Assembly: GCF_001677475.2 (NCBI RefSeq) | Contig: NZ_CP015229.1 | Length of the DNA stretch: 64,000 bases | Source of the DNA: Escherichia coli | GTDB taxonomy: Bacteria; Pseudomonadota; Gammaproteobacteria; Enterobacterales; Enterobacteriaceae | Strand: one strand, 5' to 3' | Shown: piece after piece, positions 1 to 64,000 of the stretch | How positions within the stretch are numbered: position 1 is the stretch's first letter | Layout: each line of letters opens with the position of its first letter | Program-made: the position numbers and the translations under genes | Notes under the pieces: model-generated | Seen by the model: the letters and a program-made list of their open reading frames with translations, nothing else | The model's database searches: none | What the model was told of the DNA's origin: nothing

Positions 1-854
1 ATCATCGCCAAGGTCAAGATGGGTTGCCCCAGTTTTTCCCACAGTGCAAGGCGGTATTCGCTGCTGGGTTGCCCGGTTTCCTGCAAATAATGGATGTAAT
101 GATTAAGCTGACGGACAGAAAAAGTATTCCCCGGCATCGATAACTCTTCAAGATTCATACTGGTGAAGGCCGATTGGCAGGCAAGATTATCTAATGTTTC
201 CAGCGTTTCTTTGCCATTCAGCCATTTTTTATGATTCACACCATGCAGGATCCACGTTTTGTCGTCTTCAATGGTGGCACTGCGTGCATAAATGTAGGAT
301 TCGAGCGAAAGATCGTCACGATAATGAAAAATCTCCACGCCCACCGGCTGGCCCTGCTCGTTCAGCGATTTCACCGTCACAAATTCATTACCACGCCTGG
401 CCCACAGCATATTGCCGGTAATGTCATCGTCCTCCCCCAACGCAGTGGCGGTCGATTTGATTTGCAGCGCCTGTTGCTGCAATGGCGACGCCACCCACTC
501 ATCTATTGCGCCTAACGAAACAGTCCACAATATCCCAGCAACCAGCGCCACCAGTGCAATACGGAAGATAGAAAACCCAGTGCTGCGAATGGCGGTAAGC
601 TCACTGTTTTTCGATAACTGCCCCAGGCCGACAATCCCTCCCAATAAGGCGATAAACGGCGAAAGTTCGACCAGTGTGCGCGGTAAGGTCATCAGCACCA
701 CCAGCACCGCCTGAGTCCAGCGATAACCGCCCGGGCTGACATCATCCAGTTCGTTAATCAGGTTGAAGGTGGTAAAAAGCGGCAGCAATAGCCCTGCGGC
801 GGCGGCAAAACCGAGAAAGAGATGACGGATCAAATAGCGACTGAAAACATTCAT
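1..854 (-). CDS. LptG/YjgQ-family permease paralog, partial (C-terminus beyond window start)
   Basis: Hand translation of the minus strand from ATG at 854 gives MNVFSRYLIRHLFLGF... with a hydrophobic N-terminus, a conserved SELTAIRSTG segment and a long periplasmic-type middle region, open to position 1. Start overlaps the upstream stop as ATGA. Not in the ORF track because it runs off the window. Confidence 0.7.
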   Translation of the reverse strand, partial: MNVFSRYLIRHLFLGFAAAAGLLLPLFTTFNLINELDDVSPGGYRWTQAVLVVLMTLPRTLVELSPFIALLGGIVGLGQLSKNSELTAIRSTGFSIFRIALVALVAGILWTVSLGAIDEWVASPLQQQALQIKSTATALGEDDDITGNMLWARRGNEFVTVKSLNEQGQPVGVEIFHYRDDLSLESYIYARSATIEDDKTWILHGVNHKKWLNGKETLETLDNLACQSAFTSMNLEELSMPGNTFSVRQLNHYIHYLQETGQPSSEYRLALWEKLGQPILTLAM

Positions 855-1921
855 CGGGAAAATTTCTGCAGCAAAGAGAAGTCGCGTGCGACCAGCATCA
901 GCAGGCCCATTAGCATGAGTCCGGGCACTAACCACAAACCAGGAATGAGAGGAATCGCGCCGTTAGCCACCAGCGTACGGCAGACGTCGCCGCCATAAAA
1001 AATGGCAATAAACAGCAACGTCAGTGGCAATAACGTTGAAAATCGCCCCTGCCGCGGTTTTACCCGACTTAATGAAATGGCCAGCAGCGCCATCAACAAT
1101 GCTGTCAGGCCACGGCTTTGTCGCCATTGCAGTTCGGCATGATCGGCTGGAAAGACGGAGCGCGCCAGCTCCGTGACCGATTTTGCTTTGCGTTTGACGT
1201 TAGGGCTTTGATCCAGCGGATTCAGATGTAATTGCAGATTACGGTAGATCTGTTCGTTGTCGTCACGCCCCTGATGATCGAGAAGGTAGGCGGTCCCGTT
1301 ATGCAACATAACGGTCGGTTTCTCGGGTGATGGGTCAACCACATCAACCGAACGGGCGCGGAAAATGCGGGTTCGATTGGCAGTAGAAGTATAAATCAGC
1401 GCGTCAGTCAGGCGATTATTATCCTGATCAACCGTCTGCGAAAGGATCATTCGTCCGTTATCGTTAGTGTTAAATTTCTTTGCCCGCAACTGGCGAACAT
1501 CCAACTCCGACTGCGACTGTTGCTCCAGTTGATAAATCTGCGCATAAGCCCACGGACGACCATACATCGACAGAAGGGTGACAAAAATACTTAGCGGTAT
1601 CGCCAAATTAAGAACGGCTTTGTACAAGCGTCCCGGACTGCCCCCCGCCGCAGAGATAGCGGTAATTTCCGAGTCGGTATACATCTGCCCTAGCGTCACG
1701 CCAACTGACACATACAGTCCAACAGGTAACAACATCTCCAGTGCAATCAGCACTTTGTAGAAAACGATATCCAGCACAACATCAAGTGCTAATGTCCCAT
1801 TTGCCGCTTCGGTCAGATAACGCTGTGCGGAGTAGCTGGCGAAAATAAAGATCAGAAAACCGACGATAATCAGCACCAGACGGCGCGTACCACGCATGAT
1901 GTAGTGTTCAACCAGCTTCAT
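851..1921 (-). CDS. LptF/YjgP-family permease paralog (356 aa)
   Basis: ORF track 851..1921. The N-terminal TM region and the GQMYTDSEITAISAAG motif resemble LptF (GKLYTESEITVMHACG), followed by a ~150-aa hydrophilic insert and C-terminal TM helices. Start may instead be Met9. Confidence 0.75.
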   Translation of the reverse strand: MKLVEHYIMRGTRRLVLIIVGFLIFIFASYSAQRYLTEAANGTLALDVVLDIVFYKVLIALEMLLPVGLYVSVGVTLGQMYTDSEITAISAAGGSPGRLYKAVLNLAIPLSIFVTLLSMYGRPWAYAQIYQLEQQSQSELDVRQLRAKKFNTNDNGRMILSQTVDQDNNRLTDALIYTSTANRTRIFRARSVDVVDPSPEKPTVMLHNGTAYLLDHQGRDDNEQIYRNLQLHLNPLDQSPNVKRKAKSVTELARSVFPADHAELQWRQSRGLTALLMALLAISLSRVKPRQGRFSTLLPLTLLFIAIFYGGDVCRTLVANGAIPLIPGLWLVPGLMLMGLLMLVARDFSLLQKFSR

Positions 1922-1951
1922 CTCACTAACGCCCTCAATCCTTTGAGTTTT

Positions 1952-2515
1952 TTATTCATTGATCAGCTTCTGCGCCAGCGCAATGACATGATCTACCTCT
2001 TCCGGCGTCAGGCTGCCGTCCTTTGCCCACTGAATTTGCCCGGCTTTATTCAGCACCAGAATGGTTGAACTCTGCTCCGGCAAGCGCCAGGCAATGCGTC
2101 CCAGTCCATTGCCGTCAATAACGAATTGCGCCCACGGATAGCGGCGTTTATTTTTTTCGATTTTGCCAACGACAAAATAGCCGGTACCAAAAATGGCATC
2201 ATCGGTGTTCACAATGGTGGTGGGCTGAAAACGATCCTGCGGAAAGTTTGCCGCTTCAACCGCTTTAATTAACAGTGAGTTCTTTTTCTTCGCCGACTTA
2301 CGCCCAGCGATATACTGAATAATGCGAACTTTTCCCGCCAGCTGTGTGCTGTTCCACTTTTGGTAGTGAATTTCGTCGTCGCTATTCAGAAGCAGCTCGC
2401 CGCCTTCCTGGATATAAACAGGGGTAACCGTTTTGCCAGTGACGAAATTGTGTGCCTGCACACCCGGGGCTAAGAGCATGATAATCAGCGCAATAATCAA
2501 ACGAGATGACATCAT
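1952..2515 (-). CDS. YtfJ-family periplasmic protein (187 aa, signal peptide)
   Basis: N-terminal signal sequence MMSSRLIIALIIMLLAPGVQA; overall similarity to E. coli YtfJ from memory (motifs TTIVNTDDAI, QWAKDG.LTPEEV). Confidence 0.65.
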   Translation of the reverse strand: MMSSRLIIALIIMLLAPGVQAHNFVTGKTVTPVYIQEGGELLLNSDDEIHYQKWNSTQLAGKVRIIQYIAGRKSAKKKNSLLIKAVEAANFPQDRFQPTTIVNTDDAIFGTGYFVVGKIEKNKRRYPWAQFVIDGNGLGRIAWRLPEQSSTILVLNKAGQIQWAKDGSLTPEEVDHVIALAQKLINE

Positions 2516-2523
2516 TGCTCCGG

Positions 2524-3348
2524 TTATAGCGGAAAACGCGAAATCAGCAGCTCTAAGCGCTGGCGAATATCGCTATCCAGCGCCACCGGTGCATCATACG
2601 ACTGGCGGTTTTCCATATCATCCGCCACCATGTCGTCGTGTTTATCCCCCATCAGGCCATTAATGGCGGCGAGGAAACGGGAAATCTGTAACGCCTCTTT
2701 ATTTTCAGGATCAAGCGATCTTAGGGTGTCGTAATAAGAAACCTGCTGGCTGATGATTTTTCGCACATCATGAAATTCCCTGCCGGTTAGTCGCGGTTTG
2801 GCGATTATCTCTTTCAGGGTATGCATTTGCTTTTGCCGATAGGCAATAAAACCGCTTACGATTTCTAACTGGCTATGGCGTAATGAATAGTTCACCAACG
2901 ACCAGACCGGAGAGCTTAAATAAATTCGTAACAGGTTGCCGTAATACGACACAATATTTTTCTTACCGTTACGAAATCCGTCCTGAAAACGTCCCAGAAA
3001 AACGGTCGTTTTGCCGAATAAAAATCTGGCCTGATGCTTTTTTAAATACAGCCGTTGTGCAAAACGCAGATGCTTGTAGCGCGCTCGCATGTATTTAAAT
3101 TGTTTGCGCTCATCAGCAGTCAGCTCATCGCCTTTGGTCTGTTTGCGAATTAAACGCAGTAACTCCTGGCGATTAACGCCATTGAGCCAGAATTGCAGGC
3201 ATAACGCGTAATTATCATGGATGATTTCGGTGGTACAACTTAGTGCAATAGTCGGCGGCAAACTAACCTGTGCATCAACGACATCATCTTCTTCAATCGC
3301 AACAAATAGACGCTCGCTCGCCTCAAGCGGGAAATATTTTCTCATCAT
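2524..3348 (-). CDS. Hypothetical basic cytoplasmic protein (274 aa), function unknown
   Basis: Uninterrupted ORF; start overlaps the yghQ stop (ATGA); 8 bp before the next gene. No motif I recognise. Confidence 0.6.
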   Translation of the reverse strand: MMRKYFPLEASERLFVAIEEDDVVDAQVSLPPTIALSCTTEIIHDNYALCLQFWLNGVNRQELLRLIRKQTKGDELTADERKQFKYMRARYKHLRFAQRLYLKKHQARFLFGKTTVFLGRFQDGFRNGKKNIVSYYGNLLRIYLSSPVWSLVNYSLRHSQLEIVSGFIAYRQKQMHTLKEIIAKPRLTGREFHDVRKIISQQVSYYDTLRSLDPENKEALQISRFLAAINGLMGDKHDDMVADDMENRQSYDAPVALDSDIRQRLELLISRFPL

Positions 3349-4697
3349 CAGGATTTCTCTCCGGCTGCGTTATAAAGCAAGGAATGGCGCTGAAAAAATG
3401 CCTTTAAGGTTGGAATTAGCGAGAGCGCTACATCCAGACATTGCCCAGCGAAGTAAGCAAATGCAGCCCCCAGCACGCCAAACAGATGACAGAACATGAA
3501 CAGCAATACGATGTAGCCGATTGAGGCGATGGTTTGCGCCACGAGAAAAGCGCGCTGTTTTCCCGCCATCAATAGCAATGACTCCTGCGGGAAGCCCAGC
3601 ATCGAAATCACAATTGCGCCCAGCATCACCTGAATCAGGTCATACGCTTCGAGATACTTAACGCCAAACACCAGCGAAATGAGCGGCTTGCCGACGATCA
3701 ACACCGCGAGCGCCACCAGAATACCGATTCCGCCCGCCAGTAAACCGGACTTCACACCTAACAACCAAGGTCTGGTGGTGCGCGGATCTAAACGCATCAC
3801 CTCTGGGTAAAAACTTTTACCCAGCAAACCCGCTGGCGTTCCGGCGGCGTCGAAGAATGTCATGGCGATTTTAAATAACCCGGCGGCAGCGGGTCCTAAC
3901 ACGATCCCCACCAACACTGTGCTGCACGAATTACGCGCCGACCAGATGGAATGGGCAATGTTGGTTGACCAGACAAAACTCCACGAGCCTTTGATGTGTC
4001 GGGCAGACTCAAACAGATTCAATTTGAACGCGTTATGGACATTTCTGCGGCGTAATTCACGTGCGGCAAACCACCAGTACATGGTACCGCCAACAAGATT
4101 CGAGGCGTACCAGGCAATAACAAAACCCGCAAAACCAAAGTCAAAATACCAGGCAACGACGCTCCCCGCTGCACGCAGAAAAGGTTTCGTCGCCTGCTGT
4201 ACAGCAATTAAATCGAAGCGATCTACCGCACGCAGAATGCCGGTCGGCGTGGAGGAAGCCATTGAAGGAATGAGCGTGCAATAGAGCGCTGCCAGCCAAA
4301 AACTTTGGTCATCCAGACCTAATGAATGGGAAAGGAATGGCAGTAAGGCAATGCCGCCGACAATCGCCACCGCGCCGCTGACGATATCCAGCGAGAAGGA
4401 AAAAGAGACGACATTGCGAAATTGCTGCGGATTATTGTTGGTTAATGCTGGTGTTCCGTACTGAACCACCAGCTGCCATGTCTGAAACTTAATAAAATCG
4501 CTGATCGACTTGGCGTACGATTGCACAATCACCAGTACGCCAAACATGGCGGGCGTCATCCCTTTACCGGCACACGAGAGCGCCAACAGACCCAGCAAGG
4601 CGCTCACGACATTACTGGAGCCTAACCAGGCGCTATTGCGAATAATGGTGCGAAACGCGCCATCTGCAAACCAATGTTTGATGTTAAAACCCGCCAA
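3348..4697 (-). CDS. yghQ: Putative MOP/Wzx-type polysaccharide or lipid flippase, full-length 449 aa
   Basis: Polytopic membrane protein of the polysaccharide-biosynthesis (flippase) family; position immediately downstream of yghR as in K-12, where I recall YghQ as a shorter 355-aa product. Confidence 0.8.
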   Translation of the reverse strand: MAGFNIKHWFADGAFRTIIRNSAWLGSSNVVSALLGLLALSCAGKGMTPAMFGVLVIVQSYAKSISDFIKFQTWQLVVQYGTPALTNNNPQQFRNVVSFSFSLDIVSGAVAIVGGIALLPFLSHSLGLDDQSFWLAALYCTLIPSMASSTPTGILRAVDRFDLIAVQQATKPFLRAAGSVVAWYFDFGFAGFVIAWYASNLVGGTMYWWFAARELRRRNVHNAFKLNLFESARHIKGSWSFVWSTNIAHSIWSARNSCSTVLVGIVLGPAAAGLFKIAMTFFDAAGTPAGLLGKSFYPEVMRLDPRTTRPWLLGVKSGLLAGGIGILVALAVLIVGKPLISLVFGVKYLEAYDLIQVMLGAIVISMLGFPQESLLLMAGKQRAFLVAQTIASIGYIVLLFMFCHLFGVLGAAFAYFAGQCLDVALSLIPTLKAFFQRHSLLYNAAGEKS

Positions 4698-4741
4698 TTC
4701 AGCCTGAACTTATCGTTGATAGTAAAAAGTATCCGCCAGCC

Positions 4742-5500
4742 TTAAGTTAAACTTCGGCGGTCAGAAACGATGGCAACCAGAGAAACCGCCTTCTGTGCCT
4801 GTTCCAGCACTTCGCTGTAGGGCGCTCTGGAATCAATCTCAAGAATTTTTGTGCCGTTATAGCCAATCGTCGACATGACGCCGATTTTGTCCTGCAGCTC
4901 GGCATAGTCATGGTCAGGCTTGCGGGAGATGGCAGTATCAATATCAATCCCCAAACGAATGATTAATTCAGGACGGTATTGCGCCATTTGTTGGTATAAA
5001 CGCCGTTCGCGCTGCGCCAGAAACATGCTGATTTTCCCGGTCGCACGTTCGACGCCGATCCCCGGTCCGTCATAATAAAAGCCCGAAATTTCAGCCTGCG
5101 GGAAGCGATCGCTGACCACCAGAACGCCACTTTGCGCCAGTCGCTGAACCTTGCGTAGATTCGCCATTCTTCGCAGCGAGAAGCAGTACATAATCACCGC
5201 CGCCCATAGCGCTGGAGATTTGGTTTTCATGCTTTGGGTTTTCGAGGATTTGGCCGCCAGTCGCCGTTCGAGCCAGACGCCAACCAACGGCAATCGTTTG
5301 ATTTTGTCGCCGTCTTCGCCGGAGAGCAGCCCCAGATAGCGGCGCTCAGTTTGCCAGTGTTGTTGCAGCGATTTCACCAGGTCAGTGGTCAGTGTGGATT
5401 TACCGGTGCCATCACACCCGACCACCGCAATCAGCCCCGGAATGTAGTTGGGCTGCGGCGCGGTTGTACTATTAACAGTTTGTGTTTGTAGTGCATCCAT
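4742..5500 (-). CDS. yghR: P-loop NTPase / kinase-like ATP-binding protein (252 aa)
   Basis: Walker A VVGCDGTGKST, DRFPQ and ARKPDH motifs; length and position match K-12 yghR. Confidence 0.85.
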   Translation of the reverse strand: MDALQTQTVNSTTAPQPNYIPGLIAVVGCDGTGKSTLTTDLVKSLQQHWQTERRYLGLLSGEDGDKIKRLPLVGVWLERRLAAKSSKTQSMKTKSPALWAAVIMYCFSLRRMANLRKVQRLAQSGVLVVSDRFPQAEISGFYYDGPGIGVERATGKISMFLAQRERRLYQQMAQYRPELIIRLGIDIDTAISRKPDHDYAELQDKIGVMSTIGYNGTKILEIDSRAPYSEVLEQAQKAVSLVAIVSDRRSLT

Positions 5501-5529
5501 TCGTTAAATCATCCCTATCCATTTGGTGA

Positions 5530-6243
5530 TCAGGAAAGCGCGGCGTGAATTGCGCGTAGTGACGCTTGCAGAATTTCATCGGCTGGTTGCCGACCATCCA
5601 GTTCAAGGATCTTTGCGCCATTGAATGTCAGTTGCGGCGTAACGGCGATTTTTTCCTGTAACGCTGCCAGTTGGTGGTCAGGTTTACGCGCAAACGCGGT
5701 TTGTTCATCAATGCCAAGACGAATCAACAATACGGGCAAATAAGACGCCATCCATTGGTACAGCTTCAGCTCGCGCTGCCTTAACATTTTTATCCAACCG
5801 TTACCGCCCGTAGTTTTTGCCAATTGCGGGCCATCAAAGCGAAAACCCGGCACTTCAACCTGCGGGTAGCGGTCGGTGATGAGCAGATAGCCTTGCTGGC
5901 TTTTACACAACATTTTGCGAAACTTGTACGCCCGCCAGCAGGAAAGCAGATAGATAACCAGTGCAGTAATATTGCCAGGCGGTGTTGAGGGCTTTTCGTG
6001 CACATGTGCCGCTTTACTTCGCAGATAACGCCCAAAAGATGCGCCAATAATGGGCAGCTGTGAAATCCATTCGCCAATTCGCCCGGACGATTGCCCGAGA
6101 TAAATGTGTTCTGTTGGCATTCTTGCTGCCAGTTCATTTACCAGGCTTGCCGTGAGGGTCGATTTACCTGAACCATCACATCCTACAATGGCAATAACAC
6201 GCACTGGCGTGGAATTAATTATTGACATATTACGTTGATTCAC
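5530..6243 (-). CDS. yghS: P-loop NTPase / kinase-like ATP-binding protein (237 aa)
   Basis: Walker A IVGCDGSGKST, DRYPQ and ARKPDH motifs; paralog of yghR. Confidence 0.85.
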   Translation of the reverse strand: MNQRNMSIINSTPVRVIAIVGCDGSGKSTLTASLVNELAARMPTEHIYLGQSSGRIGEWISQLPIIGASFGRYLRSKAAHVHEKPSTPPGNITALVIYLLSCWRAYKFRKMLCKSQQGYLLITDRYPQVEVPGFRFDGPQLAKTTGGNGWIKMLRQRELKLYQWMASYLPVLLIRLGIDEQTAFARKPDHQLAALQEKIAVTPQLTFNGAKILELDGRQPADEILQASLRAIHAALS

Positions 6244-6416
6244 GAAAAACCCGGCAGCAAATAATGTATTGAATATTACGTGGTCCGTGCTCAGAATATC
6301 CGTTCAACCTTATTGTGACAATGGTTAATTGTGACATTGACCTGAATTACGCTTTCATAAAAACATATTAACCAAATAAATATTTTTAATGGATATTTAA
6401 ATTAAAGGATATATTC
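6244..6416. promoter_or_regulatory. Divergent yghS / yghT promoter region with direct repeat of ATTGTGACA
   Basis: AT-rich 173 bp between divergent starts; (t/a)ATTGTGACA at 6311-6320 and 6327-6336. Confidence 0.4.
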
Positions 6417-7109
6417 ATGCAGTCAATAACACCTCCATTAATTGCCGTTATTGGTAGCGATGGTTCAGGCAAGTCAACGGTGTGTGAACATCTCATTACC
6501 GTTGTCGAAAAATATGGTGCTGCCGAAAGAGTTCATTTAGGAAAACAGGCCGGAAATGTCGGTCGTGCAGTGACAAAATTACCGTTGATGGGAAAATCCT
6601 TACATAAAACAATTGAACGAAATCAGGTGAAAACAGCAAAAAAATTGCCTGGCCCTGTTCCGGCGCTGGTAATTACAGCGTTTGTCGCCCGTCGCTTACT
6701 GCGCTTTCGTCATATGCTTGCCTGTCGTCGTCGCGGGTTAATTGTTCTAACCGACCGTTATCCTCAGGACCAAATTCCTGGCGCTTACGATGGTACGGTG
6801 TTCCCACCTAACGTTGAAGGTGGTCGTTTTGTCTCATGGCTGGCAAGCCAGGAACGTAAAGCGTTTCACTGGATGGCGAGCCATAAACCTGATCTGGTCA
6901 TCAAACTCAATGTCGACCTTGAAGTTGCCTGCGCGCGTAAACCCGACCATAAACGGGAATCGCTGGCGAGGAAGATTGCCATAACGCCACAGTTAACCTT
7001 TGGTGGTGCACAACTGGTTGATATCGACGCCAATCAGCCACTGGAAAAGGTGCTGGTTGATGCAGAAAAAGCGATTACGGATTTTATGATCGCGCGTGGT
7101 TATCACTAG
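6417..7109 (+). CDS. yghT: P-loop NTPase / kinase-like ATP-binding protein (230 aa)
   Basis: Walker [17 protein letters not shown] and ARKPDH motifs; third paralog, divergently transcribed. Confidence 0.85.
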
Positions 7110-7157
7110 TCAAAAATGGAAATGCCCGATCGCCAGGACCGGGCATTTTCAGGAAGG

Positions 7158-8657
7158 TTAAATCAACTGCAATGCTATCCAGTACAACCCACCAGAAAGA
7201 AAAATCGCCGCCGGTAAAGTAAACACCCACGCCATCAGGATGCTGGTTACCGTTTTACGCTGTAACCCACCGCCGTCCACCACCATCGTCCCTGCTACCG
7301 CAGACGAGAGGACGTGTGTTGTGGAGACGGGCATCCCAATATAACTGGCAAGGCCGATAGACACTGCCGCCGTCATTTGTGCCGCCATGCCTTGCGCATA
7401 CGTCATGCCGCGCTTACCAATCTTCTCACCGATGGTCATCGCTACACGACGCCAGCCAATCATGGTGCCAATGCCGAGCGCCAGAGCTACTGCCATGATG
7501 ATCCACACCGGAGCGTACTCAATGGTGCTTAACATATCGCTGCGCAGTTTTTTCAGCAGGTTCTGGTCTTCTTTACTGACGCCTGGCAGTTTCGCCAGCT
7601 TCGCGGAGGTATCAGAGATGCACAGCATAATGCGGCGCAGCTGGCTGCGCTGACTCACGCTTAACGGCTCGTAACTTTCCATATTGCCTGGCAGCATCGT
7701 TTTAACGCGCGCAATCGCATCAAAGGTATTTGCCGGATGACAGTGAAACTCCGTCACTTGCGCGCCATCAGTCGATGCCGCAGGCAATGGAGGTTCCATC
7801 GTAATCAACTTCTGCGGCAGTTCAGGATGCTGTTGCAGGTAGTGTTCGAAGTTGGTGACGGCATCGCGGGTACGGGTAATTTCATAGCCGGACGCGTTCA
7901 TATTGACGACGAAGCCAGCAGGGGCAATCCCCACCAGTACCAGCATCACCAGGCCGATCCCTTTCTGCCCGTCGTTAGCGCCGTGCGAAAACGCCACGCC
8001 CGCAGCGGAAACAATCAGCGCAATACGCGTCCAGAATGGCGGCTTACGTTTGCCTTTTTTCTTTTTGCGATCTTCCGGAATGCGGTGAATACGGTCACGC
8101 TTTTTCGTCCCGCTCCAGAAACGGCGCAGCAGGAAAATCAGACCACCCGCAATGACCAGGCCGACGATAGGGGAAACAATCAGCGAGGAGAAAATTTTGG
8201 TCACTTCACGCAGGTTTAACGCATCCATCACCGATGAGCCGGTTAACAGCGCGTTGGTTAAACCGATGCCGATAATTGCACCAATCAAGGTGTGCGAACT
8301 GGAGGCCGGTAAACCAAAGAACCACGTTCCCAGGTTCCAGATAATCGCCGCCAGCAGCATGGAAAAGACCATCGCCAGACCGTGGGTTGACCCCATATTC
8401 AGCAACAAATCGGTTGGCAACATATGGACAATGGCATAGGCAACGCTAAGTCCGCCCAATAACACGCCAAAAAAATTAAAAAATGCCGCCATCACCACAG
8501 CAAGTTGTGGTTGCATGGCACGAGTATAAATAACGGTTGCCACCGCATTCGCCGTGTCATGAAAACCATTGATTGCTTCGTAGAACAACACAAATGCCAG
8601 AGCAAGTAATAACAAAAGCCCTGTGTATATATCAAGGCCAACAAATAAATTTAGCAT
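7158..8657 (-). CDS. pitB: Low-affinity inorganic phosphate transporter (PiT family, 499 aa)
   Basis: PiT-family membrane protein with internal K/R-rich cytoplasmic loop; adjacent to gss as in K-12. Confidence 0.9.
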
Positions 8658-8898
8658 ATATTAGATTACGCCATTTTGAATTTACGAACGGACGCATTAT
8701 CAGTGACTTTAACGGCGTGGGCAAAGTGAAATATCATTTTTTAACGATAAAAAGAGTGTTATTTCTTGTGTATCAGACAATAAGCATTCATTCAAAACCT
8801 TTAGAATTAATCAAAACATAGCTATTCCACTGGTTAATACATTCACATATGAAATAAATAAATATTGGAACATATAAATATTGAATATTTTGATTAAT

Positions 8899-8933
8899 CC
8901 CCGCACTGATTATTCTTCATAATCAGTGCGGGG
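8899..8933 (-). terminator. Perfect 15-bp-stem hairpin 16 bp downstream of gss
   Basis: ccccgcactgattat / ataatcagtgcgggg inverted repeat with 5-nt loop. Confidence 0.5.
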
Positions 8934-8948
8934 TTGCTACAACATGTA

Positions 8949-10808
8949 TTACTCTTTCACCACAATTAACGGTTCAATATCACTCTCTTTTTTAATGACC
9001 AGTGATTCATCACCGCGCAAACACGTCCCACCGTAGTTGCCGCCAACGGTGAAGGTACATACCTGAATGTATTTACCGTCCACTTTCGGCAAACACCACA
9101 GTTGCTGATAGATGTTTTTCTGCTCGGCAAATTTACCGCTGGTTTTGTCCAGCACCTCTTCATGATGGCTGACGAGGTCGATGTTACTGCCACAGCGACC
9201 GGCGATCGGTTTCACTGCGTAACCTGTTTTTACCAGTTCATCATTAACAGTGAAATCGGTATCCAGCAGGTAGCGATGGTGCGGGAACAGCGACCAGAGG
9301 ATCGGCAGAATCGCTTTGTTGCCGGGGATCACTGTCCACAGAGGTTCAAAGACCAGCACTTCCGGGCGCAGCAATACGTCGATAAGACGCACTTCATTTT
9401 GCGGATGACCGGTACGGATCGGCACCGCAGCAAACTCACGGTCGCTAACTTCACGAATCTGATCAAACGCGGTTTCCCACGCCCAGGTTTTCCACACGCA
9501 GTTAACCAGTCGCCCTTCCCCATCAATCAGTTGCCCGGCAGCATCCCAGCCCAGTTCATCCAGCCCGCGCAAGATACGCGTTTCAAAGCCCGCCTGGTGC
9601 AGCGCCTGCTCCATAAACTGCGCGTGATAGTTTTCCTCGATATCTTTGTCCTGCATGATATGGACAAACGGACGTGCACGACTGTGTTTCCAGGCACCAG
9701 CCAGTTCGTTAATCAGCCCTTCCGCCGGATTGAAGCCGTTGCCTTTATAGCCCTGCTCCGCCCAACGTTCGAGGATCAAGCCAGCTTCGGTATGACAGGA
9801 GGCGGAGTCGGCGTTGTATTCGTAGACCTTCAGGCCACGCTCATCCATGCAGAAATCCATACGACCGGTGATCATATGGTGACGGCGACGCTGCCAGGAG
9901 AGACGCAAACGTGGCCAGAGGATTTTCGGAATGTCGAACAGCGCCAGCAGGTTGTCATCTTTTAGCACCTTGTCGGTTGCGTGAAGATACATCAGGTGCA
10001 GCTCGTTGGTGGCTTTAATCAGCTCCTGCTCGGCGCTCTCGGTAATGGTGTAGTAATGATACGGATCCTGATTGATCACCTGACCGTTGGCCTGCACATA
10101 GGCGTTTTGCAGCGGATCTTTTTCATCCAGCCATTTACCGTCAAACTGGCCTTTGTTTTCCAGACGCGCTCCGCTGATTTTCAGCAGCTCGCCTGCAATT
10201 TCCGGCTGCGGTAAGCTGTATTCAGTATCTTCCGTCTGGATCATCCAGCCCAGAATGGTGGTGTCATCAAAAGTGTCTTTAAGGGTATAGCAGCCGTTTT
10301 CGACCACCATCTCCAGCTCGCGCGTCCACTGTTGTCCTTGCGGCAACGGGGAATGAATCACGTTCTGTTCCGCAATACGGACTTTGTTGCCATGCAATTG
10401 GGTAATGATGGCGACATGGCCGGTGTCTTTAAATTCACCGCCTTTATCCCAGATAAGAAGCGCACCCGCGACCGGCGCACGCGGCGAGCCGTTAGGAAAT
10501 GCCTGCAATGGCAGGATGTTGTCATTAACCACTTCACGCAGGAAGCGCAGCGAGAAAATCTCCCACGCCATACCCACGTCAGTGAAGACCACACCGTAGT
10601 TCAGAAAGAGAAAACGGCGAGCAAATTCAACGCATTGCCATTTGTGGCCCATATATTCGTCGTCGATATAGCTACGGAATACGGCGTCATCTTCGTATTC
10701 CTGCGGATCGAGAGAACTGTAATCTGAAGAGTAGATTGCTACCCCACCTGGGGCGTAGCCCAATAATGTCCCGAACGGGGCATCCTGGCTGGTCGTTCCT
10801 TTGCTCAT
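8949..10808 (-). CDS. gss: Bifunctional glutathionylspermidine synthetase/amidase (619 aa)
   Basis: Begins MSKGTTSQDAPFGTLLGYAPGGVAIYSSDYSS; N-terminal CHAP-type amidase plus C-terminal ATP-grasp synthetase. Confidence 0.95.
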   Translation of the reverse strand: MSKGTTSQDAPFGTLLGYAPGGVAIYSSDYSSLDPQEYEDDAVFRSYIDDEYMGHKWQCVEFARRFLFLNYGVVFTDVGMAWEIFSLRFLREVVNDNILPLQAFPNGSPRAPVAGALLIWDKGGEFKDTGHVAIITQLHGNKVRIAEQNVIHSPLPQGQQWTRELEMVVENGCYTLKDTFDDTTILGWMIQTEDTEYSLPQPEIAGELLKISGARLENKGQFDGKWLDEKDPLQNAYVQANGQVINQDPYHYYTITESAEQELIKATNELHLMYLHATDKVLKDDNLLALFDIPKILWPRLRLSWQRRRHHMITGRMDFCMDERGLKVYEYNADSASCHTEAGLILERWAEQGYKGNGFNPAEGLINELAGAWKHSRARPFVHIMQDKDIEENYHAQFMEQALHQAGFETRILRGLDELGWDAAGQLIDGEGRLVNCVWKTWAWETAFDQIREVSDREFAAVPIRTGHPQNEVRLIDVLLRPEVLVFEPLWTVIPGNKAILPILWSLFPHHRYLLDTDFTVNDELVKTGYAVKPIAGRCGSNIDLVSHHEEVLDKTSGKFAEQKNIYQQLWCLPKVDGKYIQVCTFTVGGNYGGTCLRGDESLVIKKESDIEPLIVVKE

Positions 10809-11012
10809 CACTTTACCTTTAACAATACAACCTAAGCAGTTGGCGTAATTGTTGTGCTCTGATTACCTGCTCAGCGACATTAACCGGACAGAGGTCAGAC
10901 TAATCATACACCTCATCGCAGCGGCTGGTGCAAAGGGTTAAAAAATTCACATTCTGTACAGCAAGTGACCTGCTACACTGCTTCAACACTACCACTCAGA
11001 AGGCAACTCACT

Positions 11013-11879
11013 ATGACAGACAATACTTATCAGCCCGCGAAAGTCTGGACGTGGGATAAATCCGCTGGCGGCGCGTTCGCCAATATCAATCGCCCGGTTT
11101 CTGGTCCGACGCATGAAAAAACGCTGCCCGTTGGCAAACATCCATTGCAACTTTATTCGCTGGGAACGCCGAACGGTCAGAAAGTAACGATTATGCTTGA
11201 GGAGCTGCTGGCGCTGGGCGTTACTGGTGCAGAGTACGATGCCTGGCTGATACGCATAGGCGATGGAGATCAATTCTCCAGCGGCTTTGTCGAAGTGAAC
11301 CCAAATTCGAAGATCCCGGCGCTGCGCGATCATACGCATAATCCGCCGATCCGCGTGTTTGAGTCTGGTTCGATCCTGCTTTATCTGGCAGAGAAATTTG
11401 GCTACTTCTTGCCGCAGGATCTGGCGAAACGTACTGAAGCAATGAACTGGCTGTTCTGGCTACAGGGGGCTGCGCCGTTCCTCGGCGGTGGTTTTGGTCA
11501 CTTTTACCATTACGCGCCGGTGAAAATTGAGTACGCCATCAATCGCTTTACCATGGAAGCCAAGCGCCTGCTCGACGTGCTGGATAAGCAACTGGCGCAG
11601 CATAAGTTTGTTGCGGGCGATGAGTACACCATTGCGGATATGGCGATTTGGCCGTGGTTTGGCAACGTGGTGTTAGGCGGCGTGTATGATGCCGCAGAGT
11701 TTCTTGATGCAGGTAGTTATAAACACGTACAACGCTGGGCGAAAGAAGTAGGCGAACGTCCGGCGGTGAAGCGTGGGCGTATTGTTAACCGCACCAACGG
11801 ACCGCTGAATGAGCAGTTGCATGAGCGCCATGACGCCAGTGATTTCGAGACAAATACAGAAGATAAGCGTCAGGGGTAA
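11013..11879 (+). CDS. yghU: Nu-class glutathione S-transferase-like disulfide reductase (288 aa)
   Basis: Starts MTDNTYQPAKVWTWDKSAGGAFANINRPVSG, matching YghU from memory. Confidence 0.93.
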   Translation: MTDNTYQPAKVWTWDKSAGGAFANINRPVSGPTHEKTLPVGKHPLQLYSLGTPNGQKVTIMLEELLALGVTGAEYDAWLIRIGDGDQFSSGFVEVNPNSKIPALRDHTHNPPIRVFESGSILLYLAEKFGYFLPQDLAKRTEAMNWLFWLQGAAPFLGGGFGHFYHYAPVKIEYAINRFTMEAKRLLDVLDKQLAQHKFVAGDEYTIADMAIWPWFGNVVLGGVYDAAEFLDAGSYKHVQRWAKEVGERPAVKRGRIVNRTNGPLNEQLHERHDASDFETNTEDKRQG

Positions 11880-11904
11880 GGGTTAGCGTTCGTCGCAGCA
11901 AGCC

Positions 11905-11990
11905 ATCCAGGCCGTATAAGACGTTCACGCCGCATCCGGCAATCGAGCACAAGCCTGATGCGACGCTGCCGCGTCTTATCAGGCCTACGA
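11905..11990. repeat. BIME: two REP (repetitive extragenic palindromic) units in inverted orientation
   Basis: gccgtataagacgttcacgccgcatccggc and gcctgatgcgacgctgccgcgtcttatcaggcctacg match the E. coli REP consensus. Confidence 0.8.
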
Positions 11991-12000
11991 AATCTAATCA

Positions 12001-12249
12001 TCACGCGCTGGTAATGTCGTAATCCATTTGGCGCAGCGCGTCTAATGTGGCTTTGGCTTCGTCTTCGTCGATGATACTCATGGCAAATCCGACGTGCACC
12101 AGCACCCACTGGCCCAGCAGATCGGCAGGGTTACCTTCACAAATCAGGGCGATATTCACGTCGCGCTTGATACCACATACTTCAACCTGCGCAAGCTGGT
12201 GAATATCTTCACCGACAGCCAGCACCTGGCCTGGAACGCCAATACACAT
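12001..12249 (-). CDS. hybG: Hydrogenase maturation chaperone, HypC family (82 aa)
   Basis: [11 protein letters not shown]-terminus typical of HypC/HybG. Confidence 0.95.
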
Positions 12250-12289
12250 TGTTAACTCCGGTTATTTCGATTGCCGGACAAACGCGAAA

Positions 12290-12350
12290 AAGAACCTTTA
12301 GCGGGTGTTTCCCCTCACCCTAACCCTCTCCCCGGAGGGGCGAGGGGACC
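12290..12350. repeat. GC-rich palindromic repeat (possibly boxC-type) in the hybF-hybG spacer
   Basis: cccctcaccctaaccctctccccggaggggcgaggggacc contains interlocking inverted repeats. Confidence 0.4.
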
Positions 12351-12382
12351 GTCCGTGCGCTTTTCAAGCGTTGTCCTCAGTC

Positions 12383-12724
12383 TTATTCAACTTCAATACT
12401 TTTGACGATCAGCGAATCGCCGGTATCGACACGCAACCGCTCGCCATGACAGAGCGGACACTGCGCATCGTGCTGATGAATATCCACCACCTGGCTGCAA
12501 TCCCAGCACCAGGCCTGGGCGGGTTTATAGACGATATGTAAATCGCACCCTTGCGCCACCGTTCCGTGGCAGACAATTTCAAAACTAAAACGGACGGCGC
12601 TCTCCTCAACGCAGGAGAGCGCGCCAATTTCCAGCCACACGGCGGTGACGCGCTTAACATCGTGCTGCTCCGCCTGCCGTTGGATAATTTCAACGGCGCT
12701 CTGGCAAAGCGACAACTCATGCAT
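12383..12724 (-). CDS. hybF: Hydrogenase nickel-insertion protein, HypA family (113 aa)
   Basis: MHELSLCQSAVEIIQ plus CxxC...CxxC zinc motif; start taken at Met19 of the track ORF. Confidence 0.93.
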   Translation of the reverse strand: MHELSLCQSAVEIIQRQAEQHDVKRVTAVWLEIGALSCVEESAVRFSFEIVCHGTVAQGCDLHIVYKPAQAWCWDCSQVVDIHQHDAQCPLCHGERLRVDTGDSLIVKSIEVE

Positions 12725-13205
12725 TTTCGCCACTCCTGCGGCCAAATAGCAGGGCACGACGCCCTGCGTGTGGTACATCCGGATTAGTGACTGGCAGCGA
12801 AAGGATCATTCGTGCGCAGTCATCCGTCAGGCGTTGGCCCTCTTCAATCGACATGCTGTGCGAAAGCGGTGACATCAGTGAACAGGAGAGATATTGAGAA
12901 ACACCGTCCAGTTCGCCAACGGTAAAGGTCATGGTGCCATACGGCAGTTGCAGACCGATTTTTTCACTCACTTTGCGCAGCGGCCAGAGTTGATCCGGGC
13001 CGGGGAAGATAACTGCACTCAGCATCCACGGGGTGATTACACACCCCGTCCACTGACCTTCGAACAGCGTAAAGTCAGAAACATACACCGGCATTGAAGG
13101 ATGCAGAAAAGAGAGATCGTGCATCGAACGCCGGGCAATTTCTTCAAACGCTTCCTGTACTTGCGCCTTCGGGGAGGTCTGGAAACCTGCTATCTCTTCA
13201 GTCAT
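12717..13205 (-). CDS. hybE: Hydrogenase-2 operon chaperone (162 aa)
   Basis: MTEEIAGFQTSPKAQVQEAFEEIARRSMHDL; internal Met of track ORF gives the 162-aa K-12 length. Confidence 0.9.
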   Translation of the reverse strand: MTEEIAGFQTSPKAQVQEAFEEIARRSMHDLSFLHPSMPVYVSDFTLFEGQWTGCVITPWMLSAVIFPGPDQLWPLRKVSEKIGLQLPYGTMTFTVGELDGVSQYLSCSLMSPLSHSMSIEEGQRLTDDCARMILSLPVTNPDVPHAGRRALLFGRRSGENA

Positions 13206-13692
13206 GAATCGCCTCCCGTGGGATGGCTTCCACGCCTGATTCGCGCAGCGCAGCCAGAACCTGCTCAAGCGCAGGTTCAATCATTGCTTCAACCGTCGGC
13301 GTTAAGCCGATGTGTGGCTCCAGCGATTCCGGGATCACGCCGACCAGGGTCAGCTTTTTCGGAAACTCACCGGTGAAGCGCAGGGCCGACAATACGTCGG
13401 CCAGGCCAAGCTGATGCGGAGAGATTTTGTTGGTAAACAACGCCGGAACTTCTTCATCCCGCAGGATCATCATCGTTCCCGGCGCGCTCTTCTTCGACAC
13501 AATGGCATCCGCAATGATCAGATGATCGCGATTTGCCATGTCGCCAAGCAGCTCCATTCCCGCCGTGCCGCCATCGAGGATCTCAACATAATCCGGCAGA
13601 ATATATCGTTGCTCTAACGCTTCGACAATCCGCACACCGATGGCTTCATCGGTCAGCAAAATATTGCCGACCCCTAAGACTAAAATACGCAT
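13198..13692 (-). CDS. hybD: Hydrogenase-2 maturation endopeptidase (164 aa)
   Basis: MRILVLGVGNILLTDEAIGVR protease N-terminus; 1-nt overlap with hybC stop. Confidence 0.93.
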   Translation of the reverse strand: MRILVLGVGNILLTDEAIGVRIVEALEQRYILPDYVEILDGGTAGMELLGDMANRDHLIIADAIVSKKSAPGTMMILRDEEVPALFTNKISPHQLGLADVLSALRFTGEFPKKLTLVGVIPESLEPHIGLTPTVEAMIEPALEQVLAALRESGVEAIPREAIHD

Positions 13693-15395
13693 TACAGAAC
13701 CTTCACTGAAACCACTTCGTTGCCGTCGGCATCCACTACGTGTACCGCACAGGCCATGCACGGGTCGAAGGAGTGAATGGTACGCACCACTTCCAGCGGT
13801 TTATTCGGATCGGCAACCGGTGTACCCACCAGCGACTGCTCGTAAGGACCGACGTCATCATTGAAGTTACGTGGGCCAGAGTTCCAGGTTGATGGAACAA
13901 CTGCCTGGTAGTTGCTGATGATACCGTCTTTAATAACCATCCAGTGAGAGAGCATACCGCGCGGTGCTTCGAGGAAACCTACGCCTTTGAACTCACCCGT
14001 TGCCGGAATGTTCGGCTTCACAAAGGTGGTGTGATCGCCTTTGCCGATATTGGTGATCAGTGCACTGTATTGATTTTGCAGGATATCCTGCAATTCGCAG
14101 CAGTGAACGGTACGACCAATAATACGGCCCAGTGTAGAGTGCAGTTGCGCCACTTCCAGCGTGTTACCAGTCAGTTTCTGATAAATCGCAACGATTTCAT
14201 TCAGTTTGTTCTGGGTAGACTCGCGACCTGTCGCCAGTTTTACCAGCATGTTAGCCAGAGGCCCCACTTCTACCGTTTTTCCGTAGAAAGTCGGTGATTT
14301 CACCCAGGAATATTTACCGTCGTCAGACCAACCATCATAAGCCGGAATGGTGGTACCTTCCCACGGTGCCTGCGGCGCTTCGTCTTTATACCAGGAGTGC
14401 TTCGCGCTCTCCTGAATGCCTTTAATCAGGTATTCATCGGAGTGGGAAGTGATCGGGCGATACGAGGACAGATCCGCATTCTCAATGTAGCCGCCCGGGA
14501 ACAGGAAGCTGCCGTTTTTGCTGTCGGTCGGGAATTCCGGCACGCTCAGGTAGTTCACCGCACCTTTACCGCGCGTCAGCCATTCCGGGTAGAACGCGGC
14601 GATAACCGCGGTATCAACCTTATAAACCTGCTCAACAAAGTCGCTCAGTTTGTCGATGAAAGACTTGATGTACATCAGGCGCTCAAGGTTCAGCACGCCC
14701 AACCCGTCGAGGTTGATTGGGTTCGCGACACCACCCACTGCCAGGTTCTGAATGTGCGGCGTTTTACCGCCCAGCAGCGCCACGACGCGGTTAGCGTCAC
14801 GCTGGCACTCCAGCGCCTGCAGGTAGTGCGCTACCGCAATCAGGTTCACTTCCGGCGGCAGTTTCATCGCCGGGTGACCCCAGTAGCCATTAGCGAAAAT
14901 ACCCAACTGACCGCTGGCAACCAGATCTTTGATCTTGTTCTGAACTTTGGTGAACTCTTCCGGGCTGTTCAGGTGCCAGGTCGAAACACCTTTCAGCATT
15001 TCGGAGGCTTTGGTTGGGTCAGCTTGCAGTGCAGAAGTGATATCCACCCAGTCCAGCGCCGAAAGTTGATAGAAATGAACGATATGGTCATGCGTGGTGT
15101 GCGCAGCCAGAATGATGTTACGGATGTATTGCGCGTTAACCGGAACGTCGATATTCAGTGCACTTTCTGCCGCACGAACGGAAGACAGCGCGTGAGTGGT
15201 AGTACATACGCCACAGATACGTTGCACAATCATCCATGCATCGCGCGGATCGCGGTTTTTCACGATCTCTTCCATGCCGCGCCACATGGTACCGGAAGCC
15301 CATGCTTTCGAAACGACGCCATTTTCGATTTCGCAATCGATGCGTAAATGCCCCTCAATACGGGTTACCGGATCAATAGTAATTCTCTGGCTCAT
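13692..15395 (-). CDS. hybC: [NiFe] hydrogenase-2 large subunit (567 aa)
   Basis: RIEGH N-terminal motif and C-terminal DPCMACAVH nickel-binding motif. Confidence 0.97.
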   Translation of the reverse strand: MSQRITIDPVTRIEGHLRIDCEIENGVVSKAWASGTMWRGMEEIVKNRDPRDAWMIVQRICGVCTTTHALSSVRAAESALNIDVPVNAQYIRNIILAAHTTHDHIVHFYQLSALDWVDITSALQADPTKASEMLKGVSTWHLNSPEEFTKVQNKIKDLVASGQLGIFANGYWGHPAMKLPPEVNLIAVAHYLQALECQRDANRVVALLGGKTPHIQNLAVGGVANPINLDGLGVLNLERLMYIKSFIDKLSDFVEQVYKVDTAVIAAFYPEWLTRGKGAVNYLSVPEFPTDSKNGSFLFPGGYIENADLSSYRPITSHSDEYLIKGIQESAKHSWYKDEAPQAPWEGTTIPAYDGWSDDGKYSWVKSPTFYGKTVEVGPLANMLVKLATGRESTQNKLNEIVAIYQKLTGNTLEVAQLHSTLGRIIGRTVHCCELQDILQNQYSALITNIGKGDHTTFVKPNIPATGEFKGVGFLEAPRGMLSHWMVIKDGIISNYQAVVPSTWNSGPRNFNDDVGPYEQSLVGTPVADPNKPLEVVRTIHSFDPCMACAVHVVDADGNEVVSVKVL

Positions 15396-16570
15396 GCTTT
15401 GCTCGCCTCATGACGATTATGATCGTTTTGTTTTAAAGGAGGAAGTATCGGCAGTAGACGAATGAGTACGATGTAAGCGCAAATCTCAATAGCCACAAAA
15501 CCAATAGAAATCAACAGTTCTTCCCAGGTCGGGAAGTAGGCGTAACCGCCGCCCGGGTTGAATGCCACCAGCGAATAGGTCAGACGCCAGGTTGCACAAC
15601 CTAACAGCGCGCTCAGTGCTGACAGGAACAGCATGCGGGAATCATTACGCAGCTTCGCCACACGCAGAACGACCAGCGGGAAGAGCATCAGCAGGACTTC
15701 AATCCAGAACATCACGGAATAGAAGTCACCGGCAAACGCTAACGACAGCTTGTCGCGATAGATAAGCTCGCCAAAGCGCAGCACGATGAAAATCGCCAGC
15801 AACACACTGATGGTGTTGGTCAGCTTAACGAACAGACTCTTTTCATCCGGACCGTTGCCACGCAGACCCGCCTGCACCAACGAACCTTCAAAGATGACAA
15901 TCGAGAAGCCCATGATGAATGCCGTCAGCAGCGAGAACAGCGGCAACATTTCATAGCTCTGCCACAACGGATGCACTTTGTAGCCCGCCGAGATCATCAG
16001 CGACCCCATTGAAGACTGGTGCATAGTTGGCAGCAGCGCACCGAGCGCGATGATGAAGAACATCACCTTGTTCAGACGCTGTAGCGACACCTTCCAGCCC
16101 AATCGTTCAAACAATGCCGGAGCAAACTCCAGTGCCATCACGCCGATGTAGATGGTCATACAGACCGCCGTCTCGAACAGTACCGAGTTCACGTTGAAGT
16201 GACCCGGAATGTAGAAGTACGGCAGGTTCCAGTAGCGACCAACGTCGATGGTGATCGACAAGCCACCCAGTGAGTAACCGAACAGACTCGCCAACAGCGC
16301 CGGACGCACCAGCGGATGGTATTGCCCACGGTTAAAGACGTATACCGCCCACGCCAGCGCCCAGCCGCCACAGGCAAAGCCGGTGCCGATCAACAGGTCA
16401 AACGCGATCCACACACCCCACGGGAAGCCGCCGTTCAGGTCAGAGACTGAGCCCAGACCGAACACCAGACGCTTCACAATCAGGAGCATACAGATGACGA
16501 TTAACGGTCCAAAAATCATGACCGGTTTACTGATGATTTTGCCGCCCAGCGGTTGTGGATCATGACTCAT
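15392..16570 (-). CDS. hybB: Hydrogenase-2 integral membrane subunit (392 aa)
   Basis: Polytopic membrane protein; operon position. Confidence 0.95.
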
Positions 16571-17546
16571 GATCGTCTCCTCCGTCGTGATGGTCGTTTT
16601 TGGTGTTGCGACGAACCAGCACGGTTAAGCCCGCCAGCACAGCCAGTGGTAGCATCATGCCTTTATACAGGGTGTGTTGAATATTTTCGGAACGCGCACC
16701 GGTAGAAAGATCGTCCAGTTTCGGCAGGTCGAGATTTTCGTAAGGCACACCGGTCAGTACCAGAACCTGAGTACCGCCGCCCTCTTTCTCGCCGTACAGA
16801 TGCGGATAATATTTCGGCACCGTATGCAGGTAAGTGTCGCCAGATTTCAGCGTCTGACGCGGATAGTGGTATTCGCTGCCTGGCTTCAGCGCCAGACGTT
16901 TTTTCGCCTCAGCCATCAGCTCTTCACGCGTACCAAAAATCACCGCGCCCGCCGGGCACACTTCTACGCAGCCAGGCAGACCGCCTTTATCAAGACGTTC
17001 CACACCTTTCTGGTTGCACAGTTCACACTTATGCAGCGCACCAAATGGGTTGTTGTAGTCGTACTTCGGCACGTTGTATGGGCAGGCGACCATGCAGTAA
17101 CGGCAGCCAGTGCACACATCTTTGTCGTAATGGACAATGCCGGTTTTCGGATCTTTTTTCAGCGCAGAGACCGGACACACGGAGACACAGTTCGGATCGA
17201 CGCAGTGCATACACTGTTTCTTAATATACGCGTAGCCGTTCTCTTCCTGGTCTTTGTTGACACCCGTGCCGCTGGTCCACACCTGAATAATGTTATTGGT
17301 ATACGGCGACAGTTTGTCGTTGTTCGACCAGGTCTGTTCCCCTTGTGGGTTACGTTCAGGGAAGTTGATATCCTGACACTTGGTGACGCAAGCCTGGCAG
17401 CCTACGCACAAGGTCGAGTCGTACAACATCCCCAGCGATCCCGGAATTGGCGGGCGGTTTTCAGCAGCCGCATGACTGACAGACGGCAGCGCGCCCGTCA
17501 GCAATGCCCCGCAGGAGGCTGCTTTAATAAAATTACGTCTGTTCAC
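16560..17546 (-). CDS. hybA: Hydrogenase-2 ferredoxin-type 4Fe-4S subunit (328 aa)
   Basis: Tat-type N-terminus (RRNFIK) and multiple CxxCxxCxxxCP clusters. Confidence 0.96.
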
Positions 17547-17548
17547 GG

Positions 17549-18667
17549 TTATTCTCCCCGTGAGTCAGCGTTATCTTTCTTTTGCTGACGACCCAGTTCA
17601 CGCACCGCCATCACGCTGACACCGGCAACCAGCCCAACCACACCGCCGAGCAAACCGATAGCGCCTGCAGAGACGTTGCCGCCCTCTTTAGCGTTAACAT
17701 CCGGTTTCTGCGAACGCGGAGTCTGGTTTTCGACGTTGGCAAGCTGATGGATGCCTTTATGGAAGCCGATACCTTCTTCGTTACAGCCATAGCACGGGTG
17801 ACCAATCGCCACCGGCCACACACCACCAACATCGCAGAATTGCAGCGTTGAGCAGTTGCCGTAAGTTTCTGGCCCTTTACAGCCGAGGTGGTACAGGCAC
17901 CAGCCTTCGCGGTGGCCTTCATCACCGAACTCTTTGGCAAAACGACCAGCATCGAAGTGCGGGCGGCGTTCGCAGTGTTCGTGAATCAGACGGCCATAGG
18001 CGAAAGTCGGACGGTTTTTGTCATCCAGTTTCGGCGGTTTGCCGTAAGTGATGATGTGCGCAACGGTCGCGAGGAAGTTGTGCGGGTTCGGTGGGCAGCC
18101 CGGAATGTTGATAACGGTTTTGCCCGGCAGAACTTCTTGCAGGCTGACAGCGCCAGTTGGGTTAACTCCAGCTGCGGCAACACCGCCCCACGCAGAGCAG
18201 GAACCGATAGCGATAATGGCTGCTGCGCCTTCCGCCGCTTTGCGGATGTGATCCACAATCGGCTCACCGGCAACCATGCAATAAATACCGTTATCTTTTA
18301 ATGGGATGGAACCATCCACCACTAACACATACTGCCCTTTGTACTTCTCGAGAGCGTTATGTTTGTTCTCTTCGACCTGATGACCGAAGGCGGCGGAAAG
18401 CACTTCGTGATACTCCAGAGAGATAGTCTCCAGTACGAGGTTTTCTACTGTTGGATGCGTTGCACGAAGCAGAGATTCCGTACAACCGGTGCACTCCTGC
18501 GCGCCAATCCAGATAACTGGCGGACGCTGCGGGTTAGTAACCGATTCGGCCATCTCTGCAGCGGCTTTGCTACTTAACCCCATGGTGGCGGCTAATGCTG
18601 CACAAAGCTTCATGAAATCACGACGGTTAATGCCGTGAGAATGGATGAGGGTGTTATCTCCAGTCAT
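17549..18667 (-). CDS. hybO: [NiFe] hydrogenase-2 small subunit (372 aa)
   Basis: Twin-arginine signal INRRDFMK and Fe-S cysteine ligands. Confidence 0.96.
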
Positions 18668-18855
18668 TTATAGTTATTCCGTTGCGAAGACCTGGCATAT
18701 ATTTTGCCTCAATCGCAAAATCAATAATGCGATCGATGCGCCATTTACCACACATTTATTATGGTTATCGATATCATGATACTGCGGCGGGGCGCTAAAA
18801 CGAAGGGAAGAAGCATTAGTGTAATTAATTAAAGCAAGATAATACGTATGTTTGA
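18668..18855 (-). promoter_or_regulatory. hyb operon promoter / 5' leader region
   Basis: Intergenic AT-rich stretch upstream of hybO and downstream of yghW. Confidence 0.4.
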
Positions 18856-19143
18856 TCAATTTTCGAGGCGATAACCGGCCATAAAAAAGCGCAACGTAGA
18901 ACAGGAATTATTCTCACGAAAGAAATCCATTACCATCTCTTTATCCAGTCCATAGCGGCGCGTCAGAATACCCGCTTCCCAGGCGCTAAGCTGGCGATCT
19001 CCGGTCTTTTCGTACATCCGGTGTGAGTAGCCTAATACAAAACCGCGTTTATAATCGGCACAGTATTTTGTCACATTAACCGCACTGTCGGCATGCGTTG
19101 CTTTTAATCCCGCCATTAAGCCTTTACCAAAATGGTTATTCAT
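18856..19143 (-). CDS. yghW: DUF2623-family protein (95 aa)
   Basis: [28 protein letters not shown]...; matches K-12 YghW from memory. Confidence 0.88.
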
Positions 19144-19261
19144 CGTTCACCTCATTCGCTATATATTATCATATATAGCGATATTTTAGGCAAAGAACGA
19201 CTTTTGCGCACGCTATTTTTTCATGCTTGTTTAAGACGTAATCCCGTAAGAGATAAACCTA

Positions 19262-20149
19262 TCAGGAGAGATATTTATCGAACCATTTCAGCGTCCTTTG
19301 CCAGGCAAGATCGGCGGCAGATTTGTCATAACGGGGCGTGGAATCATTATGGAATCCGTGATTAACCCCCGGATAGATATACGCCTCATAGACCTTATTA
19401 TTGGCTTTCAACGCCGCCTCGTAAGCAGGCCAGCCCTCGTTGATTCGGGTGTCCAGTTCCGCGTAGTGGAGTAGTAAAGGCGCTTCAATCTTCGCCACAT
19501 CGGCGGTGGGTGCCTGTCGACCATAAAACGGCACCGCGCAGGCCAGTTCCGGATACGCGACAGCCGCCGCGTTCGATACGCCACCGCCATAGCAAAATCC
19601 GGTAATACCCACTTTGCCTGTCGCTTGCGGATAGCGTTGCATAAACTCAATTGCGGCAAAGAAATCATTCATCAGTTTGGTTGGATCAACCTGCTGTTGC
19701 AGCTCACGACCTTTATCATCATTTCCCGGATAACCTCCAACGGAACTTAAGCCGTCAGGTGCCAGGGCGATATACCCCGCCTTCGCCACTCGCCGTGCCA
19801 CATCTTCGATATACGGATTCAGTCCACGATTCTCATGCACCACCACCACGGCTGGCGTTTTGCCGCTCATCTTTGCGGGCTTCACCAGATAACCCCGTAC
19901 CTCGCCGTGACCATTTGGTGAAGGATACGTGATGTACTCAGCAACAATCTCCGGGTCGGTAAACTCTACCTGAGTCGCCAGCGCATAATTTGGCTTGAGC
20001 AAATCAAACAACGCTAATGCCGTCATCCCGCCTATCGCATACTTCGCCGCAAGGTTGAGGAACTCACGTTTCGAGATTTTCCCGTGAGCGTAATAGTCAT
20101 AGTAATCCAGCAACTCTTGTGGGAAATCTTTGGCGGTTAAACGCGGCAT
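19262..20149 (-). CDS. yghX: Dienelactone hydrolase-family protein, intact (~295 aa)
   Basis: Uninterrupted ORF with nucleophile-elbow GFCYGG; start taken at MPRLTAKDF. K-12 carries this as a frameshifted pseudogene, as I recall. Confidence 0.8.
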   Translation of the reverse strand: MPRLTAKDFPQELLDYYDYYAHGKISKREFLNLAAKYAIGGMTALALFDLLKPNYALATQVEFTDPEIVAEYITYPSPNGHGEVRGYLVKPAKMSGKTPAVVVVHENRGLNPYIEDVARRVAKAGYIALAPDGLSSVGGYPGNDDKGRELQQQVDPTKLMNDFFAAIEFMQRYPQATGKVGITGFCYGGGVSNAAAVAYPELACAVPFYGRQAPTADVAKIEAPLLLHYAELDTRINEGWPAYEAALKANNKVYEAYIYPGVNHGFHNDSTPRYDKSAADLAWQRTLKWFDKYLS

Positions 20150-20305
20150 CGTTGCACTCCTCAGTTGGTGTTTTTTTAAGCAAAGCATAAGCGCGTGTTT
20201 TTGCCCAATTTTTCGTCACTCTGTGAGCCAGACTACGGGATGCGCGCTGGCGAATCGCTAAACTAGAAACATTGTTTCGAAATTGAACGGTGGAAAGGAG
20301 AGGTC

Positions 20306-21346
20306 ATGGTCTGGTTAGCGAATCCCGAACGTTACGGGCAGATGCAGTACCGCTATTGCGGAAAAAGTGGTTTACGCCTGCCCGCGTTATCGCTCGGTTT
20401 ATGGCACAATTTCGGTCACGTTAACGCGCTGGAATCACAGCGTGAGATCCTGCGTAAAGCGTTTGATTTGGGCATTACGCACTTTGATTTAGCCAATAAT
20501 TACGGGCCGCCTCCAGGAAGCGCAGAAGAGAACTTTGGTCGTCTGCTGCGCGAGGATTTTGCCGCTTATCGCGATGAACTGATTATCTCTACCAAAGCCG
20601 GATACGATATGTGGCCCGGCCCTTACGGCTCTGGCGGTTCACGTAAATATCTGCTCGCCAGCCTCGACCAAAGCCTGAACCGTATGGGGCTTGAGTATGT
20701 CGATATCTTTTACTCTCATCGCGTCGATGAAAATACGCCGATGGAAGAAACCGCCTCTGCGCTGGCTCATGCGGTACAAAGCGGTAAGGCGCTGTATGTC
20801 GGGATCTCCTCTTACTCGCCAGAGCGGACGCAAAAAATGGTCGAGTTGCTGCGCGAGTGGAAAATTCCGCTGTTAATTCATCAACCTTCTTACAATTTAC
20901 TGAACCGCTGGGTGGATAAAAGCGGCCTGCTGGATACCCTGCAACATAACGGCGTGGGCTGCATTGCCTTTACTCCTCTGGCTCAGGGATTGCTGACCGG
21001 AAAATATCTCAACGGTATTCCGCAAGATTCACGGATGCATCGTGAAGGGAATAAAGTTCGTGGTCTGACGCCGAAAATGCTCACCGAAGCCAACCTCAAC
21101 AGCCTGCGGTTATTGAATGAAATGGCACAGCAGCGTGGACAATCAATGGCGCAAATGGCGTTAAGCTGGTTGCTGAAAGATGATCGCGTGACGTCGGTAT
21201 TGATTGGTGCCAGCCGCGCGGAGCAACTTGAGGAGAACGTGCAGGCGCTGAATAATCTGACATTTAGCACCGAGGAGCTGGCGCAGATTGATCAGCATAT
21301 CGCCGATGGCGAGCTGAATCTGTGGCAGGCGTCTTCCGATAAATGA
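20306..21346 (+). CDS. gpr: L-glyceraldehyde-3-phosphate reductase, aldo-keto reductase (346 aa)
   Basis: MVWLANPERYGQMQYRYCGKSGLRLPALSLGLWHNFG AKR N-terminus. Confidence 0.93.
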   Translation: MVWLANPERYGQMQYRYCGKSGLRLPALSLGLWHNFGHVNALESQREILRKAFDLGITHFDLANNYGPPPGSAEENFGRLLREDFAAYRDELIISTKAGYDMWPGPYGSGGSRKYLLASLDQSLNRMGLEYVDIFYSHRVDENTPMEETASALAHAVQSGKALYVGISSYSPERTQKMVELLREWKIPLLIHQPSYNLLNRWVDKSGLLDTLQHNGVGCIAFTPLAQGLLTGKYLNGIPQDSRMHREGNKVRGLTPKMLTEANLNSLRLLNEMAQQRGQSMAQMALSWLLKDDRVTSVLIGASRAEQLEENVQALNNLTFSTEELAQIDQHIADGELNLWQASSDK

Positions 21347-21357
21347 CCTGTTAATAA

Positions 21358-21377
21358 CGGGCGCGAGAACCGCGCCC
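21358..21377. terminator. Bidirectional terminator hairpin between convergent gpr and yqhA
   Basis: cgggcgcg-agaa-cgcgcccg. Confidence 0.55.
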
Positions 21378-21385
21378 GAATCAGA

Positions 21386-21949
<564 letters not shown>

Positions 21950-22070
21950 TCAACATATCCGTTAAACCTTTGTCGCATAAATCCGAGGTTTAGGGATCTT
22001 CCTGGTTCCCTTATCAACGCATCGAGAGCGTCTACCCTTAAAGGACGTTGAACCTGAAGGGAGAAAAACA

Positions 22071-22955
22071 ATGTCTCATTTAAAAGACCCGACCACGCAG
22101 TATTACACTGGTGAATATCCCAAACAGAAACAACCGACGCCAGGCATCCAGGCGAAAATGACACCGGTGCCGGATTGCGGCGAGAAAACCTATGTTGGTA
22201 GCGGTCGCCTGAAAGATCGTAAAGCACTGGTGACAGGGGGCGATTCCGGAATCGGTCGCGCTGCCGCCATCGCTTACGCGCGTGAAGGGGCTGACGTGGC
22301 GATCAGTTATCTTCCCGTGGAAGAAGAAGACGCTCAGGATGTGAAAAAGATCATTGAAGAATGCGGACGCAAAGCCGTTCTGCTGCCAGGCGATTTAAGC
22401 GATGAGAAATTCGCCCGTTCGCTGGTTCACGAAGCGCACAAGGCGTTAGGCGGGCTGGATATTATGGCGCTGGTCGCCGGGAAACAGGTTGCCATTCCTG
22501 ATATTGCAGACCTCACCAGCGAACAGTTTCAAAAGACCTTTGCCATTAACGTTTTCGCGCTGTTCTGGCTAACCCAGGAAGCGATCCCCCTGCTACCGAA
22601 AGGTGCCAGTATCATCACCACTTCGTCAATCCAGGCATACCAGCCAAGCCCGCATTTACTGGACTATGCGGCTACGAAGGCGGCGATTCTGAACTACAGC
22701 CGTGGCCTGGCAAAACAGGTCGCGGAGAAAGGTATTCGGGTGAATATTGTTGCGCCAGGCCCGATCTGGACAGCACTGCAAATTTCCGGCGGACAGACGC
22801 AGGATAAGATCCCGCAGTTCGGCCAGCAAACACCAATGAAGCGTGCGGGGCAACCGGCGGAACTGGCCCCTGTATATGTTTACCTGGCAAGTCAGGAGTC
22901 GAGCTACGTCACCGCAGAAGTGCATGGCGTGTGCGGCGGCGAGCATTTAGGCTAA
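22071..22955 (+). CDS. yghA: Short-chain dehydrogenase/reductase, NAD(P)-dependent (294 aa)
   Basis: [10 protein letters not shown] cofactor motif and SDR fold. Confidence 0.92.
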
Positions 22956-22999
22956 AAAAATGCCCGGTTGTGAAAAGCAACCGGGCATCATTTTTATTT
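22956..22999. terminator. Bidirectional rho-independent terminator between convergent yghA and exbD
   Basis: atgcccggttg...caaccgggcat stem flanked by A-run upstream and T-run downstream. Confidence 0.7.
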
Positions 23000-23419
23000 C
23001 GCTTTGGCAGTTTCTTCGCCGACCAGACCTATCTTCAGGTAACCCGCCTGATGCAGCGTATCCATTACCTTCATCAACGTCTCGTAATCGACGGTTTTAT
23101 CCGCACGGAAGAAGATGGTGGTGTCTTTCTTACCTTCGGTTAACGCATTCAGCGCCGTAACCATTGTTTCATCGGTGACCGGATCGTTACCGATAAACAT
23201 CGAGTTGTCCGCCTTCACCGACAGATAAACCGGTTTTTCCGGGCGCGGCTGCGGCGTGCTGGTAGAAGCAGGCAAGTTCACCTTCACATCTACCGTCGCT
23301 AACGGTGCCGCCACCATAAAGATAATCAGCAGAACCAACATCACGTCGATAAACGGCGTCACGTTGATATCATGCATTTCGCCGTTATCGTCGAGGTTTT
23401 CGTTAAGATGCATTGCCAT
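22994..23419 (-). CDS. exbD: TonB-system energy transducer ExbD (141 aa)
   Basis: MAMHLNENLDDNGEMHDINVTPFIDVMLVLLIIFMV. Confidence 0.96.
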   Translation of the reverse strand: MAMHLNENLDDNGEMHDINVTPFIDVMLVLLIIFMVAAPLATVDVKVNLPASTSTPQPRPEKPVYLSVKADNSMFIGNDPVTDETMVTALNALTEGKKDTTIFFRADKTVDYETLMKVMDTLHQAGYLKIGLVGEETAKAK

Positions 23420-23425
23420 CGGACA

Positions 23426-24160
23426 TTATCCTGCGCGTAATTTTTGTGCGACACGAACCGGATGCGCAGCGGCGCTGGCTTCCAGATCCAGGTCACGGCT
23501 TTGCAGCAACAATACCTGCGCTGCAACATCACCTAGCATCGCTTTAAAGCCGCCAATCTGGCGTGCAAATACGTTATAGATAACGACCGCAGGAATCGCT
23601 GCCACGAGGCCGATTGCCGTTGCTAACAGAGCTTCTGCGATACCCGGCGCAACGACTGCCAGGTTAGTAGTCTGCGTTTGCGCGATACCAATAAAGCTGT
23701 TCATGATGCCCCAGACCGTACCAAACAGACCAACGAACGGCGAAATCGCGCCGATGGTTGCCAGATAGCCGTTACCGCGGCCCATTTGACGACCTACTGC
23801 GGCGACCCGACGCTCCAGACGGAAGCTGGTACGTTCTTTAATACCTTCGTTATCGTCGCTGCCCTCTGACAGTTCCAGCTCATTCTGCGCTTCATTGAGC
23901 AAATGCAGGCTTAAGCTTTTGCTACCAAAATCAGCGGCGATATCGTTGGCCTGGTTTAAGGAACGCGCTTCAGCCAGCAGTTGCTGCTCGCGCTTAAGGC
24001 GACGCTTCTGATTGAAGAACTCTACGCTCTTACTGAAGAAGATTGCCCAGGTGACTACGGAGGCCAAAATAAGCCCAATCATCACGCACTTAACGACAAT
24101 ATCGGCGTGCTGATACATACCCCAGACGGAAAGATCCGTCTGCATTAAATTATTACCCAC
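23426..24160 (-). CDS. exbB: TonB-system proton channel ExbB (244 aa)
   Basis: MotA/TolQ/ExbB family, three TM helices. Confidence 0.96.
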   Translation of the reverse strand: MGNNLMQTDLSVWGMYQHADIVVKCVMIGLILASVVTWAIFFSKSVEFFNQKRRLKREQQLLAEARSLNQANDIAADFGSKSLSLHLLNEAQNELELSEGSDDNEGIKERTSFRLERRVAAVGRQMGRGNGYLATIGAISPFVGLFGTVWGIMNSFIGIAQTQTTNLAVVAPGIAEALLATAIGLVAAIPAVVIYNVFARQIGGFKAMLGDVAAQVLLLQSRDLDLEASAAAHPVRVAQKLRAG

Positions 24161-24411
24161 TGTGTATCTCCAGGACGCAAGTCACAAAATCTGCGCATAA
24201 TAATATCAAAACGACGTCGAATTGATAGTCGTTCTCATTACTATTTGCATACTGCCGTACCTTTGCTTTCTTTTCCTTGCGTTTACGCAGTAAAAAAGTC
24301 ACCAGCACGCCATTTGCGAAAATTTTCTGCTTTATGCCAATTCTTCAGGATGCGCCCGCGAATATTCATGCTAGTTTAGACATCCAGACGTATAAAAACA
24401 GGAATCCCGAC
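24161..24411. promoter_or_regulatory. Divergent exbB / metC promoter region with Fur-box-like AT-rich motifs
   Basis: gcataataatatcaaaac and tgatagtcgttctcattac resemble Fur-box half-sites; exbBD is Fur-regulated in E. coli. Confidence 0.4.
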
Positions 24412-25599
24412 ATGGCGGACAAAAAGCTTGATACTCAACTGGTGAATGCAGGACGCAGCAAAAAATACACTCTCGGCGCGGTAAATAGCGTGATTCAGCG
24501 CGCTTCTTCGCTGGTATTTGACAGTGTGGAAGCCAAAAAGCACGCGACGCGCAATCGCGCCAATGGCGAGTTGTTCTATGGACGGCGCGGAACGTTAACC
24601 CATTTTTCCTTACAACAAGCGATGTGTGAACTGGAAGGTGGCGCAGGCTGCGTGCTATTTCCCTGCGGGGCGGCAGCGGTTGCTAATTCCATTCTTGCTT
24701 TTGTCGAACAGGGCGATCATGTGTTGATGACCAACACCGCCTATGAACCGAGTCAGGATTTCTGTAGCAAAATCCTCAGCAAACTGGGCGTAACGACATC
24801 GTGGTTTGATCCGCTGATTGGCGCAGATATCGTTAAACATGTGCAGCCAAACACTAAAATCGTGTTTCTGGAATCCCCAGGCTCCATCACCATGGAAATC
24901 CACGATGTTCCGGCGATTGTTGCCGCCGTGCGCAATGTGGTGCCAGATGCCATCATTATGATCGATAACACCTGGGCGGCCGGTGTGCTGTTTAAGGCGC
25001 TGGATTTTGGCATCGATGTTTCCATTCAGGCCGCTACCAAATATCTGGTGGGGCATTCAGATGCGATGATTGGCACTGCCGTGTGCAATGCCCGTTGCTG
25101 GGAGCAGCTGCGGGAGAATGCCTATCTGATGGGCCAGATGGTCGATGCCGATACCGCCTATATAACCAGCCGTGGCCTGCGCACTTTGGGTGTTCGCCTG
25201 CGTCAACATCATGAAAGCAGTCTGAAAGTGGCTGAATGGCTGGCAGAACATCCGCAAGTAGCGCGAGTTAACCACCCTGCTCTGCCTGGCAGTAAAGGCC
25301 ACGAATTCTGGAAACGAGACTTTACAGGTAGCAGCGGGCTATTTTCCTTTGTGCTTAAGAAAAAACTCAATGATGAAGAGCTGGCGAACTATCTGGATAA
25401 CTTCAGTTTATTCAGCATGGCCTACTCGTGGGGCGGTTATGAATCGTTGATCCTGGCAAATCAACCAGAACATATCGCCGCCATTCGCCCACAAGGCGAG
25501 ATCGATTTTAGCGGGACCTTGATTCGCCTGCATATTGGTCTGGAAGATGTCAACGATCTGATTGCCGATCTGGATGCCGGTTTTGCGCGAATTGTATAA
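24412..25599 (+). CDS. metC: Cystathionine beta-lyase, PLP-dependent (395 aa)
   Basis: [38 protein letters not shown]; start at internal Met of track ORF. Confidence 0.95.
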
Positions 25600-25738
25600 C
25601 ATTGCCACTTTTGGACAATTTTGCAGACATTTTATTGTGAAAAGTCTTAAATTGTTGCGTCCGGGATCAAGGCGTCCCGGACGATTCAGGAGTACAATAG
25701 GCAGATAAAGGCTTAAACGCTGTTCCACAGGAAAGTCC

Positions 25739-26398
25739 ATGGCTGTTATTCAAGATATCATCGCTGCGCTCTGGCAACACGACTTTGCCGCGCTGGCGGA
25801 TCCTCATATTGTTAGCGTTGTTTACTTTGTCATGTTTGCCACGCTGTTTTTAGAAAACGGCCTGCTGCCCGCCTCATTTTTGCCAGGCGACAGCTTGTTG
25901 ATATTGGCTGGCGCATTGATTGCCCAGGGGGTTATGGATTTTCTGCCTACGATTGCGATTCTGACCGCCGCAGCAAGTCTGGGCTGCTGGTTAAGTTATA
26001 TTCAGGGGCGCTGGTTAGGGAATACCAAAACGGTGAAAGGCTGGCTGGCACAGCTTCCCGCTAAATATCACCAGCGCGCCACCTGCATGTTTGACCGCCA
26101 CGGTCTGCTGGCGCTGCTGGCTGGACGTTTTCTTGCATTTGTCCGTACGTTGCTGCCAACCATGGCGGGAATTTCCGGTCTGCCAAACCGCCGCTTCCAG
26201 TTTTTCAACTGGTTAAGCGGATTGCTGTGGGTCAGCGTGGTAACCAGTTTCGGCTATGCCTTAAGTATGATTCCGTTCGTTAAACGCCATGAAGATCAGG
26301 TAATGACGTTCCTGATGATCCTGCCAATTGCCTTGTTAACCGCTGGCTTGTTAGGCACGCTGTTTGTGGTGATTAAAAAAAAATACTGTAACGCCTGA
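25739..26398 (+). CDS. yghB: DedA-family inner membrane protein (219 aa)
   Basis: DedA/SNARE-associated fold; K-12 position. Confidence 0.93.
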
Positions 26399-26407
26399 CG
26401 ATTTTCC

Positions 26408-26435
26408 CCGTTCCCGGTTGCTGTACCGGGAACGT
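26408..26435. terminator. Bidirectional terminator hairpin between convergent yghB and yqhC
   Basis: gttcccggt-tgctgt-accgggaac. Confidence 0.55.
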
Positions 26436-26437
26436 AT

Positions 26438-27394
26438 TTAATTCCCCTGCATCGCCCGCATTCTTGCCGCATCTTCCCCCGGCGTCACACCGAAGTAACG
26501 TTTAAACTCACGGCTAAATTGCGATGCGCTTTCGTAACCGACGCGCATCGCCGCCGCGCTGGCCTTCATTCCGTCGTGGATGATCATCATCCGCGCCTTA
26601 TGCAGACGGTAATTCTTCAAATACTGCAACGGCGAGGTACTGGTGACAGACTTAAAATTATGGTGGAACGCCGATACGCTCATGTTGGCTTCTGCCGCCA
26701 GTTGCTCGACGCTCAGGTTTTCGGTGTATTTATTCTCAATCCGTTTCAGCACGCGGCTAATCAGGCTGAAGTGAGTCTGGCGACTGACCAGCGCCAGTAA
26801 CGCGCCGCCGCAAGGTCCGGTCAGCACGTAATACAGAATTTCGCGGATGATCTGTTTGCCGAGAATACGCGCATCCAGTGGTCGCTCCATCACGTCGAGT
26901 AACCGCTCCGCCGCGCATAAAATCTCTTCTGATAACGTGGCGGAGTTAATCCCGCTGGCTGCCATCGACGGCTGGAAATGCTCATCTTCGCCAATGTCCA
27001 TCAACAGTTCCTGTAACTGCAAAATATCGACATTGAGACGCAACCCTGCCAGCGGCACCTCTGACGTGGCATAGGTTTCGCACTCAAACGGCAACGGCAC
27101 CGTCAGCAGCAGGTATTCATTGGCATCATAACGAAACACGCGTTCATTGATATAACCGATTTTATGTCCGGAAAAGAGAATTATGATGCCAGGCTCGTAC
27201 ATCACCGGTGTACGTGCGAAAGGCGTCTCGCCATACAACAAACGCACATCGGGCAACAGCTCTGACAAACCATTTTCTTTATTTTTCAGTTTATTAACTT
27301 TATTCGCCAGCAAGCGGCAAATCTCTTCACGTTTCATATCGCGTAATTTCTTAGGAATAATGCGGCAATTTGATTGTGCGCAATTTTGTAGCAT
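26438..27394 (-). CDS. yqhC: AraC-family transcriptional activator of yqhD-dkgA (318 aa)
   Basis: C-terminal AraC HTH; start chosen at Met58 of track ORF to give the K-12 length. Confidence 0.88.
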
Positions 27395-27530
27395 TTCTCC
27401 AGCACTCTGGAGAAATAGGCAAGACATTGGCAGAAATGAGCATTGAGAGCCAGGGCGCTGGCGATCACAATGAAAAACATCAGGCAGATCGTTCTCTGCC
27501 CTCATATTGGCCCAGCAAAGGGAGCAAGTA

Positions 27531-28694
27531 ATGAACAACTTTAATCTGCACACCCCAACTCGCATTCTGTTTGGTAAAGGCGCAATCGCTGGTTTACGCG
27601 AACAAATTCCTCACGATGCTCGCGTATTGATTACCTACGGCGGCGGCAGCGTAAAAAAAACCGGCGTTCTCGATCAAGTTCTGGATGCCCTGAAAGGCAT
27701 GGACGTGCTGGAGTTTGGCGGTATTGAGCCAAACCCGGCTTATGAAACGCTGATGAACGCCGTGAAACTGGTTCGCGAACAGAAAGTGACTTTCCTGCTG
27801 GCGGTTGGCGGCGGTTCTGTACTGGACGGTACCAAATTTATCGCCGCAGCGGCTAACTATCCGGAAAATATCGATCCGTGGCACATTCTGCAAACGGGCG
27901 GTAAAGAGATTAAAAGCGCCATCCCGATGGGCTGTGTGCTGACGCTGCCAGCAACCGGTTCAGAATCCAACGCAGGCGCGGTGATCTCCCGTAAAACCAC
28001 AGGCGACAAGCAGGCGTTCCATTCTGCCCATGTTCAGCCGGTATTTGCCGTGCTCGATCCGGTTTATACCTACACCCTGCCGCCGCGTCAGGTGGCTAAC
28101 GGCGTAGTGGACGCCTTTGTACACACCGTGGAACAGTATGTTACCAAACCGGTTGATGCCAAAATTCAGGACCGTTTCGCAGAAGGTATTTTGCTGACGC
28201 TGATCGAAGATGGTCCGAAAGCTCTGAAAGAGCCAGAAAACTACGATGTGCGCGCCAACGTCATGTGGGCGGCGACTCAGGCGCTGAACGGTTTGATTGG
28301 CGCTGGCGTACCACAGGACTGGGCAACGCATATGCTGGGCCACGAACTGACTGCGATGCACGGTCTGGATCACGCGCAAACACTGGCTATCGTCCTGCCT
28401 GCACTGTGGAATGAAAAACGCGATACCAAGCGCGCTAAGCTGCTGCAATATGCTGAACGCGTCTGGAACATCACTGAAGGTTCCGATGATGAGCGTATCG
28501 ACGCCGCGATTGCCGCAACCCGCAATTTCTTTGAGCAATTAGGCGTGCCGACCCACCTCTCCGACTACGGTCTGGACGGCAGCTCCATCCCGGCTTTGCT
28601 GAAAAAACTGGAAGAGCACGGCATGACCCAACTGGGCGAAAATCATGACATTACGCTGGATGTCAGCCGCCGTATATACGAAGCCGCCCGCTAA
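27531..28694 (+). CDS. yqhD: NADPH-dependent aldehyde reductase, iron-containing alcohol dehydrogenase family (387 aa)
   Basis: [27 protein letters not shown]; GGGS nucleotide-binding motif. Confidence 0.96.
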
Positions 28695-28798
28695 GCTTTT
28701 TACGCCTCAAACTTTCGTTTTCGGGCATTTCGTCCAGACTTAAGTTCACTACACCTCACCGGAGCCTGCTCCGGTGAGTTCATATAAAGGAGGAACGT

Positions 28799-29626
28799 AT
28801 GGCTAATCCAACCGTTATTAAGCTACAGGATGGCAATGTCATGCCCCAGTTGGGACTGGGCGTCTGGCAAGCAAGTAATGAGGAAGTAATCACCGCCATT
28901 CAAAAAGCATTAGAAGTGGGTTATCGCTCGATTGATACCGCCGCGGCCTACAAGAACGAAGAAGGTGTCGGCAAAGCCCTGAAAAATGCCTCAGTCAACA
29001 GAGAAGAACTGTTCATCACCACTAAGCTGTGGAACGACGACCACAAGCGCCCCCGCGAAGCCCTGCTCGACAGCCTGAAAAAACTCCAGCTTGATTATAT
29101 CGACCTCTACTTAATGCACTGGCCCGTTCCCGCTATCGACCATTATGTCGAAGCATGGAAAGGCATGATCGAATTGCAAAAAGAGGGATTAATCAAAAGC
29201 ATCGGCGTGTGCAACTTCCAGATCCATCACCTGCAACGCCTGATTGATGAAACTGGCGTGACGCCTGTGATAAACCAGATCGAACTTCATCCGCTGATGC
29301 AACAACGCCAGCTACACGCCTGGAACGCGACACACAAAATCCAGACCGAATCCTGGAGTCCATTAGCGCAAGGAGGAAAAGGCGTTTTCGATCAGAAAGT
29401 CATTCGCGATCTGGCAGATAAATACGGCAAAACTCCGGCGCAGATTGTTATCCGCTGGCATCTGGATAGCGGCCTGGTGGTGATCCCGAAATCGGTCACA
29501 CCTTCACGTATTGCCGAAAACTTTGATGTCTGGGATTTCCGTCTCGACAAAGACGAACTCGGCGAAATTGCAAAACTCGATCAGGGCAAGCGTCTCGGTC
29601 CCGATCCTGACCAGTTCGGCGGCTAA
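28799..29626 (+). CDS. dkgA: 2,5-diketo-D-gluconate reductase A / methylglyoxal reductase, AKR family (275 aa)
   Basis: MANPTVIKLQDGNVMPQLGLGVWQ. Confidence 0.96.
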   Translation: MANPTVIKLQDGNVMPQLGLGVWQASNEEVITAIQKALEVGYRSIDTAAAYKNEEGVGKALKNASVNREELFITTKLWNDDHKRPREALLDSLKKLQLDYIDLYLMHWPVPAIDHYVEAWKGMIELQKEGLIKSIGVCNFQIHHLQRLIDETGVTPVINQIELHPLMQQRQLHAWNATHKIQTESWSPLAQGGKGVFDQKVIRDLADKYGKTPAQIVIRWHLDSGLVVIPKSVTPSRIAENFDVWDFRLDKDELGEIAKLDQGKRLGPDPDQFGG

Positions 29627-29825
29627 CGTGCAAATTCTCCCGGTGGCGGTAATGTTCCGCTACCGGACTTTTCAGAAATCATTTATTCCCCTCGCGTCCC
29701 GCCCGTTGTTACTCTTCCTTGTTCAGGAATGCCAAATATAAGGACATCATCATGCAGAGCCGGAAGCTCTTAAAAGAACAACTCATCTATATCCGGGATA
29801 AACGCAACGGAGAGGTGAAAAACAG

Positions 29826-30752
29826 ATGAAAATAATACTTCTGTTTTTAGCAGCCCTGGCAAGTTTTACCGTACACGCACAGCCCCCCTCACAGACCGTT
29901 GAACAAACAGTCCGGCATATTTATAAGAACTATAAATCAGATGACACTGCCCCTTATTTTGGTGAAACCGGAGAGCGGGCGATAACTTCTGCGCGTATTC
30001 AACAGGCGCTTATCCTGAACGACAATCTTACGCTGCCGGGCAATATTGGCTGGCTGGATTATGATCCGGTTTGTGATTGTCAGGATTTTGGCGATCTGGT
30101 GTTAGAAAGCGTAGCGATAACCCAAACTGACGCCGATCATGCCGATGCCGTTGTGCGCTTTCGTATCTTTAAAGACGATAAAGAAAAGACCACGCAGACA
30201 CTGAAAATGGTGGCGGAAAATGGTCGTTGGGTCATTGACGATATTGTCAGCAATCATGGCAGCGTCTTACAAGCAGTTAATAGCGAGAATGAAAAAACGC
30301 TGGCCGCTTTAGCTTCGTTGCAAAAAGAACAGCCGGAAGCCTTTATTGCCGAACTCTTTGAACATATTGCCGATTATAGCTGGCCGTGGACGTGGGTGGT
30401 TTCCGACTCTTACCGCCAGGCGGTCAATGCCTTCTATAAAACCACCTTCAAGACGGCCAACAATCCCGATGAAGATATGCAAATAGAACGGCAATTTATT
30501 TACGACAATCCGATCTGTTTTGGCGAAGAGTCGCTATTTTCACGCGTTGATGAAATTCGAGTCCTGGAGAAAACCGCCGATTCCGCCCGTATTCATGTTC
30601 GTTTTACGCTGACCAATGGCAACAACGAAGAGCAAGAACTGGTTTTACAGCGGCGCGAAGGCAAGTGGGAAATCGCTGATTTTATCCGCCCGAACAGCGG
30701 CAGCCTACTTAAGCAGATTGAGGCAAAAACCGCCGCCAGATTAAAGCAATGA
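29826..30752 (+). CDS. yqhG: DUF3828 periplasmic protein (308 aa)
   Basis: Signal peptide MKIILLFLAALASFTVHA; K-12 position. Confidence 0.9.
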   Translation: MKIILLFLAALASFTVHAQPPSQTVEQTVRHIYKNYKSDDTAPYFGETGERAITSARIQQALILNDNLTLPGNIGWLDYDPVCDCQDFGDLVLESVAITQTDADHADAVVRFRIFKDDKEKTTQTLKMVAENGRWVIDDIVSNHGSVLQAVNSENEKTLAALASLQKEQPEAFIAELFEHIADYSWPWTWVVSDSYRQAVNAFYKTTFKTANNPDEDMQIERQFIYDNPICFGEESLFSRVDEIRVLEKTADSARIHVRFTLTNGNNEEQELVLQRREGKWEIADFIRPNSGSLLKQIEAKTAARLKQ

Positions 30753-30802
30753 GCTGAATTAAATAACAATTAGCCGGAACAATAAATAAAAGGGAACACT
30801 AT

Positions 30803-31060
30803 ATGAAAACGATTTTCACCGTGGGAGCTGTTGTTCTGGCAACCTACTTGCTCAGCGGCTGCGTCAATGAGCAAAAGGTCAATCCGCTGGCGAGCAATGT
30901 GCAAACATTAAATGCCAAAATCGCCCGGCTTGAGCAGGATATGAAAGCACTACGCCCACAAATCTATGCTGCCAAATCCGAAGCTAACAGAGCCAATACG
31001 CGTCTTGATGCACAGGACTATTTTGATTGCCTGCGCTGCTTGCGTATGTACGCAGAATGA
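30803..31060 (+). CDS. yqhH: Small outer membrane lipoprotein (85 aa)
   Basis: Lipobox LSGC after signal peptide; Lpp-like coiled coil. Confidence 0.88.
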
Positions 31061-31104
31061 TAAAAAATCCCCGGCAGCGTGTCAGTTGCCGGGGATATTT
31101 TTTA
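31061..31104. terminator. Bidirectional rho-independent terminator between convergent yqhH and ygiQ
   Basis: atccccggca...tgccggggat stem flanked by A-run and T-run. Confidence 0.7.
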
Positions 31105-33321
31105 ACGTCCAACCGCCGCTTTAGGGCGTTTCTTCGCACCAGCATTCACCGGACGAGATTGCGTAGACGACGCTTTTTTTGCCGTAGCAGGCGTCTGACG
31201 CTGGGTCGCCATCGGCGTATGTTTAGTCAACGCCGGACGGGTATTGCGATTCTGGCGACGAGCCTCACGCATCTCTTCAATGGTTGGCGCAGGCACTAAG
31301 CAATCGCGACGGCTGCCAATCAGATGCTTTTTGCCCATCGCTTCCAGCGCCTGACGGATTAACGGCCAGTTTGCCGGATCGTGGTAACGCAACAACGCTT
31401 TATGCAAACGACGCTGTTTGTCACCCTTCGGTACAAAGACGTCTTCACTCTTATAACCAATCTTCGCCAGCGGGTTTTTGCCGGTGTAATACATAGTGGT
31501 CGAGTTAGCCAGCGGCGACGGGTAGAAGTTCTGTACCTGGTCGAGGCGGAAGCGGTGCTTTTTCAGCCACAGCGCCAGATTCACCATATCTTCATCGCGC
31601 GTACCGGGGTGTGCCGAGATGAAATACGGGATCAAATACTGCTCTTTACCTGCCTGTTTCGAGTAGGTATCGAACAACTCTTTAAAGCGGTCATAGCTGC
31701 CCATGCCCGGCTTCATCATCTTCGACAACGGCCCTTCTTCGGTATGTTCCGGGGCAATCTTCAGATAACCGCCGACGTGATGGGTCGCCAGCTCTTTGAT
31801 ATAGCGCGGATCTTCCACGGCGATGTCATAACGTACGCCGGAAGCGATCAGGATCTTTTTAATGCCTTTCAGATCACGCGCACGGCGATAGAGGTTGATC
31901 GTCGGTTCGTGGTTAGTGTCCATATGCGGACAAATATCCGGGTAAACACACGACAAGCGGCGGCAGGTCTGTTCAGCGCGTGGCGATTTGCAGCGCAACA
32001 TATACATGTTGGCAGTTGGCCCACCGAGATCGGAAATTACGCCCGTAAAACCTGGAACGGTGTCGCGGATCGCTTCGATCTCATTGATGATCGAATCTTC
32101 CGAACGGCTCTGAATAATGCGCCCTTCATGCTCGGTAATAGAACAGAAAGAACAGCCACCAAAGCAGCCACGCATAATGTTGACCGAGAAACGGATCATT
32201 TCGTAAGCCGGAATACGAGCATTGCCATAGGCCGGATGCGGCACGCGCTTGTACGGCAGCGCAAAAACGCTGTCCATCTCTTCGGTAGAAAGCGGGATAG
32301 CAGGCGGGTTGATCCACACATAGCGGTCGCCATGTTTTTGCATCAATGCGCGGGCGCAGCCTGGGTTAGTTTCGTGGTGCAGAATACGCGAAGCATGGGC
32401 GTACAGCACTTTATCGCCCTTCACTTTCTCGAAAGAAGGCAGCAACACGTAGGTTTTTTCCCATGGTTTCGGGCGCGGCGGCTGCACAGTTACAGCTTTA
32501 GCTTCCTGCTTTTTCGGGGCCACCGGTTTGTTATCCGCGCACGGCAGATCTTCGCCATACGGATGCGGGATTGGGTCGATTTTCCCTGGGGTATCAAGAC
32601 GGGTGGAATCCACACCGCTCCAGCCAGGCAGCGCCTCTTTTACGATAATTGCGGTATTACGCACATCGCGGATTTCACTAATCGGCTCACCCATCGCCAG
32701 ACGATGCGCCACCTCCACCAACGGACGCTCACCGTTACCGAACATCAGCATGTCGGCTTTCGAATCCACCAGCACGGAACGGCGCACGGTATCGGACCAG
32801 TAATCATAATGCGCGGTACGGCGCAGACTAGCCTCAATACCGCCGAGGATCACCGGCACATCTTTCCACGCCTCTTTACAACGCTGGGTATAAACCAGTG
32901 TGGCGCGATCCGGTCGCTTACCCGCGACGTTATCCGGCGTGTAGGCATCGTCATGACGTAAACGGCGATCGGCAGTGTAACGGTTGATCATCGAATCCAT
33001 GTTGCCAGCAGTAACACCAAAAAACAGATTCGGTTTACCCAGACGCATAAAGTCGTCTTTGCTGCTCCAGTCCGGCTGGGCGATGATCCCGACGCGAAAG
33101 CCCTGCGCTTCCAGCATACGACCGCAAATCGCCATCCCAAAGCTTGGGTGATCGACATACGCGTCGCCAGTAACCAAAATGATGTCGCAGCTATCCCAGC
33201 CAAGTTGATCCATCTCTTCACGAGACATCGGCAAAAACGGTGCCGGTCCAAAACAGGCGGCCCAGTACTGCGGCCAGGAGAACAGGTCGCGATCCGGTTG
33301 GATCAGGGAGATAGAGCTCAT
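31102..33321 (-). CDS. ygiQ: UPF0313 radical SAM protein (739 aa)
   Basis: CxxxCxxC radical-SAM cysteine motif (CFGGCSFC); length matches K-12. Confidence 0.93.
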
Positions 33322-33431
33322 TTTGCTTCCAGAAATGATAAAAAAATAATCAAAGGCCGGGGATTATAAGCCGGAACGAAAGAGAAATCGAAAGGTATTC
33401 CATACTCGCCCTCCTCGGGCGAGTATGAAGA

Positions 33432-34844
33432 TTACGGTACCGGATTGACCAACAGTTGCCCAATCGAGCCACGGTCCGCCATTTCCAGCGTCTGACTGTT
33501 GAAGTAGAACGGGAAGTGCGCCCAGGAAGGCTGACCAAAATAAACAAGCAGCTCCACTTGTCCGTCAACCCAAACGGTATCTTTCCAGCCTCTGTCTTCC
33601 GGGAACGGCATCGCGCCATTCACGTTACGGATCTGGAACATCACGCCTTCAATATGGAACGCTTGCGGCTCGTCCGCGCGTACCGTCCAGCGTTCCCATG
33701 TTCCTTGCTGCGCGGTGACATCAATACGGTTGACGTCCCACAGCTGTCCATTAATACCCGGGTCATCACCCAGACTGATATCGCGACTGCGAATTGGCGA
33801 ACCAGCCATGATTTCAGTTGGCAGCAAGCGCATCGGAAGACTGTCTGTGACCAGCGGCAGAAGGCCGGTTGGGCGCAGCGTTAGCACCAGGGTAGAAACC
33901 AGAATGCTGGATGGCTCAAAGAAGCCACGAATACGATCAACAATGCTCGCCGCTTCGCCACAGGTGATCGACACTTCATCACCGTTGCTCATATCCACCA
34001 GAATCTCGCGGCGCTCGCCCGGTGCCAGCGAAAGTTGCTTCACCGATACAGGAGCAGGCAGGAATCCCTGATCGCCAGAAATCACATGTAACGGGCGACC
34101 ATCGCTCATCTGTAGTTGATAGCGACGAGAGTTCGACGCGTTCAGCAGTCGCAAGCGCACCCAGCCGCGCGAGACTTCAACGTACGGGCTTTGTACACCG
34201 TTAACCAGCAGCGTATCACCAACAAAGCCGCCGCTTCCCGGTTCGTTGTATTCTGGCGTACCAAAGTTATCCAGCCGTTTATCCTGGATAATGACCGGAA
34301 AATCATCCACACCATAATGGTTGGGGATAGGCAGCGACTTGCTGACTTCATCTTCCACCAGCCACATTCCGGCAAGGCCGTTATAGACCTGCTGAGCCGT
34401 GCGGTTGGGAGTATTGGCGTGATACCACAGAGTAGCTGCGTTCTGGCGAATAGGCAGTACGGGTGCCCAGTCAGCGTTTGGCGACATCATCCGTGCCGGA
34501 CCGCCCATCAGCGGGCCTGGTACCTGTAGCCCGGACACCGTCATTGAGACATTTTCTGTCAGGCGGTTGCTGTAAATAAGCTTAACATCGTCGCCTTTCC
34601 AGACGCGGATAGTCGGCCCCAGGTAACGACCATTGATTCCCCAAACCGACGCGCGTGTCCCTGGCGTAAATGACCAGTGCGCACGTTGTACAGTCATAAA
34701 CAGCGGTTGCCCACGGCGAGATTCAAGCAGCGGCGGAACGGGTAGCGGTTGCTGTTGCCCGGCTGCGCTGGCCTTCAGGGGAACAGCGCCTGCACAAAGT
34801 GCAATCCCCGATGCCTGAATGAACTGACGCCGACTGAGTGACAT
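33432..34844 (-). CDS. ftsP: Cell division protein FtsP (SufI), multicopper-oxidase fold, Tat substrate (470 aa)
   Basis: Tat signal MSLSRRQFIQASGIALCAGA. Confidence 0.95.
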   Translation of the reverse strand: MSLSRRQFIQASGIALCAGAVPLKASAAGQQQPLPVPPLLESRRGQPLFMTVQRAHWSFTPGTRASVWGINGRYLGPTIRVWKGDDVKLIYSNRLTENVSMTVSGLQVPGPLMGGPARMMSPNADWAPVLPIRQNAATLWYHANTPNRTAQQVYNGLAGMWLVEDEVSKSLPIPNHYGVDDFPVIIQDKRLDNFGTPEYNEPGSGGFVGDTLLVNGVQSPYVEVSRGWVRLRLLNASNSRRYQLQMSDGRPLHVISGDQGFLPAPVSVKQLSLAPGERREILVDMSNGDEVSITCGEAASIVDRIRGFFEPSSILVSTLVLTLRPTGLLPLVTDSLPMRLLPTEIMAGSPIRSRDISLGDDPGINGQLWDVNRIDVTAQQGTWERWTVRADEPQAFHIEGVMFQIRNVNGAMPFPEDRGWKDTVWVDGQVELLVYFGQPSWAHFPFYFNSQTLEMADRGSIGQLLVNPVP

Positions 34845-34918
34845 ATTTGCTCCATGTAAAACTGGCTAAAGTAATACCGTGCAGGAAAGTGTTCCCCGCA
34901 AAAATACAGATTGCCGAC

Positions 34919-35656
34919 TTAAACTTTTCCGGCGGCTTCGCGCTCTGCGACTTCTTTATCGAGCTCGGCGATTTTTTGTTCCATTATCGAACGACAATGG
35001 GCAGCCAGCTCACGAACCTGATCTTTGCCATACTGACTGACGTCAATTGGCGGCAGCATTTCGACAATCACCAGACCGTTGTGCAGTCGATTAAGATTAA
35101 TCTTATTCGAAGTTGTAGAGACACACACGGGAATAATCGGGACGCCCGCCGCAATTGCCGCGTGAAATGCCCCGGTCTTGAACGGTAGCAGGCCGCGACC
35201 ACGGCTGCGGGTACCTTCCGGGAACATCCAGATGGAAATACGGCGTTTTTTGAAGTGATTCACTACTTCCGCAATAGTGCCGTGAGCTTTAGTGCGATTA
35301 TTTCTGTCGATCAATAAGTTGCCGGTTAACCAGTACAACTGCCCGAAGAAGGGGATCCACAGCAAGCTCTTTTTACCTACCGTCACCGTCGGCGGTTGCA
35401 CAATGTTCGATGCTGTCACCATGTCATAGTTGTTCTGGTGGTTAGCGATATAGATAGCATTGCCGTAGCTTTCAGCGTCTGCAGGTTTGCGGCACTCAAC
35501 TTTCAGGCCGAACAGCGGCGCAAGACGGCCAAACATATGCCCAAAGGTGGCCACATGTTTCGGGTTACGCGGGCTGAAAAGGCAGTAAATGGAGCCGAAT
35601 ACACAGACTAAGATGCTGTAAATCACGGTAATAATAAGACGAAAGATATATAGCAT
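34919..35656 (-). CDS. plsC: 1-acyl-sn-glycerol-3-phosphate acyltransferase (245 aa)
   Basis: HxxxxD acyltransferase motif (NHQNNYD). Confidence 0.95.
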   Translation of the reverse strand: MLYIFRLIITVIYSILVCVFGSIYCLFSPRNPKHVATFGHMFGRLAPLFGLKVECRKPADAESYGNAIYIANHQNNYDMVTASNIVQPPTVTVGKKSLLWIPFFGQLYWLTGNLLIDRNNRTKAHGTIAEVVNHFKKRRISIWMFPEGTRSRGRGLLPFKTGAFHAAIAAGVPIIPVCVSTTSNKINLNRLHNGLVIVEMLPPIDVSQYGKDQVRELAAHCRSIMEQKIAELDKEVAEREAAGKV

Positions 35657-35888
35657 AACACCCTCTGAAGGTCTGAGAGACTGGCATTGTACGTCACCTG
35701 AAATCAGGTTAGGGCATTGTTAAAAGCCGCTCTCTGGAAAAGCGTATTGTTAATCGCAACGCATGAATAAACAACGGTTTCAAGGGAATTTTTATCGTTT
35801 CCGGGGGTTGAATACGCTGCCGGATGACGACTTAACGTTTCATCCGGCGTTCCTTGCAAGCGGGAGGAAACAGGCCCTCCCCGGCATA

Positions 35889-38147
35889 TTACTCTTCGCT
35901 ATCACCACTGCTGGCACGGCGAGGAGAGTCGATCTCAACACGATCGATACGCTGCAAACCGCGCATCAACGTACCGCGGCGTCCACGTTCGCCAGTGACT
36001 TTCTGTAGCTCTTCCGGACGCAGTTTAATTTTGCGTTTCCCAACATGAATGGTCAGCGTGCTTTGCGGCGGCAGAACGTACAGTTGCGCAAGACCATCTT
36101 CTCCACGCGCGGCTTCTGCCGATGGAATGTTGATAATCTTGTTGCCTTTGCCCTTCGACAGCTGCGGCAGATCGCTTACCGGGAACATCAACATACGGCC
36201 TGCCTGAGTGATTGCCAGCAGCATATCGGAAGCATCTTCAATCACCACCGGCGGCATAACATGGGCATTTTCCGGTAAGGTGATCAAAGCTTTACCTGCA
36301 CGGTTACGCGCCACCAGATCGTTAAAGGTGCAGACGAAACCGTAACCCGCATCGGAAGCCATCAGCAGTTTCTGATCGTCGCTTTCCATCAGCATATGGT
36401 CAACGGTCGCCCCAGGCGGCAACGTTAATTTGCCGGTGAGCGGTTCGCCCTGACCACGCGCCGACGGCAGCGTAATCGGGTCAATGGCATAGCTACGACC
36501 GGTGGAATCAACAAACACTACCGGTTGGTTGCTCTTACCTTTCACCGCCGCTTTGAAGCTATCACCCGCTTTATAATTCAGGCCCGGCGCGTCGATATCA
36601 TGGCCTTTAGCGCTGCGTACCCAGCCCATCTGCGACAGCACAATAGTGACAGGTTCAGACGGCAGCATGTCGTGCTCGCTCATCGCTTTCGCTTCTTCGC
36701 GTTCCTGCAACGGCGAACGACGATCGTCACCGTAGGCTTGCGCGTCTGCCTGCAGTTCTTTCTTCAGCAGGTTATTCATTTTACGCTCGGAAGCCAAAAT
36801 GCCCTGCAACTGGTCGCGCTCTTTTTCCAGCTCACTCTGCTCACCGCGAATCTTCATCTCTTCCAGTTTGGCAAGATGACGCAGTTTCAGTTCGAGGATC
36901 GCTTCCGCCTGGGTTTCCGTAAGGCCAAACCGCGACATCAGCGCCGGTTTCGGTTCATCTTCATTACGAATGATCTCAATCACTTCGTCGATATTGAGAA
37001 ACGCCACCAGCAAACCTTCGAGGATATGCAGGCGCTTGAGGACTTTCTCCAGACGATAGTTCAGTCGGCGGCGCACGGTATCGCGGCGGAACACCAGCCA
37101 TTCAGAGAGGATTTCCAGCAGGTTTTTCACCGCCGGACGACCATCCAGACCGATCATATTGAGATTAATGCGATAGCTCTTTTCCAGATCGGTGGTAGCG
37201 AAGAGGTGGTTCATCACCTGATCCATATCCACGCGGTTGGAACGCGGCACAATCACCAGACGGGTCGGGTTCTCGTGGTCAGATTCATCGCGCAGATCGT
37301 CAACCATCGGCAGCTTTTTGTTGCGCATTTGCGCAGCAATTTGCTCCAGTACGCGCGCACCTGAAACCTGATGCGGCAATGCGCTGATAACCACCGCACC
37401 ATCTTCTTTCTTCCACACCGCGCGCATACGCACTGAACCACGTCCGTTCTCGTAGATTTTACGGATCTCGGCGCGCGAAGTGATAATTTCCGCTTCAGTC
37501 GGATAATCCGGCCCCTGCACGATATCCAGCAGCTGATCGAGCGTGGTTTTCGGCTGGTCGATTAATGCGATTGCCGCCTGAGCCACTTCACGCAGGTTAT
37601 GCGGTGGAATATCGGTCGCCATGCCGACGGCAATACCGGTGGTACCGTTAAGCAAAATGTTTGGCAGACGGGCAGGTAGCATTTTCGGCTCCTGCAAAGT
37701 GCCGTCGAAGTTTGGTACCCAGTCAGCCGTCCCCTGCCCCAGCTCGCTCAATAGCAGCTCGGAATATTTCGACAACCGGGATTCGGTGTAACGCATTGCC
37801 GCGAACGATTTCGGATCGTCCGGCGCGCCCCAGTTCCCCTGACCATCAACCAGCGGATAACGGTAAGAGAACGGCTGCGCCATCAGGACCATCGCTTCAT
37901 AACAGGCGCTATCGCCGTGCGGATGGTATTTACCCAGTACGTCACCGACTGTACGGGCCGATTTTTTAAATTTGGCGCTGGCATTCAGGCCCAGCTCAGA
38001 CATCGCATACACAATGCGGCGCTGAACAGGTTTCAGACCATCACCAATAAACGGCAACGCACGGTCCATGATCACGTACATGGAGTAGTTTAAGTAGGCG
38101 TTTTCCGTAAATTCATGTAGCGCAAGGCGCTCTGCCATATCGCTCAT
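35889..38147 (-). CDS. parC: DNA topoisomerase IV subunit A (752 aa)
   Basis: GyrA/ParC N-terminal catalytic region with active-site AAMRYTE. Confidence 0.97.
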
Positions 38148-38284
38148 TAATTCTGATTCCTCAACTTATTCGCCAGCCTTCAAAGGGGCAATATTGCCGG
38201 AGATACTACATTATCTGCCGCGTCGAGTCACAGGAGATCAGCGTGAATAGCGCCGCCGGACGTGCTCCGACGGCGATAAAGGCA

Positions 38285-39892
38285 TCAATGTGCCTTGATA
38301 TACAACTCTTTGCTGTAGACATAATCCTGGGGATTATGCAGCGGAAAACCGCCAACGTAGGGTTTAAGCAGTTTGATTAACGGCTGATAGTAGATAGGAA
38401 TCAGCGGTGCCTGTTGGTTGATGATCACTTCTGCCTGCTGATACAACGCATTACGCTTTGTCGCATCAGTGATCTGCGTGGCCTGGTTTAGTAAGGCGTC
38501 ATACTGCGCATTTTTCCAGTGACCGACGTTTTCTTCACTATCGCTTTTGAGCGTGTTCAGGAAGCTGGAAGCATCATTGTACGTCGTATCCCACGACTGC
38601 CGAGACAGCATGAAATCACCGGCTCGTCGGGCATCAAGATAGGTTTTCCACTCCATTGTACGCAGCGTCACCTGTGCACCCAGCCATTTTTTCCATTCGG
38701 AAGACAACGCTATCGCGGTCTTTTCATGCAGATCGTACTTGTTGTAGAACAGCTCAAAGCGTAGCGGATGAGAGGCGTCGTATCCCGCCTGTTTCAGCAA
38801 GGCTTTTGCCATCGCGACGCGCTCACTCATTGGCTTTTGCAGTTCATCGAACGTCGTCGTGCTAAAGCCTTTTACCTCTGGCGGCGTCAGCGTGGTTGCG
38901 GGCGTTCTCAACCCCAGTACCTTTTGCGCAATAAGCTGTCGATCAACCGTAAGATATAGCGCCCGACGCACTCGCACATCGTTAAATGGCGGTTTCTCAA
39001 GGTTAAAGTTGTAATATTCGCTGTTCAGACGCGGGATAATTCGTAGCTCGCCAGGCAGTGATTTTTCAATGGCAGGAATTTGCTGCGCCGGAACCCAGGT
39101 GAGATCGACCTCTCCCGCGCGATAGCGGTTATAGCCGGTGACCGAATTATCCAGCGCCAGATACTCAACTTGTTGCAATACTGTATGTTGCGCATCGCGG
39201 TACTTTGGATTTTTGCGTGCAGTAATCTTTTCGTTAACTACCCACTGTTCAAGCACAAAGGCACCGTTGTAAACCATGTTCTCTGGCTTACTCCAGCTAT
39301 CGCCATGTTTAGCGATGACATGATGAGGAACCGGGAACAGCGTCGGCCAGGCGAGCATCGTCGTGAACCAAGGAACCGGCTGCTCAAGCGTAACTTCAAG
39401 AGTACGATCATCCGTCGCTTTGACACCCAGCGATGTAACATCTGCTTTACCCGCAACAATAGCCGCGGCATTGTTAATGTGCGCCTGTGCCAGATAGCCA
39501 GCAAAAGGGCTTGCCGTTTTCGGGTCAACCGCGCGCTGCCAGCCGAGGACAAAATCCTCTGCCGTCAAAGGCTGACCGTCTGACCACTGCAAACCGCTAC
39601 GCAGATGGAAAATATAGCGCTTGCCGCCGTCCAGTATCTCCCAGCGTTCAGCCTGAGCGGGCTGCACCTGGCCTTCACCGTCCATCCATACCAGACCTTC
39701 AAACAGATCCAGCACAATCTGCGCGGCAGTATTCTCCTCCACCTTTTGCGGGTCGAGCGTACCTGGGTCGCTATGATTGTTGTAACGAAAGACTTGTTGC
39801 GGGGCGAGCGGTGTGTTGGCGGGAACGTCAGCAGCGTAGAGAGGTGCCGCACTTACCAGGCTGACCAGCCATAATAAATTTCGCGTATACAT
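38285..39892 (-). CDS. ygiS: Periplasmic oligopeptide-type ABC substrate-binding protein (535 aa)
   Basis: Family 5 SBP with signal peptide; start at internal Met (MYTRNLLW). Confidence 0.88.
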   Translation of the reverse strand: MYTRNLLWLVSLVSAAPLYAADVPANTPLAPQQVFRYNNHSDPGTLDPQKVEENTAAQIVLDLFEGLVWMDGEGQVQPAQAERWEILDGGKRYIFHLRSGLQWSDGQPLTAEDFVLGWQRAVDPKTASPFAGYLAQAHINNAAAIVAGKADVTSLGVKATDDRTLEVTLEQPVPWFTTMLAWPTLFPVPHHVIAKHGDSWSKPENMVYNGAFVLEQWVVNEKITARKNPKYRDAQHTVLQQVEYLALDNSVTGYNRYRAGEVDLTWVPAQQIPAIEKSLPGELRIIPRLNSEYYNFNLEKPPFNDVRVRRALYLTVDRQLIAQKVLGLRTPATTLTPPEVKGFSTTTFDELQKPMSERVAMAKALLKQAGYDASHPLRFELFYNKYDLHEKTAIALSSEWKKWLGAQVTLRTMEWKTYLDARRAGDFMLSRQSWDTTYNDASSFLNTLKSDSEENVGHWKNAQYDALLNQATQITDATKRNALYQQAEVIINQQAPLIPIYYQPLIKLLKPYVGGFPLHNPQDYVYSKELYIKAH

Positions 39893-40000
39893 GGTATTCC
39901 TTACCGGAGAAATTATAAGCCCAATAACAATACGCCTGTGGCATTGTTCGCTCAAACTTATCGCGAGTGATTTGGCTCACACTCCGGTAAAGATTCCCCA

Positions 40001-40483
40001 TCACGCTAACGGTACATAAACATCCGTTTCCAGTCGCTGCTCTGTCACCCCTTCGGCAAGATTGGTGTAGTGAAACAGAATCGGTGCTTTACGCATTTTC
40101 TCGCCGCTTGCAGGCAGCCAGTGGCGAATAATGCCCCATATCGTGTGTGAAATATCGTCCAGCTCGCCAACATGGCGGGTAACAGCATAACGCCCACCGG
40201 TAAGTTCGCCATTACTCACGCCATAACGATTATCGGGGATCGGTTCGCTAACGCTGCCGCAGATATCAAAGCGAAACGCTTCCGGTGCGGTGGTGGCAGG
40301 GTCGTCCCAGGCGACGCCAAAAGTCTGGCTTTGGTTAACAGGAGAAAGCCCCGTCTCTTTACGCCACATGATAAATTTCGCCACGCTGTAGTTGAGCAAC
40401 TCAGGGCTACAGCGGTGCGGCAACATCGCCACAGGGATTGATGGGAAATCGATAATATTTACATCCAGTGTCAGGTTTGTCAT
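40001..40483 (-). CDS. ygiV: GyrI-like small-molecule-binding domain protein (160 aa)
   Basis: SbmC/GyrI-like fold; position upstream of ygiW. Confidence 0.85.
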   Translation of the reverse strand: MTNLTLDVNIIDFPSIPVAMLPHRCSPELLNYSVAKFIMWRKETGLSPVNQSQTFGVAWDDPATTAPEAFRFDICGSVSEPIPDNRYGVSNGELTGGRYAVTRHVGELDDISHTIWGIIRHWLPASGEKMRKAPILFHYTNLAEGVTEQRLETDVYVPLA

Positions 40484-40535
40484 TTTGCCTCCCTGCGAAA
40501 TTATTCCCGGGAACGCGTCCCGGGAGCGGTAACAA

Positions 40536-40928
40536 TTACGGATTTACTTTGCGGATCTGTTTGACGTCAATTTCAACAGAATTCCAGTCTTTATCGACTT
40601 CCCCCTGAATCTCAACCGTATCTTTCGGCGTCACCGTCACGCCGTTCCAGCGTTTGTGGTCGATATCAACATTGATAGTACCGCTGGCATCTTTGAACAC
40701 GTAGAGATCGTCAGAGATGCGTTCAACGATATTGCCGCGCAGGGTTACCCAGGTGTCGTCACGCAGGGATTTTGCGCTTTCTACAGTCGTTACGCTGCCA
40801 TTCGGCCCCTGGAATCCTCCGGCCTGACTTTGCGTTGCCGATGGGCCAGAAAAACCGCCCTGCTCTGCTGCCATCACCGGTGCGCTGCACAGGGCCATTA
40901 CTGCGATTACTGCTGCGAATTTTTTCAT
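40536..40928 (-). CDS. ygiW: BOF (OB-fold) periplasmic stress protein (130 aa)
   Basis: Signal peptide MKKFAAVIAVMALCSAPVMA. Confidence 0.9.
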   Translation of the reverse strand: MKKFAAVIAVMALCSAPVMAAEQGGFSGPSATQSQAGGFQGPNGSVTTVESAKSLRDDTWVTLRGNIVERISDDLYVFKDASGTINVDIDHKRWNGVTVTPKDTVEIQGEVDKDWNSVEIDVKQIRKVNP

Positions 40929-41079
40929 GTTTATTACTCCCTTTAATGTCTGTTTCCGAGCATTTAACAAGATAGTCCTTAACAACTTCTTAAGGGAAAA
41001 AAATAAAATTTAATGCTGTACAGAGCGCGTTACAACACGGTTTACTGGCAGCAAATACGGTTATCGCAGGGATGAAAAA

Positions 41080-41739
41080 ATGCGAATTTTACTGATAGAA
41101 GATGACATGCTGATTGGCGACGGCATCAAAACGGGCCTTAGTAAAATGGGTTTTAGCGTCGACTGGTTTACACAAGGTCGTCAGGGAAAAGAGGCGCTAT
41201 ACAGCGCACCTTATGATGCGGTGATCCTGGATTTAACCTTACCAGGCATGGATGGTCGCGATATTTTGCGCGAATGGCGAGAAAAAGGTCAGCGTGAGCC
41301 GGTATTGATCCTGACCGCGCGCGATGCGCTGGCGGAACGTGTAGAAGGGCTGCGTCTGGGAGCTGACGATTATCTGTGTAAACCTTTTGCGTTGATAGAA
41401 GTCGCCGCCAGGCTAGAAGCTCTGATGCGCCGAACCAACGGCCAGGCCAGCAACGAGCTGCGCCACGGCAACGTCATGCTCGACCCCGGCAAACGTATCG
41501 CCACACTGGCTGGCGAACCCTTAACGCTGAAACCAAAAGAATTTGCCCTGCTGGAATTACTGATGCGTAACGCTGGTCGGGTACTGCCGCGCAAACTGAT
41601 TGAAGAGAAACTGTATACCTGGGACGAAGAGGTCACCAGTAATGCCGTTGAAGTGCATGTGCATCATCTGCGACGCAAACTCGGCAGTGATTTTATTCGT
41701 ACCGTTCATGGTATTGGCTACACATTAGGTGAGAAATGA
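41080..41739 (+). CDS. qseB: Two-component response regulator, OmpR family (219 aa)
   Basis: [15 protein letters not shown] receiver domain plus winged helix. Confidence 0.96.
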
Positions 41740-43085
41740 AATTTACCCAACGTCTTAGTCTGCGAGTCAGGCTGACGCTAATCTTTTTAATTCTGGCCTC
41801 GGTGACCTGGCTGCTTTCCAGCTTTGTCGCCTGGAAACAAACAACGGATAACGTCGATGAGTTGTTCGACACCCAACTGATGCTGTTTGCCAAACGGTTA
41901 AGTACGCTCGATCTCAACGAAATCAACGCGGCAGATCGCATGGCACAGACGCCAAATAAATTAAAACACGGTCATGTTGATGACGATGCGCTGACCTTTG
42001 CCATCTTTACCCACGACGGCAGAATGGTCCTTAACGATGGCGATAACGGAGAAGATATTCCCTATAGCTATCAGCGGGAAGGTTTTGCTGACGGGCAACT
42101 GGTCGGTGAAGACGATCCCTGGCGTTTTGTCTGGATGACCTCACCTGATGGCAAATATCGCATCGTTGTTGGTCAGGAATGGGAATACCGCGAAGACATG
42201 GCGCTGGCGATTGTTGCCGGGCAATTGATCCCGTGGCTGGTCGCACTGCCGATTATGTTAATCATCATGATGGTACTACTGGGTCGTGAACTCGCGCCGC
42301 TGAACAAACTGGCGCTGGCACTACGTATGCGTGACCCTGACTCGGAAAAACCACTAAACGCGACGGGCGTACCTAGCGAAGTGCGTCCACTGGTTGAGTC
42401 GTTGAATCAACTGTTCGCCCGCACACATGCGATGATGGTTCGTGAACGACGCTTTACCTCCGACGCAGCTCACGAACTACGTAGCCCGTTAACGGCGCTG
42501 AAAGTGCAAACCGAAGTTGCGCAGCTCTCTGACGATGATCCGCAGGCGCGGAAAAAAGCGCTGCTTCAATTACATTCCGGAATCGATCGCGCTACTCGTC
42601 TGGTTGATCAACTGCTCACGCTATCGCGGCTGGACTCACTGGATAACCTTCAGGACGTCGCGGAGATCCCGCTTGAAGATCTCCTGCAATCGTCGGTGAT
42701 GGATATTTACCACACGGCGCAGCAGGCGAAAATTGACGTGCGACTGACACTCAATGTCCAGGGCATCAAACGCACCGGACAACCGCTATTGCTAAGTTTG
42801 TTGGTGCGAAACCTTCTGGATAACGCCGTGCGTTACAGTCCACAGGGTAGCGTGGTAGACGTCACGCTGAATGCCGATAATTTCATCGTGAGGGATAACG
42901 GCCCCGGTGTGACGCCAGAGGCACTGGCGCGAATTGGCGAACGCTTCTATCGCCCACCCGGGCAAACCGCTACCGGCAGTGGACTTGGGCTATCGATTGT
43001 CCAGCGAATCGCCAAATTGCATGGCATGAATGTTGAGTTTGGGAATGCGGAACAAGGTGGATTTGAGGCGAAGGTAAGCTGGTAA
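41736..43085 (+). CDS. qseC: Sensor histidine kinase (449 aa)
   Basis: H-box AAHELRSPL; 4-nt overlap with qseB. Confidence 0.96.
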
Positions 43086-43194
43086 GGGTAAGACTTTTGC
43101 TAAATTCGCAAAAGACTTTGCACATTTTGCTAATTTCACCGTACCGCTCTGTGACGTACTATAGTCGACAAACGTCTCACCTTGAGGTTAAAAA

Positions 43195-43776
43195 ATGAGC
43201 AACATCCTGATTATCAACGGCGCGAAAAAATTCGCCCACTCCAATGGTCAACTGAACGACACCCTGACCGAAGTCGCGGATGGCACACTGCGCGACCTCG
43301 GGCATGATGTCCGCATCGTTCGCGCCGACAGCGACTACGATGTCAAAGCGGAAGTACAAAACTTTCTCTGGGCTGATGTGGTGATCTGGCAGATGCCAGG
43401 CTGGTGGATGGGCGCGCCGTGGACAGTGAAAAAATACATTGATGATGTATTCACCGAAGGTCACGGGACTCTGTATGCCAGCGATGGTCGTACCCGCAAA
43501 GATCCGTCGAAAAAATACGGCTCCGGCGGCCTGGTACAGGGCAAAAAATATATGCTTTCTCTGACCTGGAACGCACCAATGGAAGCCTTCACCGAAAAAG
43601 ATCAGTTCTTCCACGGCGTTGGCGTTGACGGTGTGTATCTGCCGTTCCATAAAGCAAACCAATTCCTCGGTATGGAACCGCTGCCGACATTTATCGCTAA
43701 TGACGTGATAAAAATGCCTGATGTTCCCCGCTATACTGAAGAATATCGCAAGCATCTTGTGGAAATTTTTGGTTAA
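43195..43776 (+). CDS. mdaB: NADPH:quinone oxidoreductase, flavodoxin-like (193 aa)
   Basis: MSNILIINGAKKFAHSNGQLNDTL. Confidence 0.95.
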   Translation: MSNILIINGAKKFAHSNGQLNDTLTEVADGTLRDLGHDVRIVRADSDYDVKAEVQNFLWADVVIWQMPGWWMGAPWTVKKYIDDVFTEGHGTLYASDGRTRKDPSKKYGSGGLVQGKKYMLSLTWNAPMEAFTEKDQFFHGVGVDGVYLPFHKANQFLGMEPLPTFIANDVIKMPDVPRYTEEYRKHLVEIFG

Positions 43777-43806
43777 CTAGAGCTCAGGCTTTAGAAGGAG
43801 TTAACC

Positions 43807-44121
43807 ATGCTTACCGTAATCGCAGAAATCCGTACTCGTCCTGGTCAACATCACCGTCAGGCGGTATTGGATCAGTTTGCTAAAATCGTTCCAACCGTAC
43901 TGAAGGAAGAAGGTTGCCACGGCTATGCGCCGATGGTGGATTGCGCTGCTGGCGTGAGTTTCCAGTCTATGGCGCCGGACTCTATCGTGATGATTGAGCA
44001 GTGGGAAAGCATCGCGCATCTTGAAGCGCACTTGCAGACCCCGCACATGAAAGCGTACAGCGAGGCCGTAAAAGGCGATGTGCTGGAGATGAATATCCGC
44101 ATCCTGCAACCGGGGATTTAA
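43807..44121 (+). CDS. ygiN: Quinol monooxygenase, ABM domain (104 aa)
   Basis: MLTVIAEIRTRPGQHHRQAVLDQF. Confidence 0.95.
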   Translation: MLTVIAEIRTRPGQHHRQAVLDQFAKIVPTVLKEEGCHGYAPMVDCAAGVSFQSMAPDSIVMIEQWESIAHLEAHLQTPHMKAYSEAVKGDVLEMNIRILQPGI

Positions 44122-44130
44122 CATTCCTGA

Positions 44131-44158
44131 AAAGAGGCCGGTGTTGCTACCGGCCTCA
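44131..44158. terminator. Terminator hairpin at the left island junction (between ygiN and the island regulator gene)
   Basis: gaggccggt-gttgct-accggcctc; T-run on the minus strand. Confidence 0.6.
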
Positions 44159-44165
44159 GGTCAGA

Positions 44166-45053
44166 TTAGCCATTCTTTCTTCCCGTTTTCAAACCCCGAT
44201 GGAAATCGTTAATTCGCTTAATGGTTTTAACCGCACGCTGCGGCATCGCGGAAGCCACCGACCAGACAATCATTTCCAGGCACAACAATACCGTACCATG
44301 TAGTGGCGTTTTCCCCTTTTCATCCCCGCGCGGAACATGAATCACGATACTGGCGTCTTTGCTAAAACGTGAATCCAGCGCGTTTGTCAGCAAAATAACA
44401 GGGATCCCCAGCCGCCTCGCCTCACGAAGCGTTGTCAGCCCTTCCCGGTGCGCAGATTTTTGCGCCATCATGATCAGAACATCGCCACGTTGAAGCGCGA
44501 TCAGTTGCTCGGCAAGGCCAATACCCGTACGGTTTAGTGCCGTGGCAGGCAAACCTATGCGGTTGAATAGTCGTGCGGTATAGTCCGCCAGAATACCCGA
44601 AGCGCCAATGCCAAAAATTGCGACTTGCCGTGCCTGCACCAACAACGCTACCGCTTGCGCAAGCGCGTGGCGGTTTTCAGGCTCTGACAGGACATTACAA
44701 GTATACAAATGCCCTTCAAGAACAAAGTCGATTGCGGTGTTAACATCGCTCGTCAAGTTACTCACCGTCGTAGACATCTTTTCGCTGGAACTAAGGGCTG
44801 GACCAAGCCACTGTTCCAGAGTGCGTCTCAGATCACGCAGCCCGGCAAACCCCAGAGCCTGTATAGCCCTGATAACTGTGGCATCGGAAGTGTTCAACGT
44901 GGCCGCAATTTCCATCGCCGTTTGCTCGAGTACCACTTCACGATGCTCATTAATGTAGCTTGCGACAGCTCTTAACCCAGGCGTTAACTGACTCGCGCGA
45001 GTGCGAAAACGCTCACCATAAATATCAACCCGCGTTTTGTCTTTCTGGATCAT
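44166..45053 (-). CDS. RpiR/MurR-family transcriptional regulator, HTH plus SIS domain (295 aa); candidate regulator of the adjacent iron-uptake genes
   Basis: N-terminal HTH (TAMEIAATLNTSDATVIRAIQALGFAGLRDL) and C-terminal sugar-isomerase-type domain; start overlaps the upstream SBP gene stop (4 nt). Confidence 0.8.
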   Translation of the reverse strand: MIQKDKTRVDIYGERFRTRASQLTPGLRAVASYINEHREVVLEQTAMEIAATLNTSDATVIRAIQALGFAGLRDLRRTLEQWLGPALSSSEKMSTTVSNLTSDVNTAIDFVLEGHLYTCNVLSEPENRHALAQAVALLVQARQVAIFGIGASGILADYTARLFNRIGLPATALNRTGIGLAEQLIALQRGDVLIMMAQKSAHREGLTTLREARRLGIPVILLTNALDSRFSKDASIVIHVPRGDEKGKTPLHGTVLLCLEMIVWSVASAMPQRAVKTIKRINDFHRGLKTGRKNG

Positions 45054-45997
45054 TTAGCCTCCGGTAGAGGTCGTCCCGCAATTTGTGATTGTATCTGCGC
45101 AGCCATCAGCCCCAGAGATGCAAAGGAGTTAGAAATCGCCTCTTCACGAGAAATCAGCACATAGCGCCCGGAACGACAGGCCGTCAGAAACTGACACCAT
45201 CCCGGCATGACTTTTTCCATTGCTGCCAGCTCATCCTGAGGTTTACCACCGGTGTCACCGCGCCAGGTTGCAAAAACAAAATCGGCATCCAGTTCAGGTA
45301 AACGCTCTGCGCTCACATCCATTCGCCCACCTTCAGGAATGCTCTCAATCAGCGGCGGAAAGCGAAAACCAGCATCGCGTAATACCCGCCCCAGCGAATG
45401 ATAGCTATGCATCACATTAATTTTTCCCTGATTTGCCTGAATCACCGATACCGTTATTTTTTGGCTGTCCAGCGTCGCCTTCAGCGCATTGATTTGTGCC
45501 TGATAGCGGCGTTCAAGTATCGCCAGCTGCGACTGCGTTCCTGTAAGTTCTGCCAGCTTGCGGTAGATTTCTGGCGCGCCTCCTTTGAGATGATCAATGC
45601 TCACCGTGGGCGCAATTTTTTCCAGTTGTTCAATGGGCGTATTACGGGTCGGTTCTGTGATGATCAGGTCAGGCTTTGCCGCCACAATCGCTTCAATATC
45701 AATATCAGCGGTGCCAATAAAAGCGATCGATGAATTATCAAAGTCGACACCTGTCAATAACGCGCCTGATCGAATGAAATGGCTACCGTCAGGCCGGGTT
45801 CGCCCGTGGCTGGCGACAGGAGGTACACCGAGCTCAATCAGAGGAATAGTGATATCAAGATCGTGTAAAGAGACAATTCTCTTTGGATGAGCAGGAACAG
45901 TGACTTTGCGCCCTAAATCATCAGTAAAGACCTGAACAGGTTCTGTCGCGCGGGCAAAGAATGACAACAGTATCAGCAGAGAAAAAAATAAACGCAT
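45050..45997 (-). CDS. Periplasmic iron-siderophore ABC substrate-binding protein, FecB/FhuD-like
   Basis: Signal peptide MRLFFSLLILLSFFARA; cluster-8 SBP architecture. Start at Met22 of track ORF to avoid overlap with the upstream permease. Confidence 0.8.
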   Translation of the reverse strand: MRLFFSLLILLSFFARATEPVQVFTDDLGRKVTVPAHPKRIVSLHDLDITIPLIELGVPPVASHGRTRPDGSHFIRSGALLTGVDFDNSSIAFIGTADIDIEAIVAAKPDLIITEPTRNTPIEQLEKIAPTVSIDHLKGGAPEIYRKLAELTGTQSQLAILERRYQAQINALKATLDSQKITVSVIQANQGKINVMHSYHSLGRVLRDAGFRFPPLIESIPEGGRMDVSAERLPELDADFVFATWRGDTGGKPQDELAAMEKVMPGWCQFLTACRSGRYVLISREEAISNSFASLGLMAAQIQSQIAGRPLPEAK

Positions 45998-46007
45998 ATA
46001 ACTCCCA

Positions 46008-47057
46008 TTAAAAACTGTTCCTGCGCTGCCAGAGCAGTAGCAAAAAGAATGGTCCACCAATCAATGAAATAATGATTCCGGCAGGCAGTTGCAAAGGCAA
46101 AAAAGCCAAACGACCAATGCTATCCGCCAGGATGACTAACAACGCCCCCGATACGGCGCTCCCCAGCAGTAATGTCGTCTGCCCGCCACGTAGAATAAAA
46201 CGTGATATATGGGGTGCTATCAATCCGACAAAACCGATGTTACCAACACACGAAACGCAGACGGCTGTCAGGATTATTGGTGCGGCGACACGTAACAACG
46301 CCAGACGAGAACTATTCACCCCTAACCCGGTTGCAACCTGATGACCAAGCAGAGCGATATCCGCCGTCCTGGCGGTGAACAGCAATAAAAGAGCGGCTGG
46401 CAACATCCAACAGGCTGAAATACCGACTAACATCCAGTTAGCTGCATGCAGGCTTCCCGATAACCACATCAATGCAGTTTGTACATCTCGAACATCTGCA
46501 GTGGTCATAAATACACCGATACCGGCGGCGAAAAACCAGGAAACACCAATACCAATCAGAACAAATCGCGGGCGGGAAATATCGCGTGCACAAAAAATCA
46601 CGATTAAAGCCACCAACAAGCCACCAGCAAGACCAGCCACTGGACGCCAGAACATTCCCAGCATTGGAAACTGGAAGATCAGCCACAGCACCGCCACGCT
46701 ACATCCTTCTTTGACGCCGATTAAACCAGGATCGGCAAGGCCGTTACGCGCAATGGATTGCATCGCGGCCCCCGCCATACCTAACATGGCTCCGCATAGC
46801 AATGCCATGATGACTCTCGGCAAGCGAATATCCTGCACAATATAACGTGCGTCTGTGCTTACGTTTTCTGGAGCAAACAACGCTCGTCCTACTTCCGATG
46901 CCGGGACAGAAAAAGAACCATGCATCAGACCGAATATCAGTATTCCAACCGCAAACAGAAACAGCCCACCAAGCAACACCAGATTTTTAGGGCGTACCAG
47001 TGTCGAAAACTTACCAACACGTAGTGGACGTAGCCCGACGTTCATTATCCGACTCAT
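46008..47057 (-). CDS. Iron-siderophore ABC permease, FecCD family (349 aa)
   Basis: Polytopic membrane protein with FecCD-type glycine-rich helices. Confidence 0.85.
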   Translation of the reverse strand: MSRIMNVGLRPLRVGKFSTLVRPKNLVLLGGLFLFAVGILIFGLMHGSFSVPASEVGRALFAPENVSTDARYIVQDIRLPRVIMALLCGAMLGMAGAAMQSIARNGLADPGLIGVKEGCSVAVLWLIFQFPMLGMFWRPVAGLAGGLLVALIVIFCARDISRPRFVLIGIGVSWFFAAGIGVFMTTADVRDVQTALMWLSGSLHAANWMLVGISACWMLPAALLLLFTARTADIALLGHQVATGLGVNSSRLALLRVAAPIILTAVCVSCVGNIGFVGLIAPHISRFILRGGQTTLLLGSAVSGALLVILADSIGRLAFLPLQLPAGIIISLIGGPFFLLLLWQRRNSF

Positions 47058-48037
47058 TTGAACATCCTCGTCGCCATAATGACAAAAACAGGCGCACCAA
47101 CTAACGCCGTCATGACACCGGTCGCTAACTCATGGGGCGTGAAAAGCGTCCGAGCAATAATATCTGCCAGTAATAACAAAAGCGCGCCGACACAAGCTGA
47201 AAGAGGGAGCAGAACGCGCAGATCCGCTGATACCAGACGCCTGACAATCTGCGGTACTAGCAGGCCGACAAAACCAATGGGGCCAGCAATCGATACGGCT
47301 GCGCCACAGAGCAACGCGATCGCAAGCAGAGTGAATGTTCGCGTGCGGAGTACCGAGACGCCCAGCCCCTGCGCCATGCGATCACCCAGTGCCAACATGT
47401 TAAGAGAGGGCGCAAGGTAAATGGCTAACACAACCCCCCCCAGAGAAAACCAGGCGGACGTACCCAGCGTCGCCCAATCCTGCCCCGCTAAATCACCTGC
47501 TAGCCATGTCCGCATCGCCAGCAGTGTTTGTTCGTCAAGAATCAGGATTGCAGCCGTTATTGAGGACACGAACGCCGATAGCGCCACGCCGCATAAAGTA
47601 ACTTTCATTGGCGTTAACCCTGAACGCCCTGCGGAGGAAAGCAGCAATATCAACAGGAACAATAACGCGCCCCCCGTAGATGCCAGCAGTGGGCGTCCAA
47701 CCGGAAAGGCCAGTCCAAGCGCACTGGCGGCAACGACAGCAAGAGCGGCTCCGGCATTTAAGCCTAAAATATGTGGCTCCCCCAATGGGTTACGAATGAC
47801 AGCCTGCAACAAAGCACCAGCAACTCCAAGAGAAGCACCGGTAAGCAATGCTGCCGCTAAACGCGGCAAACGGAGTCTTACAATTACGTTGTGATCGAAG
47901 TTTTGCGGTTCAAAATGAAGAAATGCCTGCAACACCGTTTGTGGTGCAATAAATCGGGCACCAATCCCTGGATATACCACGCATCCCACCAGCAGTAAGG
48001 CGAGGAAAATTACAGTAACCAGCCCTGTGCGCATCAT
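47054..48037 (-). CDS. Iron-siderophore ABC permease, FecCD family (327 aa)
   Basis: Paralogous to the adjacent permease; 4-nt overlaps on both sides. Confidence 0.85.
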   Translation of the reverse strand: MMRTGLVTVIFLALLLVGCVVYPGIGARFIAPQTVLQAFLHFEPQNFDHNVIVRLRLPRLAAALLTGASLGVAGALLQAVIRNPLGEPHILGLNAGAALAVVAASALGLAFPVGRPLLASTGGALLFLLILLLSSAGRSGLTPMKVTLCGVALSAFVSSITAAILILDEQTLLAMRTWLAGDLAGQDWATLGTSAWFSLGGVVLAIYLAPSLNMLALGDRMAQGLGVSVLRTRTFTLLAIALLCGAAVSIAGPIGFVGLLVPQIVRRLVSADLRVLLPLSACVGALLLLLADIIARTLFTPHELATGVMTALVGAPVFVIMATRMFK

Positions 48038-48843
48038 ACTTTTTCTACACCACGAAACGGCATGAAGAACGGCTTTCCCGTCAGAGGATTTATTGATGCG
48101 TGAACATCAACGTCAAAGACAGCTTTTACCAGCTCAGGCGTGCAATGCTCCCCCTCATTCAACACACGCACCACTTTCCCCTGGCGTAAAAATATCAACG
48201 TATCGCCATAATTGACGGCAAAATTCAGATCATGCAACACCACGACGACTGTACGCCCGTGATGACGCGTTAAGTCATGTAATAACTCAAGAATTTCAAC
48301 CTGATAACGTAAATCAAGCCAGGTTGTGGGTTCATCCAGCAGGATATAAGGCGTCTTTTGCGCCAACACCATCGCAATCCAGCAACGCTGGCGCTGCCCA
48401 CCAGAGAGTTTTTCAACCGGTAAATGTGCAAACTCCTGCGTACCGGTTAATTTCAGGGCCTCTTCTACCGCCTGCTCGTCGGCGTCGCTCCATTGACGTA
48501 TGAAATTTTGCCAGGGAAAACGCCCACGCGACACCAGTTCATAAACGGTTAAGCCCTCCGGCAATAATGGCGACTGCGGCAAGATCCCAAGTCTACGGGA
48601 TAACGCTTTCGTTGGTTGCTCGTGAATCGCTTTACCATCCAGCAATATAGAGCCGCCCATAGGCTGCAAGATACGTGCAATGGTGCTGAGCAACGTCGAC
48701 TTTCCACAGCCGTTTGCCCCAACCAGAACGGTCATTTTTTCTGTGGGAACGGAGAAAGAAACACCATCAACAATGATCTTCTTGTGATACCCGGCAGAAA
48801 CATTGTCGAGGATCAGCCCCTGCCCTTTTGCGTTATGTGCCAC
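48034..48843 (-). CDS. Iron-siderophore ABC ATPase, FecE/FepC-like (269 aa)
   Basis: Walker A GANGCGKST, signature LSGGQRQR, Walker B ILLDEP. Confidence 0.9.
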   Translation of the reverse strand: MAHNAKGQGLILDNVSAGYHKKIIVDGVSFSVPTEKMTVLVGANGCGKSTLLSTIARILQPMGGSILLDGKAIHEQPTKALSRRLGILPQSPLLPEGLTVYELVSRGRFPWQNFIRQWSDADEQAVEEALKLTGTQEFAHLPVEKLSGGQRQRCWIAMVLAQKTPYILLDEPTTWLDLRYQVEILELLHDLTRHHGRTVVVVLHDLNFAVNYGDTLIFLRQGKVVRVLNEGEHCTPELVKAVFDVDVHASINPLTGKPFFMPFRGVEKV

Positions 48844-49216
48844 GTGTACGCCAACTTAATCAAAGACAAACAAAAATAAAACTCATTCTCTTTTGAGAGT
48901 TTGACGCCACAAAATGTAGTAGTCAAGAAGTTAAAATCCATACAAAAACAAGGTAAATAACAGGTGAAATATTTTTAAAGATAAAAATAAAATCATTAAA
49001 TATTAATAAATTACCATCAATTAAATTGCATTAACCTCTCATAAAAACACATGTAGCAATTTTTTGTTATTTCTCATTTACTACTACATTACCGCATGGT
49101 TGAATGATTCTCAATTACATATCCGATGGTGAAATAACAAACGGATAGTGCTTAGTGAGCAACAAGAAACAATTTTCACTCACGACAATCCGTGAGTTTT
49201 TGGGATAACAGACTAA
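48844..49216. promoter_or_regulatory. AT-rich divergent promoter region of the iron-uptake island with candidate Fur boxes
   Basis: 373-bp AT-rich spacer; ttgaatgattctcaattac and aaaatcattaaatattaat resemble the Fur-box consensus. Confidence 0.45.
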
Positions 49217-51358
49217 ATGGCTAAGTTCACACCTTCATTCTCAGGAATCAAAGGTCGGGCGCTCTTTTCACTGCTCTTTGCAGCACCGATGATTCATGCA
49301 ACCGACACTGCAACGACCAAAGATGGCGAAACAATCACTGTTACAGCGGATGCAAATACCGCAACTGAGGCGACCGATGGTTATCAACCTCTGAGCACCT
49401 CCACGGCGACATTAACCGATATGCCGATGCTGGATATCCCGCAAGTGGTCAATACGGTTAGCGATCAGGTTCTGGAAAATCAGAATGCGACGACGCTGGA
49501 TGAGGCACTTTATAACGTCAGTAACGTGGTACAGACCAATACATTAGGCGGAACTCAGGACGCCTTTGTACGTCGTGGGTTTGGTGCTAACCGGGATGGC
49601 TCCATCCTGACCAACGGTCTGCGAACCGTACTTCCTCGCAGCTTCAACGCTGCAACAGAACGTGTGGAAGTGCTAAAAGGCCCGGCCTCCACGCTGTATG
49701 GCATTCTTGATCCTGGCGGACTGATTAACGTCGTGACAAAGCGCCCGGAAAAAACATTCCATGGTTCTGTATCAGCCACGTCCTCCAGTTTTGGCGGAGG
49801 CACTGGGCAACTGGATATCACAGGTCCCATTGAAGGCACTCAGCTGGCATACCGCCTGACGGGGGAAGTGCAGGATGAAGATTACTGGCGGAATTTCGGT
49901 AAAGAGCGCAGCACATTTATTGCCCCATCACTCACCTGGTTTGGTGATAATGCAACAGTAACCATGCTCTATTCACATCGGGATTATAAAACGCCGTTCG
50001 ATCGTGGAACGATTTTCGACCTTACGACGAAACAGCCCGTAAACGTTGATCGAAAAATACGTTTCGACGAACCGTTTAATATTACAGATGGTCAGTCCGA
50101 TCTGGCGCAACTCAACGCAGAATATCATCTCAATAGCCAGTGGACAGCGCGCTTTGATTACAGCTACAGCCAGGATAAATACAGCGATAATCAGGCTCGT
50201 GTTACCGCGTATGATGCAACGACAGGAACGCTGACACGGCGTGTTGATGCAACTCAGGGATCTACCCAGCGTATGCATTCTACTCGTGCGGATCTACAAG
50301 GGAATGTTGATATTGCTGGATTCTATAATGAGATTCTGGGTGGGGTGTCATATGAATATTATGATCTTCTGCGGACAGATATGATCCGCTGTAAAAACGC
50401 TAAAGATTTCAATATCTACAACCCTGTTTATGGCAATACCAGCAAATGCACAACGGTCTCGGCGTCGGACAGCGATCAGACGATCAAACAAGAGAGCTAC
50501 TCAGCATATGCGCAAGATGCGCTCTATCTGACCGATAACTGGATTGCCGTCGCTGGGATCCGCTATCAGTATTACACGCAGTATGCGGGTAAAGGCCGTC
50601 CTTTTAATGTCAATACTGACAGCCGCGATGAACAATGGACGCCCAAACTGGGGTTGGTCTACAAACTGACGCCATCGGTATCCTTATTTGCCAATTATTC
50701 GCAAACATTTATGCCGCAATCGTCAATTGCCAGCTACATTGGCGATCTTCCACCGGAATCATCTAATGCTTACGAAGTCGGGGCAAAAGTCGAGCTGTTC
50801 GATGGTATAACCGCAGATATTGCGCTGTTTGATATCCATAAACGTAACGTGTTGTATACCGAAAGTATTGGTGATGAAACCATCGCCAAAACGGCAGGCC
50901 GCGTTCGTTCAAGAGGGGTAGAAGTCGACCTTGCGGGAGCATTAACTGAAAACATTAATATCATTGCCAGCTACGGCTATACCGATGCTAAGGTTCTGGA
51001 AGATCCTGATTATGCAGGGAAACCATTGCCGAATGTTCCTCGTCATACCGGTTCGCTATTCCTGACCTATAACATTCATAACATGCCAGGCAATAACACA
51101 CTGACGTTTGGCGGTGGTGGACATGGCGTAAGCCGTCGTTCGGCAACCAATGGGGCTGACTATTATCTGCCAGGCTATTTCGTTGCCGATGCCTTCGCCG
51201 CATACAAAATGAAATTGCAGTATCCGGTCACACTGCAATTAAACGTCAAAAACCTATTTGATAAAACGTATTACACCTCTTCCATCGCCACAAATAATCT
51301 GGGGAATCAGATTGGCGATCCGCGTGAAGTGCAATTCACGGTGAAAATGGAATTTTGA
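49217..51358 (+). CDS. TonB-dependent outer membrane siderophore receptor (713 aa)
   Basis: TonB box ETITVTA after the signal peptide; plug domain and C-terminal aromatic terminus (VKMEF). Confidence 0.9.
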   Translation: MAKFTPSFSGIKGRALFSLLFAAPMIHATDTATTKDGETITVTADANTATEATDGYQPLSTSTATLTDMPMLDIPQVVNTVSDQVLENQNATTLDEALYNVSNVVQTNTLGGTQDAFVRRGFGANRDGSILTNGLRTVLPRSFNAATERVEVLKGPASTLYGILDPGGLINVVTKRPEKTFHGSVSATSSSFGGGTGQLDITGPIEGTQLAYRLTGEVQDEDYWRNFGKERSTFIAPSLTWFGDNATVTMLYSHRDYKTPFDRGTIFDLTTKQPVNVDRKIRFDEPFNITDGQSDLAQLNAEYHLNSQWTARFDYSYSQDKYSDNQARVTAYDATTGTLTRRVDATQGSTQRMHSTRADLQGNVDIAGFYNEILGGVSYEYYDLLRTDMIRCKNAKDFNIYNPVYGNTSKCTTVSASDSDQTIKQESYSAYAQDALYLTDNWIAVAGIRYQYYTQYAGKGRPFNVNTDSRDEQWTPKLGLVYKLTPSVSLFANYSQTFMPQSSIASYIGDLPPESSNAYEVGAKVELFDGITADIALFDIHKRNVLYTESIGDETIAKTAGRVRSRGVEVDLAGALTENINIIASYGYTDAKVLEDPDYAGKPLPNVPRHTGSLFLTYNIHNMPGNNTLTFGGGGHGVSRRSATNGADYYLPGYFVADAFAAYKMKLQYPVTLQLNVKNLFDKTYYTSSIATNNLGNQIGDPREVQFTVKMEF

Positions 51359-51400
51359 TCAAAAAAGCCCGGTATACACTTGTATACCGGGCTATGTTTT
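51359..51400. terminator. Bidirectional rho-independent terminator at the right island junction (receptor gene / parE)
   Basis: agcccggtataca...tgtataccgggct perfect inverted repeat flanked by A-run and T-run. Confidence 0.7.
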
Positions 51401-51421
51401 ATTCTTCTGGCGGGAGGATTA

Positions 51422-53317
<1,896 letters not shown>

Positions 53318-53342
53318 TTAAGTTAGCAATTCGAGTTGATCG

Positions 53343-53924
53343 TCAGAGATGGTGCAGACCAAGAAAATCGACGATCGGGTTGAAATAATCTTCGAAGCCC
53401 GTGAATGCGTGGTTGCCGCCTTCTATGACAGTCTGGCGGCAGGAAGCGTAGTACGCCACCGCCTGGCGGTAATCCAGCACTTCATCTCCCGTCTGTTGCA
53501 GCAGCCAGATCAAATCCGGCGCTTCCAGCGGGTCAATCTGCATGACTTTGAGATCGTAAATATGGCGTGACTCTAGCACATATTGCTGCCCGGTGTAGGG
53601 GTTCTCGTTCTGACCGAGATAGTCCGTCAGCAGTTCAAACGGGCGTACCGCCGGGTTTACCACCACTGCGGGCAGCATAAAACATTGCGACAACCAGGTG
53701 GCGTAATATCCCCCCAGTGACGAACCGACAATACCCAGCGAATCGCCGCCATGTTCCAGGACAATGGATTCCAGCAGTTCTGCCGCGTCGGAAGGATACG
53801 GCGGCAACTGCGGAATGATCATCTCTACGTCAGGGTGATGTTCCGCCAACCAGTTTTTTAACAAGCTCGCTTTTGCAGAGCGCGGCGAGCTGTTGAAACC
53901 GTGTAAATAAAGAAGCGTAGACAT
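53343..53924 (-). CDS. yqiA: Alpha/beta-fold esterase (193 aa)
   Basis: [19 protein letters not shown]; GSSLGG nucleophile elbow. Confidence 0.93.
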
Positions 53925-54751
53925 CAGTAGCCTTCTGAAGCGGTATCAGGTTGGAAACGTGTGTCCGCCAGGCGATGCACCTCGGTGGTCAGCGTGCCAT
54001 CAGCATGTAACTCGAGAGTACGCCAGCCGGGCGCGATGGTGTCCAGCGTAAAGTTGGAACAGTGCGGCTTAAACTGCACACAGGTCGACGGTGTTGCCAG
54101 CAGGCGGCGACCGTTCCAGTCGAGATCCAGCTCCTGATGAATATGACCGCACAGCAAGTATTTGACGTGCGGAAACTTCGCCAGCACGGTATCCAGTTCG
54201 CCCGCATTACGCAGGCTGTGTTGGTCAAGCCAACTACAACCCGCAGGTAGCGGATGATGATGCAGCAGCAGCAACGTATGGCGTTCTGGCGCATCGGCCA
54301 GTTTACGTTCCAGCCACTCAAGCTGAAACTCGCTCAGCTCACCGTGCGGCACGCCAAACACCTGGCTATCCAGCAACAGGATTTGCCATTGCTCACCAAT
54401 AAACACCCGCTTCGCCGGGGAGATACCCGCATCCTGTAACGCGCTGTACATCGCGGGCTGGAAATCGTGGTTGCCCGGCAGCCAGACGCAGGGCGCACGA
54501 AAACTTGCGATGCCTTCAGCGAAATGCTGATAGGCCGCAGAGGATTGATCCTGCGCTAAATCACCTGTCGCGACAATCAGGTCGAATTCGTGCTGGTGTG
54601 GCCGAATCGCCTCCAGCACCGCCTGGTAGCTTTCCCAGGTGTTTACCCCTAACAGGGCTTCGTGCTTTTGCGCAAACAGGTGAGTGTCGGTAATTTGTAA
54701 AATCCTGACTCTGGCCTCACCAGCCAGAGGAAGGGTTAACAGGCTTTCCAA
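53924..54751 (-). CDS. cpdA: 3',5'-cyclic AMP phosphodiesterase (275 aa)
   Basis: Metallophosphoesterase motifs (DTH, GDL, GNHD). Confidence 0.95.
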
Positions 54752-54775
54752 ATGGTGTCCTTAGGTTTCACGACG

Positions 54776-55198
54776 CTAGTAAACCGGAATCGCCATCGCT
54801 CCATGTGCTAAACAGTATCGCAACCAGTCCGCTAGAAACTGATTAATTTGATGCTTTTCGTCGCGTTGATGCAACTTTTTATTAGGATAATCATACCGCG
54901 CTTTGAAGCGAAAAATCTGCTGGCTTGAACACACTTCAGCCACCATCGCGTCATGATACAGACGCACCGTCATTGACGGAAGGCTCCAGTAACTGATAGC
55001 GGGCGCAGTCTGTTCTATTGTCACCAGGGTAGTGTATCGGGTCGATTCCACAATCGTTAGCCGATATTGTGCGTTTGCCACCTGATAGCTTACAGTTTCG
55101 CCGGGTGCGTCATTGCGCGGCAACAAACGGCGCAATTGTGAAAAGTTCATCTCGCACAGGCGCATCATTTCAGGAAAGTCAGGTGTGTAACGCTTCAT
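54776..55198 (-). CDS. yqiB: DUF1249 protein (140 aa)
   Basis: Length and position match K-12 yqiB. Confidence 0.9.
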
Positions 55199-55828
55199 TT
55201 ATGCCCACTCATTTTTTAACGCTTGATGATGCAGCTGCAGCCATTGCAAAGCGATGACCGACGCTGCGTTGTCGATTTTCCCCTCTTCTACCCACTGGTA
55301 TGCCTGTTCCCGGCTTACCACATGAACGCGAATATCTTCGTTTTCATCAGCCAGACCGTGAATACCGCTTGCGGTCGTGGCGTCCACTTCGCCCACCATA
55401 ATTGACGAACGCTCACTGGTGCCCCCCGGGCTTGCCAGGAAACTTAACACCGGTTTGGTCCGTTTGACTATCAGTCCCGCCTCTTCAATCGCTTCGCGAC
55501 GGGCAACATCTTCCACACTTTCACCCTCTTCAATCATCCCGGCAACCATCTCCAGTAGCCAGGGGGTTTCGCTGGTGTCGTACGCGGCAATCCGAATCTG
55601 CTCAATCAGCACAACTTCATCACGCACTGGGTCAAAGGGTAGCAAGACTGCGGCGTGACCGCGCTCAAAAATTTCCCGCCGTACCTCATGACTCATTTGC
55701 CCGTTGAATAGACGATGACGAAATCTATAAAGATCTAATGAAAAAAAGCCGCGATAAAGTGTTTCTCGTGCAATAATTTCTACATCGTTTTTGCCAAATG
55801 TAACGGGCAGGTTGTCTGGCTTAAGCAT
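55199..55828 (-). CDS. nudF: ADP-ribose pyrophosphatase, Nudix hydrolase (209 aa)
   Basis: Nudix box ...REAIEEAGL.... Confidence 0.95.
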
Positions 55829-56032
55829 TGTTAATGTCCTGGCACTAATAGTGAATTAAATGTGAATTTCAGCAACGTTTGACTGCCGTTTGAGCAGTCA
55901 TGTGTTAAATTGAGGCACATTAACGCCCTATGGCACGTAACGCCAACCTTTTGCGGTAGCGGCTTCTGCTAGAATCCGCAATAATTTTACAGTTTGATCG
56001 CGCTAAATACTGCTTCACCACAAGGAATGCAA
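55829..56032. promoter_or_regulatory. Divergent nudF / tolC promoter region
   Basis: Intergenic region upstream of tolC; regulated by MarA/SoxS/Rob and EvgA/PhoP in E. coli (established knowledge, sites not mapped here). Confidence 0.4.
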
Positions 56033-57514
56033 ATGAAGAAATTGCTCCCCATTCTTATCGGCCTGAGCCTTTCTGGGTTCAGTTCGTTGAGCCAGGCCGA
56101 GAACCTGATGCAAGTTTATCAGCAAGCACGCCTTAGTAACCCGGAATTGCGTAAGTCTGCCGCCGATCGTGATGCTGCCTTTGAAAAAATTAATGAAGCG
56201 CGCAGTCCATTACTGCCACAGCTAGGTTTAGGTGCAGATTACACCTATAGCAACGGCTACCGCGACGCGAACGGCATCAACTCTAACGCGACCAGTGCGT
56301 CCCTGCAGTTAACTCAATCCATTTTTGATATGTCGAAATGGCGTGCGTTAACGCTGCAGGAAAAAGCAGCAGGGATTCAGGACGTCACGTATCAGACCGA
56401 TCAGCAAACCTTGATCCTCAACACCGCGACCGCTTATTTCAACGTGTTGAATGCTATTGACGTTCTTTCCTATACACAGGCGCAAAAAGAAGCGATCTAC
56501 CGTCAATTAGATCAAACCACCCAACGTTTTAACGTGGGCCTGGTAGCGATCACCGACGTGCAGAATGCCCGCGCACAGTACGATACCGTGCTGGCGAACG
56601 AAGTGACCGCACGTAATAACCTTGATAACGCGGTAGAGCAGCTGCGCCAGATCACCGGTAACTACTATCCGGAACTGGCGGCGCTGAATGTCGAAAACTT
56701 TAAAACCGACAAACCGCAGCCGGTTAACGCGCTGCTGAAAGAAGCCGAAAAACGCAACCTGTCGCTGTTACAGGCACGCTTGAGCCAGGACCTGGCGCGC
56801 GAGCAAATTCGCCAGGCGCAGGATGGTCACTTACCGACTCTGGATTTAACGGCTTCTACCGGGATTTCTGACACCTCTTATAGCGGTTCGAAAACCCGTG
56901 GTGCCGCTGGTACCCAGTATGACGATAGCAATATGGGCCAGAACAAAGTTGGCCTGAGCTTCTCGCTGCCGATTTATCAGGGCGGAATGGTTAACTCGCA
57001 GGTGAAACAGGCACAGTACAACTTTGTTGGTGCCAGCGAGCAACTGGAAAGCGCGCATCGTAGCGTCGTGCAAACCGTACGTTCCTCCTTCAACAACATT
57101 AATGCTTCTATCAGTAGTATTAACGCCTACAAACAAGCCGTAGTTTCCGCTCAAAGCTCATTAGACGCGATGGAAGCGGGCTACTCGGTCGGTACGCGTA
57201 CCATTGTTGATGTGTTGGATGCGACCACCACGCTGTACAACGCCAAGCAAGAGCTGGCGAATGCGCGTTATAACTACCTGATTAATCAGCTGAATATTAA
57301 GTCAGCCCTGGGTACGTTGAACGAGCAGGATCTGCTGGCACTGAACAATGCGCTGAGCAAACCGGTTTCCACTAACCCGGAAAACGTTGCCCCGCAAACG
57401 CCGGAACAGAATGCTATTGCTGATGGTTATGCACCTGATAGCCCGGCACCCGTCGTTCAGCAAACATCCGCACGCACTACCACCAGTAACGGTCATAACC
57501 CTTTCCGTAACTGA
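56033..57514 (+). CDS. tolC: Outer membrane efflux channel TolC (493 aa)
   Basis: MKKLLPILIGLSLSGFSSLSQAENLMQVYQQARLSNPELRKS. Confidence 0.97.
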   Translation: MKKLLPILIGLSLSGFSSLSQAENLMQVYQQARLSNPELRKSAADRDAAFEKINEARSPLLPQLGLGADYTYSNGYRDANGINSNATSASLQLTQSIFDMSKWRALTLQEKAAGIQDVTYQTDQQTLILNTATAYFNVLNAIDVLSYTQAQKEAIYRQLDQTTQRFNVGLVAITDVQNARAQYDTVLANEVTARNNLDNAVEQLRQITGNYYPELAALNVENFKTDKPQPVNALLKEAEKRNLSLLQARLSQDLAREQIRQAQDGHLPTLDLTASTGISDTSYSGSKTRGAAGTQYDDSNMGQNKVGLSFSLPIYQGGMVNSQVKQAQYNFVGASEQLESAHRSVVQTVRSSFNNINASISSINAYKQAVVSAQSSLDAMEAGYSVGTRTIVDVLDATTTLYNAKQELANARYNYLINQLNIKSALGTLNEQDLLALNNALSKPVSTNPENVAPQTPEQNAIADGYAPDSPAPVVQQTSARTTTSNGHNPFRN

Positions 57515-57661
57515 TGACGATGACGGGGCTTCGGCCCCGTCTGAACGTAAGGCAACGTAAAGATACGGGTTATCTGCCGCATTCTTCCCCCTTCTCGCTT
57601 CAATTTCGACCAGCCATCCTCTATTCTGATGGGTATTTACCACTGGTCCCGGAAGACAAAA

Positions 57662-58333
57662 ATGAAACGGACAAAATCCATACGCCACGCATCGTTCCGC
57701 AAAAACTGGAGCGCACGCCATCTGACACCAGTCGCTCTCGCGGTTGCCACTGTTTTTATGCTGGCTGGCTGTGAAAAGAGTGATGAAACAGTGTCTCTCT
57801 ATCAAAATGCTGACGACTGTTCAGCTGCAAACCCAGGCAAAAGCGCCGAATGTACCACTGCGTACAACAATGCGCTGAAAGAAGCCGAACGTACTGCGCC
57901 GAAATACGCCACCCGTGAAGACTGTGTTGCTGAATTTGGTGAAGGTCAGTGCCAGCAGGCACCAGCCCAGGCTGGTATGGCACCAGAAAACCAGGCGCAG
58001 GCCCAGCAATCCAGCGGAAGTTTCTGGATGCCGCTGATGGCCGGTTACATGATGGGGCGTCTGATGGGCGGCGGCGCGGGATTTGCACAGCAGCCGCTGT
58101 TCTCCTCGAAAAACCCAGCCAGCCCGGCTTACGGTAAATATACCGACGCGACGGGTAAAAACTATGGCGCAGCGCAGCCAGGCCGCACCATGACCGTACC
58201 GAAGACGGCAATGGCACCAAAACCGGCGACCACCACCACCGTTACTCGTGGCGGTTTTGGTGAATCTGTTGCCAAACAAAGCACTATGCAGCGTAGCGCA
58301 ACCGGCACCTCTTCTCGTTCAATGGGTGGCTGA
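57662..58333 (+). CDS. ygiB: DUF1190 lipoprotein-like protein (223 aa)
   Basis: Lipobox LAGC; start at internal Met ([12 protein letters not shown]). Confidence 0.88.
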
Positions 58334-58338
58334 TACCG

Positions 58339-59499
58339 ATGGAAAGAGTCAGTATTACCGAGCGCCCGGACTGGCGCGAAAAAGCCCACGAATACGGTTT
58401 CAATTTTCACACCATGTACGGCGAGCCGTACTGGTGTGAAGATGCTTACTACAAGTTGACCCTCGCCCAGGTTGAAAAGCTGGAAGAAGTCACCGCCGAA
58501 CTGCACCAGATGTGCCTGAAAGTGGTGGAAAAAGTGATCGCCAGCGATGAGCTGATGACCAAATTCCGCATTCCAAAACACACCTGGAGTTTTGTGCGCC
58601 AGTCATGGCTGACTCACCAGCCATCGCTTTATTCGCGTCTTGATCTGGCGTGGGATGGCACTGGCGAACCTAAACTTCTGGAAAATAACGCCGATACGCC
58701 AACGTCACTATACGAGGCGGCGTTCTTTCAGTGGATCTGGCTGGAAGATCAGCTTAACGCCGGTAACTTGCCGGAGGGCAGCGACCAGTTTAACAGTCTG
58801 CAAGAAAAACTGATCGATCGCTTCGTTGAGCTGCGTGAACAGTATGGCTTCCAGTTGCTGCATCTCACCTGCTGTCGCGACACGGTGGAAGATCGCGGAA
58901 CCATTCAGTATTTGCAGGACTGCGCGACAGAAGCTGAAATCGCTACTGAATTCCTCTACATCGACGATATCGGTTTAGGCGAAAAAGGTCAGTTCACGGA
59001 TTTACAGGACCAGGTGATTTCTAACCTGTTCAAGCTGTATCCGTGGGAATTTATGCTGCGTGAGATGTTCTCCACCAAGCTGGAGGATGCAGGCGTACGC
59101 TGGCTGGAACCGGCGTGGAAGAGCATTATCTCCAACAAAGCGCTTCTGCCGCTACTGTGGGAGATGTTCCCGAATCACCCGAATCTGCTGCCTGCTTATT
59201 TTGCGGAAGATGATCATCCGCAAATGGAAAAATATGTGGTTAAACCGATCTTCTCCCGTGAAGGCGCAAACGTGTCGATCATTGAGAACGGCAAAACCAT
59301 TGAAGCAGCGGAAGGTCCGTATGGCGAAGAAGGGATGATTGTTCAGCAATTCCACCCGTTACCGAAATTTGGCGACAGCTATATGCTGATTGGTAGCTGG
59401 CTGGTGAACGATCAACCTGCCGGAATTGGCATTCGTGAAGACCGTGCATTGATCACCCAGGATATGTCTCGGTTTTATCCACATATTTTTGTTGAATAA
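58339..59499 (+). CDS. ygiC: Glutathionylspermidine-synthetase-like ATP-grasp protein (386 aa)
   Basis: Paralogous to the Gss synthetase domain ([10 protein letters not shown] vs YEYNADSASC; [17 protein letters not shown] vs AILPILWSLFPHHRYLL). Confidence 0.93.
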
Positions 59500-59504
59500 G
59501 CCAT

Positions 59505-59533
59505 GATACCGGATGGCACTCGCCATCCGGTAA
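59505..59533. terminator. Bidirectional terminator hairpin between convergent ygiC and ygiD
   Basis: accggatggc-actc-gccatccggt perfect 10-bp stem. Confidence 0.6.
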
Positions 59534-59536
59534 TTA

Positions 59537-60325
59537 TTAGCCTATCAGCACCGACAACATACTTAAACTGCCCATTTCTATACCATCGACCGGAATGGTA
59601 ATTGGCTCCTGCCCATCCCACGCACCTAAGACATACAACAACGGCAGATAGTGCTCTGGCGTTGGGTTCGATAACGCGCCACCTTCATGGTCGAGATAAT
59701 TCACCAGAGGATGCTGCTCTACCGGCCCTTGCCACGTCAGATTCGCTTTCACATACTCATTAAACGACGTCGCCCACGGATACGGTGAACTATCACCGTG
59801 CCACTTCACTGTGCGCAGGTTATGCACCACGTTACCGCTGGCGACCAACATTATTCCTTCATCCCGCAGCGCTGCCAGTTTGCGCCCCATTTCGAAATGC
59901 CAGGCAGCAGGTTTGCTACTGTCGATACTCAACTGCACCATCGGGATATCGGCGTCAGGATACATCTTAATCAGCACGCCCCACGAGCCGTGGTCAAAGC
60001 CCCAGGCTTCTTTATCCAGCGTCACCGGGACCGGCGCTAACAGCTCAACCAGATGCTGTGCCAGCGCAGGCGAACCCGGAGCAGGATAATGCGTGTCGTA
60101 CAGCGCCTGCGGGAAGCCACCAAAGTCATGAATCGTGGGCGGCGTCTCCATCGCGGTCACTCCTGTTCCACGGGTAAACCAGTGAGCCGAAACCACCACA
60201 ATCGCTTGCGGGCGTGGCAATGTCATCCCCAACTTCTGCCAGCTGCGGGTATACAAATTATCTTCCAGCACGTTCATCGGACTACCGTGACCTAAAAACA
60301 ATGCTGGCATACGTGTTGAAGACAT
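59537..60325 (-). CDS. ygiD: Extradiol ring-cleavage dioxygenase family protein (262 aa)
   Basis: MSSTRMPALFLGHGSPMN; start at internal Met of track ORF. Confidence 0.9.
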   Translation of the reverse strand: MSSTRMPALFLGHGSPMNVLEDNLYTRSWQKLGMTLPRPQAIVVVSAHWFTRGTGVTAMETPPTIHDFGGFPQALYDTHYPAPGSPALAQHLVELLAPVPVTLDKEAWGFDHGSWGVLIKMYPDADIPMVQLSIDSSKPAAWHFEMGRKLAALRDEGIMLVASGNVVHNLRTVKWHGDSSPYPWATSFNEYVKANLTWQGPVEQHPLVNYLDHEGGALSNPTPEHYLPLLYVLGAWDGQEPITIPVDGIEMGSLSMLSVLIG

Positions 60326-60467
60326 GATGATATCCTTAACTAAAGGTGTCATTTTGATATCCTCACAATACGCTTGTTTGGCGGAGTAAGAACCCGGATA
60401 ACAATGATGATGATCATCAGTTATTTTGACGATCTGCCTGAAGGTGAAGATTTATAAGGAGTTGTCG

Positions 60468-61241
60468 ATGTCAGTACCTCTCATTCTGACCATACTGGCG
60501 GGGGCAGCCACGTTTATTGGCGCGTTTCTCGGCGTTCTCGGGCAAAAACCCTCGAACCGCTTACTGGCGTTTTCGCTAGGATTTGCGGCGGGGATCATGT
60601 TGCTCATCTCATTAATGGAAATGCTTCCTGCCGCACTAGCAGCTGAAGGAATGTCGCCTGTGTTGGGTTATGGAATGTTTATCTTCGGTCTGCTTGGCTA
60701 TTTTGGCCTGGACCGCATGTTGCCACATGCGCATCCGCAGGATTTAATGCAAAAATCGGTGCAGCCGTTGCCAAAATCGATCAAGCGCACAGCCATTCTG
60801 CTCACTCTCGGCATCAGTCTGCATAACTTCCCGGAAGGGATTGCCACCTTTGTCACGGCGAGCAGCAACCTGGAGCTGGGCTTTGGCATCGCACTGGCCG
60901 TTGCGTTACACAATATTCCTGAAGGTCTGGCGGTTGCAGGCCCGGTTTACGCGGCAACGGGGTCTAAACGCACCGCGATTCTTTGGGCGGGGATTTCTGG
61001 ACTGGCAGAAATTCTTGGTGGTGTGCTGGCGTGGTTAATCCTCGGTAGCATGATTTCCCCGGTGGTCATGGCGGCAATCATGGCGGCGGTTGCAGGAATT
61101 ATGGTGGCGCTCTCGGTTGATGAATTAATGCCGCTCGCCAAAGAGATTGACCCTAATAATAACCCCAGCTATGGCGTACTATGTGGAATGTCAGTGATGG
61201 GATTCAGTTTAGTGCTGCTACAAACGGCGGGAATTGGTTAA
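60468..61241 (+). CDS. zupT: ZIP-family zinc/divalent-metal transporter (257 aa)
   Basis: [25 protein letters not shown]; start at internal Met of track ORF. Confidence 0.93.
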
Positions 61242-61298
61242 AAGCAACATCAGAAGTTGTCCAGCGCATGGACAACTTCTGCCAGCTTCACTAAAGCC

Positions 61299-61493
61299 TT
61301 ATTCTACCTTTTCGGCTGTCTCTTCTCTCGTACTGTTTAAGTATTTGTTCCGCGCTTCAAGCAGTGCGTCTCTGTCCTGGCGAAACGCCCGACAATAACG
61401 TTTCAAATGCAGGAAATAACCCACAACAACAAGAGCAATCAATACAATCCAGTACCAGGCGATAAACATCCTTTTACCCTTAATATTTAACAA
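61299..61493 (-). CDS. Candidate small single-TM membrane protein (56-64 aa)
   Basis: ORF with one hydrophobic helix (FIAWYWIVLIALVVVGYFL); own AT-rich upstream region; flanked by hairpins. Confidence 0.35.
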   Translation of the reverse strand: MLNIKGKRMFIAWYWIVLIALVVVGYFLHLKRYCRAFRQDRDALLEARNKYLNSTREETAEKVE

Positions 61494-61661
61494 TACTAAA
61501 CATTTAGCGCATAAATTTCACATATCCTTTTTCGGATATATTCATATGGTCGCATAATAACGGAACAATTATATGATTTTGATCATAATGAAAAAGAATG
61601 CCTGATATTAATGAAATTTTCTCATAGAAAGAGAAGCGGAATTAACATCTTGCATAGCAGG

Positions 61662-61700
61662 GAAAAATAAAAACCGAAGCCTGCTACAACTTCGGTTTCT
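61662..61700 (-). terminator. Rho-independent terminator of ribB
   Basis: aaaccgaag...cttcggttt stem followed by T-run on the minus strand. Confidence 0.65.
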
Positions 61701-61730
61701 TGATTAAGGCAGTAAATTAAGCAGCGGTTT

Positions 61731-62384
61731 TCAGCTGGCTTTACGCTCATGTGCCTGACGATATGCCACCAGGTCTTCAATAGTCACGAGCGCCATATTG
61801 TGTTTATTGGCAAACTCAATGCACTCTGGTGCACGCGCCATCGTGCCATCGTCATTAGTCAGCTCACACAGCACACCAGCCGGTTTAAAGCCTGCCAGCG
61901 TCATTAGATCAATAGTTGCCTCAGTATGACCGCCACGCGTCAGTACACCACCAGCCTGAGCGCGGAGTGGGAAAACGTGGCCCGGGCGATTCAGATCAGA
62001 AGGTTTTGCGCCATCGGCAATCGCTGCGCGAACGGTCGTAATACGGTCAGCGGCAGAAACACCGGTAGTCACACCTTCAGCCGCTTCAATGGTCACGGTA
62101 AAACCGGTGCCATAGGCGCTGGTGTTATTTTCTACCATCATTGGCAGATCGAGTTGTTTACGGCGATCTTCAGTAATGCACAGGCAAACAATACCGCTAC
62201 CGTGGCGAATGGTCAGCGCCATCTGCTCAACGGTCATGGTTTCTGCCGGGAAGATCATATCACCTTCGTTTTCACGGTCTTCATCATCAAGCACCATCAC
62301 ACCGCGTCCTTCACGCAGTGCAGCCAGTGCATTTTCAACACGTTCGAAAGGCGTACCAAAAGAGGAAAGTAGCGTCTGATTCAT
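61731..62384 (-). CDS. ribB: 3,4-dihydroxy-2-butanone-4-phosphate synthase (217 aa)
   Basis: [42 protein letters not shown]. Confidence 0.97.
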
Positions 62385-62439
62385 GGTAAAAAAACCTCAC
62401 TAAAATTATGGTTACCAGAATCAGGGCAGTCTTAGGAGT

Positions 62440-62660
62440 GGCGGCATATAGCCAAAATAACGTGAGCGGGTCCATGCCCGACAGAATCGTTACTCTCTCC
62501 CATCCGGACTCTAACCGTCGGCCCCGGAATTACACCGGATCTGCTGTCCTTTGAGTTCGCACCCAAAGCGCTCGCGGGCTTTCAACTGAGTTGATTTACC
62601 GCCGGTGGGGAATTTCGCCCCGCCCTGAGAATAAGCGGATTCACTATAACGCTAATGATT
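62440..62660 (-). ncRNA. FMN riboswitch (RFN element) in the ribB 5' leader
   Basis: Minus-strand sequence contains the conserved RFN core (...ggcgaaattccccaccggcggtaaatcaactcagttgaaagcccgcgagcgctttgggtgcgaactcaaaggacagcagatccggtgtaattccggggccgacggttagagtccggatgggagagagtaacga). Confidence 0.85.
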
Positions 62661-62757
62661 AGCGGCAGCAACGCATAGCTTCACATAATTCTGGTTTATG
62701 ACTTACCCTTATCGCACTACAATGGCACTCAACACCTATCAGTACAGGGAAACTACA

Positions 62758-63057
62758 ATGATTGACCCGAAAAAAATTGAGCAAATCGCTCGCCAGGTTC
62801 ACGAATCAATGCCTAAAGGAATCAGGGAGTTCGGGGAAGATGTGGAGAAAAAAATCCGCCAAACCCTACAAGCACAGCTGACGCGTCTCGATCTGGTGAG
62901 CCGCGAAGAATTCGACGTACAGACGCAAGTCCTGTTACGGACTCGTGAAAAACTAGCTTTACTGGAGCAGCGCATCAGTGAACTGGAAGCGCGCAATAAT
63001 TCGGTAGCAGATCTTCAATCTCCTCCGGCTATCCCGCCTATTGATAAAGCAGAATAA
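62758..63057 (+). CDS. ubiK: Ubiquinone biosynthesis accessory factor UbiK (YqiC), BMFP family (~99 aa)
   Basis: [25 protein letters not shown]; coiled-coil C-terminus. Confidence 0.9.
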
Positions 63058-63069
63058 AGCAACACAAAA

Positions 63070-63087
63070 ACGGGCCAGACGGCCCGT
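63070..63087. terminator. Terminator hairpin between convergent ubiK and glgS
   Basis: acgggcc-agac-ggcccgt. Confidence 0.5.
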
Positions 63088-63091
63088 AATA

Positions 63092-63292
63092 TCAGTGTTC
63101 TAATTCAAGTTCTCTGGTTTGCATCATCTGTTGACAATACCAGGCATAACGTGCGCAAAACCAGGTTCTATGTTCTTCATCCATGTTACCAGTAACGGCC
63201 AAAATATCGACCGGGCGACCTTCTGCGTGCATTCTGGCAAAACTACGCGCGAGAAAATCGAAATTATTTAAAGAATTAAGACTATGATCCAT
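63092..63292 (-). CDS. glgS: Surface composition regulator GlgS (66 aa)
   Basis: [30 protein letters not shown]. Confidence 0.95.
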
Positions 63293-63560
63293 AAGCACAT
63301 CCTCCGGTTATTGCATACCTTTTAAGGCCATATGCTTTTTCTGATTTCAGTATTCCCCAATCAGTGTAGTGCCTTTAAACATAACGTGCGTAAATATATT
63401 GTCCCCGATCACACTTTTTAGTGAAAAATAAAAAACCATATTAAAAGACTTTCTCTTCCAGAACTTCTCTAACATGTGTTATTATTAACAAAGATAAATG
63501 TAAGCAAGGAAACTATCCCAAAGTAAATATTGCGTCACTAAATGGACATTGGAGTGACAT

Positions 63561-64000
63561 ATGATTTTATTCGCCGACTATAATACCCCTTATCTTTTCG
63601 CTATTTCCTTTGTACTGTTGATCGGCCTTTTAGAAATTTTAGCGCTTATCTGCGGTCACATGCTCTCCGGTGCTCTTGATGCACATCTTGACCATTATGA
63701 TTCCATAACCACAGGTCATATTAGCCAGGCACTTCATTATCTCAATATCGGAAGATTGCCAGCTCTCGTCGTTCTATGCTTGCTGGCTGGTTTTTTTGGT
63801 CTTATTGGCATCCTGTTGCAGCATGCCTGCATCATGTTCTGGCAATCACCACTGTCGAACCTGTTCGTGGTTCCTGTCAGTTTTCTGTTTACGATTATTG
63901 CGGTGCATTATACCGGTAAAATAGTTGCGCCCTGGATTCCACGCGACCATAGTTCAGCTATTACAGAAGAAGAATATATTGGTAGCATGGCGTTAATTAC
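63561..64000 (+). CDS. yqiJ: Inner membrane protein YqiJ, partial (C-terminus beyond window end)
   Basis: Hand translation from ATG 63561: [37 protein letters not shown]..., open to the window end; follows glgS as in K-12. Confidence 0.8.

Follow-up and report, generated by a model that had tools for sequence, protein, structure and literature searches.

The window analyzed here is a stretch of 64,000 nucleotides from Escherichia coli, which carries the hyb operon on its minus strand. Within this operon, hybF (12383..12724, minus strand; annotated as hypA in RefSeq) precedes hybG (12001..12249, minus strand), the latter being delineated from the list of open reading frames (ORFs) and the annotation of the matching region in strain N3. 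The stop codon of hybF occupies 12383-12385 (TTA on the plus strand, TAA on the minus strand) and the start codon of hybG 12247-12249, leaving a spacer of 133 bp at 12250-12382. An earlier reading made from the letters of the window (hereafter the sequence-only reading) had pointed to this gap as an anomaly in an otherwise compact operon, and both its coordinates and the contrast it drew are correct: hybE/hybF and hybD/hybE each overlap by 8 nt and hybC/hybD by 1 nt in the annotation of strain N3, while the ORF coordinates in the window give overlaps for hybB/hybC and hybA/hybB and a gap of 2 nt for hybO/hybA. The GC-rich palindromic repeat that it had described in the spacer is equally real, in that a GC-rich string occupies about 12311-12347 and an 11-nt inverted repeat is formed by 12310-12320 and 12338-12348. 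As the genes lie on the minus strand, what appears in the hyb mRNA is the reverse complement of this string, which is G-rich.

The sequence-only reading had also proposed comparing the junction across E. coli genomes, with the suggestion that the spacer might be an insertion relative to strains in which the two genes abut. Searching 5,426 complete E. coli genomes with a 331-bp query across the junction, we obtained matches in 5,421 of them; at least 80% of the query was covered in only 19, and the remaining genomes matched it in two pieces spanning 210 bp. The filled allele is hence rare (19 of 5,426 genomes, or 0.35%): about 5,400 genomes have a 12-nt junction and 99.6% are without the element between hybF and hybG. 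Alignment of the window with the empty allele yields a clean difference of 121 bp, made up of a 116-bp body and a 5-bp direct repeat. The empty allele reads ...CCGGTTATTCAACTT..., whereas the filled allele reads ...CCGGTTATT / TCGATTGCC...CCTCAGTC / TTATTCAACTT..., with slashes at the boundaries. The body thus defined (12267..12382, minus strand) runs in mRNA sense from GACTGAGGACAACGC through the core to GTCCGGCAATCGA, and the ends of the element are GACTGAGGAC...GGCAATCGA. On either side of it stands a copy of TTATT, the left at 12262..12266 and the right at 12383..12387, which occurs once in the empty alleles and is a putative target-site duplication; 12383-12385 within the right copy constitute the hybF stop codon. 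In mRNA sense, the filled junction is accordingly GAA TAA, the element, AATAA, CCGGAGTTAACA and ATG. The body is divisible into a 36-nt 5' arm in the orientation of the mRNA (12347..12382, minus strand), a 36-nt core (12311..12346, minus strand) and a 44-nt 3' arm (12267..12310, minus strand; GAAACACCCGC...GTCCGGCAATCGA), which pairs imperfectly with the 5' arm in the predicted fold. The element is extragenic, being placed after the stop codon of hybF and before the Shine-Dalgarno sequence of hybG, and ends 17 nt upstream of the hybG start codon. HybF, with its C-terminus (...IEVE before the stop) unchanged, the Shine-Dalgarno sequence of hybG (GGAG, 12256..12259, minus strand; CCGGAGTTAACAATG in filled and empty alleles alike) and the hybG start codon are all intact in the filled allele. 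RefSeq annotates no feature under the spacer match.

The spacer is a copy of the BoxC repeat, a long-known and functionally unexplained family that is rare at hybF-hybG. The same motif has been given four names in succession: BoxC in the 1990s, PIT (Hoyne/Maher 2000, 2002), TMECO (Holder 2015, PMC4666352) and HPG1/HPG2 (Kaplan 2016, PMC5100583), of which PIT stands for potential intrastrand triplex element and HPG1/HPG2 for a G-quadruplex/hairpin switch (PMC5100583). The core at 12311..12346 (CCCTCGCCCCTCCGGGGAGAGGGTTAGGGTGAGGGG) is of type A mm (= HPG1) and fits the TMECO consensus CCCTCNCCC-N3-6-GGGNGAGGG-N3-GGGNGAGGG, reading CCCTCGCCC-CTCCG-GGGAGAGGG-TTA-GGGTGAGGG-G on the minus strand. 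It is identical to TMECO no. 23 of K-12 in Table 1 of PMC4666352, which is the copy between fimH and gntP; the published CD and NMR work used oligonucleotides of the type A mm sequence. At up to 3 mismatches, the core motif occurs once in the 64-kb window against 0.00 occurrences expected from shuffles, and is thus not a chance match. The sequence-only reading had further proposed a search for other copies, and these abound: blastn of the spacer finds 79,879 places across 5,418 E. coli genomes, the median being 16 in each (range 1-29).

Its closest relative is the fimH-gntP copy, with 86% identity over 85 nt and homology starting exactly at the insertion boundary (GACTGA...). An alignment of ten K-12 copies reveals a shared unit wider than the 36-nt core, which is preceded by some 35 nt that terminate in ..GCAC.GAcGGTC and followed by GAAAa.CCGC; beyond these the outer arms diverge. 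The hyb copy and the ten K-12 copies have in common ..GCACGGACGGTC before the core and GAAAc.CCGC after it, and the 5' arm as a whole is weakly conserved (..GAtGaCAAA..AAAA..GCAC.GAcGGTC) in an alignment of K-12 and Pseudocitrobacter copies. The hyb copy shares with the family the core, identical to that of a K-12 copy, the ..CGGaCGGTC prefix and the GAAA suffix, along with an extragenic, multi-copy distribution in which copy number varies between strains and some copies reside in operons (pstA-pstB, yihS-yihR). It differs in having longer arms, with a total of 116 bp as against the 36-nt core or the 56-bp BoxC, and in a presence/absence polymorphism that is unusually clean and has a 5-bp duplication. 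The published papers, in their available text, contain no description of such a case and read the polymorphisms as deletions. The locus is absent from K-12 and from the table entries published for the motif in the available portions of PMC4666352 and PMC5100583. A universal spacer, belonging to an annotated repeat family and having no effect on hybG, was the outcome that the sequence-only reading had set against its own functional proposal. What we find is mixed in this respect: the repeat family is indeed a known one with no demonstrated effect on expression, but the spacer is rare and unannotated in RefSeq.

Comparable extragenic repeats are found in the REP/BIME and REPIN classes, which are likewise GC-rich palindromes, often beside stop codons and sometimes intercistronic; the occurrence of the BoxC core as inverted doublets in Pseudomonas and many Enterobacteriaceae adds a specific likeness to REPINs. 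Nevertheless, the hyb element differs from REP/BIME in sequence, with the REP-derived Rfam covariance model naRNA4 matching only 11910-11985 in this region and not the spacer, and REP insertions are not expected to leave duplications. The naRNA4 match (70 bits, above the gathering score) marks a genuine REP element in the yghU-hybG intergenic region. Between the same two genes, strain N3, one of the carriers of the filled allele, has a transposase gene of IS621 (IS110 family), an insertion not present in the window. The sole Rfam hit in the spacer, Antizyme_FSE, is sub-threshold (24 bits against a gathering score of 40) and recurs weakly on an Enterobacter BoxC; we discarded it as an effect of GC-rich composition and structure.

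Beyond E. coli, an exact-pattern scan of one genome per species recovered the core at 120 or more loci. Among the matches listed are those from Enterobacter, Phytobacter, Pluralibacter, Cedecea, Pseudocitrobacter, Pseudomonas, Stutzerimonas, Devosia, Azospirillum and Asticcacaulis, as well as from metagenome-assembled genomes (MAGs) assigned to Kuenenia, to Anaerolineae/Chloroflexota and to an uncultured bacterium (isolate RUG14125, with AT-rich flanks). The flanks are taxon-specific, which indicates that these matches are not contamination; conservation of the motif across taxa is already noted in PMC4666352 and PMC5100583. In Pseudomonas species, a conserved inverted doublet of about 190 bp has the 36-nt core at its right end; this doublet consists of a type-B-like motif in reverse complement, followed by an 85-nt spacer and the type A core. 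The palindrome of this doublet reaches into GATCC...GGATC flanks, giving it a REPIN-like architecture, and the stretch CGGTCAGTC before its core resembles the 5' arm of the hyb element. Many Enterobacteriaceae copies are similar inverted doublets. In Enterobacter (E. cloacae, E. asburiae and Enterobacter sp. MGH 24), the core is situated close to the 5' end of a larger intergenic repeat (about 450 bp), whose copies are 78-98% identical and one of which is interrupted by about 1.4 kb; this repeat has no Rfam match and no convincing ORF. As further variants, the Anaerolineae MAG has doublets (type-B-like inverted motif plus type A) arrayed in tandem, repeating about every 90 nt, and in the Chloroflexota MAG (GAGGGTT)n tandem repeats precede the core.

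A second clean pair of alleles was found at pstA-pstB (K-12, NC_000913.3 3908140-3908890), where BoxC presents as a 92-bp presence/absence polymorphism, with about half of the E. coli genomes being without it. On either side of the 92 bp stands an 8-bp direct repeat, AACCGTGT; it overlaps the stop codon of pstA, and the 3' arm of the element contains a third copy of it. The pstA reading frame ends at TAA in the empty allele and, in the filled one, at a TGA to which the element contributes two bases; the PstA protein is identical in both. The empty targets of hyb (GAATAACCGGAGTTAACA) and pst (GAATAAACACGGTTAACA) both conform, in mRNA sense, to GAATAA-N6-TTAACA; however, the insertion points are about 6 nt apart and the elements oppositely oriented, so that this shared motif is probably a coincidence. 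Other loci did not furnish clean filled/empty pairs: adk-hemH is a complex replacement; the yihS-yihR junction is messy, falling in the T-run of a terminator; and at zntA-tusA and aaeR-tldD BoxC is essentially fixed, the longer zntA-tusA allele being a REP/BIME insertion. Such an insertion is seen in some strains, strain 998 among them, in which an extra REP/BIME cluster of about 165 bp sits directly beside the fixed BoxC copy at zntA-tusA.

These two clean cases with flanking repeats, hyb and pstA-pstB, suggest insertion with a staggered cut, in the manner of a mobile element. We estimate the probability of a perfect repeat of 5 nt or more arising by chance at a defined junction as approximately 0.001. 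In several respects the hyb element is reminiscent of MITEs such as ERIC/IRU, Correia/NEMIS and RUP: it is small, non-coding, palindromic over its whole length and dispersed in many copies, has a short flanking direct duplication and sits within a transcription unit. It departs from them in its weak terminal inverted repeats, poorly conserved termini and a duplication of 5 bp as against 8 bp at pstA-pstB, and no cognate transposase was found at the 120 loci listed. The best local alignment between the two arms (GGAC-AACGC..GAAAA) is equaled in score by 58 of 2,000 shuffles and is thus weakly significant, and neither the termini nor the duplication length are constant among copies. Across the 5,426 complete E. 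coli genomes we found no other place that covers 80% or more of the element and could have been its donor; an exact 26-mer from the 3' arm had 0 hits in the JGI metagenomes; and a local blastn against the 120 loci listed from other genera matched the core and about 10 nt on either side only. The intervals of 250-5,000 bp between inverted cores at these 120 loci, a small sample, contained ordinary host genes or nothing, judged by eye, with no transposase among them. To our knowledge, no cognate transposase of the BoxC family has been described. Taken together, the differing duplication lengths, weak inverted repeats, variable termini and the lack of a donor or a transposase in these searches argue against a classical MITE.

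Several of the same observations could be accommodated by arrival without a transposase, either through template switching after a replication stall at a BoxC elsewhere or through microhomology-mediated repair, with TTATT then being a junction microhomology rather than the duplication of a staggered cut. The unequal repeat lengths (5 and 8 bp), the additional AACCGTGT within the 3' arm of the pstA-pstB element itself, the outer arms that vary between copies and the absence of a transposase at the 120 loci listed would all be consistent with such a route; and Holder et al. (PMC4666352) tie the motif to polymerase stops and local instability. Yet, no locus with matching arms that might have served as donor was found in the 5,426 genomes, a staggered cut classically leaves perfect direct repeats at either end, and the insertion boundary coincides with the start of the family homology. 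On balance, we regard arrival without a transposase as unlikely, though deserving serious consideration.

As to what the element does in the operon, the sequence-only reading had offered three roles: an RNA stability element, an attenuator or an internal promoter for hybG. The last two find no counterpart in the spacer. No sigma-70 promoter (-35/-10 hexamers with 16-18 nt spacing) is seen on either strand of 11850-12800, and no intrinsic terminator (GC-rich stem followed by a U-tract) in the spacer. The sole terminator-like site in 11850-12800, a hairpin with T-run (GCGCTCTCCTGCGTTGAGGAGAGCGC CGTCCGTTTT) at 12597-12622 on the minus strand, is inside the hybF coding sequence and probably fortuitous, given a chance expectation of about 0.9 such sites for the region. 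Further, in the account of the work of Hoyne and Maher given by Holder et al. (PMC4666352), PIT elements have neither promoter nor terminator activity and leave RNA polymerase unaffected. RNA folding had been recommended by the sequence-only reading. The 111 nt at 12267-12377, which make up the body except for the 5 nt that come first in the mRNA, are predicted to form one long imperfect hairpin of -46.1 kcal/mol, but its stability on the mRNA strand does not differ significantly from that of dinucleotide shuffles (z = -1.6, or -1.0 for the spacer with flanks), since the sequence is made of G-runs and C-runs and its shuffles fold nearly as stably. In crude folds, the hybG Shine-Dalgarno sequence is paired more often in the filled allele, an outcome that varies with the choice of fragment and is unreliable.

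The broader form of the regulatory proposal holds that the repeat is a selected cis-regulatory RNA or DNA element, i.e., an intercistronic hairpin, G-quadruplex or triplex that would serve to stabilize the hybOABCDEF mRNA upstream of it, to reduce read-through into hybG by attenuation or to supply an internal promoter. REP hairpins are known to act as intercistronic stabilizers elsewhere, and here the mRNA is predicted to contain a long GC-rich hairpin, while the G-rich strand is the non-template one and is carried in the transcript. Kaplan et al. 2016 (PMC5100583) speculate that intra-operon copies could be terminators. Against this stand the lack of any promoter-like site or stem with U-tract in the spacer, the unremarkable z-scores of the fold, the inactivity reported for PIT elements in PMC4666352 and the 99.6% of E. 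coli genomes that do without the element at this position. Moreover, the copies that K-12 already tolerates inside operons, at pstA-pstB (pstSCAB-phoU) and yihS-yihR (yih), are C-rich in the pst and yih mRNAs as against G-rich in the hyb mRNA, so that operon copies occur in both orientations relative to transcription. A selected regulatory role is hence improbable. From the sequence, no such role at hybG is indicated, and the element may still exert polarity on hybG or stabilize the upstream mRNA.

The direction of the change can be read from the outgroups. The hybF-hybG spacer is 27 nt in Salmonella and 30 nt in Citrobacter, with BoxC in neither, and a divergent assembly labeled E. coli has the identical 12-nt junction without BoxC. 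The element is thus an insertion, as the sequence-only reading had surmised, and is derived rather than ancestral; the rarity of the filled allele and the 12-nt junction of about 5,400 genomes accord with this. It could be argued, conversely, that the 133-bp spacer is the ancestral state and was lost from most E. coli through slippage between the TTATT repeats, as a deletion between 5-bp direct repeats would yield exactly the two alleles seen, and the pstA-pstB polymorphism is classed under 'intergenic deletions' by Holder et al. (PMC4666352). We consider this very improbable, given that Salmonella, Citrobacter and the divergent Escherichia assembly are all without the element, the last with an identical junction, and that carriers make up just 0.35% of genomes. 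Practically no credence can be given to a small protein encoded by the plus-strand ORFs at 12271-12405 (44 aa) or 12305-12541 (78 aa), since these ORFs, though present, are antisense to hybF, translate repeat sequence (PLTLTLSPEGRGD) and have neither a ribosome-binding site nor a conservation argument behind them.

Relative to the window, six carriers show 5 variable sites in the element and flanks that differ by 1.5-2.6%; the insertion allele is found on several different flanking haplotypes; and the genomes closest to the window over the adjacent 2 kb are non-carriers. Hence, the hyb allele is either old or has spread through recombination, and it is tolerated. Carriers in the collection also share the window-specific differences at 12061, 12076, 12097, 12482 and other positions. 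Separately, at 12400-14400 and 40000-43000, the window is at most 98.4-98.7% identical to each of about 5,420 complete E. coli genomes. Its lineage is therefore without a representative among them, and possibly belongs to a divergent or cryptic Escherichia.

In conclusion, we consider it likely that the spacer is a 116-bp non-coding BoxC copy that entered the junction of hybF and hybG, 12 nt long at the time, in an ancestral lineage of E. coli and has persisted as a near-neutral passenger. The insertion duplicated 5 bp (TTATT; AATAA in mRNA sense), including the hybF stop codon, so that HybF ends normally. We propose the following consequences. The element would be co-transcribed in the hyb mRNA, where it would form a long imperfect hairpin of about -46 kcal/mol with the C-block/G-block core at its tip. 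It would part hybF termination from hybG initiation by 133 nt, and hybG would then have to rely on its own ribosome-binding site. The effect on hybG is probably small, with the element being tolerated as a passenger, selfish or neutral, and not acting as a regulator. The most likely route of its arrival would be a cut-and-fill insertion that leaves a short duplication, in the manner of a non-autonomous mobile element.

For the hyb operon itself this is of little consequence: the carriers retain intact hybF and hybG, and the insertion has evidently been long tolerated. The repeat family too was known, having been described four times since the 1990s without its origin or function being accounted for. 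What is new is a rare, unannotated locus and evidence, suggestive and from two loci, for gain by insertion with flanking duplications. The hyb allele, in being clearly derived, precisely bounded and accompanied by a duplication, argues for gain and not only for loss by instability. The filled and empty alleles also constitute a natural pair for the effect of the motif on transcription, mRNA stability and translational coupling in an operon. More tentatively, we advance the possibility that the BoxC/TMECO family consists, or until recently consisted, of non-autonomous mobile elements whose insertion leaves short target duplications, often at stop codons. Were this so, the hyb (5-bp) and pstA-pstB (8-bp) alleles would be preserved insertion events, and what has been termed 'triplex-induced genomic instability' would largely be gain and loss by insertion. 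The inverted doublets of Pseudomonas and Enterobacteriaceae would then represent the complete REPIN-like mobile unit, moved by a putative enzyme, and such mobility could explain the near-identical core across phyla.

Follow-up and report, generated by a model that had tools for sequence, protein, structure and literature searches.

The intact yghX gene of an Escherichia coli strain: a predicted dienelactone hydrolase family protein whose gene is frameshifted in K-12

The closest described system is YghX of Escherichia coli O157:H7 Sakai ('EcoDLH'; PDB 4ZV9, 2.0 A), which is the product of the same gene at the same locus (hybO-yghW-yghX-gpr-yqhA). The crystallised construct begins at Q60, just past the predicted cleavage site considered below, and lacks residues 1-59; the active-site Cys is oxidised or modified in the crystal, and the purified protein had no detectable phosphotriesterase activity against paraoxon or FDDEP (2026 bioRxiv preprint 10.1101/2025.10.30.685675). 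The closest other solved structure is that of a putative dienelactone hydrolase (DLH) from Klebsiella pneumoniae ('KpDLH'; PDB 3F67; E=7.6e-24, 28% identity, ITGFCWGG elbow), which lacks the N-terminal extension of YghX and, in contrast to EcoDLH, has weak FDDEP phosphotriesterase activity (bioRxiv 10.1101/2025.10.30.685675). Pseudomonas ClcD (PDB 1DIN, EC 3.1.1.45) resembles YghX in its alpha/beta-hydrolase fold (TM-score 0.84 when normalised to 1DIN, 0.67 when normalised to the full-length query), its Cys-His-Asp triad and the Glu that partners the cysteine. However, ClcD is approximately 25% identical to YghX, has about 236 aa in its PDB entries, matches YghX from residue 73 on, and has no counterpart to the N-terminal segment. 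Its role is in chlorocatechol degradation, whereas dienelactone hydrolysis by YghX is only putative.

The orthologous locus of K-12 (98.5% DNA identity over a 1.2-kb query containing the gene) has the same promoter region, ribosome-binding site (RBS) and start codon, but the 'TA' of codon 37 and the 'C' of codon 157 are missing, and its sole product is the 47-aa protein YqhI. Nearly all of the literature on yghX uses this K-12 pseudogene as a 'neutral' integration site in engineered K-12 strains. In addition, an older review names yghX as a computational candidate for a cPHB polymerase because of its GXCXG motif, no more than a prediction (PMC3709699).

The DNA examined in this study is a stretch of 64,000 nucleotides from E. 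coli contig NZ_CP015229.1 (hereafter the window). With a probability of roughly 90%, positions 19262-20149 on its minus strand hold an intact, ancestral and selectively maintained yghX allele that encodes a DLH-family hydrolase and that K-12 has lost through two deletions. The window's YghX is 99% identical to 4ZV9 over residues 60-294, and its model superposes on that structure at 0.4 A rmsd; compared to the O157:H7 allele of strain SS52, it has five substitutions (I39V, V69F, S135N, Y229F and T286I). An identical protein has already been deposited in NCBI (ANO90914.1 and others, seen on 47 contigs), and the draft assembly GCA_019140065.1 is 100% identical to the window from 16262 to 23149. 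As a separate observation, none of the 5,426 complete RefSeq E. coli genomes exceeds 98.2% identity to the 24 kb from 8000 to 32000, yet the draft assembly matches at 100% from 16262 to 23149; either the E. coli lineage of the window or a locally divergent haplotype in it is therefore missing from the complete genomes.

The yghX gene and its neighbourhood

The features that define the gene and its start are as follows.
19262-20149, minus strand: yghX coding sequence, 295 codons plus stop, uninterrupted (basis: ORF list, NCBIfam, Pfam and RefSeq CDS models)
20157-20162, minus strand: ribosome-binding site GAGGAG, 7 nt upstream of the ATG at 20149, identical in K-12
20150-20188, minus strand: in-frame upstream extension of 13 codons from the ATG at 20188, yielding a 308-aa ORF

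A preliminary description of the window had reported yghX as uninterrupted over approximately 295-308 codons, and both lengths are found: the minus-strand ORF from 20188 to 19262 encodes 308 aa, while its second Met, at 20149, gives 295 aa. The shorter version has the same coordinates as the RefSeq yghX CDS model of other strains (888 bp). The 295-aa start has its RBS within the 13-codon extension, the same Met (MPRL/MTRL) opens the orthologues of other genera, and it also opens the experimentally detected YqhI of K-12 (PMC6001520). On these three grounds, the 295-aa start is considered real and the 308-aa start at ATG 20188 was rejected; the extension is probably not translated. A single 308-aa model was present among the cluster members listed.

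The order of ORFs in the window (hybO, yghW, yghX, gpr, yqhA) matches that of K-12 and other annotated genomes, and the chromosomal position of yghX between yghW and gpr is conserved. The intergenic region between yghX and yghW holds an inverted repeat, TCGCTATATAT-TATC-ATATATAGCGA, at window 19156-19181, with 11-bp arms and a 4-nt loop. This repeat ends 13 nt upstream of the yghW start codon and overlaps a promoter-like -10 element; across six strains, the arms are kept in five and the loop is variable, with two changes in one arm in ST95-32. The repeat may serve yghW as an operator or as a hairpin in its 5'-UTR.

Deletions in K-12 and their distribution in E. coli

In the MG1655 annotation, yghX is represented by the pseudogene b4658 and the small CDS yqhI (b4755), and the W3110 copy is flagged 'frameshifted' by PGAP, in agreement with the earlier statement that the K-12 gene is annotated as a frameshifted pseudogene. 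Alignment of the window with K-12 MG1655 located two frameshifting deletions, at codons 37 and 157.
20039-20041, minus strand: codon 37 (TAT, Tyr), intact in the window; K-12 lacks 'TA' (window 20040-20041)
19679-19681, minus strand: codon 157 (ACC, Thr), intact in the window; K-12 lacks one 'C' (window 19680) inside CCAACCAAAC

The pairwise alignment and frame translations show that the 2-bp loss in codon 37 of K-12 produces a frameshift and a stop after 47 residues, which is exactly YqhI. The 1-bp loss in codon 157 then restores the original frame downstream, for a net loss of 3 bp. In K-12, Glu106 is consequently read in a different frame from Cys186, Asp233 and His264, and the complete catalytic domain is not encoded by any one frame. 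Besides the deletions, K-12 and the window differ by 11 substitutions within the ORF and are thus not identical across it. The window has neither of the K-12-type pseudogene lesions. The restoration of frame by the codon-157 deletion in K-12 MG1655 (locus L003, 857-1741) may be due to chance or to selection.

Allele frequencies were determined in 5,426 complete E. coli genomes with probes of 50-52 nt that had the indel at their centre, which forces the exact 28-mer required by megablast to span the site. At codon 37, 3490 genomes carried the intact allele and 1505 the 2-bp deletion (4995/5425 accounted for); at codon 157, the corresponding numbers were 4221 and 1199 for the 1-bp deletion (5420/5425 accounted for). 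The 2-bp deletion is therefore found in approximately 28% of the 5,426 complete genomes and the 1-bp deletion in 22%. About 430 genomes were matched by neither codon-37 probe, and at least part of these are intact because SNP-rich intact alleles, such as that of strain 300444, escape both probes (in-silico check). Codon 37 is intact in at least 64% of the 5,426 complete genomes, and probably in about 72%. Repeating the search at codon 37 with the common V39 allele returned the same 3490 genomes, while the window's exact 52-mer at this site was found in one of 5,426.

The majority of E. coli carry an intact yghX, and the pseudogene, far from being peculiar to K-12, is a lineage-wide allele. The preliminary description was accurate about the intactness of the gene, but the special status it implied does not hold, as the intact state is that of the majority at both codons. 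Likewise, K-12 is indeed frameshifted, but the deletions are not confined to it, occurring in 1505 and 1199 genomes. The observation of an intact yghX is correct but ordinary, and it was already known: thousands of genomes annotate the intact gene, and the structure of its product has been solved.

The same counts bear on the idea that the difference from K-12 is an artefact, either of sequencing or annotation in K-12 or of assembly in the window. Single-base indels are a frequent assembly error, and one of the lesions lies in the short repeat CCAACCAAAC. Nevertheless, both deletions are present in MG1655, in the independent assembly of W3110 and in many unrelated isolates (1505 and 1199 genomes), while the intact bases are present in 3490 and 4221 genomes, and the independent draft assembly agrees completely with the window over 6.9 kb. 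Moreover, YqhI, the 47-aa product predicted from the 2-bp deletion, has been detected experimentally (PMC6001520). An error in the K-12 sequence or annotation was rejected because the same deletions recur in so many genomes, and the probability that the difference is an artefact of any kind is negligible.

At least approximately 300 genomes have the first deletion (2 bp, codon 37) without the second (1 bp, codon 157); strain 1916D6, for example, carries the 2-bp deletion alone. In a 1.2-kb search, an evenly spaced sample of 40 rows contained matches spanning 1201, 1199 or 1198 bp (and two of 1202 bp) but never 1200 bp, as would be expected if the 1-bp deletion arose within the lineage carrying the 2-bp one. 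The likely sequence of events is that the 2-bp deletion in codon 37 occurred first and left only the 47-aa remnant YqhI, and that the nested 1-bp deletion in codon 157 came later. The enzyme would then have been lost in K-12 and in roughly a quarter of sequenced E. coli, while the strain from which the window derives would never have acquired either lesion. The loss of the gene in about 28% of genomes, by the 2-bp deletion, indicates that yghX is dispensable in at least some lineages.

Several individual genomes had other configurations. In strain IAL7255 (locus L013, 3663-4512), only the last 96 bp of yghX remain beside an IS1 copy and adjoin mdtM; this is an independent, IS1-associated destruction of the gene and rearrangement of the locus. 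Strain EcN_Sk, which bears a Nissle-type label, has a doubly frameshifted yghX of the K-12 type, and its gpr and yghW proteins are identical to those of K-12; either recombination brought in the K-12 haplotype or the strain has a misleading label. Among the complete E. coli genomes, one of the matches to an intact yghX region was on a plasmid-classed record. The 1.2-kb search also returned approximately 670 extra match places, which point to partial second copies or repeats in some genomes.

Catalytic domain, ancestry and selection

The window's YghX matches the NCBIfam model NF041440 ('YghX family hydrolase') with 587.7 bits against a cutoff of 460, with residues 3-294 aligned to positions 1-292 of the 292 in the profile, and the Pfam model DLH (PF01738) with 164.7 bits against a cutoff of 21 (E=3e-48; residues 84-294 aligned to positions 1-217 of 217). 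A separate match to the Pfam model YqhI-like (PF23678) covers residues 1-36. Given these NCBIfam and Pfam matches, yghX is not a chance ORF. The candidate catalytic residues were located by HMMER alignment to the ClcD variant 4U2C (1DIN numbering, in which position 123 is the site of C123S), and their conservation was counted in 36 YghX homologues, down to 36% identity.
19832-19834, minus strand: Glu106 (HENRG motif), equivalent to ClcD Glu36; E in 31 of 36 homologues
19583-19600, minus strand: nucleophile elbow G184-F-C186-Y-G-G189, with Cys186 (19592-19594) equivalent to ClcD Cys123; C in 34 of 36 homologues
19451-19453, minus strand: Asp233, triad acid, equivalent to ClcD Asp171; present in 36 of 36 homologues
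19358-19360, minus strand: His264, triad base, equivalent to ClcD His202; H in 35 of 36 homologues

The catalytic-site features of the DLH family are thus all present, namely a Cys-His-Asp triad, a Cys within a G-x-C-x-G elbow and the equivalent of Glu36, and the GFCYGG elbow noted in the preliminary description is confirmed at residues 184-189. The AlphaFold2 model of the window's YghX (mean pLDDT 96, pTM 0.93; 0.4 A from 4ZV9) has the alpha/beta-hydrolase fold of the family, with a target-normalised TM-score of 0.84 against 1DIN. By sequence and model, YghX is predicted to be an alpha/beta-hydrolase of the dienelactone hydrolase family with a Cys186-His264-Asp233 triad and with Glu106 placed as Glu36 is in ClcD. 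By analogy with the chemistry of the family, the Cys186 thiolate would attack an ester, lactone or thioester carbonyl to form an acyl-thioester intermediate, from which histidine-activated water would then release the acid. The term 'dienelactone hydrolase' used in the preliminary description is appropriate as a family name but not as a demonstrated activity. To our knowledge, the chlorocatechol pathway is absent from E. coli, and dienelactone hydrolysis is therefore unlikely to be the native reaction of YghX.

Full-length orthologues (294-298 aa, 85-92% identity) are found in Citrobacter (including Citrobacter koseri), Pseudescherichia, Enterobacter, Kosakonia, Leclercia and others, and the E. 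fergusonii protein falls in the same 90% cluster as the window's YghX. Since full-length orthologues exist in E. fergusonii and in five or more further enterobacterial genera, the intact gene is the ancestral state. Among eight intact E. coli alleles, dN/dS ranges from 0.02 to 0.12 (Nei-Gojobori; 28 pairwise comparisons), with dS of up to 0.30, and the window's allele has values of 0.03-0.12 against the seven others. Intact yghX alleles are under strong purifying selection. The orthologues in other genera, the low dN/dS and the catalytic residues, all of them present in the sequence, together support the earlier suggestion that this strain probably keeps the ancestral functional enzyme.

It could still be that the gene, despite its open ORF, is dead or silent in this particular strain, as an intact-looking pseudogene whose expression has been lost or which carries an inactivating missense change. 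The gene is dispensable, with the 2-bp deletion in approximately 28% of complete genomes, the phosphotriesterase assays of the orthologue EcoDLH were negative, and I39 of the window's allele is a rare variant (its exact 52-mer occurs in one of 5,426 complete genomes). On the other hand, the dN/dS of 0.03-0.12 against the seven other alleles, the full set of catalytic residues, and an RBS and start codon that are the same as in K-12, where translation is detectable, all argue for a working gene. The amino acid changes themselves also speak against inactivation: the allele differs from that of 118UI, the closest in a complete genome, only by the conservative I39V in the N-terminal segment and from the other six by 2-5 substitutions, none of them at catalytic residues, and Y229 is the state found in outgroups. 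A dead or silent gene is therefore considered very unlikely.

The N-terminal segment and YqhI

Upstream of the catalytic domain, YghX carries a segment that may direct its export.
19976-20149, minus strand: N-terminal 58 residues, with n-region ELLDYYDYYAH, then S-K27-R28-E-F-L, a moderately hydrophobic stretch with G40-G41, and P53-N-Y-A56-L-A58

Relatives retrieved by an exhaustive HMMER search share the N-terminal consensus DLYDxYxH-x4-RRxFL-x-R-L-x3-AGG-x3-A-x-A-x-L-x2-L-x-PNYAxA, in which the n-region motif DLYDxYxH is conserved to 36% identity. In the alignment of 36 homologues, position 27 is R in 25 and K in nine (the enterobacterial proteins and two others), while H22 is found in 32, R28 in 33, A56 in 24 and A58 in 26. 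The window does not have the twin-arginine motif proper (S/T-R-R-x-F-L-K) but S-K-R-E-F-L, and its N-terminus had no match to the Tat profiles TIGR01409 and PF10518. One RR homologue passes the cutoff of TIGR01409 (20.3 bits versus 16.7), the other matches being sub-threshold. A weakly hydrophobic region (Kyte-Doolittle maximum of approximately 1.9 over residues 34-50) is followed by P53 and the AxA site A56-L-A58. Because distant homologues have an RR consensus and the AxA site is present, we infer that the 58 residues are a somewhat probable Tat-type signal peptide, in which KR replaces RR, and that YghX is exported. The protein would be made with this 58-residue segment, whose features (S-K-R-E-F-L, a short hydrophobic stretch and A-L-A before T59) are closest to those of a Tat-type export signal, and the mature enzyme would probably be periplasmic, beginning near T59/Q60.

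In the AlphaFold2 model, residues 1-60 form three helices with mean pLDDT of 88-94 over 10-residue blocks, in a chain with a pTM of 0.93; such predicted confidence is unusual for a cleaved signal peptide. Consequently, it is also conceivable, if rather doubtful, that YghX is not exported, that residues 1-58 are a retained helical module (a lid, an oligomerisation element or a membrane-associating element) bearing an RRxFL-like relic, and that the hydrolase is cytoplasmic or membrane-attached. The three modelled helices would fit this possibility, as would the conservation of DLYDxYxH to 36% identity and of H22 in 32 of 36 homologues (far above what is usual for signal peptides), the KR of the enterobacterial clade together with the lack of a Tat profile match for the window's protein, and a weak likeness of one homologue's N-terminus to the uncleaved Rieske Tat signal-anchor PF10399 (20.5 bits, below the cutoff of 24). 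However, a polar-RR-x-F-L motif followed by about 20 uncharged residues with Gly, Pro and AxA is the canonical Tat layout and is family-wide, one homologue is above the TIGR01409 cutoff, and residues 1-59 are not needed for the catalytic domain to fold and crystallise. Folding of Tat substrates takes place in the cytoplasm, before export. For that reason, a structured N-terminus does not contradict a Tat signal, and the two would be compatible if the signal docked on the folded domain prior to export. Among the solved structures compared, none covers the N-terminal segment of YghX, and a literature search on dienelactone hydrolase and twin-arginine found nothing relevant, nor did the papers searched on yghX report where the protein is localised. 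The Tat-type signal peptide is the reading preferred here.

The N-terminal segment is also what remains of the protein in K-12, where YqhI consists of YghX residues 1-36, identical to those of the window, and an 11-residue frameshift tail. YqhI is reported to be expressed (PMC6001520) and to be induced in low Mg2+ independently of PhoQP, and the growth defect of a yqhI deletion in low Mg2+ was not complemented by plasmid-encoded YqhI (PMC11429745). Its expression in K-12 (PMC6001520, PMC11429745) indicates that the shared promoter, RBS and start codon work; the window and K-12 have the same RBS and start region, with four differences in the intergenic region upstream. YqhI has been reported to match a GT-B glycosyltransferase domain by CD-search (PMC6001520), but as it is composed of the first 36 residues of a DLH hydrolase leader and a frameshift tail, this match is probably spurious. 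In effect, the Pfam family YqhI-like (PF23678) is a model of the YghX leader.

K-12 is atypical at yghX, which most natural E. coli retain as an intact and selectively maintained gene for a putative hydrolase. Beyond correct annotation, an intact yghX matters little, and the conserved N-terminal segment is the sole point of any interest. YqhI is the N-terminal stump of the YghX enzyme, which should temper functional readings of YqhI. It can be speculated, as an improbable extension of the Tat reading, that the YghX family consists of cofactor-less, Tat-exported cysteine hydrolases whose 58-residue leader (DLYDxYxH...RRxFL...AxA), unusually conserved and modelled with high confidence, does more than target the protein. 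It could, for instance, act as a docked pro-segment that covers or controls the active-site cysteine before export, and YqhI would be a free-standing remnant of that leader. If this were true, strains with a complete yghX, such as the one from which the window derives, would be the right system in which to study the leader.

Follow-up and report, generated by a model that had tools for sequence, protein, structure and literature searches.

A conserved RNA stem-loop between yqhD and dkgA of Escherichia coli is a candidate exonuclease barrier or processing element within the operon

Hairpins between the cistrons of an operon can stabilise part of the transcript and uncouple the genes on either side, as with the REP sequence of malE-malF, the structure between iscR and iscS and the puf operon of Rhodobacter. 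Operon transcripts also yield RNase E-cut RNAs such as CpxQ and SroC, the latter from the gltI-gltJ spacer, which end in a true terminator whose U-tail binds Hfq. A further small-RNA family, ES173, is attributed to an RNA-seq study of E. coli by Raghavan et al. in 2011. Protective stem-loops that are poor in downstream uridines set steady-state 3′ ends in E. coli, dependent on PNPase and RNase II (PMC6061677).

The genes yqhD and dkgA encode the main inducible aldehyde reductases of E. coli, and are much used or deleted in metabolic engineering for furfural tolerance and for the production of diols and other alcohols. They are treated in the literature as one YqhC-activated unit, both genes being YqhC-dependent. 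The yqhD promoter carries a 24-bp palindrome (PMC6115493), and by gSELEX YqhC was bound only at the yqhC/yqhD spacer (PMC8249747). We analysed this locus in a 64,000-nt stretch of an E. coli genome (contig NZ_CP015229.1, assembly GCF_001677475.2; hereafter the window), with an offset of +3127824 from window to K-12 coordinates. The divergent gene yqhC lies upstream of yqhD. A promoter scan found a promoter-like site for yqhD-dkgA at 27443-27471 (+ strand; TTGAGA, a 17-nt spacer and CACAAT), and both hexamers are kept across genera in the alignment. It is followed by the coding sequence of the NADPH-dependent aldehyde reductase YqhD (27531-28694, +; b3011 in K-12), identified from the list of open reading frames, and, after an untranslated spacer of 104 nt, by that of the aldo-keto reductase DkgA (28799-29626, +; open reading frame list and K-12 annotation). 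The dkgA ATG stands at 28799, behind a Shine-Dalgarno sequence, AAGGAGG, at 28787-28793 (+). Beyond dkgA, the operon terminator (29640-29674, +) has a 10-bp stem with a fold of −20.5 kcal/mol followed by ACUUUUCA, and served as our positive control; the supplement of Adams et al. gives a Term-seq 3′ end after dkgA at K-12 position 3157494, which is 29670 in the window.

The promoter palindrome, ATTTCTCCAGCACTCTGGAGAAAT, occupies 27394-27417 in the yqhC/yqhD spacer, as part of the published YqhC-bound promoter region. Its core, TTCTCCAG-N4-CTG(G/T)AGAA, is kept in nearly all of 81 aligned sequences and deviates in a few (for example L033, L038 and L071). The annotated E. coli yqhC start (27392-27394) overlaps this palindrome and is not kept outside Escherichia. 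Gene calls for yqhC measure 297-299 aa in four genera, Klebsiella, Raoultella, Cronobacter and Salmonella, and in L090, a metagenomic contig whose YqhD is named Intestinirhabdus alba by one source, compared with 318 aa in K-12. The K-12 start may therefore be an extension peculiar to the lineage or a mis-call. Within the yqhD-dkgA spacer, the promoter scan detected no sigma-70-like promoter in E. coli, and a relaxed scan gave no promoter position common across species, so that an internal sigma-70 promoter for dkgA was rejected as a candidate. As the spacer has no conserved promoter and YqhC binds only at the yqhC/yqhD spacer, dkgA needs read-through from yqhD.

Between these two co-transcribed, read-through cistrons lies the hairpin studied here, which is intercistronic in that sense. 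A first-pass annotation of the sequence had placed an inverted repeat at 28755-28778, and a repeat search recovered it at exactly that position, with fully complementary (100%) arms of 11 nt (28755-28765 and 28768-28778) set 2 nt apart. A 2-nt loop is impossible, so the RNA folds into a 10-bp stem with a CCUG loop (5′ arm 28755-28764, loop 28765-28768, 3′ arm 28769-28778, + strand). The stem-loop is stable and GC-rich, with seven G-C pairs, a fold of −18.8 kcal/mol that accounts for 0.85 of the ensemble and a z-score of −4.54; none of 200 shuffled sequences folded as well. The coordinates also bear out its location between the yqhD stop and the dkgA ribosome-binding site, 60 nt past the former (which ends at 28694) and 10 nt ahead of the GGAGG core at 28789-28793. 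On its 5′ side is a C/A-rich stretch with a single G (28744-28754, +), and on its 3′ side an A/U-rich tail, UUCAUAUAAA (28779-28788, +), that is predicted to be single-stranded and leads to the Shine-Dalgarno sequence.

The 24-mer occurs once in the window, where no chance matches are expected, and 5412 of 5426 complete E. coli genomes have it at a single locus each, a count in which the two places reported per genome are taken as the two strands of the palindrome. In K-12, no repeat_region, REP or RNA gene is annotated at the hairpin, and as a single-copy feature it does not have the multi-copy character of REP or BIME elements. In E. coli strain E69 (L004:2451-2474) we found the exact reverse complement of the window hairpin, with a CAGG loop in place of CCTG. 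The palindrome appears to have been inverted here, consistent with the loop sequence being irrelevant. The window also carries a T at 28750, where the Escherichia loci that we fetched and the best matches listed from the 5412 complete E. coli genomes have an A; the best of those listed matches has 97.4% identity over 38 nt. The T appears to be a private substitution in the stretch between hairpin and upstream conserved block.

To follow the spacer across species, we scanned for DkgA in one genome per species, which gave 80 Enterobacteriaceae loci from more than 30 genera, with yqhD directly upstream of dkgA in all 80. Ten further loci were fetched through YqhD, for 90 in all; yqhD is followed by a 275-aa aldo-keto reductase gene in nine of these ten and by one of 284 aa in L090. 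L060 and protein P0057 come from assemblies labelled Chryseobacterium sp. 18061 and Vagococcus sp. WN89Y whose yqhD-dkgA is typically enterobacterial, probably through contamination or mislabelling. In the set of 81 sequences made up of the 80 loci and the window, 79 have a GC-rich hairpin of 7-14 bp at the same position, and the median for the set is 10 bp and −17.8 kcal/mol. The gap from the conserved block to the hairpin is 5-13 nt in 79 of the 81, and the distance from the hairpin to the ATG is 17-25 nt in loci without an insertion.

Covariation was assessed on a structure-blind MAFFT alignment of the 72 distinct intergenic spacers (alignment A1). RNAalifold predicted the hairpin helix and no other helix in the spacer. 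The cells of the hairpin pairs were paired in 90.1% of cases, against 75.8 ± 0.8% after shuffling and 34–53% when partners were slid; 120 cells were compensatory where 32 ± 7 were expected, and nine of the ten pairs showed changes on both sides. Mean pairwise identity in the hairpin was 0.525, compared with 0.55 at third codon positions of the flanking genes. A sequence that changes at a near-neutral rate while its pairing is held indicates that the structure is under selection. G·U or U·G pairs numbered 45 and A·C or C·A combinations 9 (counts that are not phylogenetically independent), and this excess points to selection on the sense-strand RNA rather than on DNA or an antisense RNA. On this comparative evidence the hairpin is real and kept by selection as a plus-strand RNA structure across the Enterobacteriaceae.

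The first-pass annotation had noted that no T-run follows the hairpin, and this is correct: the 8 nt after the stem are TTCATATA, with two consecutive T only, and the tail is U-poor in most species. Read as RNA, the E. coli tail UUCAUAUA is borderline, beginning with UU and having four T in eight, and a terminator scan of the window did not call the site. At least five T in the 8 nt after the stem were found in 4 of the 81 sequences and at least four in 24, whereas 46 have one or two and nevertheless keep the stem; in Cedecea neteri a GC stem with TTTTT directly behind it makes a textbook case. The U-rich tract of about 7-8 nt expected of an intrinsic terminator is thus missing. With so few tails carrying five T or more, the hairpin is not a canonical terminator family-wide, and with U-poor tails in most species termination cannot be its conserved function, though weak termination may be possible in some lineages. 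The accessible Term-seq table of Adams et al. lists no end between K-12 3153564 and 3157494, a weak negative for an operon that is poorly expressed without aldehydes, and the accessible Term-seq, TSS, RIL-seq, TIER-seq and excised-ncRNA supplements contain no mapped RNA end or interaction for the spacer.

Two neighbouring features had been overlooked by the first-pass annotation: a match to ES173 and a conserved 32-nt block. The segment 28697-28760 (+) matches ES173 (Rfam RF02753) above the gathering score of 90 (cmscan, 95.4 bits, E = 6e-20). This match covers the adjacent segment rather than the hairpin: it begins 3 nt past the yqhD stop (GC↓UUUUU) and reaches 6 nt into the 5′ arm, and the family model is without the hairpin loop and 3′ arm, so that the hairpin is not part of it. 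ES173 is not annotated in K-12 RefSeq. Sub-threshold matches (37-74 bits) at the same position in Citrobacter, Salmonella, Enterobacter, Phytobacter and Atlantibacter show that the conserved region is much wider than the curated family. The upstream helix of the Rfam model was discarded, being mostly invariant or broken, with little covariation, and not predicted by RNAalifold. RNase E cuts at the motif RN↓WUU and prefers AU-rich single strands (PMC5222698), and the 5′ end of the ES173 match fits this motif. Lying directly upstream and running into the 5′ arm, ES173 would fit a processed or stable RNA fragment at the junction.

The block, CTTTCGTTTTCGGGCATTTCGTCCAGACTTAA (28712-28743, +; columns 19-50 of alignment A1), forms the core of the ES173 match and has a mean pairwise identity of 0.854, compared with 0.84 for the dkgA Shine-Dalgarno sequence, 0.90 for first codon positions and 0.55 for neutral sites, and is conserved across more than 30 genera. 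A 16-mer, TTTCGTCCAGACTTAA, is found exactly in 57 of the 90 loci, always in the yqhD-dkgA spacer and nowhere else in those loci. Our analyses of the spacer gave the block no promoter, coding frame, supported helix or identified partner. It is more puzzling than the hairpin, and of more interest: in an operon that has been studied closely, this short stretch is conserved like a first coding position and yet unexplained. The block contains GCATTTCGTCCAGAC (28725-28740), which resembles half of the promoter palindrome (GCATTTCTCCAGCAC) but for a 1-nt insertion. Several candidate functions were rejected. Pairing of the block RNA with yqhC mRNA (−22.8 kcal/mol) was matched or beaten by 75% of 1826 background windows, the palindrome core is unchanged where the block changes, and the E. 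coli yqhC ATG there is not conserved. A second YqhC site on the DNA is at odds with the single site, in the yqhC/yqhD spacer, seen by gSELEX (PMC8249747). A read-through or frameshift peptide or small open reading frame is contradicted by shifts in the frame of the block relative to the yqhD stop between genera, and a minus-strand open reading frame by the missing ATG in Buttiauxella.

The spacer is a hotspot for insertions of palindromic elements. Inserts that we take, from their ERIC1R/ERIC2 primer cores, to be complete or shortened ERIC elements separate the hairpin from the Shine-Dalgarno sequence in L036, L043, L045 and L076; in the Buttiauxella loci L072 and L074 a mini-ERIC has replaced the hairpin; and in L063, a Buttiauxella MAG, two hairpin copies enclose an insert of about 165 nt (2232-2500). 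In Klebsiella and Raoultella (L082-L085 and L088) an extra canonical terminator hairpin of −23 kcal/mol, with TTTTT after the stem in Klebsiella, separates the yqhD stop from the block, and the block and a hairpin of 7-9 bp (9 bp in K. pneumoniae) remain next to dkgA. If the extra terminator is efficient, dkgA expression in these genera needs read-through or an unrecognised promoter. Because block and hairpin stay with dkgA beyond this terminator, the module may serve dkgA rather than yqhD, and the arrangement leans toward the dkgA side. We dismissed the idea that the extra terminator relaxes selection on the hairpin, which has 7 bp in one Klebsiella sp. locus (L082) and in Raoultella but 9 bp in K. 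pneumoniae. At the level of predicted structure, these natural experiments always show some stable stem between the block and the dkgA Shine-Dalgarno sequence; on this evidence the hairpin may serve either neighbour.

We favour, tentatively and at slightly less than an even chance, the reading that the hairpin is an exonuclease-barrier or processing stem-loop, which closes the 3′ segment of yqhD while transcription continues into dkgA. In combining a stable stem-loop with low downstream uridine it has the anatomy of the type described by Dar and Sorek (PMC6061677). From the structure, its conservation on the sense strand, the poor U-tract and the ES173 match, we infer the following scheme of RNA cleavage, stalled exonucleases and an altered expression ratio. 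RNA polymerase would start at the YqhC-activated promoter, read through the 104-nt spacer, since the stem has no usable U-tract after it, and stop at the terminator after dkgA. Once transcribed, the GC-rich 10-bp stem-loop would fold stably. An endonuclease would then cut inside dkgA or in the A/U-rich strand between the stem and the ribosome-binding site, where the tail at 28779-28788 is a candidate RNase E entry site that could be cleaved. PNPase and RNase II, degrading 3′-to-5′, would stall at the base of the stem and leave a yqhD mRNA with a protected 3′ end, and a further RNase E cut past the yqhD stop, at GC↓UUUUU, would give a short, stable, ES173-like fragment. The upstream segment would outlive the downstream one, uncoupling the levels of yqhD and dkgA expressed from one promoter, and in this way the hairpin may set the yqhD:dkgA expression ratio, as had been suggested. 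On induction of the aldehyde operon, yqhD rises 26-fold and dkgA 10-fold (PMC6115493). This unequal induction is compatible with a barrier, not proof of one; different basal levels could explain it. The earlier preference for an mRNA processing or stability element over a terminator holds as far as the selected structure and the U-poor tail go; the function is suggested by the anatomy of the junction. Weighing against the barrier are the accessible Term-seq table, which has no mapped 3′ end at 28779-28785, the end of the ES173 model, which falls inside the 5′ arm and not after the stem, the arrangement in Klebsiella and Raoultella, and the distance from hairpin to ATG, which is as constrained as that from block to hairpin.

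A leaky intrinsic terminator or attenuator, at which part of the polymerases would stop and so lower dkgA relative to yqhD, is an improbable alternative. The stem has the same length as that of the operon terminator, 10 bp, and a similar energy (−18.8 versus −20.5 kcal/mol), the E. coli tail and the 24 sequences with at least four T, with C. neteri at the extreme, go some way towards a U-tract, and such structures can change mode through their U content, according to Dar and Sorek (PMC6061677). The terminator scan, however, does not call the site, the stem is kept where the tail has one or two T, the Term-seq table lists an end after dkgA and none at the hairpin, and the YqhC dependence of both genes is that of one operon in the literature. 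Still harder to sustain, and in our estimate very improbable, is an action of the palindrome as DNA, whether as the operator of a dimeric regulator, a cruciform or the relic of a mobile palindromic repeat. A perfect palindrome, a spacer that attracts palindromic ERIC insertions and the exact reverse complement in one E. coli lineage (L004) might suggest it, but pairing is kept and sequence is not, where an operator would show the opposite, the bias of G·U over A·C implies selection on one RNA strand, and the hairpin is present in single copy, with orthologues in about 90 loci and no REP annotated. The DNA-level reading is thus already largely refuted.

Hairpin and block could form an element of the dkgA 5′ UTR, shielding a processed dkgA mRNA from 5′-end-dependent RNase E, as the 5′ stem-loops of ompA do, or insulating translation through a fixed fold upstream of the Shine-Dalgarno sequence; we regard this as possible but doubtful. 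In every insertion-free locus the ATG follows the hairpin at 17-25 nt, where an ERIC is inserted or replaces the hairpin it is a large ERIC stem that borders the Shine-Dalgarno sequence, the second hairpin copy of L063 adjoins that sequence, and Klebsiella and Raoultella keep block and hairpin with dkgA downstream of the extra terminator. Immediately 5′ of the stem, however, the sequence is C/A-rich and has no conserved site of the RNase E type, and no known transcription start or processed 5′ end falls here. The mean predicted unpaired probability of the Shine-Dalgarno sequence is 0.31 in the wild type and 0.38 with the 5′ arm removed, and inconsistent across species. Two further schemes for this region were rejected: long-range pairing of an anti-Shine-Dalgarno sequence at the yqhD stop with the dkgA Shine-Dalgarno sequence, as in translational coupling (mean z +0.35 relative to shuffles; p ≤ 0.05 in 1.4% of the sequences), and an anti-anti-Shine-Dalgarno switch, for which predicted accessibility did not fall consistently when the 5′ arm was removed. 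Alternatively, ES173, at an extended length of about 82-86 nt, could be a functional small RNA that is released from the operon transcript and has the hairpin as its 3′ stem-loop; the block would be its seed or protein site, and it would act in trans or bind a protein. This is unlikely in our judgement, though it is compatible with an exonuclease barrier, to which it adds a function for the fragment. The ES173 match exceeds its gathering score, the block, with a seed-like identity of 0.85, precedes the hairpin by 5-13 nt, the 5′ end of the match suits RNase E cleavage and related regions score in five other genera; on the other side, the hairpin has no U-tail for Hfq, yqhD and dkgA are absent from the accessible RIL-seq-based sRNA prediction and excised-ncRNA tables, so that the profile of an Hfq-dependent 3′UTR-derived sRNA is lacking, no target was found, with yqhC mRNA pairing no better than background, and K-12 RefSeq does not annotate ES173. 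There is also a minority chance that block and hairpin form a single Enterobacteriaceae-wide module, an extended ES173, that would be recognised sequence-specifically by a protein, an RNase or a partner RNA and give YqhC-independent post-transcriptional control, as a released regulatory RNA or a dkgA leader switch.

If the hairpin does set the ratio of the two enzymes, as the exonuclease-barrier reading would have it, it would offer a simple handle for tuning YqhD:DkgA from one promoter, and would give a clean example, in single copy and with phylogenetic validation, of a stability element inside an operon.

Among described systems, the hairpin belongs with the known intra-operonic and 3′-protective stem-loops, and it borders on a small-RNA family that is known but uncharacterised. 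ES173 (RF02753) shares its spacer and strand and overlaps the first 6 nt of the stem, but its model breaks off within the 5′ arm, and the helix that it includes is another one, with poor support. Like SroC and CpxQ, the junction is proposed to yield a short RNase E-cut operon RNA, with a conserved single strand followed by a terminal stem-loop; unlike them, the hairpin has no U-tail, Hfq or RIL-seq evidence or target. Its GC-rich 10-bp stem and 4-nt loop resemble the operon's own rho-independent terminator, from which it differs in lacking a U-tract in most species and a reported termination-type 3′ end. Closer are the stem-loops of Dar and Sorek (PMC6061677), likewise stable, GC-rich, of terminator-like size, without a uridine tract and proposed to stop PNPase and RNase II, although those are located where Rho-terminated units end and their 3′ ends have been mapped, whereas the hairpin is intra-operonic, 20 nt before dkgA, and has no mapped 3′ end. 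With the intercistronic stabilisers it shares, by its anatomy, a position between two cistrons, read-through and an expected steadier upstream segment. The E. coli examples of these are mostly multi-copy REP sequences, whereas the yqhD-dkgA hairpin is single-copy, locus-specific and covarying family-wide.

Follow-up and report, generated by a model that had tools for sequence, protein, structure and literature searches.

A 25-codon open reading frame upstream of Escherichia coli yqhG as a likely in-frame remnant of a gene retained in relatives

The dkgA–yqhG junction

Why does the spacer between dkgA and yqhG in Escherichia coli contain a 25-codon upstream open reading frame (uORF) with its own Shine–Dalgarno sequence and a stop codon that overlaps the yqhG start? 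An earlier note on this DNA proposed that the uORF could be a leader peptide coupling yqhG translation to an upstream signal. The window analysed here is a stretch of 64,000 nt of E. coli DNA (contig NZ_CP015229.1), in which the gene order is yqhD, dkgA, a 199-nt spacer, yqhG, yqhH and then ygiQ on the opposite strand. The features of the junction are as follows.

29640–29666, + strand: terminator-like hairpin of dkgA (−20.5 kcal/mol, z = −2.6)
29668–29715, + strand: conserved regulatory or promoter block upstream of the uORF, and of geneX (described below) in relatives (E. coli, E. albertii, Salmonella and L027, a further genus)
29740–29744, + strand: Shine–Dalgarno sequence of the uORF, AAGGA, in all probability inherited from geneX (AAGGA-N7-ATG alignment)
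29752–29829, + strand: the 25-codon uORF, very probably an in-frame remnant of geneX (sequence and alignments)
29809–29817, + strand: Shine–Dalgarno sequence of yqhG, GGAGAGGTG, within the uORF and 8 nt 5' of the yqhG ATG
29826–30752, + strand: yqhG, encoding a periplasmic DUF3828 protein of 308 aa (annotation; Pfam PF12883, E = 7e-45)
30803–31060, + strand: yqhH, encoding an LPP-family lipoprotein, the second gene of yqhGH (annotation)

Direct reading of the + strand confirmed the layout that had been described. The ATG at 29752–29754 is followed by 25 sense codons, MQSRKLLKEQLIYIRDKRNGEVKNR, and by TGA at 29827–29829, and the yqhG ATG (29826–29828) shares the tetranucleotide ATGA (29826–29829) with this stop. 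The segment aaggacatcatc occupies 29740–29751, so that AAGGA lies 7 nt 5' of the uORF ATG; in the ORF listing the frame can be extended upstream to a TTG at 29719, which would give 36 aa. The Shine–Dalgarno sequence of yqhG itself is a strong, well spaced 6-nt GAGGTG, and its GAGG core is present in all Escherichia-type yqhG upstream regions.

Bases 29600–29900 show 100% identity to O157:H7 strains and 99.7% to K-12 MG1655, and they were matched in 5,423 of 5,426 complete E. coli genomes. In MG1655 the uORF lies at NC_000913.3 3157576–3157653. No gene is annotated at this position in the MG1655 RefSeq record or in a PGAP-annotated O157:H7 genome; the MG1655 annotation includes validated small proteins. 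When the 199-nt spacer was shuffled, 5.6% of shuffles gave an ATG-initiated ORF that ended at the ATGA and had 25 codons or more, and 0.46% gave one that also had a Shine–Dalgarno-like 4-mer in place. The uORF exceeds this chance expectation because it is homologous to a real gene, as described in the next section.

The downstream protein, YqhG, is related to Tai3 and YbjP, and yqhG has been implicated in the fimbriation and oxidative-stress resistance of uropathogenic E. coli (PMC6727828). In PMC3950696, yqhG and yqhH are listed as a unit, yqhGH.

Homology of the uORF to a gene of relatives

At the dkgA–yqhG junction of relatives there is a gene of 298–300 aa (897–903 nt), which we call geneX. 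In E. albertii (L007) the order is yqhD-dkgA-geneX-yqhG-...-yqhH-ygiQ, and the same junction was found in L015–17. A more distant relative (L010/L011), with dkgA at 83% nucleotide identity to that of E. coli, has dkgA-geneX-yqhG at the same junction; its L010 contig is shorter and reads dkgA-geneX-yqhG-...-yqhH. Pairs of geneX and yqhG also occur in Salmonella and Superficieibacter. The two genes of the pair overlap: L010 has the same ATGA as the window (geneX end at 2043, yqhG start at 2040), E. albertii has TAATG, and the geneX-like and yqhG-like genes of Superficieibacter share 4 nt. No family was assigned to geneX in Pfam or NCBIfam. Its N-terminal domain is a distant relative of the DUF3828 domain of YqhG (21% identity, E = 7e-6), and its product appears to carry an N-terminal signal peptide.

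At the dkgA–yqhG junction, geneX was absent from all complete E. coli genomes searched; the only E. coli matches to geneX DNA were to a 72%-identical paralog located between yqhH and ygiQ, in 129 genomes. Only four loci were recovered when genome contigs were scanned for YqhG protein, since diverged homologues escape exact peptide patterns. One sequence that had been taken as a junction lacking the uORF, from E. albertii NBRC 107761 (L005), is in fact a second copy of yqhG at a different locus and is therefore uninformative on the dkgA–yqhG junction.

Alignment with geneX divides the uORF into three pieces.

29752–29765, + strand: 5' piece, homologous to the start of geneX (MQSR- versus MQRW- or MRRW-)
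29766–29799, + strand: middle 34 nt, without significant similarity to any geneX body
29800–29829, + strand: 3' piece, homologous in frame to the end of geneX, TGA included

At the 5' end, window positions 29600–29765 align with the upstream region and start of the E. albertii geneX (L007) at 81% identity (109/135; E = 3e-29). It extends from the dkgA stop across the terminator hairpin, the conserved block and the AAGGA-N7-ATG to the first geneX codons, reaching codon 5 of the uORF. The encoded N-terminus is MQSR in the E. coli uORF, MQSW or MRSW in two cryptic Escherichia lineages, and MQRW or MRRW in geneX. The arrangement AAGGA-N7-ATG is invariant in the seven aligned initiation regions (7/7). 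Three of these belong to the uORF in Escherichia lineages and the other four to geneX in E. albertii, L010 and Salmonella and to the E. coli paralog; the uORF of MOD1-EC7003 has AAGGG in place of AAGGA.

At the 3' end, the last 30 nt, which comprise nine codons and the ATGA overlap, match the end of geneX in the same frame. The uORF product ends in KRNGEVKNR, compared with KRQDEVKNR or KRQDEVKD in intact geneX products, each followed directly by the stop; over a longer stretch the C-terminal ends read ...IEAQKRQDEVKD in E. albertii geneX, ...IEALKRQDEVKNR in L010 geneX and ...IRDKRNGEVKNR in the uORF. In the DNA, the L010 sequence AAACGC-CAGGAT-GAGGTA-AAAAACAGATGA corresponds, in the same frame, to AAACGC-AACGGA-GAGGTG-AAAAACAGATGA in the window. 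The difference in length, 903 − 78 = 825 nt (275 codons), is a multiple of 3, and the net deletion is therefore in frame. Local alignment of the middle piece with five geneX bodies was no better than with shuffled sequences (P 0.34–1.0). An apparent match of this piece to the tail of the E. coli paralog (KEQLI/REQEI) also aligned no better than shuffles and is not claimed.

Because both ends, the ribosome-binding site and the stop/start overlap belong to geneX, the uORF can be described as geneX minus a net 825 nt. Judged from these alignments, it is almost certainly an evolutionary leftover, what a net in-frame deletion has left of geneX: its homologue in relatives is intact and lies at the syntenic position, and most of the coding sequence of the ancestral intact state has been lost. 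The direction of change follows from the distribution of the pair. Since geneX-yqhG pairs exist in E. albertii, L010, Salmonella and Superficieibacter, the pair is ancestral and was lost by E. coli; since Salmonella and Superficieibacter also have it, it predates Escherichia. The uORF is found in E. coli and in cryptic lineages and the intact gene in E. albertii, which places the deletion after the split from E. albertii and before that between E. coli and the cryptic lineages. The ancestral unit would thus have consisted of a promoter, geneX, yqhG and one or more lipoprotein genes, the stop of geneX overlapping the start of yqhG, and the net loss from geneX would have taken place in the ancestor that E. 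coli shares with the cryptic Escherichia clades. What would have survived is the promoter region, the ribosome-binding site, the ATG with the first 4–5 codons, and the last nine codons with the TGA; the remaining stub would also contain about 11 codons that match no geneX segment.

Transcription, proposed translation and possible present role of the stub

The spacer opens with the dkgA hairpin, CCGGTGGCGG-TAATGTT-CCGCTACCGG followed by ACTTTTC, which is conserved in E. albertii and L010; the terminator scan did not call it, and its U-tract is weak. The conserved block that follows contains CTTTTCAGAAATCAT (29668–29682) and TTGTTACTCT (29706–29715). Within the former, TCAGAAAT (29672–29679) is the reverse of the published BglJ–RcsB core wwTTCykA, and it is a candidate BglJ–RcsB site that fits because the yqhG site is described as inverted in PMC3950696. 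The same paper reports that a promoter in the dkgA–yqhG spacer, demonstrated by a lacZ fusion and 5'-RACE, drives yqhGH, that it is weak without BglJ–RcsB and activated by it, and that BglJ–RcsB sites are centred 57–79 nt upstream of transcription starts (PMC3950696). We infer that yqhG transcription starts between about 29720 and 29755, with TACTCT (29710–29715) as a candidate −10 element. A −10 element at TACTCT would place the uORF Shine–Dalgarno sequence within a leader of some 30 nt; one at TATAAG (29737–29742) would begin the RNA almost at the uORF ATG and leave AAGGA outside the transcript. The second assignment was rated unlikely. In Salmonella and the paralog, conservation covers the AAGGA but does not extend to the TATA part, and AAGGA is for this reason favoured as a Shine–Dalgarno sequence inside the transcript. 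If transcription did start at or beyond 29752, the transcript would lack the uORF Shine–Dalgarno sequence or start codon. In a σ70 scan, no promoter was called on the + strand of the spacer; the Cappable-seq tables list nothing at these coordinates, and a comparison of EDL933 and K-12 transcription starts lists dkgA and ygiQ but not yqhG.

The explanation that we consider probable is that the remnant is translated and couples to yqhG, and that its peptide is without function. Normally silent, the yqhGH promoter would fire when activated by BglJ–RcsB, and ribosomes would load at the inherited AAGGA-N7-ATG, translate the 25 codons and terminate on the yqhG start, where some would reinitiate. This reinitiation would add to initiation from the strong Shine–Dalgarno sequence of yqhG. 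The peptide itself would do nothing, and nothing would be sensed. The stub probably retains both the ribosome entry site of geneX and its stop–start coupling to yqhG; this coupling is a reasonable inference because the intact geneX and yqhG overlap in the same way in relatives, and every uORF-bearing haplotype read out has the ATGA overlap of a coupled pair. Taken by themselves, the parts of this explanation differ in strength. That the uORF is translated seems somewhat better supported than the contrary, given its initiation region, whereas a measurable benefit of this translation to yqhG expression is a tentative suggestion. Coupling may be dispensable, as yqhG has its own Shine–Dalgarno sequence and yqhG-type genes without the stub occur in the second E. 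albertii copy (L005) and in L027. In translation and small-protein surveys, the supplements of PIRT-Seq and smORFer have no entry for the uORF, and the main text of Weaver et al. names no protein at the uORF locus (its YqhJ is antisense to yghE); a small-gene study of O157:H7 Sakai applied a 30-aa minimum.

The stub is present at 95% identity or more in 5,420 of 5,426 complete E. coli genomes and occurs in three divergent Escherichia lineages (MOD1-EC7003, E69 together with L023, and an E4742-like contig), whose dkgA differs from that of the window at 20–35% of synonymous sites. All eight intact haplotypes read out (8/8) retain the ATG, an open frame of 25 codons and the ATGA. Conservation of the reading frame, which the earlier note had put forward as a check, thus holds within Escherichia; a recent in-frame deletion scar would show the same.

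This last point leads to the foremost rival, namely that the stub is a silent relic of geneX, either untranslated to any meaningful extent or without effect on yqhG, which persists since the deletion is recent and other constraints act on the surrounding bases (promoter, 5' UTR and yqhG ribosome-binding site). For the three divergent lineages, we distributed transitions and transversions at random in the numbers observed; the ORF stayed intact with a probability of 0.69, 0.48 and 0.20, respectively, so that an open frame could survive by chance in any one of them, but the joint chance of keeping the ATG, frame and length in all three is only about 0.07–0.1. This is weak evidence that the open frame has been favoured by selection. 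Nucleotide conservation can be explained in good part without translation. Relative to the dkgA synonymous rate, divergence is 33–64% in the uORF and about 20–30% in the upstream spacer (6–7% divergence where dkgA synonymous sites diverge by 20–35%), and the middle 34 nt of the uORF differ at 11 of 33 positions in E69, a near-neutral rate. The last 26 nt of the uORF double as the yqhG translation-initiation region, its first bases border on the conserved promoter block, and much of the conservation of the uORF and spacer is attributable to this region and to the conserved promoter block. An effect on yqhG is further made less necessary by the strength of the yqhG Shine–Dalgarno sequence and by the stub-less genes in L005 and L027. 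One natural E. coli isolate tolerates an insertion of IS1 in the uORF, and the uORF is not annotated in MG1655. Against a silent relic stand a ribosome-binding site that belongs to a real gene and has stayed intact in each lineage (as AAGGG in MOD1-EC7003), and a 199-nt spacer without a single indel across the four assembled genome lineages compared. On balance a silent relic is possible but doubtful.

A stronger version of the coupling explanation is that selection has retained the mini-ORF as a minimal coupling adaptor. Once geneX was lost, ribosome loading and termination on the yqhG start would still have been needed for the right level of YqhG, so that only a deletion preserving frame, start and stop could have become fixed and would then have been maintained. 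From the sequence comparisons available, we regard this as unlikely.

That the 25-aa peptide itself acts, like known regulators of 50 aa or fewer, is very improbable. Pairwise dN/dS values for the uORF are below 1 (0.14, 0.15 and 0.47), on just 5–17 substitutions, and E. coli genomes are nearly identical in this sequence, but this near-identity reflects shallow divergence. In the randomization described above, conditioned on an open frame, amino-acid differences were not fewer than expected in any of the three lineages (P = 0.26, 0.19 and 0.62). Between two and four residues differ in the other lineages and 11 of 25 in E69. The changes include the radical substitutions R4W, K5E, L11S and R15M, and within E. 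coli L11P, where I14T and L11F are also found. The peptide would moreover be a chimera of the n-region of a signal peptide and a C-terminal tail, and it has no family match. Judged by these substitutions, the peptide sequence appears not to be conserved and is probably free to vary.

Least probable of all is a regulatory leader peptide whose translation senses amino-acid supply, a small molecule or secretion state and sets yqhG expression: a short 5'-leader ORF with its own Shine–Dalgarno sequence and a stop overlapping the start of the regulated gene would suit it, but no terminator-like site was found in 29752–29900 by the terminator scan, the predicted RNA fold of 29736–29870 is no better than shuffles (z = −0.72), an Rfam scan of 29400–30100 gave only a chance snoRNA match far below threshold, there is no run of identical or regulatory codons, arrest needs a conserved sequence whereas 11 of 25 residues differ in E69 and amino-acid changes are as frequent as under random placement, and descent from geneX already accounts for both ends of the uORF. 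Of the role suggested in the earlier note, the coupling to yqhG thus remains plausible on the strength of the geneX–yqhG overlap in relatives, and the sensing of an upstream signal is left unsupported: there is neither room nor prediction for a terminator or antiterminator, the peptide is variable and yqhG has a strong Shine–Dalgarno sequence of its own.

Significance and comparison with known systems

The uORF is an ordinary case, an in-frame deletion scar that still resembles a gene, and a new instance of a known phenomenon. Its biological stakes are modest. Its origin explains an unannotated feature in a much-studied genome and illustrates that a leader-like uORF with a good Shine–Dalgarno sequence can be merely the two ends of a deleted gene, which calls for caution with catalogues of uORFs and small proteins built solely from sequence or Ribo-seq. 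The promoter and leader of yqhGH would have been built for a three-gene module, geneX-yqhG-lipoprotein, that persists in E. albertii, Salmonella and Superficieibacter. For the design of yqhG reporter fusions, the presence of a start codon 74 nt upstream, which is probably active, should be considered.

The trpB-trpA and trpE-trpD genes of E. coli are translationally coupled pairs with overlapping ATGA stop and start codons. The uORF resembles the upstream member of such a pair in that its stop overlaps the yqhG ATG as ATGA and it has its own Shine–Dalgarno sequence, so that terminating ribosomes could restart; the intact geneX-yqhG pairs of L010 and Superficieibacter have the same layout. Unlike in the trp pairs, the upstream partner here has shrunk to 25 codons and probably encodes no functional protein, and yqhG has a strong Shine–Dalgarno sequence.

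Attenuation and arrest leader peptides include trpL, hisL, thrL, tnaC, secM and mgtL. The uORF shares with these a short ORF with its own ribosome-binding site in an operon leader, but it lacks a codon run, alternative hairpins, a terminator and a conserved arrest motif. Its stop sits on the yqhG start, and there is therefore no decision region for attenuation.

Other parallels are found among the gene remnants that deletions have left in enterobacterial genomes. Like these, the uORF is homologous to a syntenic intact gene and most of the coding sequence is gone, the deletion being shared by all complete E. coli genomes and cryptic-clade sequences examined. Unlike remnants that are truncated or frameshifted, it arose by a net in-frame deletion that spared the initiation region and the native stop, and the remnant is therefore a complete mini-ORF.

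A final comparison is with the short ORFs found by Ribo-RET, which are described as pervasively translated and unselected in E. coli, most of them without a fitness effect (Stringer et al.; bioRxiv 10.1101/2021.07.02.450978). The uORF resembles them in being short and intergenic, and purifying selection on its peptide did not reach significance in the randomization. It differs from them in having a traceable origin in a real gene and a conserved Shine–Dalgarno sequence inherited from it.

Paralogs of geneX and a second copy of yqhG

A full-length geneX paralog of 305 aa is present in 129 of the 5,426 complete E. coli genomes (loci L012-L014, for example), and therefore a minority of E. coli carries the stub, i.e. 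the 25-codon in-frame remnant of geneX that overlaps the yqhG start codon, together with an intact paralog. The paralog shares about 72% nucleotide identity with E. albertii geneX and is inserted between yqhH and ygiQ, where it is accompanied by an ORF of 115-118 aa. Neither the paralog nor this ORF is found in the window, in which yqhH ends at 31060 and ygiQ at 31102. The ygiQ gene of the window (31102-33321, minus strand) is an intact ORF of 739 aa; in O157:H7 TR01, the uORF region of which matches the window at 100%, ygiQ is annotated as a frameshifted pseudogene.

The E. albertii NBRC 107761 locus (L005, 1078-2130) contains a second yqhG copy that is 78% identical, with a CitMHS/Na-sulfate-symporter gene directly 5' of it. 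A matching context is found in Salmonella (L008, 1538-3825), with the order transporter-geneX-yqhG'-LPP; unlike in Salmonella, geneX is absent beside the second E. albertii copy. The sole ORF ending on the ATGA of this copy has eight codons and starts with ATG without a Shine-Dalgarno sequence.

In a relative (L027, 1894-2050), a yqhG-like gene (44% identical) lies 107 nt past dkgA (76% nucleotide identity), and geneX is missing from the junction between the two. The initiation region and signal peptide of this gene (MKSLATWPLL) are similar to those of a Salmonella geneX variant (MKSLVAWSLL). The gene may be a geneX/yqhG chimera that arose by recombination between the paralogous N-terminal domains of both.

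Altered alleles and anomalous records

Near the 3' end of geneX in one E. albertii locus (L007, 2455-2466), a run of A is one base shorter than in other E. albertii, which gives a premature TAG and a product of 286 aa versus 298 aa; this is either a true frameshift or an assembly error. Insertion sequences were observed at two loci: IS1 lies within the uORF, after codon 12, in a single clinical isolate (E. coli GN04592; L021, 1748-2445), and yqhG is broken by ISVsa5 in another isolate (E. coli 571; L022, 1369-2521). A 3.3 kb contig in a record titled Flavobacterium paronense CECT 8460 (L006) consists of dkgA-yqhG DNA of E. coli, in which the uORF is identical; it is almost certainly contamination of that assembly. 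One E. coli TPA assembly has a called protein of 443 aa (P0017) with aldo-keto reductase (DkgA) and DUF3828 (YqhG) domains, which represents either a dkgA-yqhG fusion through deletion or an annotation artefact.

Conserved block upstream of geneX or yqhG

The block CTTTTC(A/G)GAAATCAT (window 29668-29682) is common to E. coli, E. albertii, Salmonella and L027, in which it lies upstream of geneX or yqhG. As the core motif that PMC3950696 gives for BglJ-RcsB occurs in it in reverse, the block probably represents the predicted activator site.

Follow-up and report, generated by a model that had tools for sequence, protein, structure and literature searches.

The ygiV-ygiS junction of a non-K-12 Escherichia coli as a probably ancestral site that lacks the mqsR-mqsA toxin-antitoxin module

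Organization of the ygiS-ygiV locus

We analysed the region around the ygiS-ygiV junction in a 64-kb stretch of Escherichia coli DNA, referred to here as the window. Positions, strands and features are collected in Table 1. The product of ygiS matches the Pfam family SBP_bac_5 (E = 2e-84) and that of ygiV the GyrI-like family (E = 3e-36), and the two genes differ from their K-12 counterparts at 13 and 16 positions, respectively. Reading frames place ygiW beyond ygiV on the minus strand, followed on the plus strand by qseB, qseC, mdaB and ygiN.

A preliminary description of this DNA had reported 108 bp of non-coding sequence between ygiS and ygiV, and the reading frames reproduce this length exactly; E. 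coli ABU 83972 (a B2 strain) and CFSAN061770 are likewise annotated with 108 bp between the two genes. In the RefSeq annotation of K-12 MG1655 the genes follow one another as plsC, parC, ygiS, mqsA, mqsR, ygiV, ygiW, qseB, qseC, in agreement with the order ygiS, mqsA, mqsR, ygiV that the description had given for K-12.

Table 1 Features of the ygiS-ygiV locus and of the first 3628 bp of the window (window coordinates).
Feature	Position	Strand	Remarks
LptF-like permease	851-1921		within 1-3628
YtfJ-family protein	1952-2515		within 1-3628
274-aa protein	2524-3348		within 1-3628; no NCBIfam match
parC	35889-38147	minus	reading frame
ygiS	38285-39892 (ATG 39892-39890)	minus	535 aa; periplasmic substrate-binding protein; intact; N-terminus MYTRNLL
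ygiV-ygiS intergenic spacer	39893-40000 (108 bp)	minus	unoccupied counterpart of the K-12 mqsRA locus, with the putative ygiS control region
Inverted repeat, proximal arm (17 nt)	39893-39909		overlaps the ygiS ribosome-binding site
AAGGAA, ygiS ribosome-binding site	39897-39902	minus	last base 4 nt upstream of ATG; invariant across species
TATAAT, candidate -10 hexamer of ygiS	39912-39917	minus	perfect match by direct reading; invariant across species
Candidate CRP site AGTGATTTGGCTCACA	39966-39981		TGTGAGCCAAATCACT on the ygiS strand (39981-39966); TGTGA-N6-TCAC match
Inverted repeat, distal arm (17 nt)	39982-39998		contains the K-12 insertion point 39993/39994
TTCCC	39994-39998		5 bp absent from K-12, which has the 927-bp mqsRA cassette there instead
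ygiV	40001-40483 (stop codon 40001-40003)	minus	160 aa; GyrI-like domain; intact

The mqsR-mqsA module is absent from the window

We searched the whole 64-kb window with the K-12 MqsR and MqsA proteins by tblastn. The best MqsR match had E = 1.5, and the best MqsA match (E = 0.56) fell within ygiN, outside the spacer. A sensitive blastn search of the window with the 927-bp K-12 cassette DNA returned matches at chance level only (E >= 0.6), and two small open reading frames overlapping the spacer had no Pfam match; as a control, K-12 MqsR and MqsA matched PF15723 and PF15731 strongly in the same database (120 bits for MqsR). Direct reading of the 108-bp spacer showed no MqsA operator palindrome of the form ACCT-N2-4-AGGT.

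The toxin-antitoxin module is thus absent from the 64-kb window, as had been claimed for the ygiS-ygiV interval, where tblastn, blastn and Pfam searches were all negative. The same searches, including the Pfam scan of the spacer reading frames, revealed no homolog in an alternative frame of the 108 bp and no residual mqsRA fragment.

Breakpoints and anatomy of the K-12 cassette

Alignment of the junction with K-12 by blastn yielded exact breakpoints. The alignment is gapless up to window position 39993, which corresponds to K-12 position 3167819, and resumes at window position 39999, which corresponds to K-12 position 3168747; between these points the window has the 5 bp TTCCC and K-12 has 927 bp (NC_000913 3167820-3168746). 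The flanks are 98-99% identical to those of K-12.

The only genes in the 927-bp K-12 cassette are mqsR and mqsA. In the direction of transcription, it opens with some 200 bp that precede mqsR. Directly after ygiV, and already inside the cassette, there is a terminator-like hairpin (TGGCGCTACTAATGCGCCA) with a T-rich tail behind it, and two copies of ACCTAAAAGGTTA, also within the cassette, are the MqsA operator palindromes of the mqsRA promoter; mqsR and mqsA follow, and the 3' end is formed by 31 bp with the mqsA terminator (AAAAGCGGGGGCAACTCGCTTTTT). The GC content of the cassette is 41.1%, as against 52-55% for ygiS, ygiV, ygiW and parC.

The preliminary description had proposed a search for short direct repeats at the junction, and none flanks the K-12 cassette. 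There is no target-site duplication at its ends (positions 4820/4821 and 5747/5748 of the K-12 locus), no terminal inverted repeat, and no transposase or integrase gene. We therefore rejected a transposon, an insertion sequence or an integrative element as the vehicle of the cassette, and with them transposition and site-specific integration as its mode of entry.

Distribution of occupied and empty junctions in E. coli

We surveyed the locus in 5426 complete RefSeq E. coli genomes. In this biased sample, counted without regard to phylogeny, the empty junction is contiguous in 3112 genomes (57%), and the cassette with both K-12 junctions occurs in 2283 (42%). An empty junction with an adjacent intact ygiS, as in the window, is found in 1754 genomes, and an empty junction with ygiS replaced by a 236-bp filler in 1354; these two haplotypes and the cassette haplotype together cover 5391 of the 5426 genomes. 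The empty junction GGTAAAGA-TTCCC-CATCACGC of the window is letter-identical in CFSAN061770 and CP026085, two unrelated E. coli backgrounds.

Cassette copies numbered 2299, all chromosomal and all at least 99% identical. The 2283 copies counted above as having both junctions are those covering at least 80% of a probe that spans both K-12 junctions, and in an evenly spaced sample of cassette genomes the whole probe was spanned in 25 of 26 rows. One E. coli genome (NZ_CP025913.1, 417569-419433) carries an IS1 within the cassette, with mqsR split.

The census also bears on whether the empty spacer could be an artefact of assembly or sequence in which the region was collapsed. The probability of such an artefact is close to nil: the same junction is found in thousands of independent complete genomes, and the parC differences between the window and K-12 are spaced in multiples of three, as in natural synonymous divergence.

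The 236-bp filler replaces ygiS (the equivalent of window positions 38327-39870) in about a quarter of the E. coli genomes surveyed. In CP026085, where it occupies locus positions 3765-4000, it has 60% GC, and it is present as a single copy per genome; it contains no open reading frame, matches no Rfam family up to E = 1, and resembles none of the other loci compared. The CP026085 record is labelled DH5alpha, yet it measures 4.83 Mb and is not K-12-like at the ygiS locus. Outside E. coli, MOD1-EC7003 (locus positions 5553-5922) and E1V33 (locus positions 3713-4140) carry different, independent internal deletions of ygiS. The gene seems dispensable, and seems to have been lost repeatedly across the genus.

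These observations qualify the earlier characterization of the junction as a recurrent variable site. The site is variable, but recurrence is not supported for mqsRA, the copies of which are near-identical and apparently share the same junctions; the repeated events at this site strike ygiS, not mqsRA.

The empty junction in other Escherichia species

A pattern-based scan with one genome per species recovered a small set of five non-coli Escherichia loci (MOD1-EC7003, the divergent "E. coli" SCPM-O-B-8794, E1V33, E. whittamii and E. albertii), those of E. fergusonii and Salmonella not being among the loci recovered. The five loci are 89-95% identical to the window, and none of them (0/5) has mqsRA between ygiV and ygiS. 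Three of the outgroups, E. albertii and E. whittamii among them, have an intact ygiS, and their spacer, roughly 110 bp long, contains the equivalent junction with few bases different; read as GGGAA (the reverse complement of TTCCC), the junction pentamer is present in other Escherichia species as such or as the close variants GGGA and GGAAT. Across seven Escherichia sequences, E. albertii and E. whittamii included, mean column identity of the spacer is 95%, and the DNA around the spacer in these two species is 89-91% identical to the window.

To call the module "missing", as the preliminary description did, implies a loss, and this implication does not stand: the empty junction is the commonest state in E. 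coli and has its equivalent in three non-coli Escherichia lineages. That mqsRA was simply deleted from a K-12-like chromosome, whether excised or lost through replication slippage between short repeats, is suggested only by a comparison centred on K-12, in which the module is there and not here. We consider this deletion very improbable, because TTCCC is found at neither end of the K-12 cassette and so cannot be produced by deleting K-12 sequence, because it matches the state in other Escherichia species, and because there are neither direct repeats flanking the cassette nor leftover cassette fragments. The frequency of the empty junction in E. coli, its retention in non-coli Escherichia, and the inability of a K-12 deletion to generate TTCCC all place the window in the ancestral state. 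Judged from these sequence comparisons, the empty site is the ancestral allele, kept by the window, and the allele of K-12 is derived, with an insertion in place of 5 bp.

Origin of the cassette in the K-12 lineage

Our preferred reading, to which we assign a probability of roughly 0.85, is that the spacer is intact and ancestral and holds the ygiS control region, that the lineage of the window most probably never held mqsRA at this position, and that K-12 is derived. According to this reading, a self-contained, low-GC cassette of 927 bp would have replaced TTCCC, 12 bp beyond the candidate CRP site described below, in the K-12 lineage. The cassette would have brought, in order, the hairpin that follows ygiV, the promoter of mqsRA together with the two MqsA palindromes, mqsR, mqsA and the mqsA terminator.

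We infer that the cassette was acquired once, since its copies are near-identical and its junctions uniform; this single acquisition would have been horizontal. As the cassette bears no marks of a transposon or an integrase, it probably entered by illegitimate recombination, or by homologous recombination with a donor allele. The alleles of its flanks differ among carriers, which points to later spread of the cassette by homologous recombination, and it would now be segregating in E. coli as a presence/absence polymorphism.

MqsR-family toxins with 57-68% identity are encoded by plasmids from Rahnella, Rouxiella, Pectobacterium, Yersinia, Burkholderia and others, and their presence on plasmids of many Proteobacteria indicates that the family is mobile. 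In the plasmid collection outside E. coli, the closest MqsR was 68% identical, and phage records contained no MqsR. Two near-identical "plasmid" matches were discarded as candidate donors: both are E. coli records, and one of them, at 4.9 Mb, is chromosome-sized.

The flanks of the junction are not uniformly related to K-12. Divergence from K-12 is 0.9% on the ygiS side of the junction and jumps to 2.1% beyond it, on the ygiV side; identity is 99.1% over ygiS/parC, reaching 99.5% in the last 394 bp, and 97.9% over ygiV-qseC, and eleven mismatches with K-12 are clustered in about 110 bp inside ygiV (40130-40238). This jump makes the locus a recombination mosaic and suggests that recombination had a boundary close to the mqsRA site or at it. 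Alleles at the 3' end of ygiV are shuffled among the haplotypes as well: K-12 has the allele of the empty-site genome CP026085, and the window has that of CFSAN061770.

The change-point at the junction, the clustered mismatches and the shuffled flank alleles are what would be expected if an ancestor of the window had possessed mqsRA and empty-site DNA had later overwritten the cassette, scarlessly, by homologous recombination. We regard such a secondary loss as unlikely. It is not needed to account for the mosaic, since entry of the cassette into a K-12-like ygiS background after the split gives the same pattern, and within a single 64-kb window its outcome is indistinguishable from a never-occupied site. 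Furthermore, loss of a type II toxin-antitoxin module is expected to be counter-selected through post-segregational toxicity, which weighs against allelic replacement.

The spacer as a putative ygiS control region

At 95% mean column identity, the ygiV-ygiS spacer is better conserved between Escherichia species than its neighbouring genes (89-91%). The CRP-type pattern TGTGA-N6-TCAC has one match in the 64-kb window, with 0.52 expected by chance, and this match lies in the spacer; on the ygiS strand it agrees with TGTGA-N6-TCACA at 9 of 10 consensus positions. Among the Escherichia species compared, the predicted site hardly varies, the one substitution being that in E. whittamii. A consensus scan of the spacer for a canonical sigma-70 promoter found no -35/-10 pair above threshold, only the perfect -10 hexamer, and the lack of a good -35 fits an activator-dependent ygiS promoter. 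Productive CRP sites are centred at -41.5, -61.5, -72.5 and so on. If transcription starts about 7 nt after TATAAT, the candidate site is centred at about -68.5, a distance that is not canonical for class I. No structured RNA was recognized in the spacer by Rfam at E up to 1.

The exact 16-mer found in the window is listed as a CRP ChIP-seq site for ygiS in ETEC H10407 (PMC4287617), and ygiS is among the CRP genomic SELEX targets in K-12 (PMC3105977); the window thus resembles the CRP-bound ygiS promoter of these studies in having the identical 16-mer upstream of ygiS. In K-12 this site is 12 bp from the foreign cassette, whereas in the window it is 19 bp from the ygiV stop codon. Both a terminator following mqsA and a putative promoter of ygiS have been annotated in K-12 (PMC5120126), and insertion of the cassette 12 bp beyond an intact CRP site agrees with that annotation. 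On these grounds, the spacer is best read as a putative CRP-dependent ygiS promoter.

A single inverted repeat was detected between 39850 and 40050, and it brackets this promoter: its two 17-nt arms are 82% complementary and separated by 72 nt. RNA of the strand running from ygiV to ygiS is predicted to fold at -41.9 kcal/mol (z = -4.1), with none of 200 shuffled sequences as stable. The predicted long-range stem takes in the ygiS ribosome-binding site and start codon, and pairing of 39918-39925 with 39974-39981 extends it to an interrupted stem of about 24 bp. Across species, 96.5% of the cells compared retain the pairing, with zero compensatory changes, which speaks neither for nor against a function; the -10 hexamer and the ribosome-binding site in any case constrain the 3' arm of the stem.

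This fold, the pairing kept across species and the higher conservation of the spacer raise the speculative possibility that the inverted repeat is functional, which we rate as unlikely. In transcripts reading through from ygiV, the modelled stem would bury the ygiS ribosome-binding site and AUG, and YgiS would be made only from CRP-dependent transcripts. If this were true, the transcripts of ygiS itself would start inside the loop and carry no distal arm, and the K-12 cassette would have landed in the distal arm and cut the 17-nt repeat to 13 nt. In K-12, two terminators would then have taken over from insulation at the RNA level, and such an arrangement could help to account for the disagreement among published reports on ygiS expression in mqsRA mutants.

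Lineage of the window and further differences from K-12

The preliminary description had assigned the window to a non-K-12 lineage. This assignment is borne out by an overall identity to K-12 of about 98% and by at least six further insertion/deletion differences; the parC differences noted above give the divergence a natural look. Over window positions 30000-50000, none of the 5426 complete E. coli genomes exceeded 98.7% identity, the best matches being swine ETEC, and the lineage is thus scarce in that collection or missing from it.

Between qseC and mdaB, ygiZ is absent, and the window has 5 bases (43086-43090) at the place of 592 bp in K-12 (3171834-3172425); this is a second small indel between K-12 and the window, 3 kb from the mqsRA site, and CFSAN061770 has the same 110-bp qseC-mdaB spacing. 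A 7.3-kb siderophore-uptake island that is absent from K-12 lies between ygiN and parE (44122-51425). Its predicted products are an RpiR-family regulator, an iron-siderophore binding protein, two FecCD/FhuB-type permeases, a FecE-like ATPase and a TonB-dependent siderophore receptor, and it presumably resembles the E. coli 'fit' iron-uptake locus.

Towards the ends of the window, the fimbrial operon ygiL-yqiG-yqiH-yqiI is absent and about 70 bp are found instead (62989-63060); the K-12 ygiL-yqiGHI region (3185071-3191707) spans 6.6 kb and includes an IS2. Positions 1-3628, with the three genes given in Table 1, have no counterpart at this place in K-12, which has yghO and an IS5.

Relation to known systems and implications

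The likeness of the locus to mqsRA of K-12 (ygiU-ygiT; b3022-b3021) is one of chromosomal address, between ygiV and ygiS; the window differs in having no MqsR_toxin or MqsA_antitoxin frame, no ACCT-N-AGGT operator and no cassette terminator. The type II toxin-antitoxin modules on the E. coli chromosome have been characterized as cassettes that were transferred horizontally and lie among core genes (Ramisetty and Santhosh, FEMS Microbiol Lett 2016, as cited in PMC5120126 and PMC6918082). The mqsRA cassette is like these in its presence/absence polymorphism, its precise junctions among core genes, its atypical GC content and the lack of a transposase. According to the same work as cited in PMC5120126, the minimal transferred unit is made up of a promoter/operator plus two genes, with no terminator; the 927-bp unit of K-12 differs in that it includes the terminator of mqsA and, at the ygiV end, a second hairpin that is terminator-like.

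MqsRA has been found absent from the AIEC strain NRG857c (PMC7232551). Both accessory chromosomal toxin-antitoxin cassettes and the absence of mqsRA from individual strains are thus phenomena already known in kind, and the present locus adds one data point to a known pattern, in which the reference state of E. coli is not that of K-12.

A link between MqsR and ygiS mRNA has been reported and was later contested (PMC6918082); with no mqsRA in the window, such a link would not apply in this strain. More broadly, about 57% of the complete E. coli genomes carry no mqsRA at this site, and the physiological roles proposed for MqsR and MqsA in K-12 can therefore not be general for the species. Among these roles is control of ygiS together with bile tolerance, of GhoT/GhoS, of rpoS and of csgD. 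For studies of MqsR and MqsA, the exact exchange of TTCCC for 927 bp provides a clean natural empty-site control.

Follow-up and report, generated by a model that had tools for sequence, protein, structure and literature searches.

The qseC–mdaB spacer of the analyzed window, a stretch of 64,000 nucleotides from the Escherichia coli contig NZ_CP015229.1, probably preserves the ancestral, never-interrupted form of this region, in which the ygiZ islet was never acquired and the sequence upstream of mdaB acts as an mdaB-ygiN control region with MarA-type activation. The spacer is 109 bp long (43086-43194) and contains a conserved block which, as read from the sequence, is most likely the promoter and activator-binding region of mdaB-ygiN. 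The features of the locus are as follows.

41736-43085, plus strand: qseC (sensor kinase), with its TAA stop at 43083-43085, from the open reading frame and the qseC annotation in matching E. coli records.
43086-43090: insertion slot, empty here; its few bases, GGGTA, separate the qseC stop from the conserved block upstream of mdaB (from junction alignments).
43094-43114: palindrome CTTTTGC-TAAATTC-GCAAAAG, with the family-wide core TTGC-N7-GCAA and a variable centre.
43099-43113, plus strand: marbox-like site 1, GCTAAATTCGCAAAA, two mismatches to gcannwwntgnnaaa (PMC12052159 S2 Table).
43108-43130, no strand assigned: near-invariant 23-nt block, GCAAAAGACTTTGCACATTTTGC, exact in 68/84 sequences.
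43120-43134, plus strand: marbox-like site 2, GCACATTTTGCTAAT, one mismatch, from a pattern search and PMC12052159 S2 Table.
43128-43136, plus strand: alternative extended -10-like element TGcTAATTT, a reading of the sequence that fits the K-12 start mapping to ~43143.
43157-43162, plus strand: candidate -10 TACTAT of the mdaB-ygiN promoter, a TAnnnT at a fixed position.
43184-43187, plus strand: mdaB Shine-Dalgarno GAGG; TGAGG is conserved in most species.
43195-43776, plus strand: mdaB (NADPH:quinone oxidoreductase).
43807-44121, plus strand: ygiN (quinol monooxygenase), co-transcribed with mdaB in Salmonella (RT-PCR, PMC2653508).

In E. coli K-12 MG1655, qseC ends at 3171833 and mdaB starts at 3172530, and the gap between them accommodates ygiZ (b3027), a 110-aa gene on the minus strand at 3171879-3172211. 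The first-pass annotation was correct in placing a K-12 inner-membrane gene of ~110 aa between qseC and mdaB, in the opposite orientation; the K-12 gap, chosen beforehand as the test of its claim that this gene is missing here, is 696 bp and not ~110 bp, and the claim stands. tblastn detected no homologue of YgiZ (E <=1e-3), nor of the Hcp and 236-aa proteins that accompany it in other strains, in the 64-kb window, and it matched YgiZ in all five positive-control loci (L001, L002, L004, L017 and L076); the absence of ygiZ is real. The spacer is also devoid of ORFs, as had been noted, apart from a mechanical 33-aa TTG ORF at 43097-43198, the only one that overlaps it. This ORF was rejected as a gene, since 71 to 78 nt separate the conserved block from the mdaB ATG, depending on the species, and the reading frame is accordingly not kept. 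An Rfam search of 42800-43500 (E <=1) returned no match, and therefore no known sRNA or riboswitch; simple promoter and terminator scans of 42900-43400 made no calls.

To place this spacer in a family-wide context, the MdaB locus was collected from one genome for each of 80 Enterobacteriaceae species, and qseC, ygiZ, hcp and the gene for the 236-aa protein were located by tblastn. The analysis revealed a qseC-to-mdaB gap of 105-115 nt in 74 of these 80 other species, including E. albertii and two further Escherichia species, Salmonella enterica subspecies arizonae and diarizonae, and members of Citrobacter, Klebsiella, Enterobacter, Kluyvera, Leclercia and Raoultella. Among the 80 species, only Citrobacter werkmanii and a Pseudocitrobacter MAG have the full islet at the insertion slot, and E. 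whittamii carries a ygiZ-only form. The islet has a G+C content of 34%, compared with 50-52% in the qseC and mdaB flanks. The window junction, TGGTAA-GGGTA-AGACTTTTGC, is that of E. albertii except for two bases (matching sequence GGTAAGACTTTTGC). To judge from the gap lengths, the G+C content of the islet and the E. albertii-like junction, the ygiZ-free 109-bp spacer is the ancestral state and it is K-12 that carries an insertion. The oddity that the first-pass annotation had attached to the missing gene is thus reversed, the 109-bp spacer being the family-wide arrangement.

Larger apparent qseC–mdaB gaps were recorded in Leclercia adecarboxylata (343 nt), Kluyvera genomosp. 3 (633 nt) and an Enterobacteriaceae isolate (147 nt; L072); the first two (L043 and L060) are probably artefacts, because the tblastn alignment of QseC ends early in them (query residues 371 and 274, respectively). 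In C. werkmanii (L017, 2215-4000) and the Pseudocitrobacter MAG (L076, 2075-4000), the three-gene cassette occupies a ~10-nt slot before the TTGC-N7-GCAA box. The divergence of its proteins is similar to that of QseC, and no integrase or transposase was found within either islet; an ancient polymorphism or repeated insertion may account for this shared position.

The frequency of the islet within E. coli was surveyed in 5,426 complete genomes, with the flanks found in 5,425. ygiZ is present in 4,582 of the 5,426, which leaves ~825 genomes (15%) with an empty site, and hcp together with the 236-aa gene is present in 1,262. Accordingly, three states of the locus can be distinguished: full islet (~23%), ygiZ alone (~61%) and empty (~15%). 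The empty form is exemplified by strain cq9 and O139:H1 pig isolates, whose junction is identical to that of the window. The K-12 form has 587 extra bp with ygiZ at the 43086-43090 slot. The Nissle/B2 form has ~1.7 kb at the same slot, encoding on the minus strand Hcp (159 aa), the 236-aa hypothetical protein and ygiZ. Relative to the Nissle form, 1,261 bp covering the 236-aa protein and Hcp are replaced in K-12 by 131 bp of unrelated AT-rich DNA directly upstream of ygiZ, a stretch that also occurs in E. whittamii; a simple deletion of the Nissle form was therefore rejected as the origin of the K-12 form. The best matches to the window among the 5,426 genomes, the O139:H1 pig strains and cq9, share only 98.8-99.0% identity with it (36000-50000 and 42600-43700), and the set therefore contains no close representative of its lineage.

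A lineage that once had the islet and lost it by precise deletion, leaving a secondary empty site, would explain why ygiZ is carried by 85% of complete E. coli genomes, and it is in keeping with a decaying islet, given the replacement of the K-12 effector and hcp genes by 131 bp and the presence of the ygiZ-only form in E. whittamii as well. However, an unaided deletion would seldom recreate a junction two bases away from that of E. albertii and of the length found in 74 other species, and tblastn finds no islet remnant in the window. The right-end flank of the K-12 islet, GTCAGAGTAAGA, also speaks against loss, since it fits the allele of another Escherichia sp. (L007) and not the GTAAGGGTAAGA of the window. 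We regard such a loss as very unlikely. Replacement by recombination with an empty allele is possible and would look identical to ancestral retention. Retention of the never-interrupted spacer is the reading we follow below.

The K-12 flank was also considered as part of an att-like duplication of the qseC 3' end around the islet; the candidate was rejected, the resemblance being limited to 10-12 nt (GTCAGAGTAAGA) shared with the L007 allele, and a retained original flank appears to be the better reading of this sequence. The L007 locus itself (Escherichia sp. MOD1-EC7003, ~3885-3900) has TCA at the position of the qseC stop, and its gene is two codons longer (TGG TCA GAG TAA).

Within the islet, the gene order is Hcp, the 236-aa protein and, last, ygiZ, which encodes a DUF2645 protein. 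The first of these was assigned to TssD (Pfam T6SS_HCP, 1.6e-19; TIGR03344, 2e-58, above cut-off). APEC hcp2B was considered as the islet hcp and rejected, as it lies at a different locus, hcp2B-vgrG2 in T6SS2. The 236-aa protein gave no significant match in Pfam, NCBIfam or PDB sequences, either as a single sequence or as a profile. Its family comprises 34 clusters, all hypothetical, from E. coli, Citrobacter, Pectobacterium, Erwinia, Serratia and Chania. The alignment reveals an invariant Glu in AWIE(S/T)GG, followed by TSFGS...Q and then RYNRG, motifs that we take to resemble the ES, GLMQ and AYNxG of family-1 lytic transglycosylases. Foldseek returned weak matches, including a goose-type lysozyme (E ~0.16, TM 0.42-0.53), and the protein is predicted to adopt a lytic-transglycosylase/lysozyme-like fold.

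The order Hcp (159 aa)–236-240 aa–DUF2645 (110-112 aa) recurs in E. coli, C. werkmanii, Pseudocitrobacter, Pectobacterium, Serratia and Chania, and the genes of the cassette abut or overlap by 4 nt. The neighbors differ among hosts: the cassette is flanked by pagP and an EamA gene in Pectobacterium and adjoins a transposase fragment in Chania, and in Serratia it is found on a 75.6-kb record, near a gene for a RepB-family regulator. An Hcp gene thus stands at the head, and a small co-oriented downstream gene is co-inherited with the candidate effector across contexts, as in type VI secretion system (T6SS) cassettes. By this anatomy, the islet would be an orphan Hcp-effector-immunity module, and ygiZ a candidate orphan type VI secretion immunity gene, a concept established in the T6SS literature (PMC6730261). 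On balance, we lean towards the view that ygiZ/DUF2645 would confer immunity to Hcp-associated T6SS effectors of a new family, whose fold would be lytic-transglycosylase-like. The nearest comparison is with the Tge/Tgi glycoside-hydrolase pairs (e.g., Tse3-Tsi3), from which the cassette, read here from its genes alone, differs in two respects. The 236-aa protein is not a member of Tge1-3 by sequence, as it has no Pfam, NCBIfam or PDB match, and the putative immunity protein resides in the inner membrane and has three helices, in contrast to the known Tgi proteins, which are periplasmic and either soluble or lipoproteins.

Our literature search found no paper linking ygiZ or DUF2645 to T6SS; for ygiZ it returned only regulation by BglJ-RcsB/H-NS and sabinene tolerance, and for DUF2645 nothing. 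The ygiZ promoter was reported to be activated by BglJ-RcsB, together with other loci, some of them repressed by H-NS (PMC3950696). Regulation of this type is typical of imported DNA and fits such an origin for ygiZ.

The palindrome and the second TTTTGCTAA copy described in the first-pass annotation were found at 43094-43114 and 43125-43133, respectively. The palindrome consists of the arms CTTTTGC (43094-43100) and GCAAAAG (43108-43114) around the centre TAAATTC (43101-43107), and allowing one mismatch extends the arms to 14 nt (43090-43118). The repeat is direct, with TTTTGCTAAATTC (43095) and TTTTGCTAATTTC (43125) 30 bp apart, and its second copy lies inside marbox-like site 2. To analyze conservation, the 125 nt upstream of mdaB were compared in 84 sequences, i.e., the window and 83 loci from the 80 other species. 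The block GCAAAAGACTTTGCACATTTTGC is exact in 68 of them, with a per-column conservation of at least 90%, and TTGC-N7-GCAA is found in 81/84 with a freely variable 7-nt centre; the perfect 7-bp palindrome is confined to Escherichia and Salmonella. A TAnnnT hexamer (TAAAAT, TAGAAT, TACTAT, TAACAT and others) occurs at a fixed +37 from the G of GCAC in 83/84 sequences. The hexamer of TGcTAATTT is unconserved, reading TCATTT in about half of the species. Marbox-like site 1 is present with 0-2 mismatches in 62/84 and site 2 with 1-2 mismatches in 77/84 sequences. The region to the right of AGACTTTTGC is common to all three E. coli forms and is therefore to be assigned to mdaB, outside the islet.

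That the palindrome and the repeat are functionless chance features of an AT-rich spacer might be argued from the inverted repeat by itself, since 6% of shuffled spacers (n=5,000, dinucleotide-preserving) contain a perfect 7-bp one. A 9-mer direct repeat occurs in 1.4% of the shuffles, but the two together in just 0.02%, and the sequences are kept across ~80 species although the bases adjoining the conserved block vary freely; this conservation effectively refutes chance, to which we assign a negligible probability. The 23-nt invariance of the block exceeds the needs of a degenerate marbox, and therefore another factor may be the main constraint; QseB/PreA or a dimer reading the TTGC-N7-GCAA dyad are candidates.

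Marboxes were defined as gcannwwntgnnaaa with at most two mismatches (PMC12052159). Both sites of the spacer match this consensus in the forward orientation, site 2 (GCACATTTTGCTAAT) with one mismatch and site 1 (GCTAAATTCGCAAAA) with two, and a 2025 computational MarA screen lists both as predicted mdaB marboxes (PMC12052159 S2 Table). Marbox-like 15-mers with at most one mismatch number 34 in the window versus 23 expected. The first-pass annotation had proposed that the palindrome is either a terminator or an operator for mdaB, with a possible MarA/SoxS box; the operator is the better supported of the two, as the palindrome and TTTTGCTAA overlap the two predicted marbox-like 15-mers. With a transcription start ~7 nt past the conserved -10 (~43169), the centre of site 2 (43127) would lie at about -42, which is a class II position for forward marboxes (PMC10268841). 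TACTAT was left uncalled by the promoter scan because the scan requires a -35 match. When calibrated on the marR entry and on the coordinate of mdaB in MG1655, the K-12 starts given in PMC12052159 map to ~43095 and ~43143, not to the predicted ~43169; the second corresponds to K-12 start 3170500 of its table. With the ~43143 start, the centre of site 1 would be at -37, in the class II window, and site 2 would overlap the -10. Two tandem promoters upstream of mdaB are possible.

The predicted promoter resembles the class II MarA/SoxS/Rob promoters of micF, fumC and nfsA in its forward marbox-like 15-mer with one mismatch, the lack of a recognizable -35 (TTCACC/TTTCAC here), a good -10, a site centre near -42, and a gene reported to belong to the mar/ram regulon. 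It differs from them in having a second forward marbox-like site 21 bp upstream, within the conserved dyad, and in that typical marboxes are degenerate whereas the mdaB 23-nt core is nearly invariant; the mdaB sites are predicted, and the start is uncertain. mdaB is described as a mar-regulon gene in PMC2989944, which cites Martin & Rosner 2002, and in a Salmonella ramA deletion it was the most reduced gene apart from ramA (3.2-fold; PMC3139621). The portions available to us of the main text and supplement of the Salmonella MarA/SoxS/Rob/RamA ChIP-seq paper make no mention of mdaB.

A close counterpart is the 106-bp preB(qseC)-mdaB region of Salmonella (Merighi et al. 2009, PMC2653508), which is alike in its orthologous gene order, length class, conserved block (L016 and L027) and lack of ygiZ, and differs in the palindrome centre, CAAAAAC versus TAAATTC in the window. 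There, the mdaB-ygiN operon is not co-transcribed with preB across the spacer, and attempts to map the mdaB transcription start were unsuccessful (PMC2653508).

We hypothesize that only ~8 nt past the qseC stop are free and that the remainder of the spacer is the mdaB-ygiN control region, running from the TTGC-N7-GCAA dyad with site 1, through the near-invariant block with the better site 2, to TACTAT, the ribosome-binding site and the ATG. A MarA/SoxS/Rob-type monomer (RamA in other genera) would bind site 2, placed across the missing -35 as at class II promoters, and recruit RNA polymerase. The upstream dyad with site 1 may provide a second activator contact, made by another MarA-type monomer or by QseB/PreA. 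In this reading, ygiZ is missing since the lineage lacks the AT-rich three-gene islet, which was acquired horizontally elsewhere in E. coli into the 8-nt slot and of which K-12 keeps just the last gene, ygiZ.

The roles could also be reversed, with the TTGC-N7-GCAA dyad and the repeated TTTTGCTAAWTTC forming a site for QseB/PreA or another dimer (LysR-type, T-N11-A) and MarA-type activation being secondary. Overexpression of PreA (QseB) activates mdaB 32-fold in Salmonella, and direct binding at mdaB-ygiN was proposed by the authors of that work (PMC2653508); our literature search on QseB and mdaB returned nothing past it. The fixed 7-nt spacing around a variable centre is as expected of a dimer on two half-sites, and the invariance of the block is greater than a degenerate marbox demands. 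Against this, inspection by eye revealed no motif in common with the ygiW-qseB spacer of the window, which is under QseB control, OmpR-family regulators usually sit on direct repeats ~10-11 bp apart and not on dyads, and TTGC-N7-GCAA occurs five times in the window versus 2.8 expected. To our knowledge, no LysR-type or similar dimeric regulator of mdaB has been described. We consider this arrangement unlikely, and MarA-type activation from site 2 is retained as the preferred reading.

The terminator half of the first-pass proposal fared poorly. A qseBC terminator, in which the hairpin CUUUUGC-N7-GCAAAAG blocks read-through into mdaB, would be well placed, the palindrome starting 9 nt past the qseC stop, and the lack of preB/mdaB co-transcription in Salmonella implies that the transcript ends somehow within the spacer (PMC2653508). 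The 29-nt RNA hairpin, at -7.4 kcal/mol, is more stable than all 200 shuffles, and two left-arm changes in Escherichia and Salmonella perfect the stem relative to other genera. Yet the hairpin is weak and A/U-rich: it reaches a z of only -1.1 in a 55-nt context, just two of the seven pairs of its stem are G-C (the scan needs at least three), the stem is followed by ACUUUGCACAUUUUGC, with no U run in the tail ACUUUGCAC, and the terminator scan made no call. Among 79 distinct sequences, 67 have an internal A.A mismatch and 72 a T.G pair, and the loop-closing positions pair in just 38-51% of sequences. No RNA covariation was seen at the palindrome; both arms are invariant as sequence and so offer none to support a stem, and the right arm lies within a block conserved far past any stem. 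A terminator function of the palindrome is thus quite improbable, and we continue to read the palindrome as part of the predicted mdaB-ygiN control region.

A stronger hairpin was found in the K-12 islet directly after the qseC stop (L001, 1987-2040; -18.1 kcal/mol, z -5.1, followed by UUUUAC). Lying between two convergent genes, qseC and ygiZ, it has the appearance of a terminator acting in both directions; its 12-nt loop and 4-U tail kept the simple scan from calling it. No comparable structure follows qseC in island-free strains.

For the locus itself little changes, the window showing the default enterobacterial arrangement and the marbox-like sites of mdaB being already in a published list (PMC12052159). 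K-12 is best regarded as the derived state, and a missing ygiZ should not be taken as a deletion or an assembly problem. ygiZ in turn gains a testable hypothesis as an orphan type VI immunity gene. If true, E. coli would be split at this slot into armed (~23%), immune-only (~61%) and naive (~15%, including the window strain) classes, a split that predicts the outcomes of strain-on-strain killing; island-free strains would be selectively killed by B2-type strains with the full cassette. Similarly, if the proposed arrangement holds, the islet hairpin and the convergent gene would insulate mdaB from qseBC, and island-free strains would keep the ancestral close coupling. The near-invariant 23-nt block is a good target for finding the control of mdaB-ygiN, including the QseB/PreA effect and the transcription start.

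Two further differences between strains were observed nearby. Between ygiS and ygiV (window ~39900-40000), the mqsR-mqsA toxin-antitoxin pair is seemingly absent; in the O139:H1 record, which aligns with the window in one piece, these genes are ~108 bp apart. In strain cq9, mqsR adjoins ygiV, as it does in K-12. A second variable slot, between ygiN and parE (window 44166-~52000), starts with an RpiR-family regulator (44166-45053, minus strand) and a substrate-binding protein (45050-46060, minus strand) and continues onward. According to the collinear O139:H1 record, it contains a MurR/RpiR regulator, an iron-siderophore ABC transporter (binding protein, two FecCD permeases and ATPase) and a TonB-dependent receptor. 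The same content is found in Nissle 1917 and O139:H1, whereas K-12 has ygiN directly before parE, and cq9 carries an MFS transporter, a GntR regulator and an ADP-ribosylglycohydrolase instead.
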